Assembly (NCBI GenBank): GCA_016927275.1
Contig: JAFGMW010000095.1
Coordinates: 9,247 to 73,246 of the forward strand
Source: Pseudomonadota bacterium
GTDB taxonomy: Bacteria; UBA10199; 2-02-FULL-44-16; JAAZCA01
Length of the DNA stretch: 64,000 bases
Direction: 5' to 3'
Shown: positions 1 to 64,000 of the stretch, piece after piece
Position numbering within the stretch: the first letter of the stretch is position 1
Layout: each line of letters starts with the position of its first letter
Program-made: the position numbers and the translations under genes
The notes under the pieces: generated by a model
The model's input: only the letters and a program-made list of their open reading frames with translations
Told to the model about the DNA's origin: nothing
Databases searched by the model: none

Positions 1-245
1 CAGGCCGGTTTTTTGCGTGATTCGCAACAGGAGAAGAGACTCGAAGGGGAAAGCTCTCTGCCGACTATTCCAAACCACCTTGCTCGCGTGCCTCTTTAGG
101 GCATGCGGCCCCGGAAAGCAAGCTGTTCCTCAGGCCGCGCCGGGGACATTTCCCTGACACGCCCTTATCGGCGGGGCCCTGTGGAAGTTGCTCGATATTT
201 AAAGATGCTTGTTTTTCATGGCCTATTCCACTAGAGATCGGGCCC

Positions 246-1475
246 ATGCCACATGGAAAACAGCCGCAGAAGGACATACCCGAGCTCGGACAGCATCCGG
301 TCGAGACCGTGCCGCAGAGTTTTACCTCGCTGGGCCTCGGCGGCAAGATCTTGGACTCGATAAAACGCGTGGGATTCGAGAACCCCACGCCCATACAGTC
401 CGCGGTGATCCCGCCGGCTCTGGCGGGCCGCGACGTGATCGGGCTCGCGCAGACCGGATCGGGCAAGACCGCCGCCTTCGTGATCCCCATCGCCTCCCGG
501 CTCGAGCACGGCAAGGGGCTGCGCGGCCTCATCGTCTGCCCCACGCGCGAGATCGCGCTGCAGACCAAGGCGTTCCTCGACCTCTTCGGCAGGCCGCACC
601 GACTTTCCACCGTCTGCGTGATCGGCGGCGTGAAGATGGGGCCTCAGATCAAGGAGCTCAAGGACGGGCCGGACATCGTGGTGGCCACGCCCGGCAGGCT
701 CGTGGACCACATGCAGCGCGGGAACGTCCGCCTGAACGCGGTCGAGGAGCTGGTGCTGGACGAGGCGGACCACATGCTGGACCTGGGCTTCCTCCCCCAG
801 CTCAACAGGATACTCGAGAAGATCCCCAAGAGGCGCCACACCATGATGTTCTCCGCCACCATGCCCCCGTCGATAGAGAGGCTGGCCCGCCTGCACCTCG
901 ATGACCCGTTGCGCATAGACATACTCCCCGAGGGGCGCGCGGCCGAGGGGATAGAGCACCGCCTCTACATGGTGGACGAGTACGACAAGAAGAGGTGCCT
1001 GCTGGCGCTCATACACCAGGAGCTCGGCAGCACCCTGGTCTTCACCCGCCGCAAGATCGACGCGGACTGGCTCTGCCGGGTGCTGGAGAAGGAGGGGCAG
1101 CCGGTCACCAACATCCACTCCGACCGCACGCAGAGGGAGCGGACGGACGCGCTCGCCGGCTTCCGCGGGGGCGAGCACCGGATACTCGTCGCGACCGACA
1201 TCGCCTCGCGCGGGCTGGACATCCCCGGCATCGAGCACATCGTGAACTTCGACATCCCCCAGACGGTCGAGGAGTACATCCACCGCGCGGGACGCACCGC
1301 GCGCATGGACGCCAAGGGGCTGGTCTCCACGATCGCCACCTGGCTCGACAAGGAGATGGTGGCAAAGATCGAGGAGACGATCCGGCAGCCGCTCCCCCGC
1401 TGCACCGTGGCCGGCGTGGCCCCCTACCTCGAGGTCAAGGCCAGGTATCTCAGCAGGCGCGCGAGGCGCAGATAA
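246..1475 (+). CDS. DEAD-box ATP-dependent RNA helicase (RhlE/DeaD-like)
   Basis: Q-motif region, Walker A AQTGSGKT, DEAD box (LVLDEADHMLDLGF), SAT, HRAGRTAR motifs present in translation; 409 aa. Confidence 0.9.
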   Translation: MPHGKQPQKDIPELGQHPVETVPQSFTSLGLGGKILDSIKRVGFENPTPIQSAVIPPALAGRDVIGLAQTGSGKTAAFVIPIASRLEHGKGLRGLIVCPTREIALQTKAFLDLFGRPHRLSTVCVIGGVKMGPQIKELKDGPDIVVATPGRLVDHMQRGNVRLNAVEELVLDEADHMLDLGFLPQLNRILEKIPKRRHTMMFSATMPPSIERLARLHLDDPLRIDILPEGRAAEGIEHRLYMVDEYDKKRCLLALIHQELGSTLVFTRRKIDADWLCRVLEKEGQPVTNIHSDRTQRERTDALAGFRGGEHRILVATDIASRGLDIPGIEHIVNFDIPQTVEEYIHRAGRTARMDAKGLVSTIATWLDKEMVAKIEETIRQPLPRCTVAGVAPYLEVKARYLSRRARRR

Positions 1476-1484
1476 ACGATCCCC

Positions 1485-1823
1485 ATGGCGAACGCATGGC
1501 ACGTCTACATGATCGAGTGCAGCGACGGCACCCTCTACACCGGGGTGACGCTCGACCTGGGCCGCAGGCTCAGGGAGCACAACGCGGGCTCCGGCTCGAA
1601 ATACACCAGATCGCGCAGGCCGGTGCGGCTCGTCCACAGCGAGGCCAGGCGCGGCCGCGCCTCCGCCCAGAGGCGCGAGGCGGCCATCAAGGCGCTGACC
1701 CGCGGGGAGAAGATGCTCCTCTGCCGTGATAATTCCGTGGACACCGGTCGCCGATGCCAATATCATCGTCGGACTTCAGCGGTCCGTATGAAAAACAGAA
1801 AGTCCCATGAGGGGGTTATATGA
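1485..1823 (+). CDS. GIY-YIG nuclease family protein (YhbQ/UPF0213-like)
   Basis: N-terminal WHVYMIECSDGTLYTGVTLDLGRRLREHN matches GIY-YIG catalytic module; small size; 3' end overlaps next gene by 4 nt. Confidence 0.75.
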   Translation: MANAWHVYMIECSDGTLYTGVTLDLGRRLREHNAGSGSKYTRSRRPVRLVHSEARRGRASAQRREAAIKALTRGEKMLLCRDNSVDTGRRCQYHRRTSAVRMKNRKSHEGVI

Positions 1824-2926
1824 AGAAGAGCGTGGTGATGATCCTGCTGGTTCTCACGGCCGCGGCCGCATCGGCCGCGACCATCGGCGTGCAGAAGCTC
1901 GCCGGGAAACTCGGCGAGGCCGGGGGGCTTCTCATATTGACCGACGAGCGCTGCAAGGACTGCGACACCGGCCGCATCGAGTCGGCATTGAAAGTCGCCT
2001 TCCCGGAGAGCCCGGTCTCCGTCGTCGACTACGGCCAGCGCAGGGGCAGGAAGCTCTACGAGAGCGAGGGGGTGGAAAAACTGCCGGCGGCCCTCATCCC
2101 CAGGGCCTACTCCGAGAAGGAGAGCTTCAAGCGATTCGAGCGCTTCGCCAAATTGGGCAAGGACTATTACCTCCTATCCACAGGGGGAAAGTTCGACCCC
2201 AAGGCCGAGATCTGCGACAACGGGAAGGACGACAACGGCGACGGGCTGGTCGACTGCGAAGACCCGGCCTGCAAGGCCGACTGGCGCTGCATGGAGAAGC
2301 GCGACAGGCCCGACGTGGACGTGTTCGTGATGTCCCACTGCCCGTTCGGCACCCAGATAGAGAAGGGGCTGCTGCCGGTGTGGGACCTCTTCGGCGACAA
2401 GATCGATCTCAACATCCGCTTCGTGGGCTACGCCATGCACGGCAAGAGGGAGGTCGACGAGCAGCTCAAGCAGCACTGCGTGGCCGCTCAGGGCAAGGGC
2501 AAGTTCAGGAAATACCTCGAGTGCTTCCTCAGGGACGGCGCGGAGAGCGACAGGTGCGACAAGGAGGCCAAAGTCGACGCGGCAGCGCTCGCCGCATGCA
2601 TCAGGGAGACCGACAGGCGCCTGGGCGTGACCGCGGGCCTCGAGGACAAATCGAAGTGGATGGGCCGCTTCCCGCCCTTCCCCATCGACGCCGAGCTCGG
2701 GGAGAAATACGGCGTGCGCGGCTCCCCCACCGTCGTGATCAACGACGCGGTGGTCCAGTCGGGCCGCAGCCCCAAGGCGCTCCGCGACGCGATCTGCATG
2801 GGTTTCAAGGAAAAGCCCGAGGAGTGCGCAAAGGAGATGGACGACTCGACCCCCTCGCCCGGCTTCGGCCTGAGCAAGGGCGCCGGCCCGGGCGGCAAGG
2901 CTTCCGCCGCGAAGTGCGGCGACTGA
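1820..2926 (+). CDS. secreted thioredoxin-fold protein (DsbA/GILT-like) with Asp-rich Ca-binding-like insert
   Basis: N-terminal signal peptide (MKKSVVMILLVLTAAAASAA); VFVMSHCPFGTQ thioredoxin-like active-site region; DNGKDDNGDGLVDCEDPAC Asp/Gly-rich motif; many Cys. Confidence 0.5.
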   Translation: MKKSVVMILLVLTAAAASAATIGVQKLAGKLGEAGGLLILTDERCKDCDTGRIESALKVAFPESPVSVVDYGQRRGRKLYESEGVEKLPAALIPRAYSEKESFKRFERFAKLGKDYYLLSTGGKFDPKAEICDNGKDDNGDGLVDCEDPACKADWRCMEKRDRPDVDVFVMSHCPFGTQIEKGLLPVWDLFGDKIDLNIRFVGYAMHGKREVDEQLKQHCVAAQGKGKFRKYLECFLRDGAESDRCDKEAKVDAAALAACIRETDRRLGVTAGLEDKSKWMGRFPPFPIDAELGEKYGVRGSPTVVINDAVVQSGRSPKALRDAICMGFKEKPEECAKEMDDSTPSPGFGLSKGAGPGGKASAAKCGD

Positions 2927-2932
2927 GCCGAC

Positions 2933-4627
2933 TCACGCGAAGAGAGCCTGCACCGTCCTTGCGAGATCTTCGTCGGAAGACCTGCCTATCGCGACCCGGC
3001 TCCCGGGCATCTGCATGACCCTCGCGATCATCGCAAGGATGTCCACGTGGACGTCCTTGAGGTCCGCCGGGGAGACGAGGAGAAAGACCTGGTTCACCGG
3101 CCTGCCGTCAGGCGCGTCCCAGTAGATGCCCGACCTCGACCTCCCGAACGCCACGATCGGCTCGACCACGCCCTCCATCCTCACGTGCGGGAGCGCGACC
3201 CCGCAGCCCACCGCGGTGCCGTACTCCTCCTCGCGCCTGATGGCCTCGTCCGCTATCCTCTCCTCCATACCGGGCCCGAGCCTGACCGCCGCCCTGCGGG
3301 CCAGCTCCCTGATGGCGCCCGCGCGGTCCTGAGCCGCCAGCGCCGGTATCACCATGTCGCCCGCCAGATAGCCCGATACGCGGACCGCCGCCCTGCGGCC
3401 CAGAGCCCGGCGCATCCACGGCCCGGCCACCAGCGAAGAGAACACGGCGCTGAACACGATCGCCACGAAGACCGTGTCGTTTATGATCCCGCTCTCGAGC
3501 GCCAGATACGCCACCACGACCTCCATCATCCCGCCGGGCGTGTGCGCGATCGAGATGATGCGCCTGTTGAGGCGAGGCACCCTGGTCAGCGAGACTCCGA
3601 TCCACGCGCCCACATACCGTCCCGCGATCCCGATTGCGCACATGAAGACCACGAGGAAGAGGTCGAACCCCTTCACGAAATCGATCTTGAGCCCTATGCT
3701 CGCGAAGAAGAGCGGCACGAAGATCGCGTGGACCATCTGGGATATGATGTTGCGCGACTCCTCGGAGAGGCTCTTGGCCTCCCCTATCATTACCCCCGCT
3801 ATGAAGAATCCGAACAGGGCGTGGATCCCCAGCCCCTGCGTTATCGCGCCGAACAGAAGCGCCAGCAGGCACGCGAAGGTCAGCGACGAGCCCGGCTCCG
3901 GCATCTGCCTGCGCCTGAGCGCGCCGAGGGCCGCCGCCGAGAGATAGCGGCCCGCGGTGAGCGCCAGGGCCGCGAACCCGACCGTGGCCGCGAAGATTAT
4001 GAAAACGCCCTTCACGCTCACCGCAGCCTGCGAGAATAGGCCGAGGACTATGGTGAAGAGCACCCATCCCACGATGTCGTTCACGGCGAGCGCGGACATG
4101 ATGAGGAATCCCAGATCGGCCTTGAGGAGATTCAGGTCGCGCAGGATCCTCGCCGCCACCGGCATCGCGCTTATGGTCATGACCGTGGCCATGAACAGCG
4201 CAAACAGTATCCGGTGGTCCGCATCGACGAGATAGTGCGCGGGGAGGAAGAGGCACGGCACGAACGCGATGAGCATGGGGATGACGATGTCGGAGAAGGC
4301 GATCACCAGCGCGTTGCCCCTCTGCCGCCACGCCACCGAGAAGTCTATCTCGAGCCCGGTGTCGAGGAGCAGAAACAGAACCCCGATCCAGGCCATGGTC
4401 TCGAGCATGTTCATCTGCAGGACATCGGCGGGGAAAATCGCCGCATGCACGCCGGGCAGAAAGCGGCCGAGTATCGTGGGCCCGAGCACCACGCCCACGA
4501 GCAGCTCGCCGGTCAGGGCCGGCTGCCCCCTCCTGCGGAGGAACTCCCCCAGCCCCCGGGTGAGCGCGAGCAGGACGAGGACCTGGATCAGAAAGAGAAA
4601 GATGTGCGTCTCGTCCAGGTAGTGCAC
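2933..4627 (-). CDS. monovalent cation:proton antiporter (CPA family) fused to C-terminal PTS EIIA(Ntr/Fru)-type regulatory domain
   Basis: Multiple TM helices throughout N-terminal 400 aa typical of Na+/H+ exchangers; C-terminal ~150 aa with EIIA-2 signature (GVALPHVRMEGVVEPIVAFGRS...VFLLVSP). Confidence 0.8.
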   Translation of the reverse strand: MHYLDETHIFLFLIQVLVLLALTRGLGEFLRRRGQPALTGELLVGVVLGPTILGRFLPGVHAAIFPADVLQMNMLETMAWIGVLFLLLDTGLEIDFSVAWRQRGNALVIAFSDIVIPMLIAFVPCLFLPAHYLVDADHRILFALFMATVMTISAMPVAARILRDLNLLKADLGFLIMSALAVNDIVGWVLFTIVLGLFSQAAVSVKGVFIIFAATVGFAALALTAGRYLSAAALGALRRRQMPEPGSSLTFACLLALLFGAITQGLGIHALFGFFIAGVMIGEAKSLSEESRNIISQMVHAIFVPLFFASIGLKIDFVKGFDLFLVVFMCAIGIAGRYVGAWIGVSLTRVPRLNRRIISIAHTPGGMMEVVVAYLALESGIINDTVFVAIVFSAVFSSLVAGPWMRRALGRRAAVRVSGYLAGDMVIPALAAQDRAGAIRELARRAAVRLGPGMEERIADEAIRREEEYGTAVGCGVALPHVRMEGVVEPIVAFGRSRSGIYWDAPDGRPVNQVFLLVSPADLKDVHVDILAMIARVMQMPGSRVAIGRSSDEDLARTVQALFA

Positions 4628-4642
4628 GGCAGAAGCCCCCCT

Positions 4643-5725
4643 TCACCTCACCGGATGATGCGCGGTCTCGCTGAGCATCGACGACGGGATCTTCTCCACG
4701 ATGTTGAGCCCGATCGACCTCGTGATGAAGGCGCCCCCAAGCACCATCCACAGGTACGTGGTGAAGAACCGCCACAGCACTATGAAGACCCCCAGCAGGT
4801 GCGTCGGCACGTAGGCGGCGAACATTATGTAGGAGCCGCCCTCCGCCACCCCGGACCCGCCGGGCGTGGGCGTGAAATAGAGGAAGAAGTAGAGCACGAA
4901 CTGGATCATCACCACCACCAGCGGCGATATCATGAAGCCCAGCCCCGCGAGGATCGCGTACGCTATTAGGTAATTGGCGGCCATCGACAGCAGCGTGAGC
5001 GCCACCACGGCGAGGATCGTCTTCCTGCGGTATTTCAAAAAGCTCTTGAGGCAGGCGACGAAGTCGTCGATCCACGTGTCCATCTTCTTCTCGATCGTCT
5101 CCGCGTAGCGGGAGAGGATTTTCCACTTCGCCGCCCTCAGCCGCACCCGGCGGATCAGCCTCTCGATCTTCCGCGGATTGTGGAACGCGTACGCCAAAAA
5201 GACCACGGCCAGCGATATGACGGCCGCGATCGAGTAGAAGAACTTCCTCAGATAGACGTTCTCTATGAGATCGCCGCGGAAATAGATTATCGAAGGTGCG
5301 GCCACCGCTATCACGAGGAGCACGAGGAAGCCGCGGACGAGCGCGATGGTGAGCGCCTTGCCGAAGGGCACCCCCTTCTTGGTTAGCATGTATATCATGA
5401 GCGGCTCGCCGCCGGTCACAGTGGGCGATATCGAAGAGAGGAACCAGTAGGAGAGAACGGTCTCGACCGCGTAGAGGAACCCTATCCTCGTCTCAGCGGC
5501 CGCCGCGAGGACCTTTATTATGACCGCGTTCAGCGATATCATGGCCGCCCCGAGAATCAGGGCGAGCAGCAGGTAGGAGGAGTTCATCTCCCTGATCGCG
5601 TGCCAGGTCTCAGGCCCCGCAGTCTTGGCGATCACCAGGCCTATGATGAATATGGTGATGGCGCAGAAGATCAGAAACAGCCTCTTGATCGACGCGCCTT
5701 TTTTTTTGGCCGGCCCCTTGTGCAT
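4643..5725 (-). CDS. UPF0104/flippase-like (LPG-synthase TM-like) integral membrane protein
   Basis: Polytopic membrane protein with conserved TPTPGGSGVAEGG motif; start chosen at internal ATG (MHKGPAKKK) rather than table start 5800. Confidence 0.65.
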   Translation of the reverse strand: MHKGPAKKKGASIKRLFLIFCAITIFIIGLVIAKTAGPETWHAIREMNSSYLLLALILGAAMISLNAVIIKVLAAAAETRIGFLYAVETVLSYWFLSSISPTVTGGEPLMIYMLTKKGVPFGKALTIALVRGFLVLLVIAVAAPSIIYFRGDLIENVYLRKFFYSIAAVISLAVVFLAYAFHNPRKIERLIRRVRLRAAKWKILSRYAETIEKKMDTWIDDFVACLKSFLKYRRKTILAVVALTLLSMAANYLIAYAILAGLGFMISPLVVVMIQFVLYFFLYFTPTPGGSGVAEGGSYIMFAAYVPTHLLGVFIVLWRFFTTYLWMVLGGAFITRSIGLNIVEKIPSSMLSETAHHPVR

Positions 5726-5955
5726 CCCGCGCCTTCCCCCTTTGAGTTTTGATACACCATCGGGCAGCAGATGACAATCGTCCGCAACGCGGCGGCGCAT
5801 CTGCCGGCAAACGGCCGCACGGCAAGGGTTGCAGGGCGGAGGCCCCGGGCGGCGGCGGGGGAAATTTGCCCTTGTTTTCGGAGGGGCCCCCGGATATACA
5901 GCTTCGCAATATTCAGATATCTTTACGTTTTTTTGTCTCAGGAGGAAGCGAAGAC

Positions 5956-7140
5956 ATGGATAAGAAAAAAGGGGGCTGCCCCGGAAAGGCCAAATACCTC
6001 TCAGGGAAGAGGATCCTCCCTGAGCCGATCAGCGGCGCCACCAGCATCACAGAGCTCATCGACAACATGGACGCCTACAACGGGGGGAGGCTCCGGACAG
6101 CGTGCCACCTGATGAGGGACCGCTACTCGAAGGACGACGTGACCGTGGGGCTGTCGCTGGCCGGCGCGCTCACCCCTGCGGGGCTGGGGCCCTCCTCGGT
6201 CATCCCGCTCATGAACCACGGCTTCGTGGACTGGATCTCCGCCACAGGCGCCAACATGTACCACGACATCCACTACGCGTTCGACCTGCCGCTCTTCCGG
6301 GGCAGCCACAACGTGGACGACGCGGACCTGCGGGCCAAGGGCGTGACCCGCATCTACGACATCCTCTTCGACTACGAGGACGTGCTCATGGAGACCGACC
6401 GCAGGCTCCGCGAGATGCTGGTGCGGCCCGAGTTCCAGAAGGAGATGGGCACGCGGGAGTTCTACCACCACCTCGGCAGGCTGCTGGACGAATACGAGAG
6501 GAAGAACAGCCTGGGCCAAGTGAGCATCGTGGCGGCCGCATACCGCAACGGCATCCCGATCTTCACCTCATCCCCCGGCGACTCCACCATCGGCATGAAC
6601 GTGGCCGGCGTGGAGCTTCTGGCCGAGGCCTCGGGGCTCCTCAATAAATTCAGGCTCAAGATAAACCCGAGCATCGACGTGAACGACTCGACCGCCATCA
6701 TCCTCAACGCGAAGCGCTACGAGAAGGGGAAGACCGGCGTGATCCTCATCGGCGGCGGGAGCCCCAAGAACTTCATGCTCCAGACCGAACCGCAGATCCA
6801 GGAAGTGCTCATGATCCCGGAGATGGGCCAGGACTACGACATCAACATAACCGACGCCAGGCCCGACACCGGAGGCCTCTCGGGCGCCCCGCCCTCCGAG
6901 GCCGCGAGCTGGGGCAAGATCGACCCGAACCAGCTCGACGAGACGGTGACCGCCTACCTGGACGTGACCGCGGCATTCCCGATGATGGTCGCTTACACCA
7001 TACAGACGACCAGGCCCAAGAAACAGAAGAGGCTCTACGACAGGGGCGAGGAGCTGCGCAAGAAGCTCATAGAGTCGTATCTGGAGAACAACAAGGAAGT
7101 GGAACACCTGCGCGGCCTCATAAGGAAACTCGGGTCATAG
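5956..7140 (+). CDS. deoxyhypusine synthase-like protein (homospermidine synthase family)
   Basis: DHS-family features (ITELIDNMDAYNGGRLRTA, SLAGALTPAGLG, SSPGDSTIGMN, ILIGGGSPKN); start set at ATG 5956 preceded by GGAGGA RBS; adjacent decarboxylase. Confidence 0.75.
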   Translation: MDKKKGGCPGKAKYLSGKRILPEPISGATSITELIDNMDAYNGGRLRTACHLMRDRYSKDDVTVGLSLAGALTPAGLGPSSVIPLMNHGFVDWISATGANMYHDIHYAFDLPLFRGSHNVDDADLRAKGVTRIYDILFDYEDVLMETDRRLREMLVRPEFQKEMGTREFYHHLGRLLDEYERKNSLGQVSIVAAAYRNGIPIFTSSPGDSTIGMNVAGVELLAEASGLLNKFRLKINPSIDVNDSTAIILNAKRYEKGKTGVILIGGGSPKNFMLQTEPQIQEVLMIPEMGQDYDINITDARPDTGGLSGAPPSEAASWGKIDPNQLDETVTAYLDVTAAFPMMVAYTIQTTRPKKQKRLYDRGEELRKKLIESYLENNKEVEHLRGLIRKLGS

Positions 7141-7152
7141 AGGGGGGAAGAG

Positions 7153-8286
7153 ATGAAAGACAGGCTCCTGGAGCTGGCGAAGCACCACGGCACTCCCCTC
7201 TTCGTAGTGGACCACGAGAGGATAAGGGAGAACTACCGGGCGTTCAAGAAACACCTGCCGCGAGTGCAGTGCTACTACGCGGTGAAAGCGAACTCCAACC
7301 AGGAGATCATAAAGACCCTCTTCAAGGAGGGGGCGAGCTTCGACGTGGCCTCCTACAACGAGTTCATGCAGGTCTACGAGTACCTCGTCCTCTTCGAGGA
7401 GAAGGAGAAGGAGTTCTACATCTGGGACAAGATCATCTTCTCCAACACCATCAAGGACAGGGGCACGCTGCAGAAGATAAAGAAATACAAGCCCCTGATG
7501 ACCTACGACAACAGGGACGAACTCAAGAAGATAAAGGAGCACTGCGAGAGCGCGGGGCTGGTGCTGCGCCTCAAGGTCCCGGACACCGGCTCCCAGGTGG
7601 AGATGGGATCGAAGTTCGGGGCGGAGCCGGCCGACGCGGCGAACCTTATAAAGGAGGCGTTCGACCTGGGGCTCTCGGTCGAGGGGCTCTCCTTCCACGT
7701 GGGCAGCCAGTGCGTAAATTTCGACAACTACGTGGCCGCCCTCCAGCTCGCCTCGGAGATCTTCCACGACTCGCGCAAGAAGGGCTACAAGTTTAACATA
7801 GTCGACCTCGGCGGCGGATTCCCCGCGCCCTACGACGCGCAGGTCCCGGAATTCGCGAGGCTCGCGGAGATCATCGGTTCGGAGTGCGCGAGGCTCTTCC
7901 CGAAGGACGCGGAGATAATCGCGGAGCCGGGCAGGTTCATGGTCGCGACCGCGGCGACGCTCGTGGCCGAGATCATCGGCAAGGCGCGCCGCGACGGCAA
8001 GGTCTTCTACCACATCAACGACGGCGTCTATCACACCTTCTCGGGCGTGGTCTTCGACCACTGGATCCCGAACTTCCACGCCTTCCGGGAGGGGAAGACC
8101 GAGGTCTGCGCGGTGGTCGGCCCCACCTGCGACAGCTTCGACAAGATATCTCTCTCCGAGCAGCTGCCCGCCGACCTCCAGATCGGCGATTTCCTCTACA
8201 CCGGAAACATCGGCGCGTACAGCGTGGCGTCGTCGACGAAGTTCAACGGCTTCGACGGCGCGAAGATCCTGCATATAAACAATTGA
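7153..8286 (+). CDS. PLP-dependent group IV decarboxylase (ornithine/lysine/arginine decarboxylase family)
   Basis: YYAVKANSN (PLP-Lys motif), GASFDVAS, HVGSQC, GGGFP, CDSFD motifs of Orn/DAP/Arg decarboxylase family 2. Confidence 0.8.
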   Translation: MKDRLLELAKHHGTPLFVVDHERIRENYRAFKKHLPRVQCYYAVKANSNQEIIKTLFKEGASFDVASYNEFMQVYEYLVLFEEKEKEFYIWDKIIFSNTIKDRGTLQKIKKYKPLMTYDNRDELKKIKEHCESAGLVLRLKVPDTGSQVEMGSKFGAEPADAANLIKEAFDLGLSVEGLSFHVGSQCVNFDNYVAALQLASEIFHDSRKKGYKFNIVDLGGGFPAPYDAQVPEFARLAEIIGSECARLFPKDAEIIAEPGRFMVATAATLVAEIIGKARRDGKVFYHINDGVYHTFSGVVFDHWIPNFHAFREGKTEVCAVVGPTCDSFDKISLSEQLPADLQIGDFLYTGNIGAYSVASSTKFNGFDGAKILHINN

Positions 8287-8313
8287 AACGGCGGTGAACA
8301 ATAAGGAGGTCGT

Positions 8314-8739
8314 ATGAAGAAGACGGTGATATGCTTGGCAGTTCTCGCGTCCCTGCTCGCCCTCGCTCTGGCCGCCCATGCCCGCGCTGAGTGCAAGGTC
8401 GGCTCAAAGGCGCAGGTTCTCTGGAAGGGGAGCTGGTATCCGGCCTCGGTAAAGAAGATGAAGGGCGATCAGGCATACATCCACTATGACGGTTACAATA
8501 ACTCCTGGGACGAGTGGGTAAGCCCGGAGCGGATCAAGTGCACAGTCGCCGCCGCCGCGACGGCCAAACCCGCCTCGTTCTCGGAGGGCGACGCGGTATC
8601 GATCAAGTGGAAGGGCACATGGTACGATGCCCACGTGATCGGCGTGAATAAGAAAAAGGACTCCTGGAAGATCCACTACGACGGTTACAACAGCTCCTGG
8701 GACGAGTGGGTGGGTGCGGATCGCATCAGGACGAAGTGA
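8314..8739 (+). CDS. secreted protein with two tandem Tudor/Agenet-like (SH3-fold) repeats
   Basis: Signal peptide; two ~50-aa repeats (VLWKGSWYPASV...IHYDGYNNSWDEWVSPERI / IKWKGTWYDAHV...IHYDGYNSSWDEWVGADRI); RBS AAGGAGG upstream. Confidence 0.55.
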   Translation: MKKTVICLAVLASLLALALAAHARAECKVGSKAQVLWKGSWYPASVKKMKGDQAYIHYDGYNNSWDEWVSPERIKCTVAAAATAKPASFSEGDAVSIKWKGTWYDAHVIGVNKKKDSWKIHYDGYNSSWDEWVGADRIRTK

Positions 8740-8783
8740 TCCCTTTCCCCTTGGACGGTGCACCACCTTGCCCTGAAAGAAGA

Positions 8784-8818
8784 GACCGGCGGCGCATTGA
8801 GCGCCGCCGGTCTTTTTT
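8784..8818. terminator. bidirectional rho-independent terminator between convergent genes
   Basis: Perfect hairpin gaccggcggcgc-attga-gcgccgccggtc followed by T6; A-run on other side. Confidence 0.7.
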
Positions 8819-8837
8819 CCGTCACAAGAGAAACTGA

Positions 8838-10961
8838 TCAGGGCAACGGGTAGAATGTCGACCCCATGAACCCCAGCGCATCCTTGGTCGCCCCCGTGAT
8901 AGTGGCGGCCGGGCTGCACGTAGCAGGCGCTGTGAAAGTGCACGACGTAATACCTGCTGCAGAGCCGTTGAAGATATAGGTAAGACCGTTAGTGGGTGTC
9001 CAGTACTGAGGTGCGCCGAGTGCGATGTCGTCGAACCCGTCGTTGTTGAAATCGACTCCACCGCTCAGCCCTAGGCTCAAGAGATCAAAGTTGGCAATGT
9101 TTCCGAGGATCTTGGTGTCGGCCTGCGCATCGGTAAGAGCCGCCGCAAGATTCTTTCCTAGAAAAACGTATGCTGCGCCGGGATCTGCAGCAGGTGTAGC
9201 TGTAAAGCCACCGATCAATAAATCGTCTTTGCCGTCGCCGTCGACATCTCCTGCGGCAGTGAGCGTGTTGCCGAACTTGTCGTCGTTTCCGCTGGTTTCA
9301 GAAATGACCGTCGACGCAGAAGCCGGGGTAAGCGTGGTGCCTGCCAGCACATTTCCCGGGAATACGTAGACTTTGCCGGCATTGACGACCGGCTCGCCCA
9401 CCATCACATCCGCGATGCCGTCGCCGTCCACGTCGCCTGCGCCAGCGACGGTGTTGCCGAATTTGACCGTTCCGGTGATGATCGCGTCGGCAGCCGCAGC
9501 ATTACGCGTGGCTGCAAGGGCCGCGGCGCCGTAGAAAACGTAGGCGCGGTTCTTGTCCGACCCGACGACGATGTCATCGAGGCCGTCGCCGTTCACGTCG
9601 CCCGCTCCGTCGAGCATCATCCCCAGGACATCGCCGGATTGGCCAGCAATCGACTGGGTAGCATTCGCCACGTCGAGCGCGCCCGCAAGGGAAGCGCCGC
9701 CCGCAAAGATGTGCACACTGCCGTCGCCGCCGGTCAGCGGGGCAGCGACGATCACATCGTCGTACCAGTCTCCGTTCATGTCGCCAGCACCTGCGACCGA
9801 ATAGCCGAGGTCGTCGTTGCCTGCTGCGCCCATGCTGATAGTGGCGAGGGCGTCCGATGCGTCGAGCGTGCCGGTGAGGCCAGTTCCGCCTGCAAAGAGA
9901 TAAGCCTTGCCTTTGCGGGTACCCGATGTCTGCGGCGCACCCACGATGAAGTCCTCGTAGCCGTCGCCGTTCACGTCGCCCACCATCTTATTCGACACAG
10001 CCAGGTAATCGTGCTGCGCACCCGCGAACGACGCGCCAGGAGCACATGCGGCCGAGAGGTCGCAGGTCGGAATGCCCGTAGCTGTCCCGTAGAAGATGTA
10101 GAGCTTGCCGTCGCGCGTCAAAGAACCGGCATAGAGCGCACCCACGAGCAGGTCCGCATACCCGTCTCCGTCTATGTCGTTCCTGGTCAGCGTCGTGAAC
10201 GATGCGCCGGCGACCGCCGTTCCGGAGGCATAGACTGTGTGCGTAGTGCGATACCCGAGCCGCGCGTCAGGCGTGAAGAGGACGGATGTGCCGTCTGCCG
10301 CCCAGGCGTACGCCCCCGCGACCGCGGTGCCGGCGCCGTCCTTCAGCTCTATCGCAGCCTCGAAGTCCTGCTGTGCCGCAGCGTCGGTGATCGGTGTGTC
10401 CGGGATATACTTCACCTTCACAGAGCGCGGGATCGGAGCTGCCGTGAACTCGATCTCCGTGCCGTCCAGTTTTACGAGCTTGCCCGTGGCGCCGGGGGCG
10501 ACCCCGCCGGCCGTTGTGAAGATTGCCGTGAAACCCTCGAACGCCGTACCAGTTGCGTAGTTGATCGCCTGTGAGAGGCAGGCAGCATACTGCGTGCCTG
10601 CAGCGAGGTCCGCTGCCGGATCGAGCACGCATTCGGTCATGTTCGGACAGCTGATCGATGCGGCAACAGCCCCAGCAGGGTTACAGACCGTATCGTCGTA
10701 GGCGTCCTTGGCCGTCTGAGCTGCCGCTGCGGGGACCGGCGTGATGAAGAAGCTCGTGCCGGTGACGGTGGCGGTGCTCACCATCTGGTTGAACGTGTAG
10801 GAAAAGCTGCTGTCCACCGGGACGTCCTTACTGCCGCCGATCGTGTTGAGGGATACCGTATCGCTCGGAGTCCCCCCTCCCCCGCCGCATCCAGCGACTG
10901 CTGCCGCGACGACCGCCGCTGCCCCCAAGACCGCCAGAAAAGCCCTGCCACGAATCTTCAT
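8838..10961 (-). CDS. FG-GAP/integrin-alpha-like beta-propeller repeat lipoprotein
   Basis: Lipoprotein signal (MKIRGRAFLAVLGAAAVVAAAVAGC); repeated DxNGDGxxDhhhGAP calcium-binding blades (DVNGDGYEDFIVGAP, DMNGDWYDDVIVAAP, DVDGDGIADVMVGEP, DVDGDGKDDLLIGG, DFNNDGFDDIALGAP); start moved to internal ATG with RBS. Confidence 0.75.
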   Translation of the reverse strand: MKIRGRAFLAVLGAAAVVAAAVAGCGGGGGTPSDTVSLNTIGGSKDVPVDSSFSYTFNQMVSTATVTGTSFFITPVPAAAAQTAKDAYDDTVCNPAGAVAASISCPNMTECVLDPAADLAAGTQYAACLSQAINYATGTAFEGFTAIFTTAGGVAPGATGKLVKLDGTEIEFTAAPIPRSVKVKYIPDTPITDAAAQQDFEAAIELKDGAGTAVAGAYAWAADGTSVLFTPDARLGYRTTHTVYASGTAVAGASFTTLTRNDIDGDGYADLLVGALYAGSLTRDGKLYIFYGTATGIPTCDLSAACAPGASFAGAQHDYLAVSNKMVGDVNGDGYEDFIVGAPQTSGTRKGKAYLFAGGTGLTGTLDASDALATISMGAAGNDDLGYSVAGAGDMNGDWYDDVIVAAPLTGGDGSVHIFAGGASLAGALDVANATQSIAGQSGDVLGMMLDGAGDVNGDGLDDIVVGSDKNRAYVFYGAAALAATRNAAAADAIITGTVKFGNTVAGAGDVDGDGIADVMVGEPVVNAGKVYVFPGNVLAGTTLTPASASTVISETSGNDDKFGNTLTAAGDVDGDGKDDLLIGGFTATPAADPGAAYVFLGKNLAAALTDAQADTKILGNIANFDLLSLGLSGGVDFNNDGFDDIALGAPQYWTPTNGLTYIFNGSAAGITSCTFTAPATCSPAATITGATKDALGFMGSTFYPLP

Positions 10962-11087
10962 ATTACCTCCCCGGAAGGAATATATTGCGTTAGCGGCGAA
11001 CCTGCTGAACTGATATTTCTTACTAATAGCGCACCCCCTGCAAGTCAACCTTTCAAAAAACGGGACGACAAAGAAATTGTTTCGCCG

Positions 11088-12293
11088 TTAAAGGCTGATG
11101 TCCCTGACCGCGTTCCAGAAGATCGAGCGCGCTGGGTTTCTCCCTGACCCGCCGGCCTGCGCGAGCTCGCCGTTCTCCAGGACCACGATGTCGTAGCCGC
11201 GGTACCGCATGCAGTAAGAGGTGTAATAGCCCATGAACGTCCCGTAATGACCGACAGCCCCGCTGTCGTCGTAGATGCCGAGGCCGTATGAGACCGGCCA
11301 GGTCTCTATCTGTCCGTCCTTCATCTGCAGCCTCTCCTGCTGGGCTTCGGGGCTGATGAGCTCCCCCTCCTCGAGCGCCTTCGCCCAGATGAGAATATCG
11401 CCTATGGTGGAGATCAATCCCCCGGCGGCCCAGGCCCAGCCGGGGTTCATCGACAGAGAGAGGTCTGCGACCTGCCCGTCAGCCATGAGATATCCGCGGG
11501 CGAACGGCTCGGGCATCGCCGGGCTGTCGGGAAGCGAGGTGTCGTGCATGCCGAGGGGCTGAAGCAAACGGCTATTGACCTCGCTCGCATAGGAGTTCCC
11601 CGTCACCTGCTCGATGATGATCCCCTGGAGGATGAAGTTGGTGTTGCAGTATTCAAACTGCGTGTCCGGCGCGTACGGGGCCGGGTCGACGCTCTCTGCG
11701 CTCCACCTGAGCATCTCCACCGGGTCGACCTGCTCCAGCGGGTGCCCGGCGAATATCGTTGCCCCCTCCTGCGTGGCCAGGGAGTCCACCATCCCGCTGC
11801 GCATCTCGAGGATGTTGCGCAGCGTCATCGTCTCGCCGTAAGGGATTGTGAAGCCTAGATGGCCGGGGGCGAACCATCGGGCGATTATCCCGTCTATCGT
11901 GTCGTCGAGGCTGAGCTTCCCCTCGTCGACCAGCTGGAGGATGATTGTGGCTGTGAAGGTCTTGGTGACGCTGGCGATGCGGAAGAAGCGGTCGATCGCC
12001 ATCGGCTCGCCCTCCGCCGCGCCGTTGCCCGAGGCGTCCGCAATCTGCTGAGGGAGTGCCGCTGAACCGCATGCGCCGTACCATGTGGACCCGTTCGGGG
12101 CGCGCACGCCCATCACCGCCCCCGGGATCTCGAGCTCCTCCACCGACCGGCAGAGCGACTGATCGAGCTTCAGCGCCATTATCTGGTTGAAGCCGGAGCC
12201 TTCCCCCAAGCGGCACGAAACAATGCCGGCCGCGAGAAGGCCGCCCAGGAGAACGCCGAGGACCCTTGAAATACACAGGCCGCGTCTCTTCAT
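11088..12293 (-). CDS. beta-lactamase-family serine hydrolase (class C/PBP-like) lipoprotein
   Basis: SxxK active-site motif (ASVTKTFTATIILQL); lipoprotein-type signal (LLAAGIVSC); start set at internal ATG. Confidence 0.75.
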   Translation of the reverse strand: MKRRGLCISRVLGVLLGGLLAAGIVSCRLGEGSGFNQIMALKLDQSLCRSVEELEIPGAVMGVRAPNGSTWYGACGSAALPQQIADASGNGAAEGEPMAIDRFFRIASVTKTFTATIILQLVDEGKLSLDDTIDGIIARWFAPGHLGFTIPYGETMTLRNILEMRSGMVDSLATQEGATIFAGHPLEQVDPVEMLRWSAESVDPAPYAPDTQFEYCNTNFILQGIIIEQVTGNSYASEVNSRLLQPLGMHDTSLPDSPAMPEPFARGYLMADGQVADLSLSMNPGWAWAAGGLISTIGDILIWAKALEEGELISPEAQQERLQMKDGQIETWPVSYGLGIYDDSGAVGHYGTFMGYYTSYCMRYRGYDIVVLENGELAQAGGSGRNPARSIFWNAVRDISL

Positions 12294-12341
12294 ATCGGTC
12301 CTCTTAGCACGAATCCCGGGCCGTTGAAAACCCAACCATGT

Positions 12342-12411
12342 CCCCCCGTCGGACAGAGCCCCTGTCAGACGGAGCAAAAAACCCCTGGAGCCCCTGTCAG
12401 ACGGAGCAAAA
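12342..12411. repeat. three tandem copies (~32-bp period) of motif CCCCTGTCAGACGGAGCAAAA upstream of the hydrolase gene
   Basis: Two exact 21-bp copies at 12359-12379 and 12391-12411 plus a degenerate copy at 12342-12359; same core recurs as an inverted repeat at 15892-15950. Confidence 0.7.
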
Positions 12412-12581
12412 TGAATCAGCTTCTAACATATGGATATTATTAATAAATAAGGTTCGTTCACTCTCCTCAAGGCCCTGATCGGAAGCTGCCACTGTAAAAT
12501 CCCTTGAAAATCAGGATTTTCGTACTAGCATCCCTTCCACAATTTACAGCCACCACGAAACGAGGTCGGCAGGGAGGAAAC

Positions 12582-12776
12582 ATGGCTAACAGGGATACAC
12601 GGAACACCGGCAGGGCCAGCACTTTTCTGAACGTATCCGACGACAAGGTGTACGAGGCGATCAGGAAGCGCGCCTATGAGCTGTATTGCAAGAGGGGCCA
12701 CGCGAACGGCAACGACATGAAGGACTGGCTCGAGGCCGAGAGGCAGGTCAAGAAGGAGATGAACCTCGCGCGCTAG
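12582..12776 (+). CDS. DUF2934-family small protein
   Basis: KVYEAIRKRAYELYCKRGHANGNDMKDWLEAERQV matches DUF2934; start at ATG with AGGGAGGA RBS rather than upstream table start. Confidence 0.55.
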   Translation: MANRDTRNTGRASTFLNVSDDKVYEAIRKRAYELYCKRGHANGNDMKDWLEAERQVKKEMNLAR

Positions 12777-12806
12777 ATCGCGGGCTCGTCGATTTGAAAT
12801 GTTCGA

Positions 12807-12839
12807 ACAGGGAGGGGGATGCCCCTCCCTGTTTTTTTT
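12807..12839 (+). terminator. rho-independent terminator after DUF2934 gene
   Basis: acagggaggggg-atg-cccctccctgt hairpin followed by T8. Confidence 0.7.
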
Positions 12840-12870
12840 GCGTGAGATCATCGCGCCGGGAGAAAAAGAC

Positions 12871-14829
12871 ATGCCCGTCACCTGGAAGAGGACAGAGCTG
12901 GACGAGATGGACTGCATGCTCCGCGAGGCGTGGGAGCACAACGCACTCCACATGAACGAGGTTTCGGGCAGACCGCTGGCCCACGCCGACGGCGACGACC
13001 TCGACGGCGACGGCAACCGGGGCGAGCGCATCACCGTCTCAGAGACGGTGGGATACAAGCTCTTCATGGAACTCCTGATGGCGACGATGGCCCGAACGAG
13101 CGGCGACGCCGAACTCGAAACCAGGGCGATGGAGAATTTCGACAGGGCGTGGGGATGGGCGGAGCGGAACATGCAGCGCAGCGCCCTCGCATCTGCGTAC
13201 GATCCGGTCGCCGGGGCGCTCGTCCCGATACCGGAAGGCAAGCGCGACTCGCTCCTCGCGTGGCGATACGTGCCGGGCGCCGGGGTGATCCACCACGCAA
13301 AGAATCGTTCCGACGGCATCTTCATAGACGGCCTCGACGGCGCCCCCGACGGCGACCTCTTCACCGCCGCCTCGCTGAGATTGGCGGCGGTGCTCTGGCC
13401 CGAACGACAGGATTACCTCGCGGCGGCGGAGGATATCGCGGTGGACATCCGCGCAAAATACGTGGCCGAGATCGGCGGCGAGCCGTATCTGTTGGGCGGC
13501 GACGAGTTCGTGCGGATATCCGGCATCAATCCCTCGTACTCGTTCGAGGCGGTCTACGACATGATGGGCGAGCTCGACCCCTCTCACGCGGCCGACTGGC
13601 AGAGGCTCAAGCAGAGCTCCATGAAGGCGGCGGTGGCCGGCGCCGACTCCACGCTATCGGCCGGCGGACCCTACATGTCGAACGGCAGGACGATAGGCTT
13701 CAGGGCGAGGCGGATAGAGGGCAGCTCGAACATGCCGCCGAACTGGCTCACATACGACGGCTCGGGGTTCGGCGACAACGAGTGGTTCGATCCCATCGAC
13801 TGGATATCGGGCTGGGACGGGCTGCGCACCCTCTGGATGAAGGCCGCCTACTTTCTCTACGACGGGAACGAGGCTGCGCGCAGGTATCTGCAGGACGACG
13901 CCGGAACGAAGGAGGACTTCGGTCCCTACGGGTTCCTGAAGAATCATCTCCTGAAACACGGCAGGCTGCCGGCCGGCTTCGGCATAGACGGCTCCTCCTC
14001 AGGGCCCGAGCTCTCGGTGATGAACCTCACCGAACCCAACGCCTTTTCGCTCGGCATCTATCTCGGCTTCTTCTACGCGGCCGGCGACATCGAGGCCGCA
14101 TCCAGGATGCTGGGCGGGCTCGTCGACTCGTATCACACGCAGCAGGTCCCCGGGCCGATCGGTATCGGCGAAGGGACCTTCGCCGAGGTCCGCACCGAGG
14201 GCGACCTGGACTACTTCGGGGACTGCTGGGCCTGGTTCGGCATGGCGATGGCCCGCGGGGCGGTCGAGGACCTCTTCGGCCTCTACAGGGAGTGGCGCGC
14301 GGAGAACGTCATGCCGCCCGCTTCTCCCGCCCCCCTACTCCCCTCTTATTTCGAGGTGAAGCCGGGCGGGATGGAATTCGCGCGCGGCATGGACCTGATG
14401 AAATCGAACATGTGGATCTCGGCGTTCGACGGCTGCTCGAGAAAGCTCTTCGGCGGCTACGCCTGCGAGGGCCGCGCGAAGGAGTGGTATCTCGGCGGCG
14501 TGGGGATAGGGCTGGGGCGAAACCCCGCGTGGGGCATCGAGAGGGAATACGACGGGCTCTTCATCGACGCCCCGGGCGCGCAGGGCCGCGTGAAGATCGA
14601 GCTGCACACCGACCGCCGCATCTACGTTCACGAGGCGTCGGCATCCAACGCCGCCTCCATGTACGTCCCGTTCACCGCCTTCAGGGAAGAGATCGATTAC
14701 GCGCCGAAGGGCAGAAGCTTCGATCCGAAGGTGGATCGCGTGGGCAAGATCCAGGTGATCGGCCTGGGAGCGACCGCCGACGGGGAGGTGGAGTTCGTCC
14801 TCAAGGAAATCCGCGCAGTGAAGAAATAG
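12871..14829 (+). CDS. hypothetical protein, possibly (alpha/alpha)6-barrel glycoside-hydrolase-like
   Basis: 653-aa ORF with good coding character, Trp/Gly/Asp-rich segments reminiscent of glycoside hydrolases; no signal peptide; start placed after the upstream terminator. Confidence 0.45.
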   Translation: MPVTWKRTELDEMDCMLREAWEHNALHMNEVSGRPLAHADGDDLDGDGNRGERITVSETVGYKLFMELLMATMARTSGDAELETRAMENFDRAWGWAERNMQRSALASAYDPVAGALVPIPEGKRDSLLAWRYVPGAGVIHHAKNRSDGIFIDGLDGAPDGDLFTAASLRLAAVLWPERQDYLAAAEDIAVDIRAKYVAEIGGEPYLLGGDEFVRISGINPSYSFEAVYDMMGELDPSHAADWQRLKQSSMKAAVAGADSTLSAGGPYMSNGRTIGFRARRIEGSSNMPPNWLTYDGSGFGDNEWFDPIDWISGWDGLRTLWMKAAYFLYDGNEAARRYLQDDAGTKEDFGPYGFLKNHLLKHGRLPAGFGIDGSSSGPELSVMNLTEPNAFSLGIYLGFFYAAGDIEAASRMLGGLVDSYHTQQVPGPIGIGEGTFAEVRTEGDLDYFGDCWAWFGMAMARGAVEDLFGLYREWRAENVMPPASPAPLLPSYFEVKPGGMEFARGMDLMKSNMWISAFDGCSRKLFGGYACEGRAKEWYLGGVGIGLGRNPAWGIEREYDGLFIDAPGAQGRVKIELHTDRRIYVHEASASNAASMYVPFTAFREEIDYAPKGRSFDPKVDRVGKIQVIGLGATADGEVEFVLKEIRAVKK

Positions 14830-14849
14830 ATCCCCGGCTATTCAAATTT

Positions 14850-15782
14850 TCACGGACAGTTCGGGCCGACGGTCATGTGTAACTTCGTGCCCGCGGAGCA
14901 GCGGCGCAGGCCGATCGAGTCGTCGTATGCGTAGCCGTACACGGTCTTCTTGCACGCGGTGTGGATGTGTTCCACGTAGCCGGTGCCCACCACGGGGCCC
15001 GCCCTGCACTCCTCGGCGCCTATTGGCGGCGTGGGGCAGCAGTAGATCACCGGAGGGTCCGTGTCCTCGCCAAGACCCAGCCCTCCGTATGTGGGATAGT
15101 TGAATTTCTTGCAGGGCGAATAGCAACCGATAACAGGGGCGCCGGCGTCCTCCTTCACCCTGAGGTCTTCGTCAGCATACTCCGGAAAGACCGTGCCCCC
15201 CTGCCCCGCGCTCAAGTCGTCGGCGGTCGGACACTCCGCAAGGCTCAGGGCCGCGCAGTCCACGGCAGAACAGGGCTGACCCTGGTCGTCCAGCGTGTCG
15301 CCGGTGACCGCCACGGTGAACGGGAATGTGTATCCGTCCACGGCGCTCGAGTTCCAGTAGGTGTCGATCATCCTGTCCCCCTGCGGGGTGAATCCGCACT
15401 GTGTCTCATCCGCCAGCGTGCAGCCCCATGTCGCCTCGATCTTGGAGTCCACAGGCGGCGGGCAACCGCCGGCCGGGCACGGGTCGGAGCTCTGGCCGAT
15501 CTCGCAGTTCTCGCCGCTCGCGTCGCAGCCCTTCTTGGGCCAGAACCTGGTGGAGGCCTGGCCAGCCTCCGGGATATCGTAATCGTGATATGCGCCCGGC
15601 TCGATCTTCACAACATCGGGGGTCGAGGCCGGCATGTTCTGCTGCTGTATCCAGATGGCGTAGGCGCAGCTGTTGGTGACCCTCAGCCGCTTCGTCTGGG
15701 TGTCGTCGCCGCCCCCTCCGCCCCCCCCTCCGCACCCGCAGAGAAGAGCCACAGCCAGCGCCAGGCACAGCTTCTTATTCAT
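14850..15782 (-). CDS. thaumatin-like (PR-5 family) lipoprotein
   Basis: Lipobox LAVALLCGC; RVTNSCAYAIWI..FWPKKGCDASGENC..16 Cys pattern resembling thaumatin/osmotin fold; start at internal ATG (MNKK). Confidence 0.6.
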   Translation of the reverse strand: MNKKLCLALAVALLCGCGGGGGGGGDDTQTKRLRVTNSCAYAIWIQQQNMPASTPDVVKIEPGAYHDYDIPEAGQASTRFWPKKGCDASGENCEIGQSSDPCPAGGCPPPVDSKIEATWGCTLADETQCGFTPQGDRMIDTYWNSSAVDGYTFPFTVAVTGDTLDDQGQPCSAVDCAALSLAECPTADDLSAGQGGTVFPEYADEDLRVKEDAGAPVIGCYSPCKKFNYPTYGGLGLGEDTDPPVIYCCPTPPIGAEECRAGPVVGTGYVEHIHTACKKTVYGYAYDDSIGLRRCSAGTKLHMTVGPNCP

Positions 15783-15891
15783 AGATTCCCCCTCGTCGTT
15801 CCCGCGCTTATCGCATTGCGGGGGGTCCCAGGTCAAACGGATAGAGTCAACGGGCGATCCTGCCCGAGCCGACACAGACAAGCGTCAAAGC

Positions 15892-15950
15892 GTCAGACGG
15901 AGCAAAGTTAACTCATTGATCTTATTGTTTTTTATCTTGCTCCGTCTGAC
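15892..15950. promoter_or_regulatory. inverted repeat GTCAGACGGAGCAA-N31(AT-rich)-TTGCTCCGTCTGAC in divergent promoter region
   Basis: Perfect 14-bp inverted half-sites flanking an AT-rich spacer between divergent lipoprotein genes; followed by tandem AGCTCGTGTGAC x2. Confidence 0.55.
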
Positions 15951-16034
15951 AGCTCGTGTGACAGCTCGTGTCCATGAACCGAATTGACAACCCTCTCGAT
16001 CAGGAACATTATCCCCCACTAAAAGGAGGTGCGT

Positions 16035-17141
16035 ATGCGCACTTTTGGCAGGGGTATCGTGGCAATGGGTGCTGCATTGGTTCTGCTGTTCGGTCTGGCC
16101 GCATGCGGCGGAGGTGGCGGCACGCCTACGCCTACTGAGCCGACCGCGACCTACGGCGGGGCCGCGACCGCGGGGGACATCTTCGTGATCAAGATGGACT
16201 ATCCGGCAGTCGGCAAGGCGACCATCACGCGCTCTGAGACCGACGGCACGCTCGTGGGGTCGAAGGAGATGAGCTACACGGCCAACGGCACCCGCTATAC
16301 ATTCACCGACGAGGACAGCAATTCGTTCGAGGCTCTCATGGTCGCGGACACCATGCTCACCATGTTTCTGCCGGCCACTGACGAGAAGGACATCATCGTT
16401 GCGGTCATAGTGGATCCGGACATGACTTCGACCGCAGAGGCGGCCGCCATCCTGAAGAACCACGACTACATCCTCACGCAGTTCAGGCACGACGAGAAGG
16501 GCGTGAAATGGGTCTGGTCGAACGTGGACGCGGACGGCGTGGTTACGGGCCATAAAGCCAATGAAGGGAATACCCTGCCCTACGACCTCGATGACGTTGA
16601 CACGACCAATAACTTCGACCCCGGCATGGACGTGGACAACCTCGTGTACAACGCGGAGACGAGCGGCTTCACGCTCACGGTGGGCGACGAGATATGGACA
16701 TACTATTTCACGGAGTCCGGGCTGGGCGTCATCGACAAGGGGCCGGACAAGGGCATCCGCTTCAACATGATCAAGCCCGCGACATATGATCCGACCGGCA
16801 TGGTTGCAGTAGGAGACATCTACGACACGCTGTTTTACGGCCGCCGGTCCGAGACTGAGGAGGGAACGACGCAGGGAACGATAACGGTCACGGCTGTCAC
16901 GGCGAATTCCTTCACGGTCGACGTGGACAACGGCAGGGATCCTGTGATGACGGGCATCGTGATCACGGCCGACCTGAGCGATCTGTGGCGCGGCTTCTAC
17001 CGGCTGCCCGCCACCATAGATGCGGTGCCCCAGAACGCGGTGGTCCAGCTCGTCGGCTCGGACGCCATGATCTTTGCAGGCAAGGCCCCGGCCGCCAATC
17101 CGTGGCAATACGAATACGGCATCGGCGTAAAGCGGAAGTAA
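16035..17141 (+). CDS. hypothetical lipoprotein
   Basis: ATG with AAGGAGG RBS 5 nt upstream; lipobox LLFGLAAC followed by Gly/Thr/Pro linker. Confidence 0.6.
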   Translation: MRTFGRGIVAMGAALVLLFGLAACGGGGGTPTPTEPTATYGGAATAGDIFVIKMDYPAVGKATITRSETDGTLVGSKEMSYTANGTRYTFTDEDSNSFEALMVADTMLTMFLPATDEKDIIVAVIVDPDMTSTAEAAAILKNHDYILTQFRHDEKGVKWVWSNVDADGVVTGHKANEGNTLPYDLDDVDTTNNFDPGMDVDNLVYNAETSGFTLTVGDEIWTYYFTESGLGVIDKGPDKGIRFNMIKPATYDPTGMVAVGDIYDTLFYGRRSETEEGTTQGTITVTAVTANSFTVDVDNGRDPVMTGIVITADLSDLWRGFYRLPATIDAVPQNAVVQLVGSDAMIFAGKAPAANPWQYEYGIGVKRK

Positions 17142-17187
17142 GACCAACTAATCATTTTCAAAGGCGGAACCCGGAAAAGGGGGTAAT

Positions 17188-17619
17188 ATGAAGAAGCTTT
17201 TGGCGATGCTGGTGGCAGCGGCGTTCGCTCTGCCTGTGCTCGCGCAGGCGGAGAAGTGCAAAGAGCCGGAGAAGACGGATCTGAAGGCCGGCATGAAGGT
17301 CGTGGCGCAGTGGCAGGGCGACAGCTGGTGGCTGGCGAAGATCGACTCGATCGGCAAAAACGGCCTCATCGACGTGACCTACTCCGACAACACCAGGGGA
17401 AGGAACAAAAGGCAGGATCAGGTCGCGCGCTACATCTACTCCGACACCAGCGCCCCGCCCTGCTTCAAGGAGGGCGACAAGGTCGTGGCGCAGTGGAAGG
17501 GCGACAACTGGTGGAAGGCCCGCATCGACAGGATAGAGGGCGACAAGGCGAAGATCACCTACACCGACGGGGAGAAGGGCACGCGCAAGCTCACGGAGAT
17601 GGTCCGCGACCCGTGGTGA
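17188..17619 (+). CDS. secreted protein with two tandem Tudor/Agenet-like repeats (paralogue of 8314-8739)
   Basis: Signal peptide; repeats VVAQWQGDSWWLAKIDSI...DVTYSD / VVAQWKGDNWWKARIDRI...KITYTD. Confidence 0.55.
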   Translation: MKKLLAMLVAAAFALPVLAQAEKCKEPEKTDLKAGMKVVAQWQGDSWWLAKIDSIGKNGLIDVTYSDNTRGRNKRQDQVARYIYSDTSAPPCFKEGDKVVAQWKGDNWWKARIDRIEGDKAKITYTDGEKGTRKLTEMVRDPW

Positions 17620-17634
17620 CGGGAAAATATGCAC

Positions 17635-17668
17635 AAAAAAACCCTGCCGATGCGGCAGGGTTTTTTTC
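17635..17668 (+). terminator. rho-independent terminator
   Basis: aaaaaaaccctgccg-atg-cggcagggtttttttc. Confidence 0.75.
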
Positions 17669-17818
17669 ACGACGATCCAAATCAGGCTGTCGGATAATAT
17701 TTTGACACATCGGGTAAAGTTTAACCCAGCCAGACTCGGCCGATGCCTGTCGAAACTATATTTTCTTTATAAATCAATGTGATAAAAGCTAACGCGCACT
17801 TGCAACCCGCTCTGCAGA

Positions 17819-17834
17819 TGGCATGCTATTTGCT
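17819..17834 (+). promoter_or_regulatory. candidate sigma-54 (-24/-12) promoter
   Basis: TGGCATGCTATTTGCT matches TGGCAC-N5-TTGCW consensus; ~60 nt upstream of the delta-60 lipoprotein start in an AT-rich intergenic region. Confidence 0.45.
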
Positions 17835-17892
17835 CATCATTGTTGTTGTGCTGTAACTCTTGTTTGGGTAGTCATCTCCCGTGAGGGAAAGG

Positions 17893-19590
17893 ATGAAAAA
17901 GTGTCTTCTACATAGAGCGATGATTTTGATGGCCGTAGTGCCGCTTGCATACGTACTGGCGGCCGGATGCGGTTCAGGCAGCCTCGATTATTTCGGAGAC
18001 GGCAGCGGCTTGGAGCAACCCCCTGAGGGGCCCTCGCCGCCTGTCCCGCCACGTACCCCTGTGGTGCTCTCGCTCTCTGCGACTCCGTGGACTCTCGAGA
18101 ACAGCATAGAGTGGAGGGTGGTATCCGGCGACGCGGACTCCTTCAATCTCGCATGGCAAGTGGACGAGGAGGCCAGCGCCTCAGTGATTGCTTTGTCCGA
18201 GGCCGCCGGAGAGATCGAGGACGTGTCCTCTCCTTTTGTGCATGACGGCCTGTCCAACAACGGCGTGGAATACTGCTACAGGATCGTCCCCGTCTTTGAC
18301 GGCGAAAAGGGCGACACCTCCGACGAGGTCTGCGCCATGCCCGACACCGTAGGAATTCCGGACGACTCCTTCGGGGCCGAAGGAGTGATCACGGACGATC
18401 TGGGCGGCGGCCTCGATGAAATCGGCTACGCGGTCGGGCACGACGCCTCAGGCAGGGCGCTGGTCGCAGGCTATGAGTTCAACGCGGCCCTGGGTTCGAA
18501 GATGGCGCTGTGGCGCTTTCTTTCCGACGGATCGCCCGATGCCGGCTTCGGCGCAGGAGGCCTTGCCAGCTACGACGTAGGCAAGCCCGACAGGATCTGG
18601 GACGGCAATGCCCTTGCGATAGACGCGAGCGGCAGGGTGATCGTGCCCGGGTTCATCAACGACGCTCCCCTTGTGAACACCGCGACGATCTGGAGATACG
18701 GCCCCGACGGGGCGCTGGACGCAACTTTCGACGGCGACGGAATCTATCGGTTTGCCAATCCGCACGAGGGCGGGAGGGGAAATTACGACTGGATGTACGA
18801 CGTCAAGGTCGATCCGAGCGGGAGGATAGTGATCGCGGGCATCAGCTTCTTCGCAGCCGACTGGCTGCTGCACATGAGCATCTGGAGGCTGCTCGACGAC
18901 GGCACGGTCGATCCCGCGTTCAACGGCGGCGTGCCCGTGGATTACATAAATCCCGGCAGCGGGAGCGACTACGGCTTTGCGCTTGAGCTCGATGCGGATG
19001 GAAGGATAGTGATCGGCGGTTCCAGCATGGAAGGAGGCTGGCCCAGGGGAAGGGTTGCGCTCTGGAGATACCTCGACGACGGCACGCCGGACCCCTCGTT
19101 CAACGGCGGCACACCGATCATAATGACCAGGGTCGCCGGGGACACGGACGACGCGATCAGGGCGCTTGTGATCGATGCGGAGGAAAGGATCCTCGCAGCG
19201 GGGTCGAGGGACAACGCAAGTGGCGGCAAGGACCTCTGCATCTGGAGATTCCTCGAAGACGGGTCGCTCGATCCGGCCTTCGGCGCCGCCGGGGAGATCA
19301 GGTATGACGCAGGCGCAGCAAACGAGGACATCGCCTATGGGATCGCAGAGGACGTGCACGGCAGGATAGTGGTCGGCGGAGAGATGGGCGAAAAGGCGGT
19401 GGTCCACCGCTACCTCGAAGATGGGTCGCTGGACCCGGCCTTCGGAGAGGGCGGAGTCTATGAGTATGATAAAAGCGGCGACGACGCTGCCGGCGGCATT
19501 ACGATAGATTCCCGCGGCAGGATCCTTACCACGGGCCACATCAAGGGCCCGGGCGGCAATCTCGACATGGCGGTCTGGAGACTCAAGTAG
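17893..19590 (+). CDS. delta-60-type repeat domain lipoprotein
   Basis: Lipobox VLAAGC; >=7 repeats of ~55-60 aa built around [LIV]WR[FYL]xxDGSxDxxF(G/N)GG(G) (ALWRFLSDGSPDAGFGAGG, IWRYGPDGALDATFDGDG, IWRLLDDGTVDPAFNGG, LWRYLDDGTPDPSFNGG, IWRFLEDGSLDPAFGAAG, HRYLEDGSLDPAFGEGG). Confidence 0.65.
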   Translation: MKKCLLHRAMILMAVVPLAYVLAAGCGSGSLDYFGDGSGLEQPPEGPSPPVPPRTPVVLSLSATPWTLENSIEWRVVSGDADSFNLAWQVDEEASASVIALSEAAGEIEDVSSPFVHDGLSNNGVEYCYRIVPVFDGEKGDTSDEVCAMPDTVGIPDDSFGAEGVITDDLGGGLDEIGYAVGHDASGRALVAGYEFNAALGSKMALWRFLSDGSPDAGFGAGGLASYDVGKPDRIWDGNALAIDASGRVIVPGFINDAPLVNTATIWRYGPDGALDATFDGDGIYRFANPHEGGRGNYDWMYDVKVDPSGRIVIAGISFFAADWLLHMSIWRLLDDGTVDPAFNGGVPVDYINPGSGSDYGFALELDADGRIVIGGSSMEGGWPRGRVALWRYLDDGTPDPSFNGGTPIIMTRVAGDTDDAIRALVIDAEERILAAGSRDNASGGKDLCIWRFLEDGSLDPAFGAAGEIRYDAGAANEDIAYGIAEDVHGRIVVGGEMGEKAVVHRYLEDGSLDPAFGEGGVYEYDKSGDDAAGGITIDSRGRILTTGHIKGPGGNLDMAVWRLK

Positions 19591-19727
19591 CGCAGCTCAA
19601 ATCCGTCTCAGAACGCGAACCCTATCTCGGTCACGAGGCAGTTGAAGTGGAGCCAGCCGGCGGTTCGGCGCTTTCTTTCCCTGCGATTGTCGGCTATAGA
19701 TGCTGCATCAATAAAAAGGGGGTCATT

Positions 19728-20651
19728 ATGAAGCGTTTCGTTTCCATCATCGCGATCATCTTTGTGGCTGCGCTCTCAGGCGGATGCGGAGGCGGGGGCG
19801 AAGGGCCGGCCCCGGGGGACACGACCACAATCTCCGGAACTCTCGTTGAGGGCGCCGTGGACCCGGTGGGATCGGCCTCGGCAAAAGTCGCCCAGGCAAA
19901 GGCAGCGGGCGACCCCCTCGTCGGATACCAGCTCTACTGCGTCACGTTCTCCACCCCGCCGCTTGGCGCAGCCGGGACCTCGGGCGCTGACGGCTCTGTG
20001 ACCCTCACGATCGACGCCGCGAGCGCCACTTTCGGGTGCTTCATCCTCGATCCGGCCGGAGCCAGCGTCGCCACGCTCATATTCGTAAACGACGACGCCA
20101 GCTCGTTCGGCCAGACGGTCACGGCCAGCGGGACGGTGGGCCTCGGGCAGATCAACGTGCAGCTCGACACCGGCGCGGCCCGGGTGACCGTGCCGAGCGG
20201 CGTCACGATCAGCCCCACGCCCGCTAGCGCGGAGTGCCCGGAAGGGACGTGGCTGACCGATGAATTCGCACAGGCCCCGAGCTGCCCCATAGGACAAAAG
20301 ACGAAGAGCACGGTCTGGATGGTGAAGAAGCCTGACGGCAAATACGAAGCGAGCTTCACGACCTACAATGTCGGCATCTACGAGACATGCAGCATCGGGA
20401 GCAAGAGCGGCATGGCGGTCGAGACAGCGGGCAACGTGGCGAGCTTCTCCTTCCCGTTCTCCTTCGAGTCAGACGACCCGTGCTACGACGAGAAGATAGC
20501 GACGCTCATAGTCACGACGAACGAGGAGTGCACACAGGGCGAGGCATCCATTGCGGTCGACAACTGCGGTTCCTGCGATCCGGACACCATATGCAACGAC
20601 TGCGGCTCGGAGACCTGCGTAGTCACGGGCATACAAGTCACGAGAGAGTGA
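19728..20651 (+). CDS. hypothetical Cys-rich lipoprotein
   Basis: Lipobox AALSGGC with poly-Gly linker; Cys-rich C-terminal region; RBS upstream of ATG. Confidence 0.55.
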   Translation: MKRFVSIIAIIFVAALSGGCGGGGEGPAPGDTTTISGTLVEGAVDPVGSASAKVAQAKAAGDPLVGYQLYCVTFSTPPLGAAGTSGADGSVTLTIDAASATFGCFILDPAGASVATLIFVNDDASSFGQTVTASGTVGLGQINVQLDTGAARVTVPSGVTISPTPASAECPEGTWLTDEFAQAPSCPIGQKTKSTVWMVKKPDGKYEASFTTYNVGIYETCSIGSKSGMAVETAGNVASFSFPFSFESDDPCYDEKIATLIVTTNEECTQGEASIAVDNCGSCDPDTICNDCGSETCVVTGIQVTRE

Positions 20652-20973
20652 CACAGGCTGCCGCGCAGTTGCCGCCCATCCGCAACATATTTATAACAAA
20701 GGGGTTTTTCCAGGGGTCGCCCCGCTGCCGGCGGTTCGGGGTGATCATGGCATTTTTTTGACACTCCTGTTGGCCCTTTTGAGAGTTTTCTGAATTTTAA
20801 AAAAGGTGTCAAAACTCAGGCTGTAAAAGGGTCAAATTTGCCTCATGCATGCGGATTTCGTCACTTTTTTATCCATTAATTCCAATTAGTTACCCAGCCA
20901 ACATTTTTCGAGGTGCTTGGTCTGATAAATGCACGGATAAAGGGTTGGAACCAGATTTTCCACGGGGGGGACT

Positions 20974-23900
20974 ATGAGGAGCGGAGTTCGCCATGTCGTT
21001 CCGGCGATATTTGCTCTTGTATTGCTGGTTCAGTCGATATCGGCGGCGCCGCCCGCTTTTGTCATAGCCGAGCCTGAAGCGCACGACTACGGGAGCGTCA
21101 GGGTGGGCGACTTGTCGGAGGCCGTGCGCATAACGGTCACAAACACCGGCGAAAGATCTGCGCGGATAAATTCAATTAGGTTTGCGGAGCGCCTCAACTT
21201 CTCGATCGTTGAGGAGAGCTCCACCTGCCTGGTCGGACTCAAACTGCCGGGCGGAGGCTCCACCTGCGTCATAGACATCGTATTCGGCCCCGTCGAGTCA
21301 GGCGACCTTGCCGACACGTTGACCGTGGGCACCAACCGCGGCAGGCCGAAGATCTCCTTGAGCGGAAAGGGCCTGGCCCCCGACGCGCTCATCGAGCCGG
21401 CGTCCAGGGATTTTCTCGATCAGCCGATCGGCAAGCCGAGCGCGGCGCAGGCGTTCAAGGTCACCAACACAGGGGACGCCGATTTGCATGTCTCGGCAAT
21501 CGACATCGCCGGACCCGATTCCTCGGATTTTGCGCTGATGAGCGAAACGTGCGTGGGTGAAGCGATCGCGCCCCTCGACAGCTGCAATTTTGAAATCGTC
21601 TTCACGCCAAGAGGTCTCGGTCCGCGGAGCGCGCAGGCCGAGATATCGGATGACGCGGTCTCCGGGAGTCCGCAGATAGTCCCCTTGAGCGGCAACGGCA
21701 TAGCGGACGTGAGCCTGGCCCCTTCGGCGCACGACTTCGGAGACCGGCCGATCGGCGAGAGGAGCCCGGCGCATGAGTTCGTCGTGACCAACGGCGGCGC
21801 CGCGGACGTGAACATATCCCTGGTTGCCGTCTCCGGCGACCACCCGGCCGACTTCGCAATACAGGCGGACGGCTGCACCGGCGAGAGCCTCGCGCCGGAA
21901 GAGACCTGCAGCATCATAGCGGACTTTTCACCGGCCGGCGTGGGCGGAAGAAGCGCCCTGCTCGAGGTCCATCACGATTCCGCGGCCGCAAGCCCCCTGG
22001 TCTCGGCGCTCCTCGGCACCGGCACTTCGGGCGACGTGAGCGTCACCCCCGCAGCGGTGAGCTTTCCCGATCAGCTCATTCTGACCGGCAGCGCCCCTGT
22101 CACAGTGACCGTGGAAAATACGGGGGCCGTCGATCTCACCGTAGGCGCCCTGGCGATCGGAGGGGTCGACGCTTCGGAGTTCGGCCTGGAGAGCGACCTG
22201 TGCTCCGGCCAAACGCTCGGGCCGGCGGTCACCTGCACCTTTGATGCGGTATTCGCGCCCGCGACCGTCGGCGTCAAGGATGCGCGCGTCGACATCCCCA
22301 ACGACGTGATCGTCGTCACCGTCGGATTGACAGGCGAAGGCGTGGCCCCAGACGCTGCGGCGGAGCCGGGCGAGCTCGCTTTCGGCGATCAGCCTGTGGG
22401 CAGGCCGAGCCCGCTGCTCACCGTGACGGTGACCAACACCGGCGGCGCCGACCTGAACGTCTCGTCCGTATCGATAGCCGGCGCGGACGCGGCGGACTTC
22501 GCGATATCCAGAAACACATGCCTGGGCGCTCCCGTGGCGCCGGCCGGCACGTGCACCTTCGCGGTCGGATTCACGCCGGGCAGCCTCGGGGAAAAGGAGG
22601 CGCAGGCCGAGGTCGCGGACGACGCGATATCCGGCAGCCCCCAGATCGTATCGCTCAGCGGCAACGGGATTTCGGACGTGAATCTCAATCCAGCGGACTA
22701 TGATTTCGGCGAACAGCTCGTCGGGACAAGCGACACCAGGACCTTCGTGCTCACGAACGTCGGCGGGGCGGACCTGACGATAGCGACCATAGTCCCGGCC
22801 GGGCCCTCTGCCGCCGACTATACGATCCCGGATGCGGGCGACGGCTGTTCCGGCGCAACGGTCGCGCAGGACGACACATGCTCGTTCGACGTCGAGTTCT
22901 CGCCCGGCGGCGTGGGCGGCAGGCAGGCGCATGTGGAGATAACAAGCGACGCCGCATCGGGCAGCCCCGATACTCTGCCCCTCTTCGGGACCGGCATAGC
23001 GTCCGACGTGGCGATCTTCCCCATGAACATCGATTTCGGCGATCAGCTCGTCGGCAGCGAAAGCGATCCGCAGGAGATCACGGCGACCAATACCGGCGAG
23101 GCGGTTCTCAACGTCGACACAGTCATGCTGGCCGGTGCCGATGCGGGCGATTTCGAAATCTCCATTGACGGCTGCACAGGCAGCAGCGTCATGCCTTCGC
23201 TGTCCTGCTCGGTCACCGTGGTCTTCAGACCTTTACTCGTGGGCGACAAGACAGCGCAGGTCGAGATATACGACGACGCGATATCCGGAAGCCCTCAGAC
23301 CGTGCCGCTCGGCGGCAAGGGCGTGCCTCCCATGCCTTCCGTGAGGCTCGTGCCTGTGAGCGTCAACTTCGGCAGCCAGGAGGTCGGCACCACAGGCCCG
23401 CCGCAGTTGATAACCCTCACCAACAGCGGAATGGCGCCGCTCAACATAACCGCGATCACGGCCAGCGGCGAATTCAGCCAGACCAACGACTGCCCCGCAG
23501 CGCTGGCGGCCGGAGCCGACTGCACGATAAGCGCCTCGTTCAGCCCGAGCAGCGAAGGCGCCAAGGCCGGCGCAATCGAGGTGACAGACGATGCGGCCGA
23601 CAGCCCTCAGAGGGTCGCGCTCAGCGGCACGGGCAGCGCGGCGCCGGTGTCCGCAAACCTCTCGATCACAAAGGCGGTGGCGCCCGACACGGCGCAGTGC
23701 AGGATCGACGTGACCTGCACCATCGTGGTGACGAACACCGGGAGCAGCGCTGCGGAAAACGTCGTCGTCATGGATACGATGCCGGGCGGACTGGCATTTG
23801 TTTCGGCATCGGCAAGCCAAGGGGCGTGCGAATCCGGCGAAGCGTCATGCAGCCTCGGAAGGCTCAATGCAAGCGACAGCGCCTCAGTCGCCGTCGTCGT

Positions 23901-24162
23901 GAGGCCGACCGCTGCCGGCACGATCACGAACACGGCGACCGCCTCCAGCGATTCGATATCTCAACCGGTGAGCGCCTCGGCGGTCCTCACCGTGAACGAC
24001 GTAGACTGCGGCGGCGACGGAGGCGGCGGAGGATGCTCCCTTGCGCGTGAGACGCCTCGACCGCGAGACAGGGTCCTCTCTGGAATCCTGGCATCGATGG
24101 CCGCGATCGGCGCGCTTCTCGCTCTGCACTTCGCACGCGCGAGAGGCCGCTCAAACCCGTAA
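20974..24162 (+). CDS. large cell-surface protein with ~9 tandem ASH/choice-of-anchor-D Ig-like domains, a DUF11-type domain and a C-terminal Cys-TM-basic anchor
   Basis: Signal peptide; ~95-aa repeats (DFG..PIG..S....VTNTGxADLxVSxV.I.G.DxxDF......C.G..L.P...C.F.V.F.P...G...A...I.DDAxSGSPQxVxLSGxG); DUF11-like segment (LSITKAVAPD...TNTATASSD); C-terminus CGGDGGGGGCSLARETPRPRDRVLSGILASMAAIGALLALHFARARGRSNP. Confidence 0.7.
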   Translation: MRSGVRHVVPAIFALVLLVQSISAAPPAFVIAEPEAHDYGSVRVGDLSEAVRITVTNTGERSARINSIRFAERLNFSIVEESSTCLVGLKLPGGGSTCVIDIVFGPVESGDLADTLTVGTNRGRPKISLSGKGLAPDALIEPASRDFLDQPIGKPSAAQAFKVTNTGDADLHVSAIDIAGPDSSDFALMSETCVGEAIAPLDSCNFEIVFTPRGLGPRSAQAEISDDAVSGSPQIVPLSGNGIADVSLAPSAHDFGDRPIGERSPAHEFVVTNGGAADVNISLVAVSGDHPADFAIQADGCTGESLAPEETCSIIADFSPAGVGGRSALLEVHHDSAAASPLVSALLGTGTSGDVSVTPAAVSFPDQLILTGSAPVTVTVENTGAVDLTVGALAIGGVDASEFGLESDLCSGQTLGPAVTCTFDAVFAPATVGVKDARVDIPNDVIVVTVGLTGEGVAPDAAAEPGELAFGDQPVGRPSPLLTVTVTNTGGADLNVSSVSIAGADAADFAISRNTCLGAPVAPAGTCTFAVGFTPGSLGEKEAQAEVADDAISGSPQIVSLSGNGISDVNLNPADYDFGEQLVGTSDTRTFVLTNVGGADLTIATIVPAGPSAADYTIPDAGDGCSGATVAQDDTCSFDVEFSPGGVGGRQAHVEITSDAASGSPDTLPLFGTGIASDVAIFPMNIDFGDQLVGSESDPQEITATNTGEAVLNVDTVMLAGADAGDFEISIDGCTGSSVMPSLSCSVTVVFRPLLVGDKTAQVEIYDDAISGSPQTVPLGGKGVPPMPSVRLVPVSVNFGSQEVGTTGPPQLITLTNSGMAPLNITAITASGEFSQTNDCPAALAAGADCTISASFSPSSEGAKAGAIEVTDDAADSPQRVALSGTGSAAPVSANLSITKAVAPDTAQCRIDVTCTIVVTNTGSSAAENVVVMDTMPGGLAFVSASASQGACESGEASCSLGRLNASDSASVAVVVRPTAAGTITNTATASSDSISQPVSASAVLTVNDVDCGGDGGGGGCSLARETPRPRDRVLSGILASMAAIGALLALHFARARGRSNP

Positions 24163-24460
24163 AACCCACCTGGGACCCTGATCCTCGCCTCTGCCCCGGC
24201 GTCAGAGAAATTGACGACAACCAGGTGCCTCTTCCGGCCCTTGTCCCAGCACCATGCGATCAGGTTGTTGCAGGTCTCGTTTCCTGGCCAGGCGTCGAAA
24301 CCGAATGAGCCGATCGCGCCCCACTCCTCCTTCGGCACCGTCGCGAGCGTGACCGCGCGCCCGTGTTTCGCAAAGAGCTCCTCGAGCCAGACCCATGTGC
24401 TGATCTCGTAGATGATCGGTGCCTTCGGCCACGCGGCCATATCTTACCCGCTGTTTCCTT

Positions 24461-27187
<2,727 letters not shown>

Positions 27188-27443
27188 AGGAGCCTCCGGT
27201 TTTTCCCATCAGGAGGGCGACCATATACGATCCCACGATCGAGACAAGGGCATAGGCCACGACCGCCGTGACCGACTGTGTCGCCAGGATGAGGACGACT
27301 CGTCAGGACATTATCCGACGGCAGATACGACAGCAGGTGCTTGAGGAGCATCGGCGAAATGCTGTTGTCACATATATAAATTCTGGTTACCTTGCAACGA
27401 TCAAAGGGCAGGACGGACAGCATTCCGGATTCGGGAGGTCTGA

Positions 27444-28238
27444 ATGGATATCGGCAGCATACTCATCTTCGCAATGCTGGTGTTTACGACCGTCATCGTC
27501 GTGATCGCGATCAGGGCGGGACGGCGGCTGGGGTATGCTGCCCACCTGCGCATGAAGGATGAGAAGGAATCGCAGGTCTCCGCGATTTCCGCCGCCATCC
27601 TGGGCCTTCTGGCCTTCATCCTGGCCTTCACATTCGGGATGGTCTACGAGCGGTACGAGACCCGCAAGGCGCTGGTGCGCGACGATGCCGGCGCGATCCG
27701 CACGGCCTATGCGCGCTCCGATTTCCTGGCAGAGCCGGACCGCGACGAGGCGAGAAGGCTCTTTCAGGAGTACGTGGACCTTCGCGTGGCCGCGGTCAGG
27801 TCGCGCGACATCGATCAGGTGAAGGAGTCCATGACCCGCTCGGAGCAGATCCAGCGCAGGCTCTGGGAGCTCGCAGTCGTGAACGCCCGCAAGGACATGA
27901 ACTCTGACATCGGCGCCCTTTATGTCGAATCGCTCAACGAACTGATCGGACTTCACTGGCAGAGGGTCGCCATCGGGCTGCAGGCCCGGATTCCCCTCGG
28001 CATCTGGGCGGTGCTCTATCTCCTGGTCATCCTCAGCATGCTCGGGGTGGGCTACCAGGCAGGCGTCTCGGGCTCTGCAAAAAAATCATGGGCAACGCCT
28101 ATCCTGGCCGTCTCATTCTCCATCGTGATCACGCTGATCGCATCGCTGGACCGGCCGAACAGCAGGTTCATCAGGGTCCCCCAGCAGCCGCTGATGGACC
28201 TGCAGACATCGCTGGCCGTGGACGCCGAGGCTCACTGA
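27444..28238 (+). CDS. DUF4239-like membrane protein
   Basis: TM helices at both ends with soluble coiled middle; resembles DUF4239/bestrophin-like architecture. Confidence 0.45.
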   Translation: MDIGSILIFAMLVFTTVIVVIAIRAGRRLGYAAHLRMKDEKESQVSAISAAILGLLAFILAFTFGMVYERYETRKALVRDDAGAIRTAYARSDFLAEPDRDEARRLFQEYVDLRVAAVRSRDIDQVKESMTRSEQIQRRLWELAVVNARKDMNSDIGALYVESLNELIGLHWQRVAIGLQARIPLGIWAVLYLLVILSMLGVGYQAGVSGSAKKSWATPILAVSFSIVITLIASLDRPNSRFIRVPQQPLMDLQTSLAVDAEAH

Positions 28239-28630
28239 GCCGGCTCCGGCGAATCAATGGACTTGCGATACCCTAGGAGGGTCTTGGGGAAGAGGAATTT
28301 GAGCTGAAAGATCATTGACCATTCCGCCTCAGAGCGCGGTTTCCGGACGAAATAGAACCCCTGCGCCTGCAGATCTAGGGTGAGCCGCTTTGTGCGAACG
28401 ATCTTCCCAAAGCCGCCGCCCGCAGGCACCATCCAGCGATCGCCCATGGGGAGTTTCCAGTTGGCCGAAAGGAACGGGGCCGTCGTGAGATACCAGCCAT
28501 TCGGGAGATTGTAATTGAGGAAGGTCTGCAGCAGGAACTGGTTGACGCTCGCCCTGTCGTCGTAGCCTGCAAAGGACCACAGGTTGTACATCAGAAAGCC
28601 CAGGACCCAGTTGCCCGGCGAGGCCACCAT
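28232..28630 (-). pseudogene. C-terminal remnant of an outer-membrane beta-barrel transporter (MetA-pathway/phenol-degradation-like family)
   Basis: 132-aa ORF with alternating aromatic/hydrophobic beta-strand pattern (YNLPNGWYLTTAPFLSANWKLP...GFYFVRKP) and no N-terminal signal or barrel front half; in-frame stop immediately upstream. Confidence 0.35.
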
Positions 28631-28754
28631 GGCGACCGAAGGCCCTGCGCGAGAAGAGGATCTTCGATTTCAACTGGGAGCGCTATACCGGGCGCCACCA
28701 CTCACACTGGTGGCGGGCCCACAATCGCAAGCCCGAGGGCGCCTGCGAATACGC

Positions 28755-28862
28755 CTCGTGAATCGTCATCCCTTTTCAAAGTAGTCGCCCGTCTCCGTAT
28801 CGATCACGACGACGTCGCCCGGCTTGATAAAAAGCGGCACCCTGAAGACCGACCCGTTGTCG
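28755..28862 (-). pseudogene. C-terminal fragment of elongation factor P (efp remnant)
   Basis: Minus-strand translation RTYVDNGSVFRVPLFIKPGDVVVIDTETGDYFEKG* aligns with the EF-P C-terminal OB domain (..VPLFI.EGD...VDTRTGEY...); upstream in-frame sequence is not EF-P-like and lacks a start. Confidence 0.5.
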
Positions 28863-28943
28863 ACATATGTCCGACTCGGATCTGGGTGGCGTTTATCATG
28901 GGCGCGTTCTCACCACATCCTCCGTACCTTGTAAAGAGGAGCA

Positions 28944-29960
28944 TCAGGACGGGCGGGGCTCTCCCTGCCCGCGCAGCAGGCGTCGGCGCAGCGCCTCCAG
29001 ATCGTCGGCGAGCGGCGCCTCGAACGCGAGCTTTGCGCCGGTGAACGGGTGCCTGATCCCGAGCCTGAAGGCGTGAAGCGCAAGGCGGGGAGCCGCCCGC
29101 CGGGCCGCAGGCGGCGCGTACAGATCGTCGCCGAGGATCGGATAGCCCTTCTCGCTCAGGTGAATGCGAACCTGATGGGTCCGGCCGGTCTCCAGGCTCG
29201 CCTCGACGAGCGACGCATTCCTGCCGAGGCGCTCGAGAAGCCTCAGGTGCGTAACGGCCTCCCTGGCGCCGTCTTCGCCCTCATCCGCGGAACTGCCGCG
29301 GAGGCCGTCGCCCCGGTTGCGCACCAGCTGTGTCCGCACGGTGCACGGCTCCTTTGGGAATGAGCCGCTGACCAGCGCGAGGTAGCTTCGCTCCACCCTG
29401 TGGTGAAAGAGGATCTCCTTGATGCGGCGCCGGCACTCCTCGGTCAGCGCCACCATCATCAGGCCCGAGGTCGGCTCGTCGAGGCGATGGACCGGAAAGG
29501 CCGCTCCGAGAAGATGCCGGACCGCGCCGACGACGCTTTTGACGTCGCGCCGGCCAACAGCGGACACCGACATCATCCCGGGCGGCTTGTACACCACGAC
29601 CATGTGCGGGTCGCGGTGGATGATGGCGAGGTCGCGATTAGGCCGGATGCGCGGCGCGCTGCGCTGCACGACCACGCGCGCGACGTCCACCTCCCGTCCA
29701 CCGTCCGCTGTGGGGACGCCGCAGTACAGGACCTTGCCCGAATCGAGCAGATTTCGCGCTTCCCTGTTCGTGAGCTTGAGCGACCGCAGCAGGTCGATCA
29801 GGCGGGGCGCCGCAGGCCGACCGTCACCCTCACCCCGCTGCCGGCTCGAATTGTGGGGATGCCTTTTCAATGCGATATCTGTACACCCCGAGAAGCGACC
29901 AGCGCAAGGGCTGCGTGGGCATCGGCAGATGAGGGGAATCCCCCTTCCTGCCTGCTTCAA
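28944..29960 (-). CDS. RluA-family pseudouridine synthase (S4 domain + catalytic HRLDxxTSG)
   Basis: HRLDEPTSGLMMVAL catalytic motif, S4-like LIDLLRSLKLTNREARNLLDSGKV; true start uncertain (first ~45 aa of table ORF look non-coding). Confidence 0.8.
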   Translation of the reverse strand: MKQAGRGIPLICRCPRSPCAGRFSGCTDIALKRHPHNSSRQRGEGDGRPAAPRLIDLLRSLKLTNREARNLLDSGKVLYCGVPTADGGREVDVARVVVQRSAPRIRPNRDLAIIHRDPHMVVVYKPPGMMSVSAVGRRDVKSVVGAVRHLLGAAFPVHRLDEPTSGLMMVALTEECRRRIKEILFHHRVERSYLALVSGSFPKEPCTVRTQLVRNRGDGLRGSSADEGEDGAREAVTHLRLLERLGRNASLVEASLETGRTHQVRIHLSEKGYPILGDDLYAPPAARRAAPRLALHAFRLGIRHPFTGAKLAFEAPLADDLEALRRRLLRGQGEPRPS

Positions 29961-30075
29961 ACTGACCGATTTTCAGGGGGATGGAATGATTGTTGCCAAT
30001 CTCCATCAAAACGCGTACATACCTTCTCACATAGTCAGAGATTGCCCTATAACAGAAACCTGAGGAGGAGATCGT

Positions 30076-30270
30076 ATGGATACCGGCACCGTCAAGTTTT
30101 ACAATGAAGCGAAGGGTTTTGGATTCATCACTCCGGACAACGGCGGAAAAGATCTTTACGTGCACTCCACCGCCGTGCAGAACGGGCCGATCAAGGAAGG
30201 CGACAAGGTCGAGTTCGAGATAGGCCAGGGTGAAAAAGGCCCTCGCGCTGAAAAGGTCAGCCGCAAATAA
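30076..30270 (+). CDS. cspA: cold-shock protein (CspA family)
   Basis: MDTGTVKFYNEAKGFGFITPDNGGKDLYVHSTAV... RNP1/RNP2 motifs; GAGGAGG RBS; long 5' UTR. Confidence 0.9.
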   Translation: MDTGTVKFYNEAKGFGFITPDNGGKDLYVHSTAVQNGPIKEGDKVEFEIGQGEKGPRAEKVSRK

Positions 30271-30326
30271 CGAGGCGATCGGACCTGACAGCGTGACATG
30301 GCGGGATCTGCCCCTTCTCCAAATCA

Positions 30327-30355
30327 AAAGCCCCCGGTTTCCCGGGGGCTTTTTG
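30327..30355 (+). terminator. rho-independent terminator (copy 1 of a duplicated terminator module)
   Basis: aaaagcccccgg-ttt-cccgggggctttttg followed by conserved GAGGCGGGCG. Confidence 0.75.
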
Positions 30356-30488
30356 AGGCGGGCGGCCTGTTGTACGATTTTATAACAGCCTGAGCGGAGA
30401 TAGCGGCATGAAAGCAGAGAACGCGGACCGTATAAAGGAAATGGACGGGGATGGTAATGTCGTCATAAGATGGCACAGAGATCTGAAC

Positions 30489-32510
30489 ATGAAGAAGACT
30501 GCCGGCCTGATCGGTGTATCCTTGATGATGGCGCTGCTTTTGTGCCTCATATCAGCCTGCGATCAAAATCCCTGCGTGATCAGTTACTGGGTCGCGACCG
30601 ACGGAAGCGACTCGGCCAGCGGTGACGAGGTACATCCCTTTCTCACCCTGGCGCATGCGCGGGATGTGATCCGCTCTCACAAGGATCGCGGCAGGTGCTC
30701 TATCAACGTGAACATCAAGGGGGGCACGTACAGGCTTGCCGAACCGCTGACCTTCAATGGCAGCGACTCCGGGGCCAAGGACGCGGAGATCACCTATCAG
30801 TCGGCCCCCGGAGAGGAGGTCGTGATCTCCGGCGCAGAGCAGGTGAGCGGCTGGACGCTCCATGACGCCGCACTGAACATCTGGAAGGCACAGGTGATCG
30901 CCGATACGATGCCTCGGCAGCTGTACGCGAACGGCCGGCGAGCGACGCGGGCCCGCACCCCGGACTATCCCAACTACTATTTCCCCGGCGATACGGGGTA
31001 CAAGTACTTCTATCTCATCGGCACCGACCCGCAGATCCCGCCGACATGGAGCAATCCGGCCCTGGTGGAGGCGGTCACCGTCACGCAGTGGAAGATGATG
31101 CGCTGCCCGGTCGCCGAGGTCATCGACAACATCGTCGACTATTCAGTGATCATGGCCACCCCCTGCTGGACGAACGCAAACGTCTTCCCCTATCCGTGGA
31201 ACTTTCATCTTTTGAGCTGGTGGGAGAACGCCTATGAGTTCCTCGACGAGCCCGGCGAGTGGTATCTGGACCCGGGCACGAAGACCCTCTATTACATCCC
31301 CCGCGCGGGCGAGGACATGGCCGCCGCCGAGGTTGAGCTGCCGGTGCTGGAAAAACTGGTGGATGCGGCAGGCGACGCCTCCTCACCCGTGAGCAATATC
31401 GGCTTCAAGGGCCTGAATTTCATGTACGCGACGTGGTATGGGCCCAACGGCGCCGATGGCTACGCCCTTGACCAGAGCGGCTTCCATCTGGTGGGGACCG
31501 ATCACTCTCCCAACATCATAGGACACGACCCGAACGCGGTGGGCATCCCGGGCAACGTGAGCTTCCTATACGCGCAGGACATCGCCTTCGAGGACAACGC
31601 CTTCGCCCACATGGGCGCGGTCGCGCTCAACTTCGGGACCGGAAGCCAAAACAACGAGATCGTGAACAACACCTTCACCGACACCTCCGCGGCTGCCATC
31701 CAGCTCGGCGGGATCGCTTTGCAGGATCATCACCCCGAGACGGACTCGCAGCTCACCAGGGACAACCGCATCGCAAACAACCTCATCGAGTACGCGGGAC
31801 AGGAGTTCTACGACGCCCCGGGGATCTACATCGGCTTCACGACGCGCTCCACGGTCGAGCACAACGACATAATGCACGTCCCCTGGTCGGGCATCGCCAT
31901 CGGATGGGGCTGGGGCCTGCTCGATCCGGGAGGCTTTCCGGGGCTGCCGCACGCGACGCAGTATGAATGGGGGGTCTACGACACGCCCTCCGCGGCGCAG
32001 GGAAATCAGATTCTCAACAATAAGATGCAGTATTTTCTCGAGAAACTCTGGGACGGCGGCGCCATCTACACCACCGGCTTTCAGGGGACCTCGTTGGCGG
32101 ACGGCCAGGTCATCTCGGGCAACGTGGCGATGAACAAGCGCCCGGAGGCGGGCGGCAATACGTTCTATACCGATGGCGGCAGCCGTTACGTCACTCTCAA
32201 GGAAAACGTATCGCTGGGCAACCCGCAGGGGTTTGTGGACTTCGGTCCGTGCCTCAAGGACTCCTCATTCCCCGAGCTCTGCCTCACCACGGGCATCGTG
32301 CCGTACGGCGCCGACATGGGTGGATGCGTGCCGTACGGGGATCTGGTTTTTGAAAGCAACTACCTGCGCGATCATCTGGATTTCTACGACATCTGCACGA
32401 ACGATTACTACCCGGGCGCCCCCTTCAACATGACATTCATCGACAACGTGAAGGTGTCGAACGCAAGCGAGGTGCCGGCATCGATCATCGAAGCTGCCGG
32501 ATGCCTGTGA
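30489..32510 (+). CDS. right-handed parallel beta-helix repeat lipoprotein (pectin-lyase-fold; possible glycan hydrolase/lyase)
   Basis: Lipobox LLLCLISAC; periodic N/G/D-rich beta-helix rungs (NNEIVNNTFTD, NRIANNLIEYAG, GNQILNNKMQY, SGNVAMNKRPE). Confidence 0.6.
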   Translation: MKKTAGLIGVSLMMALLLCLISACDQNPCVISYWVATDGSDSASGDEVHPFLTLAHARDVIRSHKDRGRCSINVNIKGGTYRLAEPLTFNGSDSGAKDAEITYQSAPGEEVVISGAEQVSGWTLHDAALNIWKAQVIADTMPRQLYANGRRATRARTPDYPNYYFPGDTGYKYFYLIGTDPQIPPTWSNPALVEAVTVTQWKMMRCPVAEVIDNIVDYSVIMATPCWTNANVFPYPWNFHLLSWWENAYEFLDEPGEWYLDPGTKTLYYIPRAGEDMAAAEVELPVLEKLVDAAGDASSPVSNIGFKGLNFMYATWYGPNGADGYALDQSGFHLVGTDHSPNIIGHDPNAVGIPGNVSFLYAQDIAFEDNAFAHMGAVALNFGTGSQNNEIVNNTFTDTSAAAIQLGGIALQDHHPETDSQLTRDNRIANNLIEYAGQEFYDAPGIYIGFTTRSTVEHNDIMHVPWSGIAIGWGWGLLDPGGFPGLPHATQYEWGVYDTPSAAQGNQILNNKMQYFLEKLWDGGAIYTTGFQGTSLADGQVISGNVAMNKRPEAGGNTFYTDGGSRYVTLKENVSLGNPQGFVDFGPCLKDSSFPELCLTTGIVPYGADMGGCVPYGDLVFESNYLRDHLDFYDICTNDYYPGAPFNMTFIDNVKVSNASEVPASIIEAAGCL

Positions 32511-32554
32511 CTGAACGCATGGCAGGCCCGGATGAGGCGTCTTGAAAAACATGA

Positions 32555-32857
32555 GTGGCGCTCTACCAGACGACGGGTCAGGGCAGCGGCAACAGGTTCA
32601 ACGTGCTGGCCCTCTCAGGAAGCTGGCGCGAGATGGGCAGGCAGTACGGCATCCTGGCCAATGCGGAGATCAACCGGTTCTACGATACCGTGGTCGCCGA
32701 TTACCTGATGGCCGGGCACGGCGTGCCGATGTTCCCAGATTATAGCGTCTACCAGGTAGTGGCGCTGCCTGCGGACAGGACGATCTGGCTCAGGACCCCT
32801 GGCCTCTCGGGATGGGAGAAGGTGAATCTCGGCGCCCTGTTCACCGCTTCACCCTGA
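32555..32857 (+). CDS. hypothetical small protein
   Basis: 100-aa ORF with moderate coding character; no recognisable family. Confidence 0.3.
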   Translation: MALYQTTGQGSGNRFNVLALSGSWREMGRQYGILANAEINRFYDTVVADYLMAGHGVPMFPDYSVYQVVALPADRTIWLRTPGLSGWEKVNLGALFTASP

Positions 32858-32876
32858 ACGGTGCTGTTCCGTTCAA

Positions 32877-32907
32877 AAGAAACCCCCCGTTCCCCGGGGC
32901 TTTTTGA
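32877..32907 (+). terminator. rho-independent terminator (copy 2 of the duplicated terminator module)
   Basis: aaaagaaaccccccg-tt-ccccggggctttttg followed by GAGGCGGGCG, near-identical to 30327-30360. Confidence 0.7.
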
Positions 32908-32968
32908 GGCGGGCGCTTTATCGCATGATTTTAGAATCTACCCAAGCAGCCTCGATTGACATGGTCCT

Positions 32969-33451
32969 TCAGCGTCGGATGACCCTCTTCGGATAACTGC
33001 CGTCCTCAAAATGCTTCTCGATCCAGCCGTTCTTCACGTTCTCCCGGGCATCGAAGTGCGACACGTATGGCTTGATGTCGATGAGCGGCGTCTCGTCGAG
33101 GATATCGACCTCCCCGAAGACGACCACGCCATCCTCCACCTTCAGGAGGCGCACGACCGAAAGGCCGATGTGGTTCGGCCTGTTTGGGCTGCGGATGGCG
33201 AAGATGCCGTGCTCCTCATCCTCAAGGAAGGGACGGCCGCGAAGCTTCGCCTCCTTGGCCCTGTTGAAGTGACAGATCAGGATCGCATGGGAAAATCCAT
33301 CGAGGTCTTTGAGGCCGTCCCAGTATTCAGGGAACAGCTCCGCGCGGCCCGTAACGTCGTCTTTGAAGCGGCCCTGGATCGGCATGCCGCTCGGCTCGTC
33401 GTAGGGGGTGCGGATGATGCCGATGGGGTGAATCGTTATGGCGTCGGTCAT
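32969..33451 (-). CDS. tsaA: TsaA/YaeB-family tRNA methyltransferase-like protein
   Basis: ITIHPIGIIRTPYDEPSGMPIQG...GFSHAILICHFN..PNHIGLSVVRLL signature of YaeB/TsaA family; start set at internal ATG. Confidence 0.7.
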   Translation of the reverse strand: MTDAITIHPIGIIRTPYDEPSGMPIQGRFKDDVTGRAELFPEYWDGLKDLDGFSHAILICHFNRAKEAKLRGRPFLEDEEHGIFAIRSPNRPNHIGLSVVRLLKVEDGVVVFGEVDILDETPLIDIKPYVSHFDARENVKNGWIEKHFEDGSYPKRVIRR

Positions 33452-33661
33452 GCCCATCCCATCGCATCGAAGCAAGGGAAGGTCAACCGTTCTGACACGA
33501 CATCGAACCTGCCACCTGCAGATACCTGATGAACCGACGATGACGCTCCGACCGGGGTCTCCCAGGTGTATATGCGGAAGGCTCAAGCGGGACGCGGGCC
33601 AGAGAGGCCCTGAAACTGGAGAACCCCTGCCTGCCCGCCAAAGCGTTACTCTCGCGAATGA

Positions 33662-33862
33662 TCAGGGCCTCTCTCTGTAAGCCTCTTTGCGGTGGGAAGC
33701 TGCGATCATCGATACGACCTTTGTCTCTTCGTCGATTATGTAGAAAAAGCGCCAGTCGCCTACGCGATAACGCCATGTGGCCGGATGCCAATCCCTGAGG
33801 CGCTTGATGTTGGAGCCAAAGTGAGGCTCATTCTTCAATTGCGGACAAACATGCTCCTGCAA
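33662..33862 (-). CDS. RelE/ParE-family type II toxin (start uncertain; possibly N-terminally degraded)
   Basis: C-terminal NIKRLRDWHPATWRYRVGDWRFFYIIDEETKVVSMIAASHRKEAY matches RelE/ParE core; in-frame upstream 45 codons (to a TGA near 34000) are toxin-like (AIKRRIIA...) but contain no ATG/GTG; table start is TTG. Confidence 0.6.
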   Translation of the reverse strand: MQEHVCPQLKNEPHFGSNIKRLRDWHPATWRYRVGDWRFFYIIDEETKVVSMIAASHRKEAYRERP

Positions 33863-34155
33863 TTTCTCCTCAAGGATGCCCTTGCGATGCCTTGCAATGA
33901 TCCGGCGTTTTATTGCACGATCGATGCCAGATATGGACTGAAAAATACCGTGAGGAATTGAGGGGATTTGACGCTGGACAACAGTGATTGTGCACAGGGC
34001 TGTTCAGTTTTGTGTTGCAGTGTTCAGACTTATGAATCCCATATATATCTAACACTTATCATTGCTCCGTCCGACGGGGATATGTATGACGGGGATGTGA
34101 CGCGGTTTCGCCTATCGCCGAAATTTGATATAAGTCCGGCTGAAGGGAGCGAACA

Positions 34156-35364
34156 ATGAACAAAATACTCCTATCGATCATGTCGGTTATATTCATGTGC
34201 GCCTGCAGCTCAGGGGGCTTCAGTCAGGCCGACCTCCAGGAGATCCTCGATGCGGAATGGCAGGCGTACTCAGCCGGCAAAACAAATTTCGGCGGCGGGC
34301 TCGCCATGCAGATAATCTCGCCCAGGGGCGACTATTTCATATCCACAGGGATGGGAGAGGGCATGAGCAGGTCTCATCGCTTTCGCGCGGCCAGCGTCAC
34401 GAAGACCTTCACCGCCGCCGGCATAATGCTGCTCGAGCAGCGCGGGAAGCTCGATATCGAGCATTACATCACGGACAATATTCCGGGAACGACTTCGTCG
34501 TACGTTCCGGACGCCGCCGAATACGACATCCCGAACAAGGGCCGGATCACCATCAGAATGCTCCTCATGCATCGCGCCGGCGTATTCGACCTGACAAATC
34601 AGGACATCGTAGAAAACGACGCCTCCCGGTCGGAGCCCTACGTCAACGGCAATTACATCGAGTACACGCTTGCCGGGGACGGCGGTCATCAGTTCACATT
34701 CGACGAACTCTTCGGCGTCATATCGAGGGACGACCAGGTCGGCTTCGACGGCGCGCCTGATTCGCAGTACAGGTATTCGGACACGGGATATTCATTGCTC
34801 GCGCTGATTCTCGAGCGGGTCTCCGGAAAGTCCTACGTTGATTTTATCCGCGATGAATTTCTGACTCCAAACTGCCTCGACGATACGACCCTTCCGTGGG
34901 AGGGGACGGATAAGACCCTGCCTGATCCTTTCGTATCCGGCTATATGTGGATGAACGACGAGCTCTCGGACGTGACCCTCTCCAACATGTCGGCATTCGT
35001 CGGGAACGGCAACATCATCACGACGCCCCTTGACCTCGCGACGTGGTGCCAAAGGCTTTTCCACGGGGAGGCCGGCCTCACGAGCGAGACGGTTGCAGCG
35101 ATGATGGACGGCCTCCCGAGCATCGGCACGTCGACATACGGCCTCGGCATCGAGCATATGGAATCGGTGGGCTACGGGCACGGAGGTGCACAGGAAGGGT
35201 ATCTTACGGAAATGCGCTACAAGCCCGATTCGGACGTCTGCTACGTGCTGATGTCGAACGTCTGGGACTGCGAGAGCTGCCCTGCGAGCCTGAGCTCGCT
35301 CGGGACAGAGCTCTCGACGATCGTCGGGATATCGAAGAAGGTCCTCGCGAAGATGGGTTATTGA
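34156..35364 (+). CDS. beta-lactamase-family serine hydrolase lipoprotein (paralogue of 11088-12293)
   Basis: Lipobox FMCACSSGG; SxxK motif ASVTKTFTAAGIMLL. Confidence 0.75.
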   Translation: MNKILLSIMSVIFMCACSSGGFSQADLQEILDAEWQAYSAGKTNFGGGLAMQIISPRGDYFISTGMGEGMSRSHRFRAASVTKTFTAAGIMLLEQRGKLDIEHYITDNIPGTTSSYVPDAAEYDIPNKGRITIRMLLMHRAGVFDLTNQDIVENDASRSEPYVNGNYIEYTLAGDGGHQFTFDELFGVISRDDQVGFDGAPDSQYRYSDTGYSLLALILERVSGKSYVDFIRDEFLTPNCLDDTTLPWEGTDKTLPDPFVSGYMWMNDELSDVTLSNMSAFVGNGNIITTPLDLATWCQRLFHGEAGLTSETVAAMMDGLPSIGTSTYGLGIEHMESVGYGHGGAQEGYLTEMRYKPDSDVCYVLMSNVWDCESCPASLSSLGTELSTIVGISKKVLAKMGY

Positions 35365-35421
35365 CTATCTCATTTCAAAAACTATCATGACATCAACTCA
35401 CGCGTTTCCATCACCTGCTGA

Positions 35422-35465
35422 CAACCCCAAAAAAATACCGCCGGTTGGGGGTATTTTTTGGGGTG
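35422..35465. terminator. bidirectional terminator hairpin between convergent genes
   Basis: caaccccaaaaaaatacc-gccgg-ttgggggtattttttggggtg palindrome with U-runs on both strands. Confidence 0.6.
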
Positions 35466-35516
35466 CTTTAAGGGACAATTTGCGAACCTATTCCCCATGG
35501 ACGTCCTTTTATGGGC

Positions 35517-36278
35517 CTATCTTTCAGCAACGACGAGCATTTCGAAATCATCGCTGGTCAGCTTGTCGTTTCTTGAAAACGCTCCGAGCTTTGCACCAAA
35601 GATATCGATCTTCTTGAACCCGAGCGTCTTGAGAAGCCATGTTATCTCGCTTGGCACGTAATAACGCTCGTTGCACTGCAACTCTTTTTTATTGCCCAAA
35701 TCATCCTCGAGCACAACGGTGTTATGGTCACGGAAAGTCATAAGATCAAATGAGCAGTCCTTACACTGGGACTGGCCTTCTTTCTGTGCCGACTCATAGA
35801 ATTCATTGACAGAATGAAACAGCGGGAACAGTCCGTTTAATGTGGTGAAGATGAACTTGCCTTTGTCTTTCAGCGCCTTTGTTGCGTTCCTGAGGATCTC
35901 AAAGTTCATCTCATCTGTCTCCATGAGAGAAAACCCGCCTTCGCACAGCATGATTGCCAGATCAAATTCACCGTCAAAGGAAAGATCGCGGGCGTCCTGT
36001 ATTTGGAAGTCAATGGTCAATCCTGACTCCTGTGCCTTTTCCCTTGCCCATTTGATCTGGTTCTCGGAAAGATCGACTCCGGTCACACTATATCCTCTTT
36101 TTTTCAACTCAATCGAGTGGCGGCCGGTGCCGCAACCGATGTCTATGATCTTTAACGATTTATCGCGGGCTATCTCCTGTTCAATAAAATCGCACTCGCC
36201 CATAGTGCCCTGGACAAAACACTCGTTGTCGTATTTGTGTGCGTAATTTTCATATAACCTTTCATACCACTGTTTCAT
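35517..36278 (-). CDS. class I SAM-dependent methyltransferase (markedly lower GC than surroundings)
   Basis: Motif I IIDIGCGTGRHS, post-I VTGVDLS; start at internal ATG (MKQWYERLY) with AGAGGT RBS; AT-rich codon usage contrasts with neighbours. Confidence 0.8.
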   Translation of the reverse strand: MKQWYERLYENYAHKYDNECFVQGTMGECDFIEQEIARDKSLKIIDIGCGTGRHSIELKKRGYSVTGVDLSENQIKWAREKAQESGLTIDFQIQDARDLSFDGEFDLAIMLCEGGFSLMETDEMNFEILRNATKALKDKGKFIFTTLNGLFPLFHSVNEFYESAQKEGQSQCKDCSFDLMTFRDHNTVVLEDDLGNKKELQCNERYYVPSEITWLLKTLGFKKIDIFGAKLGAFSRNDKLTSDDFEMLVVAER

Positions 36279-36420
36279 ATTTTTACCTCTTCGTGTAGAT
36301 AACCTCATTGGCCGATTGTTATCAAATTAAAAAAGTTTTCATGCAGTGACCCGAAAAAGGGGACGGCCCCCGGTGGAAAATGAGTTGAAATCATTCCGAT
36401 CGGAAAATGTCTTCTGCTCA

Positions 36421-36459
36421 AAAGAAAGGCGGGAGGGGTGATCCCTCCCGCCTTTCTTT
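36421..36459 (-). terminator. hairpin terminator immediately 3' of tRNA-His
   Basis: aaaggcgggagggg-tgat-cccctcccgccttt flanked by A/T runs. Confidence 0.6.
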
Positions 36460-36536
36460 TGGGGTGGCTAGTGGGATTTGAACCCACGACCCTCTGAGCC
36501 ACAGTCAGATGCGCTAGCCGCTGCGCCATAGCCACC
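36460..36536 (-). tRNA. tRNA-His (anticodon GTG) with G-1 and encoded CCA
   Basis: Minus-strand sequence GGTGGCTATGGCGCAGCGGCTAGCGCATCTGACTGTGGCTCAGAGGGTCGTGGGTTCAAATCCCACTAGCCACCCCA folds as cloverleaf; anticodon loop CTGTGGC; extra 5' G pairing with discriminator C is His-specific. Confidence 0.85.
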
Positions 36537-36547
36537 ATCTTTAAAAA

Positions 36548-36580
36548 CAAATTCCAAATTCCAAATTCCAAATCCCAAAT
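36548..36580. repeat. tandem heptamer repeat (AAATTCC)x3-4 upstream of tRNA-His
   Basis: caaattccaaattccaaattccaaatcccaaat; related motif recurs at 36740-36775. Confidence 0.7.
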
Positions 36581-36597
36581 AAAATTGAAAACCAAAA

Positions 36598-36731
36598 CTG
36601 GTGGGATTTGCCCACTCCGTTGCCGCCCTCCTGCGCTTACCTCCGGTAAGCTCCAGCGGGTCCTCGACGCCGCCTATGATTTTTCGACATTCGAAAAATC
36701 ATGCGGTCGTCGGGACTGCGCCATAGCCACC
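36598..36731 (-). pseudogene. partial tRNA-His duplicate / tRNA-like remnant interrupted by a ~95-nt structured insert
   Basis: Minus strand begins GGTGGCTATGGCGCAG (identical to tRNA-His 5' acceptor+D arm) and ends ..GGAGTGGGCAAATCCCACCAG (T-arm-like), but acceptor 3' strand and anticodon arm are replaced; contains perfect palindrome ATGATTTTTCGA-cat-TCGAAAAATCAT (36676-36702) and hairpin GCTTACC-gga-GGTAAGC; flank (ctgcgccatagccaccRtctttaaaaacaaattccaaat) duplicated. Confidence 0.45.
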
Positions 36732-36790
36732 GTCTTTAAAACAAATTCCAAATCCCAAGCACCAAATTCCAAACAATACTGAACCCAGTG

Positions 36791-36850
36791 CACCAGTCAC
36801 GAGTCACCAGTCACGAGTCACGAGTCACGAGTCACGAGTCACGAGTCACG
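36791..36850. repeat. tandem octamer repeat array (CAGTCACGAG/GTCACGAG)x7, member of the dispersed GTGACTSG repeat family
   Basis: caccagtcacgagtcaccagtcacgagtcacgagtcacgagtcacgagtcacgagtcacgg. Confidence 0.8.
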
Positions 36851-36989
36851 GCTTTCAAGGGCTGCCCTAATTAGCCAATCCGGTCGGCTTTGTCCACGAT
36901 TTATTGGCCTCGAATTCCATAGAAATTCAAGCTCTTGACAGCATATCAGAACCTGATAAGGAGTTGGAAATTCATCACAAGGGGGGCTC

Positions 36990-37778
36990 ATGAAAAGGAT
37001 TTTCGTTGTAGCGATCGCGGCGCTCGCAGCCATGGCGTTTGCCGCAAGGGACGCATCGGCAATATCCAAGCAGTACCTGCCGAAGAAGTCGGGAGAAAAG
37101 ACCTTCACCGAGCAGGAAACGAAGATCGAGAAGGAGGCGGAGAAGGAGTCGAACCCGCGCCCCGAGTTCCCTGAAAAGGGCTGGCACAAGGGGGCATACA
37201 TCGCGGCGCACGGCGGCTTCATGCAGGCGACCAACGACCAGAACCTCGTCACCAACCGCAAGTTCGACGGGAGCATAATACCGGCGGTGGGCCTCACCTT
37301 CGGATGGGACATCGCCGACTGGATCGGCCCCATGCTGCAGATGACATACGGGATGGCCACCGACCAAGTGGGCGACGGATTGACCCCCGACACCCCGATC
37401 CAGGACGGCCGCGAGCACGCCCTCAACTTCTCGCTCTTCTGCAGGGCCACGCTCCCCTACTTCACTCGGGCCGGCTGGCAGCCGAACTCAGTCAAGTTCA
37501 TCCCGTACCTCAAGCTCGGCGGCACGGGCCACGCGCTCTACGTGCACGCCGACGGCAACGGCAACAAGGTCGGCGCCTGGGGCGGAGGCATCGGCGTGGG
37601 CGGCGGCGTGGAGTTCTTCATCTGGAAGGGGCTCTTCTTCGCCATCGACTTCACCGAGAACGTGATCTTCCAGCAGGCCTATTACAGGACCGTCAACAAC
37701 GTGCCGAACACCAAGGTGACCGACGGCGGCACGAAGTTCCAGGCCAACGTCCTGGGACTGCTCGGCTGGCACTTCTAG
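36990..37778 (+). CDS. outer-membrane beta-barrel protein (OmpW/OmpA-barrel-like)
   Basis: Signal peptide MKRIFVVAIAALAAMAFA; alternating beta-strand pattern; C-terminal aromatic signature ...LGLLGWHF. Confidence 0.6.
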   Translation: MKRIFVVAIAALAAMAFAARDASAISKQYLPKKSGEKTFTEQETKIEKEAEKESNPRPEFPEKGWHKGAYIAAHGGFMQATNDQNLVTNRKFDGSIIPAVGLTFGWDIADWIGPMLQMTYGMATDQVGDGLTPDTPIQDGREHALNFSLFCRATLPYFTRAGWQPNSVKFIPYLKLGGTGHALYVHADGNGNKVGAWGGGIGVGGGVEFFIWKGLFFAIDFTENVIFQQAYYRTVNNVPNTKVTDGGTKFQANVLGLLGWHF

Positions 37779-37796
37779 AGGGTCCCTCTCGACCGA

Positions 37797-37830
37797 TAAA
37801 AAAACCCCGGCATATGCCGGGGTTTTTTTG
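37797..37830 (+). terminator. rho-independent terminator
   Basis: aaaaaaaccccggcatatgccggggtttttttg. Confidence 0.8.
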
Positions 37831-37844
37831 CGATCGGGCATAGA

Positions 37845-38618
37845 CTACTCGCCGCCTGCCGCATCCTCGACCCTCGTGAGCCTGTAGACCTTGAACTCGT
37901 CCTTGTCCGGGCAGCCGTCGCCCTCGCACTCGATATCCCTGTACTGGCCCAGAAACTCCACGATGCCGTTGTACATCGCCACCGCCTCCCTCGCCTGCCC
38001 CCGGAGGATCTCCGGCATCCTGCCGGTGTCGGTCTTGAGATAGGACTTCCTCTCGGCGCACCCGCCCCCGCCGCCGATCTTCGCCATGCCGCAGAGATTG
38101 TCGAAGACCTCGTAGAACTCCTTGCCCAGCCGGTAGCCGACCCCCTTCGAGGAGCCGGAGCCCCTGATCCTCTCGATGTCGATTCCCAGGATGTTCGAGT
38201 CGCTGAATATGCCCGCGCCCTCCAGGTGCCCCACGACGTCGTGCTTCCAGTAGTCGGCGCTGAACTCCAGCTCGCTCGATAAAAGGCCGCCCACGGCCCC
38301 GTTTTCCTTCCACCTCTCCAGGACCTTCCCCGCCATCTTGAGCTTGTTGTAGAGGTTGAAGAACATCCTGATGCCGTCCGCCTTCGACGGCTCCATGATC
38401 CCTTTTTTCACGAACGCATCGACGACCACGTCCTGAAAATAGAGCGACGCCACGCCTCCTTCGACTCCCTCGTGAAGCGAGAAATCGTTACGGTCCAGTA
38501 TTCTGAACGGCGCCCGCTCGTCATGGCTCTTGAGAAAGCAACCGAGATCTTCGTCCTCGACAGCTATCTCCAGATAGCGGTCCACTATCCTGTTCACGCA
38601 GACATCTTTCGGCTCCAT
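37845..38618 (-). CDS. hypothetical protein (Cys-containing, possibly DUF3786-like)
   Basis: Start at internal ATG (MEPKDV) preceded by GAGGAGG; conserved-looking CEGDGCPDKDEF near C-terminus. Confidence 0.45.
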   Translation of the reverse strand: MEPKDVCVNRIVDRYLEIAVEDEDLGCFLKSHDERAPFRILDRNDFSLHEGVEGGVASLYFQDVVVDAFVKKGIMEPSKADGIRMFFNLYNKLKMAGKVLERWKENGAVGGLLSSELEFSADYWKHDVVGHLEGAGIFSDSNILGIDIERIRGSGSSKGVGYRLGKEFYEVFDNLCGMAKIGGGGGCAERKSYLKTDTGRMPEILRGQAREAVAMYNGIVEFLGQYRDIECEGDGCPDKDEFKVYRLTRVEDAAGGE

Positions 38619-38702
38619 GCGCACCTCCTCGCCGGCCGCCTGCAATAAAAAGGCCGGACGATTACTTTCTCGGCGCTGTCGAATATTTGTTGCGGGGTTT
38701 TT

Positions 38703-40091
38703 TCAGCCCACGCTCATGTACTCCCTGACCCTCAGCAAGACCCCGATATCATTGGCTTTTTTTCGGCAGGCCTCGATGTCCAGGCCGGGCAGGGCAACGA
38801 CGGTCACGACCACCTCGGGTATGCACCTCTTCGCCTCGAGGACGAAATCGAGCATGGCCGCGTAGGCCTTCTCGCCGAACCTCGAGGGGCAGATCGACGC
38901 ATGGGAGGCCGCATCGGCCGCGTTCATGGAGACCGACACGGAGTCTATGAGCCCGGCGAGTTCCGGGACCACGTTGCGGCCGTAGACGAGGTTGGCCAGC
39001 CCGTCGGTGTTGAGCCTCACCTTCTTCGCGCCGCGCTCCTTCATCCTGCGCGCGATGACCTTGAGCACCTCCAGCCTGAGCGTGGGCTCGCCGTACCCGC
39101 AGAACACCACCTCGTCGAACGTCTCAGGCTGTCCCACTGCCTGGAATATCTGCTCCACGTCCGGCTCGTGCTCGAGCTTGAGGTAGTAGCCCTTGACCTC
39201 GAAGTCGGTGAACTTGGGGCAGAAGGTGCACGCCATGTTGCAGCGGTTGGTGATGTTGAGATAGAGCGAGTTGCGTATCCTGTAGGCGATGCTCGTCTCC
39301 ATCTCGCAGCCGGGCAGCCCGAAGAGGCGCCTGGCGTTCAGCGTCGTGACGCGCGCGACGTCCTCGATCGCGACCTTCTTGATGCGCGCGATCTCCCCGG
39401 CCACCTCCGCCACGTACGCCGGCTCGTTGCGGCCGCCCCTGTGCGGCTCGGGCGCGAGATAGGGGCAGTCGGTCTCGAGAAGGATCCTCTCGAGCGGGAC
39501 CCCCGCCACGACCTCCCTGAGGACCTTCGCGTTGCGGAAGGTGACCACGCCCGGCACCGAGATGAAAAAACCCTCCTTCACGATGCGCCTGGCGAGGGCG
39601 AGGTCACCGGAGAAACAGTGGAACACGCAGCCCCTCTTCGGGGCGCCGGTCTCCTCGATCACCTTCATCGCCTCTTCGATCGCCTCGCGCGCGTGAATCA
39701 CCGCCGGCTTGTCGACGCGGATGGCGAGCTTCATCAGCTGGCGGAACCTGTGCGCCTGACTCTCGGGGTCGGAATGCCTGCGGAAGAAATCGAGACCGAT
39801 CTCTCCTATTGCCACACACTTCGGGTCCCGGGCCATAGCCTCTAGATCGGCGATCCACGAGTCGTCCATCTTGTCCGCATCGTTGGGGTGCACGCCCACC
39901 GTGGCGAAGAGCCTCGGGTCTGTCCGCGCCAGGTCCAGCGCCGCGCGGTTGCCCTCGAGGCCCGCGCCTGCGCCCACGAGCACGATCTGGGACAGACCGG
40001 CCTCCCAGGCGCGGGCGAGGACCTCCTCCCTGTCTTTTTCGAACTCCGGGAATGTGAGGTGGGCGTGGGTGTCGACGAGCTCGATCTTCAT
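38703..40091 (-). CDS. TatD-family hydrolase fused to a TatD-associated radical SAM domain
   Basis: N-terminal TatD signatures (LVDTHAHL, GEIGLDF, HCFSG, ETDCPYL); C-terminal ~200 aa with CNMACTFCP (CxxxCxxC) radical-SAM cluster motif. Confidence 0.75.
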   Translation of the reverse strand: MKIELVDTHAHLTFPEFEKDREEVLARAWEAGLSQIVLVGAGAGLEGNRAALDLARTDPRLFATVGVHPNDADKMDDSWIADLEAMARDPKCVAIGEIGLDFFRRHSDPESQAHRFRQLMKLAIRVDKPAVIHAREAIEEAMKVIEETGAPKRGCVFHCFSGDLALARRIVKEGFFISVPGVVTFRNAKVLREVVAGVPLERILLETDCPYLAPEPHRGGRNEPAYVAEVAGEIARIKKVAIEDVARVTTLNARRLFGLPGCEMETSIAYRIRNSLYLNITNRCNMACTFCPKFTDFEVKGYYLKLEHEPDVEQIFQAVGQPETFDEVVFCGYGEPTLRLEVLKVIARRMKERGAKKVRLNTDGLANLVYGRNVVPELAGLIDSVSVSMNAADAASHASICPSRFGEKAYAAMLDFVLEAKRCIPEVVVTVVALPGLDIEACRKKANDIGVLLRVREYMSVG

Positions 40092-40801
40092 CGCGTCCCT
40101 TCGGTGATCTCCTCCGGCTCGGCATGCCCTGCGGCGTCGCCGGCCAAGGCCGGGTTCTCCCTGTCGAATGCCTCCATGAGCCGCGAGAACAGGGAGACGA
40201 ACTCCTCCTCGCCCGAGGCGACGGCGAACTCATTCGCCTCCGACAAAAAACGCCTGCAAACCTCCAGCGCGGCGCCGCGGCGCATCAGCCCCTCGACGAG
40301 GGCGAGGTCTATGTTCTTCGCGGAGACGAACCCCTTGAACCCGTCGCCCATGGACCTGCCCAGCATATCCGCCGCCTTTCTCCTGTCGCCCTTCTTGAGA
40401 TAGGCGAGCCCCATCGTAGTGTACGCCTGATGGGCGAAGACAGGGTTGCCGGGGATGAGATCCAGGACCTTCTTCGCCTTGCGGACCGCCTGGTCGTACT
40501 CGGCGAACTGCTCTATGAGGAGCCTGGCCGAGATGATCTTGAGGGCCGGGTCCCTGGGCAGGAGCTTCTCAGCGCGCTCGTAGTGCTTCCAGGCGGTCTT
40601 GAACTCGCCCTGCACCTTGAAGAGCACGCCCATCACCGAGTGGTAGAGCGCGACTGCCGCGTCGTCGTCGGTGCGGGACATGGTCCCGGCGAGCAGCTTC
40701 TCCGCGTCGGCGTACTGCTTCGCGGCGATGAGCTCGAAGGCGCGGTAGCAGACGTCGCTCGCGCTTACCGGTATCGGGTCCTTCTTGTTGGGATCGATCA
40801 T
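40088..40801 (-). CDS. tetratricopeptide-repeat protein (translationally coupled to TatD-rSAM gene)
   Basis: TPR-like helical repeats; stop overlaps downstream start (ATGA). Confidence 0.65.
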   Translation of the reverse strand: MIDPNKKDPIPVSASDVCYRAFELIAAKQYADAEKLLAGTMSRTDDDAAVALYHSVMGVLFKVQGEFKTAWKHYERAEKLLPRDPALKIISARLLIEQFAEYDQAVRKAKKVLDLIPGNPVFAHQAYTTMGLAYLKKGDRRKAADMLGRSMGDGFKGFVSAKNIDLALVEGLMRRGAALEVCRRFLSEANEFAVASGEEEFVSLFSRLMEAFDRENPALAGDAAGHAEPEEITEGTR

Positions 40802-40815
40802 CGGACACCTCTTTT

Positions 40816-40887
40816 CGTGACTCGTAACTCGTGACTGGTAAAACCTTGTGTTTCACGCCAGTCACGAGTCACTAGTCACGAGTCACG
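40816..40887. repeat. inverted arrays of octamer repeats (CGTGACTCGTAACTCGTGACTGG ...17 nt... CCAGTCACGAGTCACTAGTCACGAGTCACG) forming a long hairpin
   Basis: Member of the dispersed GTGACTSG family; sits between IMPase stop and TPR start. Confidence 0.8.
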
Positions 40888-41658
40888 TTTCTTGAGCACT
40901 TGAATCATCCCCTCATGCAGCCTGCCGTTCGATGCCAGGATCTCCGTGCCGTACAGGTCGAAGGGCGATCCGTCGAACGCGGTCACCCTGCCCCCGGCCT
41001 CCGCTATGATGCAGGCGCCAGCCGCCATGTCCCACGGTTTCAAGAACATCTCCCAGAACCCGTCCACCCGGCCGCAGGCGACCCACGCCTGGTCGATCGA
41101 CGCGGAGCCGGGCCTGCGCACCGCCTGCGCCCTCCTCGCGAATCTGCCGAAGTTGTCGAGGTTCGTGAGCCCATCCTCCCTGTGCACGCTGTAGGCGAAG
41201 CCGGTGGCCAAAAGCGCCCTGTCCATGGACGCAGTGGCGGACACGGCTGTGCGACGGCCGTTGAGGCGCGCCCCCTGCCCCCTCTCAGCCGAGAAGATCT
41301 CGTCGCGGTTCGGGTCGTATATCACCCCCGATGTGATATCGCCGCCGACCTCCGACGCGATGGCGAGGCAGAATATCGGAATCCCGTGCGAGTAGTTGAT
41401 CGTCCCGTCGAGCGGATCGATTATCCAGCGGCGGCTCGCCTTTCCGGACGGACGCTCCCCCTCCTCGGCCAGGATGTCGTCGCCGGGAAAGCTCTTCCTC
41501 ATCTCGGAGACTATGAACTCCTCGCACATCCGGTCCACGTCGGTGACGATGTCCCACGCGTCCTTGTGCTCGACGCGCCTTTGCCCCCCCAGGTGCTCCA
41601 TCTGGATGCTGCCCGCGGCCCTGGCGATCTCCGATATCCTCTCCAGCTCCGATGTCAT
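40876..41658 (-). CDS. inositol monophosphatase family protein (SuhB-like)
   Basis: WIIDPLDGTINYSHGIPIFCLAIA and C-terminal WDMAAG motifs. Confidence 0.85.
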   Translation of the reverse strand: MTSELERISEIARAAGSIQMEHLGGQRRVEHKDAWDIVTDVDRMCEEFIVSEMRKSFPGDDILAEEGERPSGKASRRWIIDPLDGTINYSHGIPIFCLAIASEVGGDITSGVIYDPNRDEIFSAERGQGARLNGRRTAVSATASMDRALLATGFAYSVHREDGLTNLDNFGRFARRAQAVRRPGSASIDQAWVACGRVDGFWEMFLKPWDMAAGACIIAEAGGRVTAFDGSPFDLYGTEILASNGRLHEGMIQVLKKRDS

Positions 41659-41798
41659 AAGAATCCTTTGAATTTACAAGAAGATAGCACGCAGCAAGCC
41701 GGGAGGTCAAGCATGTCAGAATATCACCAGGAGTAAATTCGCCCCCTCACCCTCCCCTCTCCCTCGAGGGGAGAGGGTTAGGGAGAGGGTGGTCATTG

Positions 41799-42473
41799 TC
41801 ACAGTGCCCTCGCCACCGTGATTGCATCCACGCGGCCGGCTCCCGCCTTCATGAGGGCGCGGGCGCATTCGTTGATCGTGGCGCCGGTTGTCATGACGTC
41901 GTCGACCACGAGCAGCGATCTCCCCTCTATCTTCTTCGCGCGCCCCGCGTTCGCGGCGAACGCGCCCCTCACGTTCTCGATCCTCTCCTGCCTCCCCTGC
42001 CCCACCTGCCTCTCCACGCTGCGCACGCGGACGACGAGTCCGGGATCGAAGCGCATCCCGCAACCCCTCGCGAGCGCCCTCGCCAGCAGCGCCGGCGCGT
42101 TCGCTCCCCTGCCCACGACCCGGAGCCCCTGCATGGGCACGCAGGTGACCGCGTCGTGCGCGCCGATCTCGCCGAGCGCGCGCTCGAGCTCCCTTGCGAA
42201 GAACGGGAGCGCGAAGATCTCGCCCTCGTACTTGAGGGACCAGAGGGCGCGCCTCACCGGATCCTCATGGGCGAAACAGGAGCGGGCCCTCCCCACCCAG
42301 ACCCGCCACGGGAGGTCGATCAGCGCGTCAGAGGCAAGCCGGTTGAGCCTGGGCTCGCACCCTGCGCAGGCGGAGTGCGCCGAGCGGGAGCGCTCGCCGC
42401 ACAAGGGACACCGCGGGGGATAGAGGAGGTCGAGCGCCGATCGAACGATTCGCCTTGCGGGATGCCGTTTCAT
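41799..42473 (-). CDS. comF: ComF-family phosphoribosyltransferase-like protein
   Basis: N-terminal Cys4 zinc ribbon (CPLCGE...CAGCE), C-terminal PRTase motif LLVVDDVMTTGATI. Confidence 0.75.
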   Translation of the reverse strand: MKRHPARRIVRSALDLLYPPRCPLCGERSRSAHSACAGCEPRLNRLASDALIDLPWRVWVGRARSCFAHEDPVRRALWSLKYEGEIFALPFFARELERALGEIGAHDAVTCVPMQGLRVVGRGANAPALLARALARGCGMRFDPGLVVRVRSVERQVGQGRQERIENVRGAFAANAGRAKKIEGRSLLVVDDVMTTGATINECARALMKAGAGRVDAITVARAL

Positions 42474-42554
42474 CGCAAGAGGAGATCACACCAAAAAAAC
42501 GCCGCGCGCCAGAGGAATCTTCACACAGGACTCACAGCGGACCCGGACACGGTT

Positions 42555-44771
42555 TCACCGCCATGCCGGCATCGCGGCCGCGCCTGCGGAGAGGGCCCAG
42601 GAGCCGGAAGAAAAGACCGTCGGCTCCCAGTGCGAGATCGATCTTATCGGCCTGAGCTCCACCGCGACCACCCGCCTCTGGGCGAGCGACGCGTCCGCGA
42701 ACGACGACCACGCCTCCTCGCCGGTGCGAAGGTCCGCCCCGGAGACGCCGGCAAGGTGAGGCCGCCTCGCGAGAGCTCTCTGACCGTCGCTGATCTTGCC
42801 GTTGAACTGGTCCCTGACCGCCCTGCGGCTCCGCGGGATGCGCCCCTTCGATGCCTTGTGCGCAGCGTCGAAGAAATAGGAGCGGAGCCATATCATCAGT
42901 TCATGCACGGGAAGGCCAAAACTCCCCATCATCTCGTGGGCCCTCGTCATCGTGTCTCCGCCCGCGCAATAGAGCTGCATGGCGCCGCACCAGTCCCTGT
43001 CCTCGGCGAGGCGGCGCGCCGCGACCGCCACGGTGAGGGCCGCCCTGTAGGGGTGGCCCATCTTGATCGTCGCGCTGGCGCCCTCGAGCGCCTGCATATG
43101 GATGTTTTTCCCGGCCGGCATGCCTGCGGCCGCGGTCTCGATCGCGGTCTCGGGTTCGATCCCGGCGAGCACCCCGAGATATGCGAAGGCCACGGCGTTC
43201 CTCAGATCCATCCTGGCATTCGGCCGGTATTCCCCGCCCAGCCTGTCGGCGATCTGCTCCGCCATCTGCGATGCCGTGAGCGTCGGGGCCTCCGTGTCGA
43301 GCTTTGCCCTCTCCGCCTCCACGATCCCCTTCATCGAAGGGGCGTACCGGTTGAGCAGCTCCTGCGCGGCGGCTCCGCCGCGCCTGAGGCGCGCGATCGT
43401 GTGCTGCAGGTGGTAGAAGGAGAGCCTGGACTCCAGCGGGATGTCGTTGCCGAGCATGAGAACCATCCTGCCCATCTCGGCGATGTTCTGGAACTGCGCG
43501 TCCTCGATGAAAAGGGGGTCGCGGGCCTCCATGGCCTCGGCAAAGACCCTCTGGAGGATTCGCTCGATCGCCTCGGGCCTAAACTCCCCGCCCGCTTTAC
43601 TGGAGGCGGGGTCGGAGAGGATGTCGTCGACCCAGTGCTGCTTTGCACCGCCCGACAGCTCGCGGCGCAACTCATCGACGGTCCCGTCGAAGCCGACATC
43701 CTTCAGCCTCTCAGGTCCCCCATCGATCGCCTCCGATTCCGCCATCGCCCTTTCGAAAAACTCGAGTTTCTTGAAGTCCAGCCCCCTGTTGAACTCCGCG
43801 TCCCCGTTCCTGTGCAGATCCAGGAGGGTGCCCGCGTTTATGTCGAGCGTCACCGCGTCCTCGATGCTGCCGCTGTTCAGCTGGAGCGTGGAGATCATCG
43901 TCATCGCGGCCGCGTCCCTCCCCGGGCTTCCCCCGAACCACTTCAAAGCCTTGGCCGGATCGGTCAGCATCTGGCTGACCACGGCCGGGTAGTACGACGC
44001 GCAGTCGGAGAATATCTCGTAGACCCCGGCCTCGTCGAATCCGGCCCTGAGCGACATCATCATGAAGTCCACGAGACTCGAGAAACTCACGTCCGCCACG
44101 TGCCTGGCCACCGGCCTCCCGAATTGCGGCATCTCGTCCCCCAGGAGGAAGGCGGCCGATTGGGCCATTATCCTCATCCTGAAGAACTCCGGGTTCACAG
44201 CCCCCTCGTGGCGCCGCGCCTCCTCGAATCCCCGGAGCGACGAGTAGATCCAGGCGTAAGCCAGCCCCTCCGGATCCAGCGAGAGCCCCGACGCGATCGC
44301 GTGGACCTCCGCGTGCCCCCTCGGCAGCGCCGACCCCTCCGCATAACGGGCCATCGCCTCCGGCGCCGCTTTGGCGTCGCGGGCCATCGCGCCGACGTTG
44401 CCGTCGAACCTCAGATAGAGGATCTCCGAGAGTATCTTCGCGAACTCGTCGCGCTGCATGCGCAGGTCGACGAGGTCGGCGAGCGAAGGCATGTGCGGCT
44501 GGAACTCAGAGGTCTCGTCGAAGAGCGACGCGATGCCGGGGAGGGGCCGCATCAATGCGTTCACGTCGTGCAGATAGTCCCTCGGCGGCTCCCCGAGTAC
44601 GAACGGGTCCCAGGCGCCGTCGTCGGCCGCCGCCTCCGGACCGCGCGCGAGCACCGAACCGTCGAGGTCCAGGGCGCCGAGCATGAAGGACGGCCCGTCC
44701 TGAGGGGCTGCCGGCAGGATGTTCTCGTCAAAAGACCTGAAAGGATACTGCACGCGATAGGTGTCGGACAT
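42555..44771 (-). CDS. large hypothetical protein (738 aa, mainly alpha-helical)
   Basis: Long ORF with consistent codon usage; no recognisable motif. Confidence 0.5.
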   Translation of the reverse strand: MSDTYRVQYPFRSFDENILPAAPQDGPSFMLGALDLDGSVLARGPEAAADDGAWDPFVLGEPPRDYLHDVNALMRPLPGIASLFDETSEFQPHMPSLADLVDLRMQRDEFAKILSEILYLRFDGNVGAMARDAKAAPEAMARYAEGSALPRGHAEVHAIASGLSLDPEGLAYAWIYSSLRGFEEARRHEGAVNPEFFRMRIMAQSAAFLLGDEMPQFGRPVARHVADVSFSSLVDFMMMSLRAGFDEAGVYEIFSDCASYYPAVVSQMLTDPAKALKWFGGSPGRDAAAMTMISTLQLNSGSIEDAVTLDINAGTLLDLHRNGDAEFNRGLDFKKLEFFERAMAESEAIDGGPERLKDVGFDGTVDELRRELSGGAKQHWVDDILSDPASSKAGGEFRPEAIERILQRVFAEAMEARDPLFIEDAQFQNIAEMGRMVLMLGNDIPLESRLSFYHLQHTIARLRRGGAAAQELLNRYAPSMKGIVEAERAKLDTEAPTLTASQMAEQIADRLGGEYRPNARMDLRNAVAFAYLGVLAGIEPETAIETAAAGMPAGKNIHMQALEGASATIKMGHPYRAALTVAVAARRLAEDRDWCGAMQLYCAGGDTMTRAHEMMGSFGLPVHELMIWLRSYFFDAAHKASKGRIPRSRRAVRDQFNGKISDGQRALARRPHLAGVSGADLRTGEEAWSSFADASLAQRRVVAVELRPIRSISHWEPTVFSSGSWALSAGAAAMPAWR

Positions 44772-44847
44772 AGCGCCTCCCGATCAAGGTTGAAAGCCCG
44801 GCCCCATGTCTCGGCCGGACCGCAGAAATGTTGCCTGAAAAATTCGC

Positions 44848-45201
44848 TCAGCCGTTGATGCCCTTGAAGACCACCCTCGGCGCGTCGAACCAGAGCTTCT
44901 CGAGCTGGTAGTGTTCCCGGTCCGCCTGGTAGAAGACGTGGGTCACCACGTCGCCGTAATCCAGGAGCGCCCAGCGGCCCGAGCGCACCCCCTCCTCGCC
45001 GATCGGCCTTCGGCCGGCATCCTTGAGCCCCTCCTCTATCGCCTCGGCTATGGCCTGGACCTGCCGGTCGGAGCTCCCGCTCGCTATCACGAAGAAGTCG
45101 GTGAAGCTCGTGAGCTTTCGCAGGTCCAGCACGGCTATGTCCATCGCCTTGTGGTCGGAGGCGATCTTCGCGATCCTGCGCGCCAGCGTGCGAGTGGTCA
45201 T
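44848..45201 (-). CDS. rsfS: ribosomal silencing factor RsfS (Iojap)
   Basis: DIAVLDLRKLTSFTDFFVIASGSSDRQVQAIAE...WALLDYGDVVTHVF. Confidence 0.85.
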   Translation of the reverse strand: MTTRTLARRIAKIASDHKAMDIAVLDLRKLTSFTDFFVIASGSSDRQVQAIAEAIEEGLKDAGRRPIGEEGVRSGRWALLDYGDVVTHVFYQADREHYQLEKLWFDAPRVVFKGING

Positions 45202-46311
<1,110 letters not shown>

Positions 46312-46373
46312 CCTCGCAAGAAAAAACCCTCTGACGGGCAGAGGGTCTCTATTCAGACTAAGGCCCGCAGCGG

Positions 46374-46634
46374 CTACTTTGCGGCGGGCACCACGTTCGC
46401 GAACTTTCTGTCGTTGCGGCCGTTGGTGAAATTGAGGACGCCGTCCGCGGTGGCAAAGAGAGTGTAGTCCTTGCCGATCCCCACGTTCTCGCCCGGATGG
46501 ATCTTGGTGCCGCACTGCCTTATGATGATGTTGCCCGCGCGGACAAACTCGCCGCCGAAACGCTTCACCCCGCGGCGCTGGGCGTTGCTGTCGCGCCCGT
46601 TCTTCGCCGAACCTGCCGATTTTTTATGTGCCAT
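46374..46634 (-). CDS. rpmA: 50S ribosomal protein L27
   Basis: [52 protein letters not shown]. Confidence 0.9.
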
Positions 46635-46691
46635 GCTCTTATCCCACTTTCTCCGCTTCTTCGCTTCTTCGCTTCTCAGCCTCTCGGCTTC

Positions 46692-47003
46692 TTACGCATT
46701 TATCTTCGTGATCTTCAGCTCAGTGTACGGCTGGCGGTGGCCGACCTTCTTCTCGTAGCCCTTGCGCCTCTTCTTCTTGTAGACAAGGACCTTCTTGTCG
46801 CGCGCCTGGCGCACGATCGTGGCCTCGACCGATGCGCCCGAGAGGAGCGGCCGGCCGATCTTCGGCGTTCCGTTCCCGCCGATGAAGAGGACCTCGTCGA
46901 GCATGAGCGCCGCACCGGCCTCGCCGTCGAGTTTCTCGACCTTGAGGTTTGCGCCCTCGGTGACCTTGTACTGCTTTCCGCCTGTTTTGATGACTGCGTA
47001 CAC
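46692..47003 (-). CDS. rplU: 50S ribosomal protein L21
   Basis: MYAVIKTGGKQYKVTEGANLKVEKL...VLVYKKKRRKGYEKKVGHRQPYTELKITKI. Confidence 0.9.
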   Translation of the reverse strand: MYAVIKTGGKQYKVTEGANLKVEKLDGEAGAALMLDEVLFIGGNGTPKIGRPLLSGASVEATIVRQARDKKVLVYKKKRRKGYEKKVGHRQPYTELKITKINA

Positions 47004-47142
47004 GGGAAACTCCCTTATTAATCAATCAATTTGCCCTGAGGGGCGGGCATCTCTAGCCCATATTCCGCTTTCAAGTCAAGGTTTTTTAGAGAAACCGAGC
47101 AACAAACAAGCCTTGTCTGCCGAGAATCATAGTGGAGGCGTT

Positions 47143-47358
47143 GTGAAAACCCTTTTATTCCTTATATGTACGTGCCTGGCCCTCATCGCAGCACCGTGCT
47201 ATGCCCAGGAGAAAGAGAAATCGCCCGAGGAGCAGAAATCCCCGGTCCTGGCAGCCCTGCAGATGATAGCGGAGGGGACCACGATGCATGAGCGGACCGC
47301 CCCAAACGTGAGCTTCCACCTCGGCCCCACCAAGACCTTCATCACGATATCGTTTTGA
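47143..47358 (+). CDS. putative small secreted protein
   Basis: GTG start with GGAGG 5 nt upstream; signal peptide VKTLLFLICTCLALIAAPCYA; weak evidence. Confidence 0.25.
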   Translation: MKTLLFLICTCLALIAAPCYAQEKEKSPEEQKSPVLAALQMIAEGTTMHERTAPNVSFHLGPTKTFITISF

Positions 47359-47402
47359 GGGTTACCAGAAACAATCTGATAGTTACTGGTAGTTGTCCGG
47401 GT

Positions 47403-50400
47403 TTATGTGCCCGTGCGGAGCATCGCTGCGGCCGACATCATGGGCACCGCTGCGACCGAAGGCGCAAGCGGCCGGAAGGGCATCGCGAACGCAGGATTGA
47501 TCTCAGGGAGCATCGAATCCCTGTACATCACCGCACCGGTGGCCAGTGGAGACGGCTTGGGGCGCTTCTCGTGGCGGTCGAGGAAGTGGACGCGAGCGCG
47601 GCCGATTCCAAGGCCCTGCGCATGCTCGACAATGTCCTCGTCGAACTCCGCAAGCCTCGCGAATCCGCCGGCAGTATAGGCCCTCTCCACGAGCAGGTGC
47701 TCCCTGCCCTCTTCATCGCGCGTCACCTCGAGCATGCGCCTGGCCATCACCTCGCCGTCTATTATGTGGTTCGCCAGCTTGAACTGGCCCCACATAAGCT
47801 TGTTCAGCGGCTGGCCGCGACCGTTCGTCGAGTCTGCGTAGAGACTCGATAGCCGCTGGCAGGTCTCGGTTGGGATCATGCCGTGAAACGCGATCTTTTC
47901 CACCAGCCCGGTTATCTCGGTGAGCGCCGCCTTCTTCGCCGTCTTCACGCCCCTGGTGAGGCCGGTGACGAGGTTCTTGAGATCGACGCGGGCATTGGCA
48001 AAGAGGTCGCCGTAGGTCTCGCGTATCTGTGCGTACCCCTTCTCCATGATGTCGTGGAGCCGCTTCGCCTCCTCCATGTCCGCATCGCCGCTCTTCAGTT
48101 TCTCTGTCAGCGCACGCAGACCGTCCGGGAGCTCCTTGAATTCGCCGTCCGCTCCCGGCGTCGAGTTCACGTGCACGGCGAGCTGCCCTGCCGCCTGTCC
48201 CATCACAATGGCCTTCGCCTCGCTCTCGTCGACAGACTCGCCAGTGTTATGACGCAACTTCTTCCACTCCGTGCGCCAGCGCCCCACGAAATCAGGAGAA
48301 AACCCGAGCTGATCCCGCATCCTGTCGTATCGTTTCAGATAATGCAGATTACCTTCAAGGACAGGGCTCATGACGAGATCCGAGATCAGCGACCTGAGTA
48401 TCCGGACCCCTTCCTCATCCATGAACGACGCGGACTGGGCAAACAGGAGCAGAAGGCCCTTGTCGGAGAGGAATCCGCGGACTTCCTGCGCATGGCGCCA
48501 TTTCCTCGAGGACTCCCTGCCCTCCGGCTGCCCGTCCCTGAAGAGCAGGTCCACTGCCCTGTCGTCCCCGATCCTCTCGCGCAGGAATGCAAGGAGCGTC
48601 TTCTCGACACCTGACCTTAGGGCTGCCCGCGTATCGCCTTCCAGATCCCTGTGTGATCTGTAGAACTCCCTGCCCACCTCTTTCGGCAGCGAATCCAGCG
48701 CAGTCAGGGCCCTGAGCGTGCGAAGGGTGTTGCGCACGGACTTCCACTTGCCGGGATCGGTCGCCTCGAACACCCTGCTCATCACTTCTATCTTCTCGAA
48801 GGTCCAATCGCCAAGCATGTCCAGGACCGTCATGACCGAGTCGCGAAATCCGATGAAACCCGGTTGAGCGGCAAAGCCGCGCAGGTTGCGCGCGGCTTTC
48901 TCCGAAAAGCCCATGAGCTCCAGGTCCGCTACCCAGCTGCCGGACTCGAACCCGGCCTTGAAGAATCCGACAGAGGAGAGGTGATAAAAAGTCTGCTTAA
49001 AAACACCGGCGAAGCATTTCTTATCACTACAATTCCCCATGTACCATCTCAGGGATTTGTCAGCCGCACTGGCGACCGGACCCTCTGCCCTGAATTTTCT
49101 GGCCAGCAACCCATATATATGGGCCACAGATTTAATCACCCTTGTCGAATGGATTTTGTAGCTGTACCCGGGATTCAGAATCTCTATAATAGTTTGTGCG
49201 CCCTTGTAGACCTCAGGTGAGTTGTCTTCGAGTCTGTGAGCAAAGCGCGCATACGCTTCCAGGACATCCGCCACAACATCTTCCGACTGATTCCACTCCA
49301 GCATAAGTCCGCGCATTGCCGCAGCGCCTTCATGGATCTCCGGTGCTCCCTCCGCGAACTTCTTCAACAGCGCCGAATAGACACGGGCTGCCAGGCTCCG
49401 CACACGCTGTTCAGGGTACCTCATCAGACCGCGCAGGGCCTCGGCCTCGCGATAGAACTCGGGCGATGCCCCTGCAAACCTCTCTGAAAGCCTGACATAG
49501 GCATCCGCCGCTGTACCGCGCACATTCTGTTGAGGGTCCATCATCAGCCCGCGCAGGGCCGCAGCCTCCTCATAGACCTCGGGCGAACCCACCGCGAACT
49601 TCATGCACAGCCTCTCATAGCCATGAATCTCCGCATTTGTTCGCACCGCCCTTTCAGGATCTGTCATCAGCCTGCGCAGGAGAAAGGCGCCCATATGGAC
49701 GTCGGCCGAGTCCTCTTTGAATTTCGCCGACAGGATGCCATAGGTATAAGCTGCCTCGCTGCGCACATCCCATTCGGGATCTTTCATCAGCCTGCGCAAT
49801 TCCGAGGCGCCCAGCGCGACCTCGGCCGAACCCTCTGCGAATCTATCTGACAGCATTTGGTAGGCAAGGATGGCGCGGACGCGTACACCCTGTTCGGTGT
49901 CCGCCATCAGCCTGCGCAGGGCAGCCGCCTCTCTGCAGGTCTCGGGCGACGCGTCTGCGAACCTCTCCGAAAGCTTCCCGTAGGTACCGGCGGATCTGTT
50001 GAGCACATCGCCCTCGGGGTCCGTCATCAGCCTGCGCAGGGCCTCGGCCTCGCGATAGACTCCTGCAGAGCCCTGAACGAATTTCTTCGACAACATCTTG
50101 TAGGCCTCGGCTGCATCGTAACGCACACCGTCTTTGGCATCCCTCATGAGCATGCGCAGGGCCGCAGCGCCGAGATAGACCTCGGCAGAGCCCTCGATGA
50201 ACTTCTCCGACAGGGCCCCGTAGGTCCTGGCCGCAAACACGCGCTGGCCTTCCTTGTGGGAACGCATCACCCTGCGCAAAGCCTCGGCTTCGTTTATTAC
50301 CTCGGGCGGCTCCACCGCAGCCGCTGTCGACTTCGGGCGGAATAGGGAGCCGACCAGCCCGGCTATTCCGCTGAAAAAGGTCTCGACCGGCCCGGCCCGC

Positions 50401-50567
50401 ACGTAGGCGTCAACACCTCCCTCATCAAGCAGAGATGGATCGATCACGGAGGGCCGCGTATCGTCCTCTCTCGGACGCGCCAAAGGCCGCTCGGCCACTA
50501 TTTTCACGTCGTCGGACATCCCCCGACTCCTGTGCGCGCCCGGACGGGCGCGGGAAAGGTCGAACAT
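47403..50567 (-). CDS. large HEAT/PBS-lyase-like repeat protein with ~10 tandem 37-aa repeats
   Basis: Repeats of consensus EA[AE]ALRRLMxDPExxVRxxAAxAYxxLSE[RK]FAEGSPExY; underlying 111-bp DNA tandem repeats ~49230-50340 (antisense frame shows periodic HQPAQG); alternative start ATG 50519. Confidence 0.6.
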   Translation of the reverse strand: MFDLSRARPGAHRSRGMSDDVKIVAERPLARPREDDTRPSVIDPSLLDEGGVDAYVRAGPVETFFSGIAGLVGSLFRPKSTAAAVEPPEVINEAEALRRVMRSHKEGQRVFAARTYGALSEKFIEGSAEVYLGAAALRMLMRDAKDGVRYDAAEAYKMLSKKFVQGSAGVYREAEALRRLMTDPEGDVLNRSAGTYGKLSERFADASPETCREAAALRRLMADTEQGVRVRAILAYQMLSDRFAEGSAEVALGASELRRLMKDPEWDVRSEAAYTYGILSAKFKEDSADVHMGAFLLRRLMTDPERAVRTNAEIHGYERLCMKFAVGSPEVYEEAAALRGLMMDPQQNVRGTAADAYVRLSERFAGASPEFYREAEALRGLMRYPEQRVRSLAARVYSALLKKFAEGAPEIHEGAAAMRGLMLEWNQSEDVVADVLEAYARFAHRLEDNSPEVYKGAQTIIEILNPGYSYKIHSTRVIKSVAHIYGLLARKFRAEGPVASAADKSLRWYMGNCSDKKCFAGVFKQTFYHLSSVGFFKAGFESGSWVADLELMGFSEKAARNLRGFAAQPGFIGFRDSVMTVLDMLGDWTFEKIEVMSRVFEATDPGKWKSVRNTLRTLRALTALDSLPKEVGREFYRSHRDLEGDTRAALRSGVEKTLLAFLRERIGDDRAVDLLFRDGQPEGRESSRKWRHAQEVRGFLSDKGLLLLFAQSASFMDEEGVRILRSLISDLVMSPVLEGNLHYLKRYDRMRDQLGFSPDFVGRWRTEWKKLRHNTGESVDESEAKAIVMGQAAGQLAVHVNSTPGADGEFKELPDGLRALTEKLKSGDADMEEAKRLHDIMEKGYAQIRETYGDLFANARVDLKNLVTGLTRGVKTAKKAALTEITGLVEKIAFHGMIPTETCQRLSSLYADSTNGRGQPLNKLMWGQFKLANHIIDGEVMARRMLEVTRDEEGREHLLVERAYTAGGFARLAEFDEDIVEHAQGLGIGRARVHFLDRHEKRPKPSPLATGAVMYRDSMLPEINPAFAMPFRPLAPSVAAVPMMSAAAMLRTGT

Positions 50568-50686
50568 ATATGTTATCGGCGGAATTTTGAGGAAGTTGCG
50601 GGATTTGGGAGAGCTGAAAGCGGGGATGATATATTTAAGGATATCAATGAGTTAAATATTAAGGAGCGATGGGAATGCGAACCAAT

Positions 50687-50746
50687 GCGATGGTGAGGCG
50701 ATTAACTACTTCTCCACCACATCGAATTGATCGAGGCAACCCGCGG
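50687..50746. repeat. left copy of ~50-bp imperfect direct repeat (duplicate of the rng 3' end), overlapping the last codons (QFDVVEK*) of the AAA-ATPase gene
   Basis: gcgatggtgaggcgattaactacttctccaccacatcgaattgatc vs right copy gcgatgatgaggcgattttttacttctccatcacatcgaactgctc (~85% identity). Confidence 0.6.
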
Positions 50747-52067
50747 AATAGAGGGGAATGGAAAGCAATCCATATTTCAACGAAACCCCATCTGGCAATG
50801 TCACGTCATGATGTTCAAGATTCAGATTTCCGCCATAAATTCGCACGCCGAAATCAGCGCCGCTGCGGTAAAGGTATTGATGCAGCGATTTGAGGGCCCC
50901 GTGGCTCCCAGCCTTCACCTCCACCGGGATGAGCCGTTCGCCCCTCTGCAGGAGAAAATCCAGCTGGGAGGTCGTATCCTTCTCTTCCCGAATCCAGAAA
51001 TACGGCGTCACGCGATGATGCGCGTCCATCGCAAGCAGCTCCTGCCCCACAAATGCCTCGGCCAATCCGCCGCCGAACGCCGGATCCATCAACCGCTTCC
51101 GGACCTGATCTTCGGTGAGATTCAAGACATGCGTGCACAGCCCAATGTCGAGGTGCAGCGCCTTCGGCGCTGCCTTGGGCTTCTTCACAAGAGGCGCCAG
51201 AGTCCGCGTCGTGGGCCAGACGCGTTCGACGAGCATAGCCTCATGGAGAATGGAAAATGCATTTGAAATATCTTTAGATCGCGTCTGATCTTCGGAGAGA
51301 CGCGAATATTTGATGCGCACGCCGATCTGAAACGGGACACGATCCCAGACGAGTTTGAGATGCTCCACCTCGGAGCGCTTCGAGTACTTGACGAAGTCGT
51401 CATGAAAGGAAGAATGCAGCGCATCGTGGACGACCCGGACATCTTTGATGCTCTTCGTCTCCACATAGCGACCGACTGCCTCAGGCATACCGCCCACGGT
51501 CATATAGAGCGCCACCAGCCCCAGGAGTTTTTCATGCACAGGCTGAGGAATAGTGCGGCCGATGCGCTGGCCGCGCATCTCCTTCAGGATAAGGTCCTCG
51601 CCCAGCGCTTCAAGGAATTCCTCGAACGTCACAGGATACAGATACCGGAATTCGACCCTTCCCACCGGGAACGACCACCCTTCATCCTTCATGCGCACTT
51701 CGAGCAGCGAACCGGCTGCAATGACGTGGAGACCCGGCATCTCTTCGTAAAAATATCTTAGGAGTTTAATCGCAGATACGGAGTTCTGGATCTCATCGAT
51801 GAAAAGCAGAGTCTCGCCCGGAACGATGCGTTGATTGGTCACTCCTTCGATGCTCCGGACGATATCGCGGATATCGGAAACCTCGGCAAAGATGCGGCGA
51901 AGGGCGTCCTTTTCCAGATTCAACTCGATAAAACTGTTGAACTGCCCGGCAAATTGGTGGACCAGCGTCGTCTTCCCGGTCTGACGTGCACCGCGGATGA
52001 CCAAGGGCTTTCGGTGGGCCCCATTTTTCCATTCATTTAGTGATGCCTCCAGATGGCGTCTAAACAT
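50706..52067 (-). CDS. AAA+ ATPase with C-terminal DUF4143 domain
   Basis: Walker A GARQTGKT, Walker B LLFIDEIQ; DUF4143-like C-terminal half; GC lower than flanking chromosome. Confidence 0.75.
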   Translation of the reverse strand: MFRRHLEASLNEWKNGAHRKPLVIRGARQTGKTTLVHQFAGQFNSFIELNLEKDALRRIFAEVSDIRDIVRSIEGVTNQRIVPGETLLFIDEIQNSVSAIKLLRYFYEEMPGLHVIAAGSLLEVRMKDEGWSFPVGRVEFRYLYPVTFEEFLEALGEDLILKEMRGQRIGRTIPQPVHEKLLGLVALYMTVGGMPEAVGRYVETKSIKDVRVVHDALHSSFHDDFVKYSKRSEVEHLKLVWDRVPFQIGVRIKYSRLSEDQTRSKDISNAFSILHEAMLVERVWPTTRTLAPLVKKPKAAPKALHLDIGLCTHVLNLTEDQVRKRLMDPAFGGGLAEAFVGQELLAMDAHHRVTPYFWIREEKDTTSQLDFLLQRGERLIPVEVKAGSHGALKSLHQYLYRSGADFGVRIYGGNLNLEHHDVTLPDGVSLKYGLLSIPLYSAGCLDQFDVVEK

Positions 52068-52365
52068 GACAAAATACTACCAAAAGATGAGGTTCTTTAC
52101 AACGTAATTATTCCTATAGATGAGGTTCTTTTCACTTCTCCATCCTATAAACCGCTGCAAACAGCACTTTTCGCCGAAAACTGCCAACAGGATGACATAT
52201 TTCCAGTGTGGGGCGATTGTTTCCTGACGTCCCCGTGCGCAACATCATTCCAGCCGACATCATGGGCATGGTCGCGGCTGCAAGATGCACTCACGTCTTT
52301 TCGTTTGCTTCTCATGACGATTTGACATATATCAATTCTACCATTTTTTCCTCAAGGAGGTTTTT

Positions 52366-52920
52366 ATGAAAAGGATAGTAGTTTATTTTTCGATAGTTGG
52401 TCTGTTGGTGCTCGCAGCAAAACCTGTGCGAGCCGAATCTGGAGAAGAACCCGGCAAATATTATGTTTATGTTCAAGCAGTGAACAACGGGGCCCCATTC
52501 GGCTTGCAAGAGTGTGATATGAAGGCATTTTACTGCGAAGCGGCCAACCCAGACAACTGCTGGAGTGCAAAGACTTACACAAGCGATCAGGGGGGCGCGC
52601 GTTTTTGGTTCCAGAAAGTTTTTCAGGACAGAGAAATGGGATACAATATTTATATTACCGCTACCCCTAAGATGAGTTATCTTCTCTCCAGCAAGACCTC
52701 CCCGGATTTCCTTGTTGATGCAGATCATTCCCCATACTCGTCATGGGAATCGAGATTTATATTTTATTTTGGCAAACCGGTAATAAAAAGGCTGACGACT
52801 AAAGACATAGAGATGGTTGGCACCCCGCAAGACATGAAACAAATGGTTAAAGGAGAACCGCATAGCGGCGAAGCGCATATCGAACGGTCATTGCGCAAAG
52901 TCGTGCCTTTACAAAAATGA
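52366..52920 (+). CDS. hypothetical secreted protein (low-GC gene)
   Basis: Signal peptide MKRIVVYFSIVGLLVLAAKPVRA; AT-rich codon usage; AGGAGG RBS. Confidence 0.5.
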   Translation: MKRIVVYFSIVGLLVLAAKPVRAESGEEPGKYYVYVQAVNNGAPFGLQECDMKAFYCEAANPDNCWSAKTYTSDQGGARFWFQKVFQDREMGYNIYITATPKMSYLLSSKTSPDFLVDADHSPYSSWESRFIFYFGKPVIKRLTTKDIEMVGTPQDMKQMVKGEPHSGEAHIERSLRKVVPLQK

Positions 52921-53054
52921 TTTTGGATAATCCTGAGTTGTTTTATTGATGCCCAAACAAATGCCCCGTATTTAGGGGGCATTTGTCTTTAATCCGGCAC
53001 GATCCGGAATCGGCTGCTACAAGCACCCTTTCAAGGTTCGGCAAAGGGATTAAG

Positions 53055-53520
53055 TTATCTCATCAAGCCCCATAACATTTTGCTGATGGCCTCAAGGCGC
53101 GATTTGAGGGCGGCTGCCTCAACTGGCGTGAGCAGCCTGAAGGCGCGCATGAGGTCGATGCAAGCGCCTACTTCGGCCGAGCTGGCGCGGGCGATCGTAA
53201 AGAAGCGGAAAACACAGAGCTCAGAGAGCAGATTCAGATTGAGAAAACAGATTAAGAAAACGGCGCTCAGAACTCGCCCTACCATCGCCTTACCATCGCA
53301 CTATCATCGTTTGATCATCGAACTATCATCGTATCTGTTTTTTTACCGGGCAACGGCAAACGTGCATACAGCCGCGAACGCCGCCGTTTCTTTCAAATCG
53401 CGCTCGGGTCGCTCGCCGAAACCAGCGCAGCACTCGATCTTGCGCTTGCCTTCGGCCTCATCACCTCTGCTGCGCAGGACTCGCTCAAATCGCGGCTCCA
53501 ACTCGCATTCACGATGATTG
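53055..53520 (-). pseudogene. degraded four-helix-bundle protein gene (23S rRNA intervening-sequence protein family), frameshifted
   Basis: One frame gives C-terminal ..TIARASSAEVGACIDL...LEAISKMLWGLMR; another upstream frame gives ..LRSRGDEAEGKRKIECCAGFGERPERDLKETAAF resembling the family's N-terminal half; no single intact ORF. Confidence 0.35.
53281..53335. repeat. five tandem 11-bp iteron-like repeats (ACCATCGCCTT/ACCATCGCACT/ATCATCGTTTG/ATCATCGAACT/ATCATCGTATC)
   Basis: Direct inspection; located inside the islet next to the degraded four-helix-bundle gene. Confidence 0.6.
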
Positions 53521-53565
53521 AGGCCCTCCCATGAGCCTCAATCTTCTCTCTCAGCTCGGCTTTCG

Positions 53566-53598
53566 GTGTTTCGGTTCTCGGTGTCTCGGTTCTCGTCT
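53566..53598. repeat. tandem ~15-bp repeats (GTGTYTCGGTTCTCG)
   Basis: tttcggtgtttcggttctcggtgtctcggttctcg. Confidence 0.55.
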
Positions 53599-53677
53599 TT
53601 TCGAGGTACTCGGTGGAAGGGGAAGGCGATGAAACTGCGATGGTGCTGCGATGATACGGCGATGATGAGGCGATTTT

Positions 53678-55192
<1,515 letters not shown>

Positions 55193-55198
55193 AAAATT

Positions 55199-55227
55199 CC
55201 GTGACTGGTGACTGGTGACTGGCGTGA
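55199..55227. repeat. octamer repeat array (CCGTGACTGGTGACTGGTGACTGG) between rSAM/DUF2344 stop and rng start
   Basis: Member of GTGACTSG family. Confidence 0.75.
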
Positions 55228-55230
55228 TAC

Positions 55231-57753
55231 TCATTGCTTCCAGTCAACAGAGACCTTTCTGACCTCCAGGCGCCGGGCCTGATCCTCCGGGATGCCGAAG
55301 ACCCCCTGCAGGACCTCCGAGACCTTGAGCGCGGGGCGCCGCGAATTGAGCGTGAGCCTTAACACACCTGACTCCGACACGGCAAGCTCGTCGACGTACT
55401 CCCGAAGATCCACCGCGAGCGAGATCTCCTTGCGGACCCTGGAGAAAGGCAGCGGTTTATCCGACGCGAACAGCCCCAAAGCCGCTTCCCAGCCGACCGG
55501 CAGCGAGGAGGTCGCTGCCTCGTACATGGTCCTGTGAGTCGACTCCTCGATGGAGGGGTGCGACCCGTCGATTCGCACCGCGTCCAGGACCGCCATCCCC
55601 TCCGGCAGCCTCCCCTTCATGCTCTTTACGATCTCGACTGCATCGCGCTCTACCGCAAGCTCCACGTCGGCGAACTCGACCAGGCTCTCCACGCCGACGG
55701 GGACCGCCGGCCCCGCGGCGATGCGGGCCCTGGGGTGGAATCCCTGCGAGTAGGTCAGCGGGAGCCTGGATGCGCGGAAGCCCCGGCGGAGCGCGTCGAG
55801 CGCCTCGAGGTGGCCGAGGAACGCGGCCCGGCCGATTTTGCTGAACCGGATGCGATACCTGAAGACCGTGACTGGTGACCGGTGACTGGTGACTGGTAAT
55901 TCTGGACCAGAAATCTGTGACTGACCGCCAGTCACTAGTAACGAGTCACGAGTCACGGGTGTTATACGATTCACCAGCCCCCTCTTCGGATCGCATATGC
56001 CGCAGGCGGAGCAGGCCCCCCCCGCGCAGTCCTCGGTGGCGAAAAGCGCCGCGGCGCGCCGCCTCTCCCTCTCGAGAAAATCGCGCGAGGGGCCGGCGCC
56101 GAGGCCCTCCCACGGGAAAACGCAATCGTCCGGCCGCGCCTCGAGATACCGGTTCGGATCGATCCCCGCCTCGGCGAACGCATCCATCCAGAGCGCGATG
56201 TCGAGGCGCTCGTCCCAGCCGTCGAAGCGCGCGCCCTTTTTCATGGCGATCTCTATCGCGTCCGCGAGCTCCCCGCCGCCGCGCGAGAACACCCCCTCGA
56301 GAAAACTCATCCTGGCGCTGTGCCAGCGGTACTCGAGCCCCGGGCCGCGCAGCGTCCTCTTGAGCCTGCGCTGGATCCTCTCCGTCTCCTCGATCGATAT
56401 CTGCCCCTCCCACTGCAGCGGGGTGTGGGCCTTGGGCACAAAGGTGGAGGTGGAAACTGTGACCGTGGGCCTCCTGTGATGTTTTCTCCCTATGGCGAGG
56501 CAGCGGCGTGCGACCCTCTCGATCCCCTCGATCTCGGCCTCGGTCTCCCCGGGGAGGCCGATCATGAAGTAGAGCTTCACCGCCGAGAAGCCGCCGGCGA
56601 AGACCTTCTCGACCGACGAGTAGAGATCGTCGTCGGTGTTCCCCTTGTTCACGAAGCGACGCATCCGCTCGGTGGCGGCCTCGGGGGCCAGCGTGAACGA
56701 GCCTGCGCGGGCGCTCCCCATGGAGGCGACCACCCTTGGGGTGAGCGACTCGACCCTGAGGCTGGGGAGGGTGGCGTCCACCGAGAGCGCGCAGTCGCGC
56801 TGCACCGCCTCGAGCGCGCCCTCGAGCGGGGGCCAGTCGCCGATGGAGAGCGATAGGAACGAGAACTCCTCTTTGCCGCCGGCCTCTATCGCTTCGCAGG
56901 CGATCGACGCGGCCGCAGCGCCGGACCTCTGCCTCTGCGGGCGGTAAGTGTAGCCGGCCTGGCAGAATCTGCAGCCGCGCGTGCAGCCGCGCGCCGCCTC
57001 GACCGCGGCGCGCTCCTGCGTGGCCGCGTGGGCCACGACCTGTCTTGCAGGAAAAGGGATCGCATCCAGGTCTTCCACCCTGGCCATTCCCGGCGGCCGC
57101 GCTCCATCCGCATCGTGAATCGCGGGGACATAGACGCCTCTTATCGCGCTCAACGCCTCAAGCAGCCCGGCTCGATCTTGAATCGACCCCTTGACCTTTG
57201 ACCTTTCAGCTCTGAGCTCCCTGACTGCGCGTGCGATCTCTACGGCCGCCCGCTCGCCGTCGCCGATCACGATCGCGTCGAAGAACGGGGCCACGGGCAT
57301 GGGGTTGAACGCGCACGGCCCCCCTGCCACGACGACCGGATCGCCATCGCCCCTGTCGGAGGAGCGCAGCGGTACGCCGCCCAGCTCGAGGGCGGCCAGC
57401 GCGTTCGTGTAGGTGAGCTCATAGGCGAGGCTCACCCCCACGACGTCGAACTCCCGAAGGGTCCGCTGAGACTCGAGCGAGAAGAGGCCGATCCCCCGCC
57501 CCCTGAGCCCCTCCTCCATGTCCGGCCACGGCGAGAAGCACCTGTCCGCCAGCACCCCCTCCTCTGAATTGAGGAGGTGGTAGAGGATACAGACCCCCAG
57601 GTGGCTCATGCCGATCTCGTAAGCATCTGGAAATACAAGACAAAAACGGACATCGGCATCATCCCACCCCTTCGCGCGCGCGCCCACCTCGCCGCCCGCA
57701 TAGCGGTATGGGCGGGCCACAGAGGCAATGAGATCGCGTATTTCCGGGCGCAT
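55231..57753 (-). CDS. B12-binding-domain radical SAM protein (TIGR03960-like) continuous in-frame with a C-terminal DUF2344 (TIGR03936-like) domain
   Basis: CTRGCRFCQAGY radical-SAM motif; C-terminal region VFRYRIRFSKIGRAAFLGHLEALDALRRG.. matches DUF2344; the two parts are joined in-frame across the octamer repeat locus 55866-55958; no independent start codon for the DUF2344 part. Confidence 0.7.
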   Translation of the reverse strand: MRPEIRDLIASVARPYRYAGGEVGARAKGWDDADVRFCLVFPDAYEIGMSHLGVCILYHLLNSEEGVLADRCFSPWPDMEEGLRGRGIGLFSLESQRTLREFDVVGVSLAYELTYTNALAALELGGVPLRSSDRGDGDPVVVAGGPCAFNPMPVAPFFDAIVIGDGERAAVEIARAVRELRAERSKVKGSIQDRAGLLEALSAIRGVYVPAIHDADGARPPGMARVEDLDAIPFPARQVVAHAATQERAAVEAARGCTRGCRFCQAGYTYRPQRQRSGAAAASIACEAIEAGGKEEFSFLSLSIGDWPPLEGALEAVQRDCALSVDATLPSLRVESLTPRVVASMGSARAGSFTLAPEAATERMRRFVNKGNTDDDLYSSVEKVFAGGFSAVKLYFMIGLPGETEAEIEGIERVARRCLAIGRKHHRRPTVTVSTSTFVPKAHTPLQWEGQISIEETERIQRRLKRTLRGPGLEYRWHSARMSFLEGVFSRGGGELADAIEIAMKKGARFDGWDERLDIALWMDAFAEAGIDPNRYLEARPDDCVFPWEGLGAGPSRDFLERERRRAAALFATEDCAGGACSACGICDPKRGLVNRITPVTRDSLLVTGGQSQISGPELPVTSHRSPVTVFRYRIRFSKIGRAAFLGHLEALDALRRGFRASRLPLTYSQGFHPRARIAAGPAVPVGVESLVEFADVELAVERDAVEIVKSMKGRLPEGMAVLDAVRIDGSHPSIEESTHRTMYEAATSSLPVGWEAALGLFASDKPLPFSRVRKEISLAVDLREYVDELAVSESGVLRLTLNSRRPALKVSEVLQGVFGIPEDQARRLEVRKVSVDWKQ
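55866..55958. repeat. inverted octamer-repeat arrays (CCGTGACTGGTGACCGGTGACTGGTGACTGG ...31 nt... CCAGTCACTAGTAACGAGTCACGAGTCACGG) lying in-frame inside the rSAM-DUF2344 ORF
   Basis: Member of GTGACTSG family; translated as ..TPVTRDSLLVTGGQSQISGPELPVTSHRSPVT.. linker. Confidence 0.75.
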
Positions 57754-57925
57754 GGCCGCGCTTGTAGCAGAAAGGCCTCACCCCTGGCAACCGGCTTTCG
57801 GGAAAATCGCGGGCCAGGGGGATATTCCTGCTTGATAACCGGACCTGAAAAAAGTTAGCAACTGCGCTCCGCTTCCTCCGATAACAAAGGCCCCGGGGCA
57901 AAGACCCCTCACAGAGGACTGCTCA

Positions 57926-60900
57926 ATGGTGAGAATCAAAGACGGAGAAGGAAGGATAAGCACTATCCCGCCAGGACCCATGGGCGACGAGGCGGCGCAG
58001 CCTGCGAAAGCGCCGGAGAGCGGCCGGCCGAGGGACAGCTACGCCCCTCCCCACCGCGGCCCGAGGATCATCGGCTCCCGCCGCAAGACCGGCAGCGAGC
58101 GCATATTCGAGGAGAGATACAAGAGCGATTACGGGATGGAGTCGGTCTTCTTCCTCGCCCGTCAGATAGGCGCCGACGACCCGCTCGGCAAGCGCGAGAG
58201 CGAAGCGCGGCACGTCATGACCAGGGCGCTCAGGATGCTGCGCGACGAGGCGAAGAATCACGCCGAGGGCTGGAGGCCGGGCGACAGCATCATAGAGAGG
58301 GCGCTGAGGACCGGTTACCGCGAATACCACGGAAACTCCCCGATGTCCGGCGAGCTCTTCTACGTCTTCGACCATTTCAAGTGCCTCATCGAGGACGAGG
58401 CGGAGGAGCTGGGCGTGGCCGGCAAGCTGAGCCGCAAGAAGGCGGCGGCAAGGGAAAGGCTCGGCTCGCCCGAGGCGTTCGCCCGCCGGGCCCTGAGGGC
58501 GGTCGAGCTCGCGGGCCGCGCAGGCGTGATCGCGCAGGAGATGCCGGACGGCGCCGAGGGGGCGGAGGGCGCGATCGATCTCGCCACGGAGGCCGAGGCC
58601 CTCGCCGCAAAGCTGAAGGGGCTTGGGGGCGACACAAACTCCATCGCGCGCAGCCTGAAGAGGAGGGAGGCGCTCGAGGACGCCATGGTCGCGATGGAGC
58701 GCATCGAGGCGATCGAGGATGATATCTCGCTCGCATACCTGCGCTCCGGCGCCGGGGAGAACTCGAGGCTGGCAGGCTCGATGATCGGGGAGCGCGCGCC
58801 GGAGATCGACAGGTGGTTCGCGGAGAACGGGGCCCTGCTCAGGGCGGACCGGGCGTCGGTACAGGGCGCGCTCGAGAACTACGTGGCCCTGTGGCTTGCC
58901 GAGAACCAGGGGCGCCCAGCCGGGCGGATCGGGTTCTCGAGCCGTTCCCTCAGGGGCGCCGCGGCGTCGCTGCGCTCTTCGTTGATGGGCCCGGACGAAC
59001 TCGGCAGGACGAGCGACGCCCTCAAGAGGCTCGTCTGGGAGCTGGCGAGGGGCGTGCCGGGCGACGACGGCGAAGAGACGACCTCCTCCTCGATGGACTA
59101 CGGGCAGTTCGCGCAGTCGGTGGGAAAGGGCATAGTCGATTCGGCCCAGCGCTTCCGAGAATCGATCATCGACGGGACTGCCGAGGGGGCCCCGGTCTCG
59201 GAGGAGGAGCGCAGGAAGGCGGCCGACGCCTTCCACGGCCTCTTCATGCAGTACGCCATCGGCGCCGCAGCCGCGCACCCCGGCAGGGAGCTGAGGGATG
59301 CGCTGATCGAGAACGGGCTCGAGCCCGAGATCACGAACTCCATATACCGGAACCCGGCGCTCGCGGCGGCGTTCGGCACGGCCGCGATCGAGATGCTCTC
59401 GAGGTTCTTCTCGAAGGACGTGAGCGCCAGGCCATCCCCGCCGATCGAGGCCCTGGTGCCCGCATCGCTCGCGCCCGATGCGGCGCCTGCGCAGGCGCCG
59501 GCAGACGGTGAATACGTGGAATACTCCGACGGGATGGCCATGCGCGACTTCGTGCGAAGGATGCCCTTCACCGTCACGAAGGCGCTGGCGGCAAAGTTCA
59601 AGGAGGCCACGGGCTACCCGATCGACCGATTCCTCCTCTGGGGATCGAGGAGGGCCCACTCCGGCGAGATGAGCGAGGCGATGTGGTCTTTTCTCATCAA
59701 CGCAGCAGCAGATGAGGGCGGGCTGAGGGACCTCGTCCGCTCGTACCCGCCCGAGGGGCAGAGCCGGGAGGAGTGGTTCGACAAGGTCGCCGCGATGGGG
59801 ACGTTCGAGGAGCTGGCCGCCTTCGCGGCAAACAACAAGCCCGCTCGCTCGAACAGCTCCGACTGGGAGAGATACGTCGAGCACTGCGAGAAGACGGGGA
59901 TGCCGGAGGAGATAACGGTCGAGCCAAGGACGAAGGTGGCGCTCAGGGCCGTCATACCTGCGCTGGCCTTTCTCAAGGAAGAGGCTGCGAAATACGGGAT
60001 GGCGGTGGACGTGTGGGACTACCTCGCGGCGATATACCCCGCAGCGAGGAGGATGAGACAGTCCGCGAAGGACGGCGAGATAATCATCAAGGTCCCCTCG
60101 TTCATGGCGAGGACCGCGTTCCAGAACTGGAGCCTGGAGAGCTGGGCGCGCAGGATAAGCGCCGAAAATCTCATCATCAACGTGGTGAAGTCCACCGTAG
60201 AGAGGCACAGCGGCGGTCATGTCGAGCTGGCCGAGCGCTGGAACATGCGAAAGTACACCAAGCCGCTCGCCAACACAGACCCGGAACTGGAGCGGATGCT
60301 CACCGACTTCGGCGAATTCCTCCGCTTCGTCCGCGTGCTCGACAGCTCGGGCCTGATCGCGGACAAGAGCGGCAACCGGCTGAGCTACGCCCAGGAGCCT
60401 GTGCAGAGCAGGTTTGCCGCCCGGATAGAGTTCGACCACTCCACTTACCTGAAGGCGGACAAGCCCTACTTCCCCGACGACGAGAGGCTCTTCACCGAGG
60501 CCAAGAGGGGCATCTACAGGTCGGCGCTCGAGATCGCCGGCGAGTTCATAGGGAACCTCAAGCTCCTTCCGCGGAATACCGCGATAAAAAAGGCGGACGG
60601 GACCGAGGTCACCGCGGAGGACCTCGTCAGGGAGCTGGCCGAGTACGCCAGGCGGGAGAGCTACTACCGCTGGAGCCTGCGGCACAACGATTCGATCCCC
60701 TACGCCTCGGACGACTACAGGAAGGAGATCCGCGAGTTCTTCTCGGAACTGAGGAGATGGACCCGCGGGATCGTCTACAACTCCAACATACAGGGCACGA
60801 TCTTCACCGGCCACGGGCCCACGAGATTCGTTGCGGCGAGCAGGCTCGAGGGGCACAGGGCCGGCTTCGAGCGCAGCGCCCTGCCGGTCCTCTACTTCGA

Positions 60901-63900
60901 CGACCTCATGGAGGCCAGGAAGAGATTCGGGTGGGACGCGAAGCGCATTGAGGACCTGATCGCAATCCGCATCCTGGCCCACACCGCAATATCGTGGGGC
61001 GACCTCGAGCGGAGCAAGATCAGAAACACCGCCGCGCTCGAGGACGCGGTCAGGAAGGCTTGGACGGGCGACGCCGCCTCCCTGCGCAGGGCGGCTGCCG
61101 ACTACTCGCGCCTCGAGAAGGAGCCGCTCGGATACAACTTCGAAGGCGCCGAGGCGGGTCTTCGGATACTCAGGAGGTCCAACGGGGCGCACGCCGTCCG
61201 CAGGCCGATCCTCGCGGGCGCCCTCCCCTCTGTCTCCTGGAAGGAGCAGTGGCGCCGCCACGCGGTCGACATGGGCCTCTGCCCGCAGGCGACAGACCTG
61301 GCCGTCGCGGCGATGGAGCGTTACTTCGCCCGGGGCAAAAACCTGAACGTGTACTCAGAGGACGATCTCTCGGCCGCGGTCGAGGCGGAGCTCGCCTCTT
61401 CCGGCTGGACCATGCCCGGCATGGGCGCGGAGGAAACAGCGGGCTGCCTCGTCATCCACATAGGCTTCTTCCTGCCGACTCTGGGAGTGGCCGGAGAGAG
61501 CGATGCGGCGGCACCGGCGGAGAACGGCGACAGGCCGGAGATGATGGCGGCCAGGCAGGTGGCGCAGCGGTACATGGCCCCCTTCCCCCAGATGGTCCGA
61601 AGGGGTCTCAACGTCAAGACCAGGGTCCCGATACTCGAGGACCGCCTCCTGCAGCTCGCGACGCTAGCCGCCCTCGAGGACAAGGACGGGCATCTTTCTC
61701 CGCAGAGGGTCTTCATAGCGGCAAGGGCAATAATCGACGAGTACAACTCGAGCGCCGGCGAGCAGTCCCCGCTCAGCTCGGTGGCGGACGTGCGGATCGA
61801 CGGCTCGGGGCTCGCGGGAGAGAGGCTCGCGTCGTTTGCCGCATCGCGCGCCGCAGGCGCGGGAGGCGTCAACCTCACCGCGGTGAGGCACGCATACTTC
61901 AGGCTATACGACGACTTCATGAAGGGTCGCGAGATAGACGGCCAGAGGATGACGGAGGCCCTGACCGCATCTGCGGAAGGATCCCCAGTCTCCGAGGAAG
62001 AGATGACTCTTCTTGCGGAATTCATCGAACACCAGCGGCAGGCCATGATGTCGTGGAGGGCGGTCGTTCGGGACCCGAGGTCCGGCCTGGTCGCCCATCT
62101 CAGGCAGAACTACTCTTTCCAGGACGCGCGGGTCGACGTGACGATATTCGAGTCGTTCGCCCTCAGGCTCGCGGACGCGAGGATCGCGAGCGCCGCGGGG
62201 GCCGAGCCCGTGGAGATATCCTCCGGACTCGCAGCGCAGACGCTGGCCGCGGACATCGCGGCGAAGAACCAGTTGGCGGCCTTCATGAGGTCGACCCTCT
62301 CCTCATGGATGCAGGTTTCCGCCTCGCGCATCGGCGAGCACCTGGACCTGGTGAACATGGAGATGGCGGAGCTGGCCGGGAGCACCGGCGAGGTGCCGCC
62401 TTCGGGCAGGGCCCTCCTGGAGAGGGCGGCCGATCGCCTGGGCATCCCCGGCGCAGAGGCGGTACTGGCCGACGAGAGGACCCTCTTCCTCCTCGACGAA
62501 ATCCGCGGAACAAAGTCGCGCGAGGAGCCGCTTCTCAAGTCCGCGCAGCGCCTGAAGGCGGCCGCCGAGGAGAGGATAGCGGCCGAGCGCAGGCAGAGGC
62601 GCGAGATCGAGCTCACAGCCGCCGAGGACACAATAGCGGAGACGGCGGGGACCGCCGGGGGATTCGCATGGCGCATGGCCGAGGTCCTTTCGACCTGGCA
62701 GGCCATGAAGCCCCCCTCCGAACAGGACTACGACTCGCTCAACAGGATGGCCCACTCCATAGACTCTGAAGTCGCGAGGCTCAAGCCCATCGGAGAGTCG
62801 TTCCAGCCGCTCGAGGCGGCGATACGATCGGCGCAGTCGGTCATCGACGGGTACGGGGCCCACGATGAAAATCCATCGCTCGCGCTCTCGCTCCTCGAGA
62901 CAGGCCGCGACCTCCTCTGGAGGTCGACCTCGCTGCTCGCCGAGGCGTTCGACGAGGCGGTCCTGATCATGGACAGGATGGAGAGCGCGCGGAAGCTCGC
63001 CGAGGCGAACAGGGAGCGGCTGGCGTTCGAGCGCAGGCTCTCCGGCGAGCTGGCTAACGTCGATCGGATCATATCGGAGCTGGACCCCCTGATCTCCTCA
63101 GAGACCATTCTGGAAGGGGAGGCGCAGAAGATCATGGACGCTTCCGGCAGGATCTCATCGCTGTTCTCGGGGGACGGTCCCATCGATCCCTCGACCTTCG
63201 CCGATGCGGCAGAACAGGCACACAGGCACGCCGAATCGGCCGAAGCGATGGGAACTGGGAGCGGCGAGATCATATCCAGGATAGAGGCGCTGATCGGCGG
63301 CGCAGGTACAACGCCTCCGCGGATCAAAGAGGCGCTGGCCGGCCTCGAGGAGATCGCTTCATCTGCGAACGAGGACCAGTTCGACGAGATCGACGCGGCA
63401 ATGAAGTCCCTCGCCGAGAAGGCGGCCGGGGCCCGGCGCACCCTCGCGCAGATCAGCGCGACGATCGGGCGAATCGCAGAAGAGACTGCCCGGATGAAGG
63501 CGATACTCATCGGTGCGGAGTCGCGGCTGCCTGTATCGATGCTCGCCGCCATGCCGGATCCCCTCGAGGTTGAGGGGAAGGGGATAGAGGAGCGGATCCA
63601 CGAGTTCAACCGCGGCGAGAGCAGGAACGATCCCTTCAGGAGGCACGGCAGGGCGATAAGGGATCTGGCAGATAGCGCCATGGTCCTTTCGCTGGGCGAC
63701 GCGTCGCATCTGCTCTCCCGAAGGGAGGCGGCCAGCGTGGAGCAGTGGCTGAGAGGCCCCCGCGACACCTCGCTCACGCTCCAGGACGCCTTCGGTGCGA
63801 ACGTGAGGATCGACAAGGGGCTCATGGGCGCGAGGCTCGTGGCTGCGGCCGACCTCCCCGAAGGCCATCCTTTTGCGACGATGATCGAAAACCTGAGGAT

Positions 63901-64000
63901 GGCTATCTCCGGGAACACGAACGAGGCGCTGCTCATCTCGCTTCTCGCCAGGCCGGTCGCACGCGCCCTCCTCTCCGACCTCCTCGTCGCCCTCTCGGGC
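57926..64000 (+). CDS. giant hypothetical protein, N-terminal >2024 aa (ORF open to window end; not in supplied ORF table)
   Basis: Manual translation from ATG 57926 (MVRIKDGEGRISTIPPGPMGDEAAQ...) gives a stop-free, protein-like, alpha-helical A/E/R/L-rich sequence in one frame through position 64000; minus-strand ORFs over this span (57923-61261, 62728-63936) are low-complexity antisense artefacts. Confidence 0.65.
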   Translation, partial: MVRIKDGEGRISTIPPGPMGDEAAQPAKAPESGRPRDSYAPPHRGPRIIGSRRKTGSERIFEERYKSDYGMESVFFLARQIGADDPLGKRESEARHVMTRALRMLRDEAKNHAEGWRPGDSIIERALRTGYREYHGNSPMSGELFYVFDHFKCLIEDEAEELGVAGKLSRKKAAARERLGSPEAFARRALRAVELAGRAGVIAQEMPDGAEGAEGAIDLATEAEALAAKLKGLGGDTNSIARSLKRREALEDAMVAMERIEAIEDDISLAYLRSGAGENSRLAGSMIGERAPEIDRWFAENGALLRADRASVQGALENYVALWLAENQGRPAGRIGFSSRSLRGAAASLRSSLMGPDELGRTSDALKRLVWELARGVPGDDGEETTSSSMDYGQFAQSVGKGIVDSAQRFRESIIDGTAEGAPVSEEERRKAADAFHGLFMQYAIGAAAAHPGRELRDALIENGLEPEITNSIYRNPALAAAFGTAAIEMLSRFFSKDVSARPSPPIEALVPASLAPDAAPAQAPADGEYVEYSDGMAMRDFVRRMPFTVTKALAAKFKEATGYPIDRFLLWGSRRAHSGEMSEAMWSFLINAAADEGGLRDLVRSYPPEGQSREEWFDKVAAMGTFEELAAFAANNKPARSNSSDWERYVEHCEKTGMPEEITVEPRTKVALRAVIPALAFLKEEAAKYGMAVDVWDYLAAIYPAARRMRQSAKDGEIIIKVPSFMARTAFQNWSLESWARRISAENLIINVVKSTVERHSGGHVELAERWNMRKYTKPLANTDPELERMLTDFGEFLRFVRVLDSSGLIADKSGNRLSYAQEPVQSRFAARIEFDHSTYLKADKPYFPDDERLFTEAKRGIYRSALEIAGEFIGNLKLLPRNTAIKKADGTEVTAEDLVRELAEYARRESYYRWSLRHNDSIPYASDDYRKEIREFFSELRRWTRGIVYNSNIQGTIFTGHGPTRFVAASRLEGHRAGFERSALPVLYFDDLMEARKRFGWDAKRIEDLIAIRILAHTAISWGDLERSKIRNTAALEDAVRKAWTGDAASLRRAAADYSRLEKEPLGYNFEGAEAGLRILRRSNGAHAVRRPILAGALPSVSWKEQWRRHAVDMGLCPQATDLAVAAMERYFARGKNLNVYSEDDLSAAVEAELASSGWTMPGMGAEETAGCLVIHIGFFLPTLGVAGESDAAAPAENGDRPEMMAARQVAQRYMAPFPQMVRRGLNVKTRVPILEDRLLQLATLAALEDKDGHLSPQRVFIAARAIIDEYNSSAGEQSPLSSVADVRIDGSGLAGERLASFAASRAAGAGGVNLTAVRHAYFRLYDDFMKGREIDGQRMTEALTASAEGSPVSEEEMTLLAEFIEHQRQAMMSWRAVVRDPRSGLVAHLRQNYSFQDARVDVTIFESFALRLADARIASAAGAEPVEISSGLAAQTLAADIAAKNQLAAFMRSTLSSWMQVSASRIGEHLDLVNMEMAELAGSTGEVPPSGRALLERAADRLGIPGAEAVLADERTLFLLDEIRGTKSREEPLLKSAQRLKAAAEERIAAERRQRREIELTAAEDTIAETAGTAGGFAWRMAEVLSTWQAMKPPSEQDYDSLNRMAHSIDSEVARLKPIGESFQPLEAAIRSAQSVIDGYGAHDENPSLALSLLETGRDLLWRSTSLLAEAFDEAVLIMDRMESARKLAEANRERLAFERRLSGELANVDRIISELDPLISSETILEGEAQKIMDASGRISSLFSGDGPIDPSTFADAAEQAHRHAESAEAMGTGSGEIISRIEALIGGAGTTPPRIKEALAGLEEIASSANEDQFDEIDAAMKSLAEKAAGARRTLAQISATIGRIAEETARMKAILIGAESRLPVSMLAAMPDPLEVEGKGIEERIHEFNRGESRNDPFRRHGRAIRDLADSAMVLSLGDASHLLSRREAASVEQWLRGPRDTSLTLQDAFGANVRIDKGLMGARLVAAADLPEGHPFATMIENLRMAISGNTNEALLISLLARPVARALLSDLLVALSG

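Follow-up and report, generated by a model that had tools for sequence, protein, structure and literature searches.

At glnAp2, NtrC sites are paired and lie three helical turns apart, and AraC/RhaS-type regulators recognize asymmetric 17-bp half-sites arranged as direct or inverted repeats. The Escherichia coli FadR consensus is built on a GTC-N-GAC core. Sites of a single regulator are usually graded from strong to weak. The Neisseria DNA uptake sequence, GCCGTCTGAA, occurs about once per kb, within genes as well as outside them and also as inverted pairs. Integron attC ends carry R''/R' boxes of the form RYYYAAC ... GTTRRRY at an imperfect hairpin.

A 15-bp site with the consensus YGTCNGACGGAGCAA recurs in the 64,000-nt stretch of DNA analysed here (the window) and in a second genome, GCA_021810905.1; 13 of its positions are identical across seven copies, five in the window and two in the second genome. 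The site fuses a small palindrome, GTC-N-GAC, whose central base is free, to the asymmetric GGAGCAA. The palindrome and its free central base recall GntR/FadR operators, and one copy extends to CCGTC-N-GACGG, but strict conservation is confined to the right half, GACGGAGCAA, the extension is asymmetric, and no GntR-family gene lies nearby. Like regulator operator arrays, the copies are short oriented sites in promoter regions, set in tandem 32 bp apart or as an inverted pair upstream of predicted promoters, and the paired sites enclose an IHF-like sequence. Unlike such arrays, the sites are near-invariant, have no known cognate regulator, and include one copy in GCA_021810905.1 that is upstream of no gene.

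Other repeat classes share some of these features. REP/REPIN elements are likewise short intergenic repeats that sometimes form inverted pairs, but the motif is not a foldable palindrome of 20-40 nt, only one of 7-11 nt with a 1-nt centre. No Y1 transposase gene lies in the window; the related contig L171 does carry a RAYT-like Y1 transposase gene, and the repeat on its flanks, GGGGACACAATACTTAATTCC, is a different one. The Neisseria uptake sequence has the 8-mer CCGTCTGA in common with the motif; in contrast to that sequence, the motif has six copies in 64 kb, which are clustered, and none in coding DNA. An integron attC site was considered and rejected, the palindrome ends being GTCAGAC / GTCTGAC and no integrase gene being present. 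What we take to be overlaps of 7-10 nt with Tn3 and Tn402 inverted repeats, PilR and AlgR sites and the uptake sequence were not counted as evidence.

A recurring intergenic site

The core 14-mer, GTCAGACGGAGCAA, has four perfect copies in the window, at 12364-12377 (+), 12396-12409 (+), 15892-15905 (+) and 15937-15950 (-), and a variant with one mismatch, GTCGGACGGAGCAA, at 34062-34075 (-). Allowing up to two mismatches, five occurrences are observed in the 64-kb window against 0.60 expected, and none of 100 shuffled controls reached five matches. Scores from a weight-matrix scan are bimodal, with true sites at 27 bits or more and the next best at most 18 (13.6 in the window). The 9-mer GTCNGACGG has no further occurrence in the 64 kb outside the motif copies. 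The initial annotation had recognized this recurrence; its list left out the copy at 34062-34075.

All six window copies, one of them degenerate, are intergenic as judged with an ORF set that covers 91% of the window, and they are spread over three divergent regions. With both genomes taken together, eight of eight copies at five loci are intergenic despite a coding density of ~90%. By a rough estimate from the gene map, divergent regions account for ~32% of the intergenic length, so that p is ~0.03 for placement of three loci out of three. The motif is a real, non-random intergenic element common to several promoter regions.

Searches of larger collections returned chance-like matches. An 18-mer, CTGTCAGACGGAGCAARA, has 17 single matches in genome_contigs and 25 in metagenome_contigs, about the number expected by chance in two collections that do not include the source genome. 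Most lie inside long open frames, and the handful of intergenic ones are also taken as chance. One copy in GCA_021810905.1 reads TTCGTCAGACGGAGCAAAC across the region that matches the 18-mer; because the flanks vary, the 18-mer is too strict and its counts are uninformative on the spread of the 15-mer core. Four intergenic 18-mer matches (L132, L150, L151 and L153) have a window-like architecture near sigma-54-like promoters, a lead that was dropped because the total is what chance predicts and intergenic DNA should contain promoters in any case. The 14-mer has at least 120 matches in viral contigs, single and of chance type, and longer and paired patterns gave nothing real in phage and viral collections (0 matches; 1 coding match). 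The plasmid collection holds no motif match. A literature search with 12-mers found no match, and 10-mer matches were 16S rRNA sequences.

Three divergent regions and a second genome

The window copies and their surroundings comprise the following features.

11088-12293, - strand: blaA, a PF00144 beta-lactamase-family lipoprotein gene, downstream of A1-A3
12347-12361, + strand: degenerate copy A1, CGTCGGACAGAGCCC, 16 nt ahead of A2, 10/14 identity to the core
12356-12379, + strand: 24-nt unit GAGCCCCTGTCAGACGGAGCAAAA with core A2 (12363-12377), its end 70 nt from the blaA ATG
12388-12411, + strand: identical 24-nt unit with core A3 (12395-12409), 32 nt past A2
12408-12465: AT-rich tract directly past the GCAA side of A3
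14850-15782, - strand: thaumatin-family (PF00314) lipoprotein gene, downstream of B+
15880-15895, + strand: tandem AAGCGTCA x2, running into B+; it forms the imperfect outer portion of the palindrome's left arm
15891-15905, + strand: core B+, CGTCAGACGGAGCAA, which on the - strand faces the thaumatin-like gene (ATG 15782, 109 nt away)
15906-15936: AT-rich 31-nt spacer, holding ATCAATGAGTTAA at 15908-15920 on the - strand
15937-15951, - strand: core B-, TGTCAGACGGAGCAA, which on the + strand faces the 368-aa lipoprotein gene (ATG 16035, 84 nt away)
15943-15971, + strand: tandem 12-mer TGACAGCTCGTG x2.4, overlapping the end of B- and stopping ~12 nt before the predicted -35
15984-16012, + strand: predicted sigma-70-type promoter of the 368-aa lipoprotein gene, TTGACA-17-CATTAT, a consensus match only
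16035-17141, + strand: 368-aa lipoprotein gene without a family match, downstream of B-
34062-34076, - strand: core C, CGTCGGACGGAGCAA, 80 nt ahead of the blaC ATG (34156)
34156-35364, + strand: blaC, a second PF00144 lipoprotein gene, 32% identical to blaA, downstream of C

At the first locus, an array precedes blaA (ATG 12293, - strand), as the initial annotation had it. Of the three tandem ~32-bp copies that it placed at 12342-12411, two are exact and have a period of 32 (the identical units GAGCCCCTGTCAGACGGAGCAAAA); the third is degenerate and off by 16 nt. The core of this third copy, GTCGGACAGAGCCC, begins at 12348, matches at 10/14 positions and lies 16 nt ahead of A2 in the first 24-nt unit; TRF assigns the array a period of 16. 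A long TTG-started ORF that overlaps 12346-12377 is dismissed as an artefact because blaA starts at the ATG at 12293. At copy C, CCGTCCGACGG on the + strand forms a perfect 11-nt palindrome.

At the second locus, the perfect inverted pair around an AT-rich spacer, and its position between divergent genes for the thaumatin-like and another lipoprotein, were confirmed: the 14-nt arms of B+ and B- are 100% identical. They extend imperfectly outward into two short tandem duplications, and such duplications adjoin the GTCN side of several copies. The 13-mer in the spacer fits what we take to be the IHF-type consensus, WATCAANNNNTTR, apart from the first base; it occurs a second time at 50643-50655. 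Folded as single-stranded DNA, 15876-15975 yields -21.9 kcal/mol (z = -5.1).

That the inverted pair would form a hairpin might suggest that the motif acts as RNA, as a leader, small RNA or antitoxin-like repeat. Copies A3 and C are followed by GGAG and then by an ATG with a 10-codon ORF, and the tandem 32-nt units superficially resemble RNA antitoxin repeats. However, other copies lack these mini-ORFs, which show no conservation; the array is not followed by an endoribonuclease toxin gene, and copies occur in both orientations relative to their neighbours. GTC-N-GAC itself is unable to form a hairpin, and the surroundings of the copies have no structure in common. Rfam finds noise-level microRNA hairpins at the motif loci, and its sole match in the window is tRNA-His. 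We consider an RNA role extremely improbable.

Read as TTGCTCCGTCNGAC, every window copy faces a lipoprotein gene and lies 54-109 nt upstream of the ATG; for six of the seven full copies in both genomes, a gene start follows at 51-109 nt, always in the same orientation. All four window genes encode a signal peptide and a lipobox (IVSC in blaA, LCGC in the thaumatin-like gene, LAAC in the 368-aa gene, MCAC in blaC). As all three window regions are divergent, the copies likewise face genes, at 129-199 nt, when read in the opposite orientation, which makes orientation weaker evidence than it appears.

Predicted sigma-70-type promoters lie outside the sites and none within them. A promoter reading of the motif itself would make it part of an ECF-type sigma promoter that drives the lipoprotein genes, with CGTC/TCTGA in TTGCTCCGTCTGAC as the -10. 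Both strings resemble what we take to be ECF -10 elements, the downstream genes encode envelope lipoproteins, and AACAC, which resembles a GAAC -35, stands 5-6 nt before TTGCTCC at window copy C and at the two copies of the second genome (L166a and L166b). AAC and CGTC, however, stand 13-14 nt apart, whereas ECF promoters have a spacing of 16-17 nt. Moreover, A2, A3, B+ and B- are without any GAAC-like -35, the distance to the ATG varies over 51-109 nt, and tandem copies 32 nt apart and a copy between convergent genes are ill-suited to a core promoter. We consider this reading very unlikely, and it was rejected, as was sigma-54, on spacing.

Other sigma-factor candidates were also set aside. 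Sigma-54 -24/-12 promoters (GG-N10-GC, TGGCAC-N5-TTGC) are absent from 12250-12620 and 15740-16080, and the search near copy C gave one 9/12 candidate at 33914-33929 (-); a sigma-54 enhancer, that is, a bEBP upstream activating sequence, was rejected for lack of a -24/-12 promoter, sought 70-200 nt from the site, at two of the three loci. With TTGCTC as a sigma-70 -35, inspection by eye found a weak -10-like hexamer after N17 only at window copy C and L166b.

The second genome, GCA_021810905.1, is uncultured and has a GC content of 50%, compared with 62% in the window genome. In 21 kb of its contig L166 there are two copies, where 0.02 would be expected. One, at 15707-15720, lies in the gap between two convergent genes that meet at their 3' ends; the other stands before a gene for a 408-aa protein without a signal peptide. 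Between these genomes, 12 GC points apart, only the core is common, and the centre base and flanks differ between copies. Such a pattern is expected from selection on protein contacts rather than from passive copying.

Eight other related contigs, ~108 kb in all, contain zero motif copies. The only gene family common to both motif-bearing loci, in the window and in L166, is blaA, and its homologues in five contigs (L166, L168, L170, L171 and L173; 52-66% identity) have no copy upstream. For the 676-aa protein, blaA and the 143-aa Tudor-like protein, the homologues reach at most 58-78% identity and stand in a different gene order, so the contigs offer no usable orthologous intergenic comparison. 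The proposal in the initial annotation of a shared site for a regulon of exported proteins fits the four window lipoprotein genes but not the convergent and non-exported copies of GCA_021810905.1 or the blaA homologues.

Possible mobile-element ends or recombination sites

The same distribution bears on the main rival explanation, akin to the small repeat element that the initial annotation had offered as its alternative, in which the sites would be the ends of a non-autonomous miniature mobile element, or sites of a site-specific recombinase or transposase, with the enzyme encoded elsewhere. We regard this as less likely than a regulator-binding site. The stretch 15877-15972 would be a palindromic MITE-like insertion of ~60-100 bp and the other copies solo or tandemly duplicated ends. 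As in MITEs, the unit at 15892-15950 has perfect 14-nt terminal inverted repeats, with imperfect extensions, and an AT-rich interior; AGC on both sides of its 59 bp may be a 3-bp target duplication, although a flanking match of this length arises by accident at 1 in 64 and is weak evidence. Also consistent with mobility are the near-invariant sequence, the patchy occurrence in two genomes and not in the eight related contigs, the L166 copy between convergent genes, and the short tandem duplications that abut several copies.

Unlike MITEs, there is a single such unit; the remaining copies are ends that occur singly or in tandem, and their flanks are unrelated. Since the copies share the core only, they do not make up a family of full-length elements. 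The 64 kb of the window and the 21 kb of L166 yielded no transposase, integrase or invertase gene, no transposase with these ends came to light, and phage and plasmid collections gave no match. The segments between copies carry ordinary chromosomal genes (RluA-type pseudouridine synthase, TrmO, cold-shock protein).

As recombination sites, inverted copies (12394-12415 and 15931-15952) or direct ones (L166, 3.9 kb) would be substrates for inversion or deletion. The former make a 22-nt inverted repeat, 91% identical, around 3.5 kb; the latter are 29-nt direct repeats, 86% identical, that flank 3.9 kb amid toxin-antitoxin-like and SIR2 genes. On the other hand, L001, assembled independently from the same sample, spans both window sites in the same arrangement, with no sign of inversion.

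The 3.5-kb block between inverted window copies holds DUF2934, GH8-like and thaumatin-like genes, and inverted copies also flank an 18-kb block of exported-protein genes. In a bolder version, which we consider improbable, the 15-mer would serve an undescribed site-specific system, a recombinase or transposase that acts in trans on chromosomal segments in uncultured deltaproteobacteria-like lineages. Because the copies flank gene blocks, recombination could on this view invert or excise these and re-pair lipoprotein genes with promoters, a shufflon-like kind of surface variation.

A candidate regulator-binding site

The motif is most likely a docking site for a DNA-binding protein, an ordinary kind of element. 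Quite possibly, if still tentatively, it is an oriented site bound by a transcription regulator whose gene lies outside the window. The 14-mer would be the invariant core of the 15-bp recognition site, bound by a sequence-specific protein, most likely a regulator from elsewhere. Sites in promoter regions, read in the orientation described above, would face the gene that they control, at 51-109 nt from the ATG, and multiple sites would make cooperative binding possible. At blaA, the protein would meet two full sites 32 bp apart, or three helical turns, and a weak third. At the inverted pair it would meet two sites 45 bp centre to centre across the AT-rich spacer, where bending at the IHF-like sequence may bring them together in one complex for both divergent promoters.

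All window copies and one of the two L166 copies are intergenic and upstream of a gene, as expected of an operator. Several observations count against a regulator: one L166 copy is flanked by convergent genes, the product of the gene that follows the other is not exported, and the regulon is not conserved, as the site-free blaA homologues show. Thirteen of 14 positions are invariant, with no grading from strong to weak, in a small sample of five loci. The nearby regulator that the initial annotation had recommended looking for did not emerge: among the ~50 window proteins scanned, no transcription-factor domain was found besides one cold-shock protein. DUF2934 was also considered as a candidate regulator and rejected, no functional literature having been found.

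The element is lineage-restricted and of a familiar kind; it is useful as a handle on an uncultured organism rather than as a new principle. Were it a recombination or mobile-element site, it would mark movable or invertible blocks of surface-protein genes. If it is an operator, it would offer a 15-bp bait for a regulator search by DAP-seq or cross-genome co-occurrence. It would also mark a small, co-controlled set of envelope proteins (two AmpC-like serine hydrolases, the thaumatin-like lipoprotein and the 368-aa lipoprotein) in a lineage known from metagenomes alone.

Copies of the motif and their arrangement

The 14-mer GTCAGACGGAGCAA occurs exactly on the + strand at 12364, 12396 and 15892 and on the - strand at 15937-15950. 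A copy with one mismatch, GTCGGACGGAGCAA, lies at 34062-34075 (-) and was absent from the initial annotation. These five matches compare with 0.60 expected in the window at up to two mismatches, and no shuffle reached five; permitting three mismatches adds a single match, intragenic and at chance level. In a weight-matrix scan the true sites score at least 27 bits and all others at most 18, and GTCNGACGG has no occurrence in the window outside the motif copies.

At locus A, the 24-nt unit GAGCCCCTGTCAGACGGAGCAAAA (12356 region) occurs twice in identical form with an offset of 32 nt. The degenerate copy GTCGGACAGAGCCC, 16 nt further upstream, is all that represents the third of the three tandem copies originally described. 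Locus B is the perfect inverted pair that it was taken for, with exact 14-nt arms enclosing an AT-rich spacer of 31 nt. As single-stranded DNA this locus has a predicted fold of -21.9 kcal/mol (z = -5.1), and its arms run on imperfectly into short tandem duplications (AAGCGTCA twice, TGACAGCTCGTG 2.4 times). Action of the motif at the RNA level is highly improbable, as the copies lack a shared fold and match nothing in Rfam.

The main alternative to a regulatory site, and in our view the less likely of the two, is the end of a mobile element or a site of recombination. Locus B has the look of a MITE 60-100 bp long, AGC being a possible 3-bp duplication, and inverted copies bracket 3.5 kb of the window; however, no full-length copies with common internal sequence are found, and the DNA between copies carries housekeeping genes. 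The features of a MITE are present only in part. Run SRR13394437 yielded an independently assembled 9.5-kb contig that agrees with the window at every base of the four motif copies within its span and keeps loci A and B in the same arrangement; the absence of rearrangement in this second assembly also speaks against the alternative.

Genomic setting

The window is ordinary chromosome (62% GC) with genes for L21, L27, Obg, RsfS, RNase E/G and tRNA-His. Each motif locus (A, B and C) lies between two divergently oriented genes.

Genes flanking the motif loci
Locus A: 11088-12293 (-), blaA, PF00144 beta-lactamase family; 12582-12776 (+), DUF2934 gene
Locus B: 14850-15782 (-), thaumatin-family gene; 16035-17141 (+), 368-aa gene without family
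Locus C: 33662-33862 (-), truncated ParE-like ORF; 34156-35364 (+), blaC, PF00144

The products of blaA, the thaumatin-like gene, the 368-aa gene and blaC, the last 32% identical to blaA, each have an N-terminal signal peptide and lipobox. In the TTGCTCCGTCNGAC orientation, each window copy faces one of these four lipoprotein genes. The downstream ATG is 54, 70 and 102 nt away at blaA, 109 nt at the thaumatin-like gene, 84 nt at the 368-aa gene and 80 nt at blaC. Because the motif regions are divergent, the reverse orientation likewise faces genes, 129-199 nt off. The predicted sigma-70-type promoters, TTGACA-17-CATTAT (15984-16012) and TTGAAA-16-TAGCAT (12504-12531), lie outside the motif sites. 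That the motif is itself an ECF-type promoter is improbable, its spacing being a misfit.

No nearby regulator emerged: in the window proteins scanned, no domain typical of transcription factors, transposases, integrases or invertases could be recognised, and the sole nucleic-acid-binding match is a cold-shock protein. The lack of a transposase or recombinase gene also argues against a mobile element.

The window has several other features of note. The thaumatin-like lipoprotein (14850-15782, -) has a PF00314 domain (E 9e-17), whose family is more familiar in plants and fungi. The ParE-toxin-like ORF beside copy C encodes just 66 aa, which align with the C-terminal part of the profile alone. 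With no evident antitoxin ORF, this region (33483-34060) is probably a decayed toxin-antitoxin locus. Two small secreted proteins with signal peptides (8314-8739, +, 141 aa; 17188-17619, +, 143 aa) are composed of Tudor-knot/Agenet-like domains, a type that usually serves to read chromatin in eukaryotes; their 169 metagenomic homologues at E<=0.001 include a tight clade with 67-78% identity to the 143-aa protein. A heptamer microsatellite (CAAATTC-like, ~4 units, 36534-36600) lies directly upstream of tRNA-His (36460-36535, -) and adjoins a methyltransferase gene (35517-36308) whose third-position GC is unusually low (0.57 vs ~0.85); foreign DNA may thus lie beside this tRNA gene. An ORF of 1112 aa without family match (57923-61261, -) has an odd composition by codon position (GC1 0.89, GC3 0.61); either the frame was called wrongly or the protein is highly repetitive and rich in Gly, Ala, Asp and Glu.

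The top sigma-54-type promoter match of the window, TGGCATGCTATTTGCT (11/12, 17819-17834, +), lies ~45 nt ahead of a DUF5122 beta-propeller lipoprotein gene (17881), with CTGTCGGA ~130 nt (17687) and CTGTCGAA ~70 nt (17746) upstream of the promoter match. At least one gene for an exported protein is thus probably transcribed with sigma-54 in this organism. A weaker match, TGGCATCGATCGTGCA (9/12, 33914-33929, -), lies near copy C.

Occurrence in related genomes

An 18-mer version of the motif gave single chance-level matches, mostly in coding DNA, in genome and metagenome collections, a scan too strict to be informative on the core. Related loci were retrieved through protein homologues. Contig L166 (GCA_021810905.1, 50% GC), whose blaA homologue is 58% identical, carries GTCCGACGGAGCAA at 15707 and GTCAGACGGAGCAA at 19622, two matches vs 0.02 expected; L167, from another run, is an identical copy. 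Both sites share 29 nt, AATKCGTCNGACGGAGCAARCTTWGTGTT, and as direct repeats bracket 3.9 kb, an arrangement that, like the patchy phyletic distribution, would suit a recombination site or mobile element. The first sits where two convergent genes meet, with a stop codon on either side of it; the second follows a DUF6036 gene at 22 nt and precedes, by 51 nt, a 408-aa gene whose product has no signal peptide. The neighbourhood holds SIR2, DUF6036 and nucleotidyltransferase types, and blaA is the only gene family common to L166 and the window. The blaA homologue of L166 comes after a 217-aa gene, and just upstream of the latter is a large near-perfect palindrome (9070-9290, arms ~90 nt, GGAACTCATTTCAAAATCC...GGGCAATCC).

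No motif copy occurs in ~108 kb of eight other related contigs (L164, L165, L168, L170, L171, L173, L174, L176), and a 12-mer of the motif was not found in the literature searched. Two of these contigs have repeats of their own, unrelated to the motif. In the metagenomic scaffold L168, a ~200-nt repeat with long complementary internal arms (CGGCCGGATTATCGCGTTTTGGTCCTGCCGG ... CCGACAGGACCAAAACGCGACAACCCG) occupies two intergenic regions (9030-9235 and 18160-18365) and could be a MITE or structured RNA. L171 has a gene for a 192-aa Y1-transposase (RAYT-like) with inverted GGGGACACAATACTTAATTCC pairs on either side (17760-17870 and 18630-18730), a REPIN-like arrangement.

The seven full copies from window and L166 give the consensus YGTCNGACGGAGCAA, with 13 invariant positions, a free centre base in a GTC-N-GAC palindrome and unrelated flanking sequence. 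The palindrome is longer in copy C (CCGTC-N-GACGG), and in the others strict conservation is confined to the right half and a GGAGCAA extension. That the core alone is kept in genomes 12 GC points apart points to constraint from a bound protein, rather than passive repeat copying, as the source of its conservation.

A candidate regulator-binding site

We tentatively read the motif as the binding site of a regulator encoded elsewhere, at a probability somewhat short of even, because its copies are exclusively intergenic, orientation and gene-start distance are consistent in 6/7 full copies, and the window targets are four lipoprotein genes. The geometry, with tandem sites three helical turns (32 bp) apart at one locus and inverted sites round a spacer at another, is typical of sites at which regulators would bind cooperatively. 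The spacer of locus B holds ATCAATGAGTTAA, which fits the IHF-type consensus WATCAANNNNTTR save for its first base. This 13-mer occurs twice in the window (15908-15920, -; 50643-50655, +; 0 expected). The second copy, ~76-88 nt upstream of a 1054-aa HEAT-repeat gene (start 50567, -), fits this consensus exactly with its preceding T, and ATCAATGAGTTAA could be a further shared cis element.

The regulator reading has weaknesses: one L166 copy sits between convergent genes, the invariance of the site is unusual, and the regulator gene is absent from view. Nor is there a conserved regulon, as the site is missing at blaA homologues elsewhere. The interpretation given in the initial annotation is partly supported, and the motif has the character of a regulon site only in part.

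Among known systems, the motif does not match sigma-54 enhancers, REP/REPIN, attC, uptake sequences or Rfam families, and it cannot be placed in any named family. It would work in the manner of the arrayed operators or upstream-activator sites that bacterial regulators use, and its core resembles GntR/FadR-type GTC-N-GAC operators. The motif is real, statistically solid and lineage-restricted, a putative protein-recognition element of a familiar kind.

Follow-up and report, generated by a model that had tools for sequence, protein, structure and literature searches.

The gene at positions 14850-15782 raises the question of what a thaumatin-like protein (TLP), in this case one with a lipoprotein leader, could be doing in a bacterium. 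Nearly all work on TLPs has been done in plants, fungi and animals. Few enzymes have been characterised in GH152, a CAZy family whose founding member is a fungal TLP (PMC11800479, PMC3048497), and their mechanism is debated. The answer proposed here, with a probability of roughly 0.6, is that the protein would be an envelope-tethered beta-1,3-glucan binder and possibly a weak GH152/GH64-like glucanase. This proposal is based on the domain fusions found in relatives of the protein, combined with the literature on glucan binding by CBM56 modules and TLPs.

The gene lies on the minus strand of a stretch of 64,000 nucleotides (the window) from a bacterial contig. Its stop codon is at 14850-14852 and the best start is an ATG at 15782, giving a complete coding sequence (14850..15782) of 310 codons plus stop and a product of 310 aa. 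The mechanical open reading frame begins further upstream, at a TTG at 15881. The ATG is preferred because the Shine-Dalgarno-like sequence GAGGGGGA (15787..15794, minus strand), read from the sequence, is located 4 nt upstream, because it is the start recorded by NCBI, and because it yields a typical leader. The product is identical to MBN1283412.1, described as 'MAG: hypothetical protein JXA24_06550 [Proteobacteria bacterium]', so the gene is already known as a sequence yet is unannotated. Its GC3 of 0.83 is within the range of the neighbouring genes, as judged from codon-position GC, and no compositional break was found around it. The overlapping reading frames on the plus strand are shadow ORFs of high GC content. 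No paralogue was found within the window, and no Rfam element is present near the gene. Eukaryotic contamination or recent transfer was also considered and rejected, since there are bacterial genes on the contig, the TLP gene comes with a Shine-Dalgarno sequence and a lipobox, and its GC3 is like that of its neighbours.

The protein belongs to the thaumatin family, and this membership is secure. Thaumatin (PF00314) is the sole Pfam hit, with an E-value of 9e-17 and 61.9 bits against a gathering cutoff of 27.4, and the match spans profile positions 1-206 of 209. The thaumatin domain covers residues 31-310 (14853..15692, minus strand) and is supported by Pfam, profile search, structural model, Foldseek and hhalign. 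NCBIfam has no family for the protein, and a single-sequence phmmer search against PDB chains gave no match. A profile of 49 aligned homologues retrieved Pru av 2, osmotin, Jun a 3, Mal d 2 and other TLPs from the PDB chains. The same alignment, when compared by hhalign with three classical TLPs, whose sequences were in part taken from HMMER alignments, gave a probability of 99.8% (E 1.6e-26). An AlphaFold2 model built on this alignment reached a pLDDT of 89.3 and a pTM of 0.85, with disorder only in the leader and the linker. In the model, the three-domain thaumatin fold is recognised, consisting of a beta-sandwich core and a disulfide-rich lobe, and the top 28 Foldseek matches in the PDB are all TLPs, of which Mal d 2 is the best (E 8e-15).

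The initial annotation had proposed this thaumatin-like (PR-5) identity from the spacing of cysteines and a few motifs, and had called for a Pfam PF00314 search, a disulfide-pattern alignment to thaumatins and a structure prediction. The Pfam score and the model given above bear the identity out, and the alignment does so as well, as all 16 canonical cysteines align and the spacing patterns are comparable. Both of the quoted strings are literally present, RVTNSCAYAIW at residues 34-44 and FWPKKGCDASGENC at residues 80-93. The 'multiple CxxC pairs' are not: the protein contains no literal CxxC, its close cysteine pairs being CxxxC (220-224), CxxxxC (102-107 and 171-176) and CC (248-249). The PROSITE thaumatin signature was tested as G-x-[GF]-x-C-x-T-[GA]-D-C-x(1,2)-[GQ]-x(2,3)-C, a pattern that was checked on a thaumatin sequence, and is absent from the protein and from all 269 collected relatives. 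This signature is diagnostic for classical TLPs and is no requirement of the Pfam family.

The mature protein has a mass of about 31 kDa (~30.7 kDa), a pI of 4.36 and 18 cysteines. Sixteen of these align one-to-one with the canonical cysteines of thaumatin, osmotin and Pru av 2, and these 16 are invariant in the family. The C-terminal cysteine is universal in the homologues but shifted in position, being part of either GPNCP or FCP. The extra, likewise invariant, pair C121/C129 is held by an insertion of ~20 residues that is specific to the subfamily (residues 120-140; 15363..15425, minus strand) and is located between beta-strands 114-119 and 141-146. In total, nine disulfides are predicted. 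Also the loops of the disulfide-rich domain II are expanded (residues 185-247; 15042..15230, minus strand), as can be seen from the cysteine spacing relative to thaumatin: 36 versus 11 for C184-C220 and 24 versus 9 for C224-C248. Based on these features, the protein can be assigned to a distinct 'long', 18-cysteine thaumatin-like subfamily.

The acidic cleft of TLPs is described by the REDDD motif (PMC3048497). Four of the five REDDD positions are probably kept in the protein, as R79, E116, D149 and D288, with Asn144 at the fifth. R79 (15546..15548, minus strand) aligns cleanly as the equivalent of Arg44 and is conserved in 49/49 homologues. The same applies to D288, the equivalent of Asp185, which is part of D287-D288 in the motif YGYAYDD (14919..14924, minus strand). 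Residues N144 to D149 are found in the segment WNSSAVDG (15336..15353, minus strand). Here, D149 is the equivalent of Asp102, aligns cleanly and is kept in 47/49, and N144 stands at the position of Asp97, which is an asparagine in 43 of the 49 homologues and an aspartate in the other 6. The equivalent of the cleft and putative catalytic residue Glu84 is ambiguous between two residues. Both HMMER and hhalign pair the segment TLAD125, and not E116, with the TLAE of Glu84; most likely, the equivalent is E116 (15435..15437, minus strand), which is located in strand 114-119 of the model and is invariant (49/49). The glutamate and aspartate that are the putative catalytic pair of GH152 would both be present, as E116 and D149, with the glutamate assigned by its strand position against the preference of the aligners for D125. 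The residues R79, E116, D149 and D288 are also kept in relatives from Microbulbifer, Legionella and Inquilinus.

At the N-terminus, MNKKLCLALAVALLCGC, the protein has a lipoprotein signal peptide (residues 1-17; 15732..15782, minus strand) with a charged n-region (MNKK), a hydrophobic core and the lipobox L14-C15-G16-C17, in which C17 is predicted to be lipidated and to become the first residue of the mature protein. Residues 18-30 (GGGGGGGGDDTQT; 15693..15731, minus strand) form a flexible tether, which has low confidence in the model. The lipobox cysteine is retained in 47 of the 49 aligned homologues, with A, T, V or S at -2 and G, A or S at -1, and is followed in these by a low-complexity linker that is poly-Gly/Ser or Pro/Ala-rich. 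A signal peptide that ends in a lipobox with an invariant cysteine is the mark of a bacterial lipoprotein, and the lipid anchor that had been claimed for the protein is backed by this conservation across the family. Using a conservative pattern, the lipobox was found in 81/123 close homologues and also in 17/142 more distant representatives. The lipid anchor therefore appears to characterise the close clade, though a minority of distant representatives match the pattern as well. In the literature searched, of which the coverage was incomplete, no description was found of a lipoprotein TLP or of the long 18-cysteine subfamily.

A word-indexed search returned 143 homologues with 43-78% identity, all from metagenomes or metagenome-assembled genomes (MAGs). 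An exhaustive phmmer search of 1.84 billion cluster representatives yielded 426 clusters at E<=1e-3, 320 at E<=1e-10 and 146 at E<=1e-30. In addition, 39 loci were collected using two family-specific peptide patterns and one genome per GTDB species. The close loci (52-65% identity) are from MAGs labelled Pseudomonadota, Deltaproteobacteria or Myxococcales. At 34-42% identity, loci were found in Legionella (including L. impletisoli, L. yabuuchiae and one plasmid), Microbulbifer, Inquilinus limosus, Rhodobacter, MAGs labelled Pseudoxanthobacter, and Acidobacteriota, and at ~25% in Stellaceae and Competibacteraceae. The distant bacterial relatives have plain signal peptides or other architectures and retain the extra cysteine pair and the motifs SKFEATWGC, WN/DxSAVDG and YAYAYDD. 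Eukaryotic representatives with ~40% identity are from the dinoflagellate Biecheleria cincta, an MMETSP transcript and Artemidia motanka. The long 18-cysteine subfamily is thus common to Legionella (six loci) and protists (three representatives), at ~35-45% identity, a distribution that suggests inter-domain transfer.

The initial annotation had also placed the gene in a cluster of exported proteins, which agrees with the N-termini of the surrounding genes as read by eye: lipoboxes are present in the products of the genes at 16029 and 17881, and Sec-type leaders in those at 8314, 17188 and 20974. No conserved gene neighbourhood was found: in the 39 loci, none of the genes that surround the TLP gene in the window turns up beside it again. 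The one signal that does recur there is a Big_5 domain, which belongs to the N-terminal part of longer TLP homologues. Nor do the 39 loci share any glucan-utilisation genes, TonB receptors or sugar transporters beside the TLP gene, and the window contains no glucan-utilisation locus. The flanks of the Microbulbifer and Inquilinus loci are uninformative, except for one adjacent CBM6-GH16 gene.

Several of the genes in the window are worth describing in their own right. A gene at 12799-14829 (plus strand) is convergent with the TLP gene across a gap of 20 bp and encodes a protein of 676 aa that has no obvious signal peptide. Over ~100 residues, this protein gives GH8/BcsZ-like matches that are below threshold in both Pfam (E 2.6e-4) and NCBIfam (E 7.8e-7, with a score far short of the cutoff), and it could be a highly divergent (alpha/alpha)6 glycosidase. 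No sequence match in the PDB was found, and the gene is absent beside TLP genes elsewhere. It was considered as a system partner of the TLP and rejected. At 16029-17141 (plus strand), a lipoprotein is transcribed divergently from the TLP gene, with a LAAC lipobox and a Gly and Thr/Pro linker that resembles the tether of the TLP; it has no Pfam or NCBIfam family match, and a sigma-70-like promoter match is located beside its gene at 15984-16012. Two small secreted proteins of 141 and 143 aa with Sec-type leaders (8314-8739 and 17188-17619, both plus strand) contain tandem Tudor-knot/Agenet/chromo-like domains (Tudor-knot E 8.5e-18, Agenet E 1.5e-5), and their genes flank the TLP gene a few kilobases on either side. 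These folds are best known from eukaryotic chromatin readers, and exported bacterial proteins with them are unusual.

Large exported repeat proteins form a further run, encoded at 17881-24162 on the plus strand and at 8838-11048 on the minus strand. The lipoprotein encoded at 17881-19590 carries delta-60/DUF5122 beta-propeller repeats, the 1062-aa product of 20974-24162 is an array of HYDIN/ASH/Cep192-type Ig domains with DUF11, and the protein encoded at 8838-11048 combines FG-GAP and Big_5. At 5749-8286 (plus strand), a deoxyhypusine-synthase-like gene is followed by an ornithine/arginine decarboxylase gene, and this pair suggests a homospermidine or polyamine pathway. Two further genes in the window are carbohydrate-related but unlinked to the TLP gene: one encodes a 908-aa GH63/MGH1-like glycosidase (24461-27187, minus strand), the other a beta-helix protein that weakly matches a GH141 insertion domain (30408-32510, plus strand).

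The best functional evidence for the TLP comes from domain fusions, which were found in relatives at only 35-45% identity to it. Among 81 multidomain relatives, the fused Pfam domains are CBM56 (4), SKN1/KRE6 (3), GH16 (2), CBM6 (2), ricin lectin (2), X8 (1), GH64 (1) and others. Two of the relatives, both from Microbulbifer, have 37-38% identity. In Microbulbifer litoralis, the protein is built of a signal peptide, a CBM56 and a TLP domain (5350-6909 of locus L017). In Microbulbifer hainanensis, a single reading frame combines a signal peptide, CBM56, GH16 and a TLP domain and is followed by a CBM6-GH16 gene (4453-8542 of locus L021), which together look like a laminarin-degrading pair. The TLP domain of these Microbulbifer proteins is missed by the Pfam Thaumatin model at E<=1e-3. 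CBM56 is known to bind beta-1,3-glucan, and CBM56-GH64 is an established laminarinase architecture within the 'GH64-TLP superfamily' (PMC13251364). TLPs themselves bind, and some of them hydrolyse, beta-1,3-glucan through the REDDD cleft (PMC3048497, PMC11800479). The initial annotation stated that bacterial members are usually associated with glucan binding or antifungal activity; in the literature searched, no experimental evidence for either was found for bacterial TLPs.

From these elements, a working model can be put together. The TLP would be exported by the Sec pathway, lipidated at C17 and cut by signal peptidase II, after which oxidative folding would take place in the periplasm, with the formation of the nine predicted disulfides. 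The Gly-rich tether of ~13 residues would then keep the protein on a membrane, which is probably the outer one, as the residue at +2 is Gly and not Asp. This sorting by the +2 residue is the Lol rule of Escherichia coli and may not be valid for this lineage. The conserved cleft (R79, E116, N144, D149 and D288, together with aromatic residues) would bind beta-1,3-glucan chains, with laminarin and the wall glucan of fungi, oomycetes or algae as candidate ligands. Slow cleavage of the chain might follow, with E116 and D149 as the acid/base pair, as proposed for TLPs of GH152 and for the structurally related GH64. In many TLPs, the binding of glucan is not accompanied by measurable hydrolysis, and some TLPs have other, unrelated functions. 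On balance, glucan binding by this protein is more probable than not, and catalysis is less certain.

Four other explanations have to be weighed against this one, and all are less well supported. The protein could work on a glucan of the bacterium's own envelope or exopolysaccharide, as a periplasm-facing remodelling or binding factor, instead of acting on foreign glucan. Lipoproteins can indeed face the periplasm, the gene is surrounded by those of envelope and exported proteins, and the thaumatin-like domains of fungal SUN proteins remodel their own wall (PMC13251364). The weakly GH8/BcsZ-like gene immediately downstream, which is convergent, could be read in the same way, but it is not conserved beside the TLP gene elsewhere. 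Neither in the window nor in the 39 related loci is the gene linked to a glucan synthase or an exopolysaccharide operon, and the modules fused to the relatives are those typical of enzymes that degrade foreign laminarin, which makes this explanation unlikely. These fusions, in pointing to carbohydrate handling, also speak against a non-enzymatic toxin of the osmotin/zeamatin type, directed at fungi or other eukaryotes, that would permeabilise target membranes after contact or release. Such a toxin would fit with the presence of antifungal TLPs (PR-5d, osmotin, zeamatin and NP24) among the top structural matches, with the acidic surface and cleft that are shared with antifungal TLPs (PMC3048497), and with the close homologues in MAGs that are labelled as Myxococcales and Polyangiales, groups in which predation is frequent. 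However, a lipid and a short linker form a tether that is ill suited to reach across a cell wall to the plasma membrane of a target. There are no genes for toxin delivery nearby, and none of the relatives lends support, so that this role ranks behind the previous one and is improbable.

The remaining two explanations are much weaker. An enzyme inhibitor is very improbable, since the known example TLXI is a short TLP with 10 cysteines that has neither domain II nor the acidic cleft (PMC3048497), whereas in the protein described here domain II is complete and even enlarged, and the cleft residues are conserved. The least probable is an effector that mimics a eukaryotic protein and is delivered into host cells, like LegT of Legionella, a known Dot/Icm substrate (PMC2824747). 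The idea arises from the relatives with 34-39% identity in several Legionella species, one of them on a plasmid, and from the existence of protist homologues. It is contradicted by the Sec/SPII lipoprotein leader and nine predicted disulfides, which are incompatible with type IV translocation into the host cytosol. In addition, the protein does not have the C-terminal extension of ~380 aa of the Legionella proteins, and no secretion-system genes are present among the window genes scanned.

The tethered glucan binder thus remains the preferred explanation, and a more far-reaching version of it can be formulated for the whole lipobox clade. This clade could represent the first bacterial case of a thaumatin-type beta-1,3-glucan receptor or glucanase that is lipid-anchored and displayed on the surface, and it would be used by uncultivated deltaproteobacteria- or myxobacteria-like lineages for laminarin capture or for attack on the walls of fungi, oomycetes or algae. 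It would belong to a previously undescribed long 18-cysteine subfamily of ~320-430 clusters at 50% identity, exchanged between bacteria, including amoeba-associated Legionella, and protists. Taken as a whole, this version is speculative and rather doubtful. The bacterial subfamily, with its lipid anchor, ninth predicted disulfide and glucan modules fused in relatives, would nevertheless offer a tractable prokaryotic system in which to ask if glucan is bound or cleaved by the acidic cleft, and how the family passed between bacteria and protists. In terms of annotation, a 'hypothetical protein' becomes a putative glucan-binding lipoprotein, which can be tested.

Compared with the plant PR-5 proteins (Jun a 3, 7P20; Pru av 2, 2AHN; Mal d 2, 3ZS3; osmotin and PR-5d), which have a plain signal peptide, the bacterial protein has a lipoprotein leader and a Gly-rich tether. 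It is also ~75 residues longer, due to the 20-residue loop with the ninth predicted disulfide and the two expanded loops of domain II. Furthermore, it has an asparagine at the position of Asp97, does not carry the PROSITE signature and ends in GPNCP instead of FCP. With the GH152 enzymes, such as TLG1 of Lentinula edodes and Bta13961 of whitefly, it has the thaumatin domain and the presumed catalytic Glu/Asp pair (probably E116 and D149) in common, and the characterised enzymes of that family are eukaryotic only (PMC11800479). The laminaripentaose-producing beta-1,3-glucanases of GH64 are larger (360-410 aa) and not cysteine-rich, and the GH64 family profile has no Pfam match in the protein.

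Among bacteria, a crystal structure is available for the TLP of the actinobacterium Amycolatopsis rifamycinica (PDB 7P22), which is of classical size (~220 residues) and has 15-18% identity to the protein described here. The length of its hit shows no sign of the insertions, and this TLP represents a separate bacterial lineage of the thaumatin family. In Legionella, thaumatin is counted among the 'eukaryotic motifs' and LegT is listed as a thaumatin-domain Dot/Icm substrate (PMC2824747, PMC4256840). The Legionella proteins that were recovered (34-39% identity) fall in the same long subfamily, having the extra cysteine pair and the motifs SKFEATWGC and YAYAYDD. They differ by their length of 650-725 aa, with a large C-terminal extension, from the 310-aa lipoprotein, and LegT itself (lpg1328) stands outside this comparison. 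Bacterial TLPs, which the initial annotation had called rare, are indeed uncommon but already documented by LegT and 7P22. The protein therefore represents no new type of system.

Follow-up and report, generated by a model that had tools for sequence, protein, structure and literature searches.

The gene considered here lies in a 64,000-nucleotide window (the whole stretch of DNA that was analysed) of an uncultured Proteobacteria MAG. Its open reading frame (ORF) is intact, has the boundaries of exactly 20974..24162 on the forward strand and is real: over the body of the gene GC3 is 0.82, while GC at the two remaining codon positions is 0.53-0.64, a clear coding periodicity. NCBI has the identical protein, as does an independent Logan assembly. 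Over the last 56 codons the codon-position GC is flat (0.73/0.62/0.70), so that coding of the C-terminal tail is neither favoured nor contradicted by this measure. Upstream of the Shine-Dalgarno-like run (Table 1) lies an AT-rich intergenic region of 322 nt, in which no sigma-70-like promoter was called, and scans of the surroundings of the gene for Rfam families, promoters and terminators gave nothing notable. The product, MBN1283417.1, has already been named a choice-of-anchor D protein by NCBI and is a fairly ordinary secreted repeat protein. The word "giant", used in an earlier note on this DNA, was overstated for 1062 residues, as the same window holds an ORF of 2663 aa. No orthologue above 38% identity was found, the best non-self match being 34-38% identical.

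Table 1. Features of the MBN1283417.1 gene and of its downstream junction, with positions counted from the first letter of the window
Feature	Residues	Position	Strand	Evidence or remark
Shine-Dalgarno-like purine-rich run GGGGGGGA, just 5' of the ATG		20964..20971	+	direct sequence reading
Gene for MBN1283417.1	1062 aa + stop	20974..24162	+	GenBank, choice-of-anchor D domain-containing protein
Predicted Sec signal peptide, MRSGVRHVVPAIFALVLLVQSISA/AP	1-24	20974..21045	+	translation reading; hydrophobic segment at residues ~8-19
ASH repeat 1, most divergent	30-118	21061..21327	+	71.7 bits; Cys pair C85/C98
ASH repeat 2	127-228	21352..21657	+	129.7 bits; Cys pair C193/C204
ASH repeat 3	235-336	21676..21981	+	127.4 bits; Cys pair C301/C312
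ASH repeat 4	345-444	22006..22305	+	112.0 bits; Cys pair C410/C421
ASH repeat 5	449-551	22318..22626	+	125.9 bits; Cys pair C516/C527
ASH repeat 6	558-660	22645..22953	+	115.1 bits; Cys pair C625/C636
ASH repeat 7	667-769	22972..23280	+	131.7 bits; Cys pair C734/C745
ASH repeat 8	776-874	23299..23595	+	99.3 bits; Cys pair C840/C850
DUF11/CLIPPER domain	896-997	23659..23964	+	PF01345, TIGR01451
Gly/Cys signature DCGGDGGGGGCSLA, with C1012 and C1021	1011-1024	24004..24045	+	direct reading
Spacer RETPRPRDR, charged, Pro-rich	1025-1033	24046..24072	+	direct reading; coil in low-confidence model
Hydrophobic transmembrane helix VLSGILASMAAIGALLALHFA (21 residues)	1034-1054	24073..24135	+	Kyte-Doolittle; low-pLDDT model
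Basic cytoplasmic end RARGRSNP; TAA stop at 24160-24162	1055-1062	24136..24162	+	direct reading
Alpha-amylase-like pseudogene remnant		24171..24440	-	profile of six intact homologues; tblastn; GC3

The hydrophobic N-terminus ends in ISA/A and carries no lipobox Cys, the predicted cleavage site following from the A-x-A rule rather than from a computation. Behind it, NF012200 matches the protein with 448.1 bits (E 6.2e-137, cut-off 45 bits) in 8 stretches, the best of which (775-876) corresponds to repeat 8, and the ASH-type Pfam families PF22544 (HYDIN/VesB/CFA65-like Ig, E 2e-52) and PF15780 (ASH, E 2e-38) agree. Members of the NF012200 family are expected to be secreted, with a signal peptide at one end and some kind of anchoring tail at the other, and both are found, as the N-terminus just described and as a C-terminal helix with an Arg cluster. 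The boundaries and bit scores of the repeats in Table 1 come from an HMM derived from the protein's own repeats, independent of NF012200, which delimited eight units between residues 30 and 874. The ASH/choice-of-anchor-D type proposed in the earlier note therefore stands, with eight units rather than about nine and a period of ~100-108 instead of ~95 aa; the supposed "ninth" unit corresponds to the DUF11 domain. All cysteines of the protein (22/22) occur in local pairs. Assignment to the secreted multi-Ig repeat proteins of the choice-of-anchor D family is supported.

The DUF11-like domain that had been noticed after the repeats is borne out by PF01345 (78.5 bits, E 6.3e-22, gathering cut-off 24.6). 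DUF11 is now described as the "CLIPPER" isopeptide domain of fibrillar adhesins (PMC12617251). In a weak alignment to PDB 9IFR (E 0.08), K900 falls on K715 and N986 on N806, and D934 lies within the conserved xDTxP strand, which puts K900, D934 and N986 at the positions of the isopeptide triad; judged from these aligned residues, an isopeptide bond between K900 and N986 probably locks the domain. The domain also contains four Cys (909, 915, 952, 959).

Direct reading confirms the three parts noticed earlier at the C-terminus, namely a Gly/Cys motif (GGGGGCSLA, residues 1016-1024), a hydrophobic helix and an Arg-rich end. The second Cys is separated from the helix by 12 residues with 4 Arg, 1 Glu and 1 Asp, and the top 15-residue Kyte-Doolittle window of the helix scores 2.23. 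A single-sequence AlphaFold model of residues 880-1062, usable for secondary structure only (mean pLDDT 55), gives coil and then a helix at 1034-1056 with low pLDDT. As a description, the earlier note was thus partly confirmed: ORF, ASH type, DUF11 and tail hold, while repeat count, period and size were corrected.

MYXO-CTERM and JDVT-CTERM form a class of three-part, Cys-containing signals, of which lineage-specific forms escape general HMMs (Haft, bioRxiv 10.1101/2023.06.07.544157), and cleavage of MYXO-CTERM by MrtX has been shown by experiment (PMC11980579). Among 18,950 NCBIfam models, JDVT-CTERM (NF033191) was the sole sorting-signal model reported for the tail, with 10.6-11.3 bits (E 0.24-0.41) against a cut-off of 27, a score not significant alone; the alignment places the DCGGDGGGGGCSLA region on model positions 1-23. 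None of ten shuffled versions of the signature segment matched any Cys-type C-terminal model, indicating that residue order, and not composition alone, underlies the weak match. Aligned with the tails of P0066 and P0029, two choice-of-anchor D homologues that score 42-44 bits for JDVT-CTERM, the tail agrees in the GGCSL core, in an Asp with a Pro at the second position ahead of it, and in the helix that follows. GGCSL itself recurs in P0066, and GGGCSL in a tail from GCA_013328915.1 (L087).

With matches admitted up to E <= 10, none of MYXO-CTERM (TIGR03901, cut-off 20 bits), PEP-CTERM (TIGR02595) and GlyGly-CTERM (TIGR03501) was reported for the tail, and the tail has no Pro-Glu-Pro motif and a Gly run that stops 13 residues before the helix. 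Tails of control homologues, presented as 60-aa fragments, were detected by the same models, PEP-CTERM and GlyGly-CTERM included, with MYXO-CTERM at 28-36 bits for P0018 and P0104. A search among 5.8 billion proteins for near-copies of the tail gave only 2 candidates that shared words with it, none of which scored; near-copies are therefore absent from that collection, from which divergent copies would escape. When the DUF11 domain and the tail were compared with 1.84 billion representatives, giant multi-DUF11 proteins dominated and no match had its best stretch reach the tail. The suggestion that the tail is a MYXO-CTERM-type sorting signal thus keeps its three-part Cys layout and loses the curated models, every one of which failed, one of the two outcomes that the earlier note had named as counting against it. 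Its link to exosortases named the wrong enzyme class, because a PEP motif is absent and Cys-type signals are cut by CPBP-family myxosortases (PMC11980579). The earlier interpretation consequently survives in part, as regards the secreted repeat protein and the layout of the tail, and not in its model matches or its enzyme.

Nor did the surroundings yield the cognate sorting protease or the further tails that the earlier note had proposed looking for. The 64-kb window has no gene for a CPBP, rhomboid or exosortase protein, its only polytopic membrane proteins being LPG-synthase-like, bestrophin-like and a Na/H exchanger, and no second ORF in it ends in a Gly/Cys-helix-Arg tail; with L083 added, ~72 kb of the genome are covered, in which the tail is still the only one of its kind and CPBP genes are still absent. 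An MrtJ-type gene lies near 17 of 36 JDVT-CTERM proteins examined, directly adjacent in 16 of these 17, and JDVT-CTERM proteins usually occur once per genome, in beta- and gammaproteobacterial genera (Haft, bioRxiv 10.1101/2023.06.07.544157). Beside the present gene no MrtJ (CPBP) was found, the downstream neighbours being the amylase-like pseudogene and then a GH63-like gene. The two true JDVT-CTERM homologues examined have no adjoining CPBP gene either, so that adjacency is not obligatory and their neighbourhoods were unusable as a positive control for it; that of P0066 (TlpA/DUF4266/DUF3570) is as described by Haft. For MYXO-CTERM systems, which are housekeeping, the enzyme gene is not expected beside the substrate genes; a genome with such a system is expected to encode from several to dozens of the tailed proteins and a myxosortase (core model NF040914).

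The alpha-amylase-like remnant matches only positions 1-50 and 403-443 of 495 in a profile of six intact homologues. In other genomes the intact gene follows the GH63-like gene; the remnant has an internal deletion, its tblastn alignments end at codon 90, and GC3 in its frame is 0.84. Its cut 3' end, 8 nt from the stop of the surface-protein gene, marks a rearrangement junction. An origin of the tail from the antisense strand of this remnant was rejected, as homology to the intact genes ends at nt 24171, outside the ORF. The GH63-like neighbour was also tried as a route to syntenic relatives among GTDB representatives and turned out to occur in a wide range of phyla, at 60-70% identity; the only nearby choice-of-anchor D match in that search (L018) is an unrelated thaumatin-like protein. 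A relative whose PLP enzyme is at least 90% identical (L082) shares three syntenic genes only and lacks the surface-protein block. Named Obg relatives of the MAG, 59-72% identical, are exclusively uncultured MAGs labelled 'Deltaproteobacteria bacterium', 'Pseudomonadota bacterium' or 'bacterium'. Its closest relatives by Obg, P0278 and P0281, match at 83% and 75% identity.

The reading that we prefer, and to which we give about an even chance, is that of a secreted, stalk-like cell-envelope protein whose tail is a Cys-type signal cut by a myxosortase-type CPBP protease encoded elsewhere. The Sec signal peptide would be removed, and the eight choice-of-anchor D Ig-like domains would form a rod, each probably pinned by a disulfide, followed by one membrane-proximal CLIPPER domain. 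The tail, with its GGGCSL motif, transmembrane helix and Arg cluster, may initially hold the protein in the inner membrane and would then most likely be handled like MYXO-CTERM/JDVT-CTERM signals: Cys1021, and possibly Cys1012 too, would be modified, probably with lipid, the helix would be removed by a CPBP-family (Rce1-like) intramembrane protease of the myxosortase type encoded elsewhere in the genome, and the protein would be displayed on the cell surface. The order of the domains, the anatomy of the tail and its weak, order-dependent likeness to JDVT-CTERM are shown; we infer this processing, the lipidation and the enzyme, as well as any adhesin role of the protein. [quoted passage not shown] Against it count the failure of every curated model, the DR in place of DP, the second Cys, the charged spacer, a window with neither a sorting enzyme nor another such tail, and the lack of a scoring match to the tail among 5.8 billion proteins.

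The same tail may instead be a plain stop-transfer anchor. The product would then remain in the inner membrane as a type I protein whose Ig rod lies in the periplasm; the Gly stretch would serve only as a flexible linker, and C1012 and C1021 would form a small disulfide loop. Such an anchor would suit a tail that passes no sorting-signal model, in a window holding neither a sorting enzyme nor a second tail of the kind, and in a protein whose every other Cys lies in a local pair, as fits disulfides; the charged spacer would moreover keep the Cys away from the membrane. The GGGCSL motif and the order-dependent match to a Cys-type signal speak against it, and choice-of-anchor D proteins typically carry processed anchors. 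An Ig domain is about 4 nm long, from which it may be estimated that nine Ig-like domains in line would exceed the width of the periplasm. We consider a simple anchor of this type rather unlikely, though a serious contender.

The junction 8 nt past the stop raises the further idea that a rearrangement removed mrtJ and orphaned a JDVT-CTERM signal, leaving a drifted tail (DP to DR, with one extra residue) that is at most a membrane anchor. JDVT-CTERM is indeed the only signal model matched, mrtJ often adjoins the usually single-copy JDVT-CTERM genes (16/36 adjacent; Haft, bioRxiv 10.1101/2023.06.07.544157), the near-invariant DP is lost, and the amylase-like pseudogene is truncated directly past the stop. 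Yet the ORF is intact, no CPBP remnant lies between 24163 and 24170, nothing indicates what was deleted, and the two true JDVT-CTERM homologues also lack an adjacent CPBP gene; the Deltaproteobacteria label of named Obg relatives likewise differs from Haft's beta- and gammaproteobacterial genera. Decay of this sort is improbable. Recognition by another machine, whether exosortase/PEP-CTERM, rhombosortase/GlyGly-CTERM or an undescribed enzyme, seems more improbable still: the Gly run ahead of the helix loosely recalls GlyGly-CTERM and the repeats are of the HYDIN/VesB type, VesB being a rhombosortase substrate (weak match to PDB 4LK4), but the PEP motif is absent, 13 residues part the Gly run from the helix, both models pick up control tails and not this one, and neither a rhomboid nor an exosortase gene lies within the window.

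Processing by a myxosortase-type protease, the preferred reading, has a more specific and more doubtful form, which we put forward tentatively and regard as somewhat unlikely: the tail may be the first example of an unmodelled, lineage-specific Cys-type signal of an uncultured deltaproteobacteria-like lineage, which would have its own CPBP myxosortase and share the signal among several surface proteins. The layout in question is GGGCS-L, a charged or polar spacer of ~12 residues, a helix and an Arg cluster. In GCA_013328915.1, one 12-kb contig encodes three proteins with sub-threshold Cys tails, one of them reading GGGCSL, 10 residues, a helix and RKR, which shows that a genome can have several copies of a lineage-specific form for which there is no model; if the specific form is true, these three tails would be a parallel or related case. 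If the tail works as a Cys-type signal, myxosortase-like (CPBP) sorting would reach a further uncultured lineage, and one more seed sequence would become available for the lineage-specific models that Haft calls needed. Otherwise the protein is a routine case among repeat surface proteins, annotated before, and its chief practical use is as an example of how closely a tail can look right by eye yet fail the curated models.

Compared with known systems, the protein resembles choice-of-anchor D proteins in its eight tandem repeats, each with a conserved Cys pair, in its signal peptide and in its anchor-type tail; it differs in having no close orthologue and a single terminal DUF11 domain, an arrangement that few of the best 120 homologues have. 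The C-terminal anchors of these homologues are themselves diverse, comprising MYXO-CTERM, JDVT-CTERM, IPTL-like, LPXTG-like and T9SS types. With CLIPPER proteins (PF01345; PDB 9IFR) it shares the aligned isopeptide Lys and Asn and the placement of the domain in the stalk of a protein with signal peptide and anchor. However, it has one membrane-proximal copy instead of a long tandem array, and its four-Cys pattern departs from the CTTC motif of 9IFR.

For the tail, the likeness to the JDVT-CTERM/MrtJ system (NF033191/NF033192) lies in the GGCSL core, the Pro and Asp ~10 residues after the Cys, the helix and the Arg cluster. Here, however, the near-invariant DP (~9-10 residues after the Cys) reads DR, with the Asp at +11, one residue further, and there are two Cys (1012 and 1021) where JDVT-CTERM has one. 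The MYXO-CTERM system (MrtX/MrtC/MrtP) offers the same three-part C-terminal tail with a Cys, often two, in a Gly-rich motif. It has been described only from Myxococcota and Bradymonadales; the named Obg relatives of this MAG are uncultured genomes labelled as above. Between the Cys of the present tail and its helix there are 12 residues, which include a Pro-rich spacer whose strong charge is unlike that of the known Cys-type signals, JDVT-CTERM and MYXO-CTERM alike.

The open reading frame at 20974-24162 (+), placed exactly in the earlier note, encodes a product of 1062 aa. GC content in the body of the gene is 0.82 at the third codon position vs 0.53-0.64 at the other positions, and the identical protein is present in NCBI (MBN1283417.1, on a 75.8-kb contig) and in a second, independent source, the Logan assembly of run SRR13394437. 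Therefore, the gene is real and had been annotated before. No non-self protein more than 38% identical was found among 5.8 billion proteins, so that no orthologue serves for judging conservation of the tail. Judged by Obg, the genome lies near relatives at 83% and 75% identity; the relatives that carry names are all MAGs of uncultured organisms, labelled Deltaproteobacteria, Pseudomonadota or 'bacterium'. In the AT-rich spacer 5' of the gene (20757-20835), an inverted repeat (TTGGCCCTTTT / AAAAGGGTCAA, arms 44 nt apart) and a symmetry (TTTTGACAC...GTGTCAAAA) could be observed, which may form a candidate regulator binding site; neither Rfam families nor sigma-70-like promoters were called there.

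The domain architecture is secure. NF012200 (NCBIfam, choice-of-anchor D) matches eight stretches with 448 bits, and the equivalent Pfam matches are HYDIN/VesB/CFA65-like Ig, ASH, Cep192_D4 and TMEM131-like. With a profile derived from its own repeats, eight units of ~100-108 aa were marked out in the protein, at a period of ~108 aa. Thus, the choice-of-anchor D/ASH type proposed earlier was borne out, whereas the count of about nine ~95-aa repeats was not, the DUF11 domain having been taken as the ninth. Repeats 2-8 share 32-50% pairwise identity, except repeats 4 and 8 (27%); the first repeat has diverged further. The expected DUF11 domain (PF01345) follows at residues 896-997 (E 6e-22). DUF11 was lately renamed CLIPPER, a domain typical of fibrillar-adhesin stalks, whose crystal structure (PDB 9IFR) revealed a CnaA-like fold containing an isopeptide bond between Lys and Asn (PMC12617251). 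This structure is the sole PDB match; in the weak alignment (E 0.08), K900 and N986 correspond to the bonded K715 and N806, and D934 falls within the conserved DTxP strand. The protein is a choice-of-anchor D/CLIPPER stalk protein, which NCBI already names choice-of-anchor D domain-containing protein, and from its domain types we infer an adhesin role.

The gene closes a block of genes for secreted proteins that share its orientation, and lipoproteins are abundant across the wider region. From 8838 to 20651 runs a series of predicted lipoproteins in which Cys is followed by a poly-Gly linker (e.g. LAACGGGGG). Tudor-knot, Agenet and chromo-like domains, present in two small proteins of the window, are better known in eukaryotic chromatin readers. 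A metagenome contig of 180 kb (L082) encodes a type III PLP decarboxylase with at least 90% identity to that of the window; apart from this, the two have little gene order in common. The giant ORF at the window end (2663 aa, GC3 0.87) is followed by proteins of 241 aa and >533 aa, the latter ending at the locus edge; none of the three has a Pfam match on record.

Features of the protein, its surroundings and the compared loci
Feature	Position	Strand	Remark
Deoxyhypusine-synthase-like gene paired with type III PLP decarboxylase	5749-8286	+	L082 8804-11134
Small proteins, tandem Tudor-knot / Agenet / chromo-like domains	8305-8739; 17158-17619	+	N-terminal signal peptide
FG-GAP/Big_5 predicted lipoprotein	8838-11048	-	
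Predicted lipoprotein	14850-15881	-	no family match
Predicted lipoprotein	16029-17141	+	no family match
DUF5122 / delta-60-repeat propeller lipoprotein	17881-19590	+	predicted; same block
Cys-rich lipoprotein	19647-20651	+	predicted; no assigned family; same block
Alpha-amylase-like remnant	24171-24440	-	
GH63-like gene	24461-27187	-	adjoins remnant
TatD-type hydrolase fused to radical SAM, single ORF	38703-40091	-	complete TatD, residues 6-258; radical SAM, 278-440
Giant ORF	57839-64000, past window end	+	L083 1783-9774
Repeat 1	residues 30-118		self-profile
Repeat 2	residues 127-228		self-profile
Repeat 3	residues 235-336		self-profile
Repeat 4	residues 345-444		self-profile
Repeat 5	residues 449-551		self-profile
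Repeat 6	residues 558-660		self-profile
Repeat 7	residues 667-769		self-profile
Repeat 8	residues 776-874		self-profile
Gly/Cys motif	tail part 1		DCGGDGGGGGCSLA
Charged Pro-rich spacer	tail part 2		RETPRPRDR
Hydrophobic stretch, 21 residues	tail part 3		VLSGILASMAAIGALLALHFA
Basic end	tail part 4		RARGRSNP
Cys-tail proteins of L087	2-1369; 1691-7117; 10360-12099		

The last 52 residues join the four tail parts in this order, in agreement with the Gly/Cys motif, hydrophobic stretch and Arg-rich end described before. A single-sequence AlphaFold model of the C-terminal part passes from a beta-sandwich through coil into a helix at 1034-1056 (low confidence, pLDDT 55), and among the ORFs in the window this one alone ends in a hydrophobic helix and basic residues. 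When the tail was scanned alone (E <= 10), the only sorting-signal model matched was JDVT-CTERM (NF033191; 10.6-11.3 bits, cut-off 27, E 0.24-0.41), over GGGGGCSLARETPRPRDRVLSGILA; MYXO-CTERM, PEP-CTERM, GlyGly-CTERM and LPXTG gave no match at this threshold. The models work at this fragment length, since control tails of choice-of-anchor D homologues were detected by JDVT-CTERM (family members P0066 and P0029, 42-44 bits) and MYXO-CTERM (P0018 and P0104, 28-36 bits). Shuffling the 23-residue signature segment ten times, with helix and basic end left intact, yielded no Cys-type match (0/10), indicating that the weak match reflects residue order and not composition alone. The likeness to MYXO-CTERM suggested in the earlier note is one of layout with the Cys-type class, the MYXO-CTERM model itself being unmatched. 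Among 5.8 billion proteins, none had enough 5-residue words in common with the tail to score, and a search of DUF11 plus tail against 1.84 billion representatives was dominated by multi-DUF11 giants, uninformative on the tail.

A Cys-type sorting function of the tail is plausible, if unvalidated. Every such signal has its partner protease, an intramembrane enzyme of the CPBP family (Rce1-like; Haft, bioRxiv 10.1101/2023.06.07.544157), so that the exosortase invoked earlier is the wrong enzyme class for a Cys-type tail. MYXO-CTERM, known from Myxococcota and Bradymonadales, occurs in multiple copies and is served by a housekeeping enzyme encoded at an unlinked locus; JDVT-CTERM is typically single-copy (Haft). 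Experimental proof exists that MrtX cuts MYXO-CTERM and that the Cys residues are required (PMC11980579). The likeliest fate of the tail, with about an even chance, is that a CPBP protease encoded elsewhere processes it in MYXO-CTERM/JDVT-CTERM style, with lipid on Cys1021 and surface display. Among the ~42 genes in the window (frame-aware ORF selection), just three encode polytopic membrane proteins, one LPG-synthase-like, one bestrophin-like and one a Na/H exchanger that carries an EIIA domain. No CPBP, rhomboid, exosortase or sortase emerged when the other ORFs were scanned with Pfam, the window ends being covered by precomputed hits. The main rival, a stop-transfer anchor left unprocessed with C1012-C1021 as one more disulfide, appears rather unlikely; the local pairing of all 22 cysteines (two per repeat, four in DUF11, two in the tail) would be consistent with it, and the order-dependent JDVT-CTERM match would speak against it.

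Directly 3', the minus strand carries a remnant of an alpha-amylase-like gene; in numerous genomes, across many phyla, such a gene comes immediately after the GH63-like one. Covering profile positions 1-50 and 403-443 of 495, with ~350 codons deleted internally and the last ~52 gone, it is, judging from its sequence, a pseudogene. The tail has no homology to this gene, ruling out an antisense by-product of it. Since the amylase-like homology stops at nt 24171, eight nucleotides past the stop codon, a rearrangement junction lies at the 3' end. It is unlikely that the tail is an orphaned JDVT-CTERM-type signal that is drifting after losing the protease gene beside it to this rearrangement; mrtJ adjoins the substrate gene in 16/36 cases (Haft). 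Other sorting machines, their models unmatched, are very unlikely.

General HMMs miss lineage-specific forms of these signals (Haft). The 12-kb contig L087 (GCA_013328915.1, JAANMU010002469.1) encodes three proteins with Cys-type three-part tails, including the homologue P0014. Their motifs are SGCSM..., SGCAL... and GGGCSL..., one reading GGGCSL, 10 residues, helix and RKR; one scores 10.1 bits (JDVT-CTERM), another 19.5 (MYXO-CTERM, cut-off 20) and the third nothing. Multi-copy Cys tails below curated cut-offs do exist, and those of L087 probably represent a Cys-type sorting signal that is specific to a lineage and has no model yet. In locus L085 (Logan SRR25567592), genes for a TlpA-like thioredoxin, DUF4266 and DUF3570 come after the true JDVT-CTERM protein P0066, matching the sporadic JDVT-CTERM neighbourhood in Haft; no CPBP gene adjoins P0066 there. 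By eye, the tail studied here has GGCSL in common with true JDVT-CTERM tails, as well as a Pro at position -2 from an Asp and the helix after it. It departs from them by one extra residue, by DR where DP is near-invariant, by an additional Cys and by a spacer that contains four Arg.

Follow-up and report, generated by a model that had tools for sequence, protein, structure and literature searches.

Here, we found that the region under study comes from an uncultivated, ~60%-GC deltaproteobacteria-like lineage (an NCBI 'Proteobacteria bacterium' MAG), that it is the tRNA-His locus of this lineage and that features of three unrelated kinds meet there. Acquired gene cassettes lie downstream of the tRNA gene, a structured element predicted from sequence comparison to derive from tRNA-His lies upstream of it, and generic repeats form the third kind. 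As an overall explanation of the locus in the window, i.e. the whole 64,000-nucleotide stretch of DNA that was analysed, we give this reading a probability of roughly 60%. Table 1 lists the features. A preliminary description had already recognized the tRNA-His(GTG) gene, which both ARAGORN and Rfam recover, and had placed a methyltransferase gene 3' and a partial tRNA duplicate 5' of it; this wording is correct in the minus-strand orientation of the tRNA and incorrect otherwise.

Table 1. Features of the tRNA-His locus and of the second cassette, in window coordinates
Feature	Position	Strand	Remarks
Terminator hairpin	32875-32905		after decayed motif AGATTCTAAAATCATGCGATAAAGCGCCCGCC
Decayed cassette-end motif AGATTCTAAAATCATGCGATAAAGCGCCCGCC	32908-32939	-	29 nt after TrmO-like stop codon
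TrmO_N-family gene	32969-33457	-	start codon inferred by alignment to L002-type TrmO
Remnant of cassette left end (…GGCAGGGGTTCTCCAGTTTCAGGGCCTCTCTGGCCCGCGTCCCGCTTGAGCCTTCCGCA)	33590-33660	-	in front of TrmO-like gene
Terminator-like hairpin, bidirectional, CCCCAAAAAAATACC / GGTATTTTTTGGGG	35425-35463	.	read from sequence
Cassette-end motif AATAGGTTCGCAAATTGTCCCTTAAAGCACCCCA	35459-35492	-	~34 nt, ends CACCCCA; after methyltransferase stop codon
Class I SAM-dependent methyltransferase	35517-36278	-	253 aa, GC 0.46; Pfam
AT-rich spacer	36279-36418	-	GC 0.41; tRNA terminator to methyltransferase start
tRNA-His terminator hairpin	36419-36461	-	19-bp perfect stem, then T run; directly 3' of tRNA
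Intact tRNA-His, anticodon GTG	36460-36535	-	encoded G-1 and CCA; ARAGORN; Rfam RF00005, 67.8 bits
Spacer/leader	36536-36597	-	directly upstream of tRNA-His; (TTTGGAA)n at 36548-36580
Degenerate T-loop-expanded tRNA-His element (predicted)	36598-36731	-	
Remnant right end	36598-36620		ACGGAGTGGGC followed by AAATCCCAC-CAG
Remnant arm B hairpin	within 36626-36660		CTTACC/GGTAAG
Remnant arm A hairpin	36676-36702		palindrome
Copy of tRNA nt 1-16 in remnant	36716-36731	-	
Second, more degenerate upstream-flank copy	36732-36790	-	TTTGGAA-like repeats 36742-36773
Heptamer array (GTGACTC)x8.6	36791-36850	-	top strand (CACGAGT)x8.6
Promoter-like block	36864-36897	-	cgTGGACA-N17-TAATTA; kept across lineages

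The exact tRNA-His sequence gave 0 matches in genome and metagenome contigs, and relatives of the locus were reached via the neighbouring OMP gene together with a degenerate pattern. The order of variable genes, tRNA-His and OMP gene (with TatD/rSAM) is kept in L027 and L030, and the pairing of tRNA-His with the OMP gene is also found in L034, L037 and L040, with different genes on the variable side in each. Relatives of the TatD/rSAM genes in reference genomes (69% identity) had no tRNA-His nearby. Since different genes lie downstream of tRNA-His in every related lineage, the locus is a hotspot for integration, as the preliminary description had proposed. A terminator with a 19-bp stem, absent from that description, separates tRNA-His from the methyltransferase gene. 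The window and L027 are 91% identical over 124 nt comprising tRNA-His and this hairpin, which is thus native, being homologous to the hairpin that follows tRNA-His in L027. A further small terminator-like hairpin (36359-36371) lies inside the AT-rich spacer.

On the flanks of the intact tRNA-His, the relatives have further copies of this gene that carry a ~125-nt two-hairpin insert in the T-loop and are devoid of the 3' acceptor strand, and thus the element cannot act as a tRNA. The T-stem is retained generally, and the cleanest copies (L040 1924-1739 and L037 662-478, both on the minus strand) also retain the D and anticodon arms. The consensus fold of the five full copies contains 41 pairs, with 92.6% of cells paired. 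Both sides change in 18 of the 41 pairs, compared with 6.0 ± 1.8 upon shuffling (0/500) and 0-3 for the slid controls; the five copies stem from four lineages, and for such related sequences the shuffle test overstates significance. The cells of the fold comprise nine G·U and 0 A·C (p = 0.004), and this presence of G·U with A·C never occurring assigns the fold to the tRNA-sense strand. The internal-loop sequences (GTTGAG and CGATTAC; GGAGTG and CGTTTACGGAG) are fixed while the stems covary. In this fold, the T-stem closes the junction of two hairpin arms. With a covariance model built from the relatives with the window left out (R1), additional copies were recovered from L030 (54.7 bits), L037 and L040.

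Does the window contain a member of this element? The best match of R1 in the window is the remnant upstream of tRNA-His (36596-36724, minus strand), weakly at 17.2 bits and E 0.024, with the next match at E 0.6 and full members at 123-158 bits. The conserved right end of the element, ACGRAG-GGG-C followed by RAATCCCAC-YRG, lies upstream of and co-oriented with tRNA-His at the equivalent position in L027, L034, L035, L037 and L040, and it is present in the remnant, where ACGGAGTGGGCAAATCCCAC (36601-36620, minus strand) is the sole match to the right-end 20-mer in the window (0.1 expected). Arm B, for which we required a short closing helix, GGAG(TG), a hairpin and then …ACGGAG, is matched as well by CCCG/UGGG, CTGGAG, CTTACC-GGA-GGTAAG and CAACGGAG, with an extra 11-nt insertion. 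The arm-A motifs GTTGAG and CGATTAC are absent from the remnant, the arm-A hairpin being an AT-rich palindrome, and so is the T-stem (GTGGG/CCCAC), the 5' strand of which is replaced by tRNA nt 1-16 with non-canonical closing pairs in the R1 alignment; CCCAC is followed by CAGTTTT instead of TAGCCACC. The remnant is not a functional tRNA gene, as ARAGORN calls the intact gene only and no tRNA match to it arose from Rfam run in E-value mode. It folds at -65.4 kcal/mol (z = -4.5 versus shuffles).

Most of what had been described for the remnant holds at the sequence level: the first 16 nt of the tRNA are duplicated (16/16), a T-arm-like fragment at 36598-36610 matches 36468-36480 at 12 of 13 positions, the palindrome has a perfect 12-bp stem (36676-36687/36691-36702) and a second hairpin is present. 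The duplication of the upstream flank is real and comprises ~50 nt at 82-84% identity (36541-36589 versus 36735-36783; 36521-36557 versus 36716-36752), and the flank copy belongs to a window-specific ~65-nt duplication of flank and tRNA nt 1-16. With the Rfam 15 gathering score only tRNA was matched in the window and the relatives, and the E-value mode gave nothing credible. No known RNA family was matched by the remnant. The literature offered analogies only and no description of a T-loop-expanded tRNA-His element.

The preliminary description had proposed the scar of repeated integration and excision or, as the alternative, a tRNA-derived structured RNA. The hotspot stands; the repeated integration and excision stays conjectural because no integrase was found in the ~10 kb left of the tRNA, in the right-hand ORFs up to the TatD gene or in the related loci. 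In its simplest form, a scar would have arisen from an integrative element that entered the T-loop of a duplicated tRNA-His and was almost wholly deleted, leaving two attachment arms as a miniature cis-mobilizable remnant and no RNA function. Indeed, the insert sits exactly at the T-loop, the classical integrase crossover position, and is followed by RAATCCCAC-YRG, which is conserved and identical to the tRNA. The downstream copies in L030 and L040 end in longer, attR-like fragments of the tRNA 3' end (AATCCCACTAGCC(ACCCCA)), the completeness of the copies is very unequal and the locus is demonstrably recombination-prone. Decay would be expected of a scar, however, yet the stems covary and the loops are constant, even between L037u and L037d in one genome, and the asymmetry of G·U without A·C is that of a single-stranded sense-strand fold. 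Moreover, genes between the arms were seen in no copy, no integrase was found and the left junction shows no core duplication. We consider a pure scar possible but rather improbable. The alternative of a tRNA-derived structured RNA would fit the remnant better, as a conserved, covarying element adjoins tRNA-His in the relatives.

A second explanation holds that the hairpins of the remnant are a leader terminator or attenuator, or stability hairpins for tRNA-His, and that their likeness to the relatives is incidental. In a scan, GTGGGCAAATCCCAC with CAGTTTTGGT after it (36615-36601) indeed came up as terminator-like, and the fold is strong, as its z-score shows. In the relatives, however, no T run follows the hairpin, and right end, arm order and position are common to their element, which makes this explanation very unlikely. 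Hardly credible is a MITE-like element inserted in a tRNA pseudogene, despite the perfect 12-bp inverted repeat and the short, AT-rich nature of the ~95-nt palindrome insert: its ends carry no terminal inverted repeats, there is no target-site duplication, the palindrome takes the place of the conserved arm-A hairpin in the R1 alignment, the insert matches only itself within the window, the palindrome likewise has no MITE-like copy elsewhere in it, and no second copy exists in any fetched locus. Inspection of the sequences led us to reject further identities. For an attC-like site the boxes are in the wrong order, the core motifs of a hammerhead or other small ribozyme are absent and Rfam gives no match to one, and an IS200/IS605-type PATE or an IS91 insertion does not agree with an element that is not dispersed and a target that is unfit. 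ARAGORN finds no tmRNA or permuted tmRNA, and a spliceable T-loop intron would need the 3' acceptor strand.

Judged by its sequence, the remnant would be a degenerate member of the element of this lineage and not a simple scar, and the window copy most likely represents a decaying or diverged relic. It would have lost the 5' strand of the T-stem and the arm-A loop motifs, and gained the ~65-nt duplication and a new AT-rich perfect palindrome, both specific to the window. Upstream of the element, the TGGACA, the 17-nt spacing and the following TA of the promoter-like block are invariant in 8 of 8 lineages; a generic consensus scan did not call the block. If it is a promoter, one transcript would span everything down to tRNA-His. 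The element is presumably co-transcribed with tRNA-His from this conserved block and would function at the RNA level, where it probably binds proteins or serves the processing of the pre-tRNA-His transcript. Transcription of the downstream copies of the element is doubtful because they lie behind a strong terminator.

On the other side of tRNA-His, the methyltransferase gene was said to be far more AT-rich than its neighbours, and this is the case (GC 0.46 versus 0.62-0.63 in the flanks and 0.62 in the window). Its product is 84-90% identical to many metagenomic homologues, and at the nucleotide level the gene shares 80-86% identity with homologues from a 44%-GC genome, from Omnitrophota, from a 38%-GC contig of 3.4 Mb and from a Hadarchaeaceae contig, where TBP and ribosomal-protein genes are its neighbours. 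The homologues have a GC content of 0.40-0.45 in every host, with host GC ranging from 0.38 to 0.55. The comparison across related genomes proposed earlier found the same methyltransferase in synteny in none of seven related loci. An exact protein look-up returned no record of the window methyltransferase, its closest relative in plasmid and phage collections is 32% identical, and NCBIfam and PDB gave no specific function. The gene is foreign and acquired, as judged from its composition and distribution. That it is native with a merely atypical composition is effectively refuted: the ORF is intact, has its own ribosome-binding site and lies next to no integrase, yet close relatives at the nucleotide level occur in other phyla and an archaeon, every syntenic relative is without the gene, and its 3' motif is common to the donor-type genome.

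The boundaries of the acquired segment point to a cassette. The CACCCCA at the end of the cassette-end motif is the 3' terminus of tRNA-His, and a 10-nt core, CACCCCAAAA, made up of the last 10 nt of the motif and the following As, is identical at 10 of 10 positions between 35459-35468 and 36456-36465, i.e. the tRNA-His 3' terminus and trailer. This direct repeat brackets the ~1-kb methyltransferase insert; it covers few nucleotides, and an equal score was reached by 6 of 2000 shuffles. The reading of CACCCCAAAA as a repeat of the tRNA 3' end at the far boundary gains support from the context in the relatives: the left end (GACAACTGGTAGAAC…) comes after the motif in L002, L004, L027 and L034 and after the real tRNA-His 3' end in L035 and L036. 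In L036, the last motif with its terminator is ~79% identical to the 3' end and terminator of the L030 tRNA. The motif occurs in nine independent, co-oriented instances in ~466 kb of fetched sequence, and in relatives it also closes one- to three-gene cassettes adjoining tRNA-His. With up to 3 mismatches it occurs once in the window, where 0 occurrences are expected by chance. A derivation of the whole motif from a decayed T-arm and acceptor found no statistical support, as beyond the 8-10-nt core with CACCCCA there is resemblance only and no significant similarity. The bidirectional hairpin next to the motif separates the methyltransferase cassette from a convergent beta-lactamase-family gene.

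The methyltransferase cassette of the window sits beyond the native terminator of tRNA-His and not at the CCA end. The left end is not seen at this cassette, which leaves its left junction undefined; homology to the L002-type donor starts ~24 nt upstream of the methyltransferase ATG. The gene is a recent arrival from a low-GC donor, brought in with ~1 kb of DNA that would reach from just 5' of the ribosome-binding site to the ~34-nt motif. Viral contigs gave 0 matches to the cassette left end and to the right end of the structured element. Four viral-contig matches to a 16-mer from the motif were put down to chance, none containing the extended motif.

Does the window hold a cassette besides that of the methyltransferase? 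The TrmO-like gene shares 84% (aa) and 76% (nt) identity with TrmO of the L002-type genome, where TrmO heads a TrmO-DsrE-methyltransferase module. It is flanked by both a left-end remnant, homologous to the post-motif sequence of L027 (93% over 41 nt), and an end motif. By these sequence features, the TrmO-like gene is identified as a second cassette, closed by a decayed motif.

Which recombinase could have moved these cassettes? A Pfam search of the window ORFs from 24.4 to 40.8 kb, covering ~10 kb on the left-hand side of the tRNA and the right-hand ORFs as far as the TatD gene, found no tyrosine or serine recombinase and no IntI. The related loci, searched as well, contained none, apart from an IS3 transposase in L030 and a Mu/TnsB-like transposase in L002. 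We infer that a site-specific recombinase supplied in trans would join cassette ends to the 3' terminus of tRNA-His or to earlier copies of the motif. Cassettes would then pile up in tandem and may pass between very different hosts.

The third kind of feature is independent of these events. The array that had been described as octameric consists of heptamers. Heptamers of this family are present at five more intergenic sites of the window, so the array belongs to a genome-wide repeat and has no share in the history of the locus. Repeats do precede both the tRNA and its partial copy, as noted before, in the form of (CAAATTC)n with 4.7 copies and 96% matches at 36548-36580, and 4.6 copies and 72% matches at 36742-36773. 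The (TTTGGAA)n repeat also precedes tRNA-His in L035 and L036. The heptamer arrays are generic genome-wide intergenic repeats.

tRNA genes are classic entry points of foreign DNA. Here, the hotspot has no resident integrase and cassettes of integron size, and the methyltransferase and TrmO genes link Omnitrophota, an archaeon and a proteobacterium-like MAG, the former at 80-86% DNA identity. Should the ~34-nt motif serve as a recombination site, it would mark a route of cross-phylum gene exchange that current island and integron finders would overlook. As a candidate new structured RNA, the T-loop-expanded tRNA-His element has good support; it arose from a tRNA and is multicopy beside its parent gene, and it offers a concrete, testable case of the re-use of a tRNA duplicate. 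Taken further, one might envisage two linked, undescribed systems at tRNA-His, a new class of structured RNA and integron-like cassettes without an integron, a tentative view that we hold to be rather unlikely in full. The RNA class would be a tRNA-His copy whose T-loop has grown into a pair of similar hairpin modules for binding proteins or ligands, co-transcribed with the real tRNA-His and controlling its maturation or marking the locus. The cassette system would be anchored at the 3' terminus of tRNA-His, with the recombinase encoded elsewhere and small cassettes, each closed by a ~34-nt motif, traded across phyla, even between Bacteria and Archaea.

How does the locus compare with known systems? 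CIMEs are att-flanked remnants of integrative elements that have no integrase of their own and are kilobases in length. The locus shares with them short att-bounded DNA without a recombinase, adjoining an integration site. The remnant, however, is only ~125 nt long, and to our knowledge CIMEs do not keep covarying hairpins. Functional tRNA-derived RNAs include tmRNA and YrlA. In Bacillus cereus, the pseudo-tRNA tRNA-Other adjoins a genomic island (PMC3399842). As in these three cases, we see a tRNA-derived, RNA-like element that is unfit for translation and keeps a partial tRNA fold at an island-prone tRNA locus. In contrast to them, the expansion lies within the T-loop and forms a pair of similar hairpin modules, there is no 3' acceptor strand, several tandem copies surround tRNA-His and nothing in Rfam is matched.

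The cassettes resemble genomic islands that accumulate in tandem at tRNA and tmRNA 3' ends via tyrosine integrases, such as the ssrA-specific islands of Dehalococcoides (PMC3146451), in that variable acquired cargo of atypical composition adjoins the 3' side of a tRNA-type gene, differs between relatives and has its successive ends marked by co-oriented repeats with the 3' terminus of the gene. Unlike those islands, the loci have no integrase in or near them, the units are small, with one to three genes in 1-2 kb, the repeat has just 8-10 nt in common with the tRNA, its remaining ~25 nt being cassette sequence, and the window cassette follows the tRNA terminator and not the CCA end. From integrons they differ in that no IntI was found and that the motif, read from the sequences, is no imperfect palindrome and has no RYYYAAC/GTTRRRY boxes as attC does. 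Like integron cassettes, they are small, mostly single-gene, co-oriented units with a recombination-site-like motif ~30 nt past the stop codon, and the same cassette is found in distant phyla and an archaeon; their array, however, is anchored at a tRNA gene and not at attI.

The tRNA-His(GTG) gene is the sole tRNA gene of the window; the gene and the order of parts in the preliminary description hold once everything is read along the minus strand, as in the table. The repeat array upstream, taken there for an octamer, has a TRF period of 7, not 8, and its (GTGACTS)n family recurs at five other intergenic sites of the window, two of them inverted pairs. With their 7-nt period, these arrays appear to form a REP-like repeat family spread across the genome; they sit in short intergenic gaps, and the inverted pairs could form long hairpins. 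The (TTTGGAA)n repeat directly upstream of tRNA-His is common to the window and to two of the fetched contigs (numbered L below), L035 and L036, and is probably part of the leader.

Features of the tRNA-His locus, of the wider window and of related loci (window positions unless a contig is named)
Feature	Position	Strand	Remark
Promoter-like block	~36897-36864	-	
(GTGACTC)x8.6 heptamer array	36850-36791	-	TRF
Degenerate copy of tRNA upstream flank	between heptamer array and tRNA nt 1-16 copy	-	
Copy of tRNA nt 1-16	36731-36716	-	16/16
~105 nt with two hairpins	after tRNA nt 1-16 copy	-	one a perfect 12-bp palindrome
T-arm-like piece CAAATCCCACCAG	after two-hairpin stretch	-	
Better flank copy with (TTTGGAA)n	directly before intact tRNA-His	-	
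tRNA-His(GTG)	36460-36535	-	Rfam 67.8 bits
Terminator hairpin	after tRNA-His	-	19-bp
AT-rich spacer	between terminator hairpin and methyltransferase	-	
Class I SAM methyltransferase	36278-35517	-	253 aa
Cassette motif AATAGGTTCGCAAATTGTCCCTTAAAGCACCCCA	35492-35459	-	31 nt past methyltransferase stop
Second, decayed motif	32939-32908		29 nt 3' of TrmO-like gene
ParE-toxin-like short ORF	33662-33862	-	within low-GC stretch 33600-34150
266-aa ORF	37845-38645	-	between OMP and TatD/radical SAM genes
TatD hydrolase-radical SAM fusion	38703-40091	-	462 aa
(GTGACTS)n arrays	40815-40841/40860-40887; 55868-55897/55930-55957; 46228-46254; 55201-55222		
Several different 11-, 15-, 22-nt tandem repeats	~52070-53680		gene-poor 1.6-kb gap; TRF rows 53235-53674
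120-nt tandem repeat	49399-49624		1.9 copies, 76% matches; in 1054-aa ORF 47403-50567 (-)
Left end	L035 2790-2906; L036 570-790; L002 4754-4900		
Left end	L027 3545-3440	-	
Insert-bearing vs intact tRNA-His	L040 1924-1870 vs 1711-1660	-	D-stem compensatory differences (GCGC/GCGC vs GTTC/GAAC)

Is the locus a hotspot for gene acquisition across the lineage? Related loci were located via the adjacent gene OMP (56-84% identity to the window protein) and a degenerate tRNA pattern. The tRNA-His-OMP pairing is preserved in L027, L030, L034, L037 and L040, and the TatD/radical SAM gene adjoins OMP in L027 and L030. On the opposite side of tRNA-His the content is different in each lineage: ars and FGE-sulfatase genes in L027, PhdYeFM/ParE, an IS3 transposase and a giant helicase in L030, PAS and nucleotidyltransferase cassettes in L036, and ORFs without a Pfam match in L034 and L040. 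Gene content downstream of tRNA-His thus varies among lineages, which bears out the earlier suggestion of a hotspot. Neither the related loci nor the ORFs examined between 24.4 and 40.8 kb of the window yielded a recombinase gene. Around this junction, the 266-aa ORF has no Pfam or NCBIfam match and is absent at the equivalent position in L027 and L030, with only a 28%-identical relative in L034; the TatD/radical SAM fusion is kept in the lineage and, at 69% identity, in two 'Myxococcales'/'Pseudomonadota' MAGs. The low-GC stretch holding the ParE-like ORF sits between TrmO-like and beta-lactamase-family genes, and the PhdYeFM/ParE pair of L030 occupies the equivalent variable region.

The methyltransferase gene had been singled out as low in GC, and indeed its GC is 0.46 against 0.62 for the window. 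The comparison across related loci that had been proposed found it in 0/7 contigs (L027, L030, L034, L035, L036, L037 and L040, i.e. six syntenic tRNA-His loci counted as seven contigs), and it is also absent from two more distant TatD relatives. We compared the gene in four unrelated contexts, namely a 44%-GC genome (L002-L009), Omnitrophota (L010-L013), a 38%-GC 3.4-Mb contig (L014) and an archaeal contig with TBP and ribosomal-protein gene neighbours (L015): DNA identity to the window gene is 80-86%, GC is 0.40-0.45 regardless of host, and none of these fetched loci has a tRNA beside the gene. The methyltransferase is a recent, foreign import common to several phyla. Its homologues are very many and metagenomic; the best 120 of at least 8000 scored candidates (P0002-P0120 among them, over very many metagenomic clusters, different phyla and an archaeon) are 84-90% identical in protein, and those named among the 120 are mostly Candidatus Omnitrophota, with one Hadarchaeaceae. 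Such uniformity across phyla is unusual. Sequenced plasmids and phages hold no relative above 32% identity, and neither NCBIfam nor PDB gave the uncharacterised protein a specific function. In Omnitrophota the gene is often near stress/ion-detoxification genes (CrcB, Zip, Na/H exchanger).

How the variable genes are bounded is indicated by a ~34-nt motif ending in CACCCCA, for which, as for the element described below, our inferences come from a handful of metagenomic contigs and from sequence only. In the closest (44%-GC) genome the motif likewise lies 3' of the methyltransferase gene and also ahead of a TrmO-DsrE-methyltransferase module, bracketing a 2-kb unit. Nine independent instances occur in ~466 kb of fetched sequence, usually 27-84 nt after a stop codon, and motif and tRNA-His share orientation on every motif-bearing contig that has a tRNA-His. 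Downstream of the motif comes a terminator hairpin or else a conserved left end, GACAACTGGTAGAACCC…; in L035 and L036 the true tRNA-His terminus CTAGCCACCCCA has the same left end after it. In L036 a PAS protein and an NTP_transf_8 protein are each encoded by a single-gene cassette; the two cassettes follow one another, and a motif closes each. Taken together with its terminator, the second of these motifs matches the L030 tRNA 3' end and terminator at ~79% identity and therefore looks like the displaced original end. In the window, a left-end remnant precedes the TrmO-like gene, whose product is 84% identical (aa) to TrmO of the donor-type module. Both cassette motif and left end thus recur. 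Only the CACCCCA(AAA) core of the motif is statistically shared with the tRNA 3' end; a T-arm resemblance of the rest was not significant. The left end, found after tRNA-His or the motif in several genomes and without an Rfam match, comprises GGGACAACTGGTAGAACCC, a variable-sequence hairpin and GTTTCAGGGC…GCGTCCCGCTTGAGCCTTCCGCA, and looks structured, with 5' GGGAC able to pair with GUCCC. The donor-type contigs L002-L009 (JGI/Logan, GC 0.44) have a Mu/TnsB-like transposase at one end, and the motif is interspersed among cargo genes that vary from strain to strain and suggest a role in defence (Mrr, SLFN/AlbA_2, SNF2 helicase, VapBC); this could be the part of a Tn7-like element that carries its cargo.

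On the upstream side, L040 and L037 show a promoter-like block, an insert-bearing tRNA-His copy and then intact tRNA-His. The first copy is complete to GGGTT of the T-loop, continues with ~125 nt and then …C|RAATCCCAC-YRG, and is without the 3' acceptor strand. The same element occurs with a decayed tRNA body in L027 and L034, and L030, L037 and L040 have additional copies downstream of the intact gene. Five full copies align with a mean column identity of 78%, and in their consensus fold two hairpin arms meet at a junction closed by the T-stem, with constant unpaired motifs in arm A (GTTGAG / CGATTAC) and arm B (GGAGTG / CGTTTACGGAG). Paired cells make up 92.6%, and 18/41 pairs are changed on both sides; column shuffles gave 6.0 ± 1.8 (0/500) and slid controls 0-3. 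The alignment thus shows a conserved, covarying predicted structure. The pairs include 9 G·U but 0 A·C cells (p = 0.004), which assigns the fold to the tRNA-sense strand; an RNA would be expected to show this, a double-stranded palindrome would not. In the main rival reading, an element once integrated in the T-loop and left its two attachment arms behind as the present structure. This would account for the position and the tRNA-identical right flank of the structure, but leaves both the covariation and the strand asymmetry unexplained. The structured element has no Rfam family and no copy in viral contigs.

When a covariance model was trained with the window sequence excluded, it recovered further copies in L030 (54.7 bits) and L040, the latter minimal, and in L037 a module consisting of arm A only (40 bits). 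Its best match in the window is the remnant upstream of tRNA-His (36596-36724, 17.2 bits, E 0.024; next E 0.6), with the window palindrome aligned to the arm A hairpin and the CTTACC/GGTAAG stem-loop to arm B, and the right-end 20-mer of the element has a unique match in the window. Missing from the window copy are the 5' strand of the T-stem and the loop motifs of arm A, and a ~65-nt duplication of flank and tRNA nt 1-16 has been added to it; L034, the closest relative (OMP 84% identical), retains a full copy. Based on these matches and losses, we therefore read the remnant (36598-36731, minus strand; -65.4 kcal/mol, z = -4.5 versus shuffled sequence) as a probable degenerate member of the T-loop-expanded family. 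The partial tRNA duplicate described earlier is real in its tRNA and flank copies, but probably belongs to a conserved structured element of the relatives; the perfect palindrome and second hairpin are present as described. The ncRNA search over the remnant matched no known Rfam family, and the suspected MITE-like copies did not appear, insert and palindrome occurring nowhere else in the window.

We propose that a recombinase encoded elsewhere moves the cassettes by pairing the CACCCCA core with either the 3' terminus of tRNA-His or copies of the motif already present. The structured element would be transcribed together with tRNA-His and act as an RNA; since its two modules are similar, we suggest that it might bind a protein, possibly a processing one. 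The searched literature held no description of its architecture. The cassette part resembles integron cassettes, yet no integrase was found among the ORFs examined and the motif has no attC structure, both defining for that class. It also resembles tandem islands at tRNA/tmRNA genes, such as the Dehalococcoides ssrA islands (PMC3146451), but the integrase that defines them was likewise not found among those ORFs. The structured element, in turn, resembles functional pseudo-tRNAs, such as tRNA-Other of B. cereus (PMC3399842).
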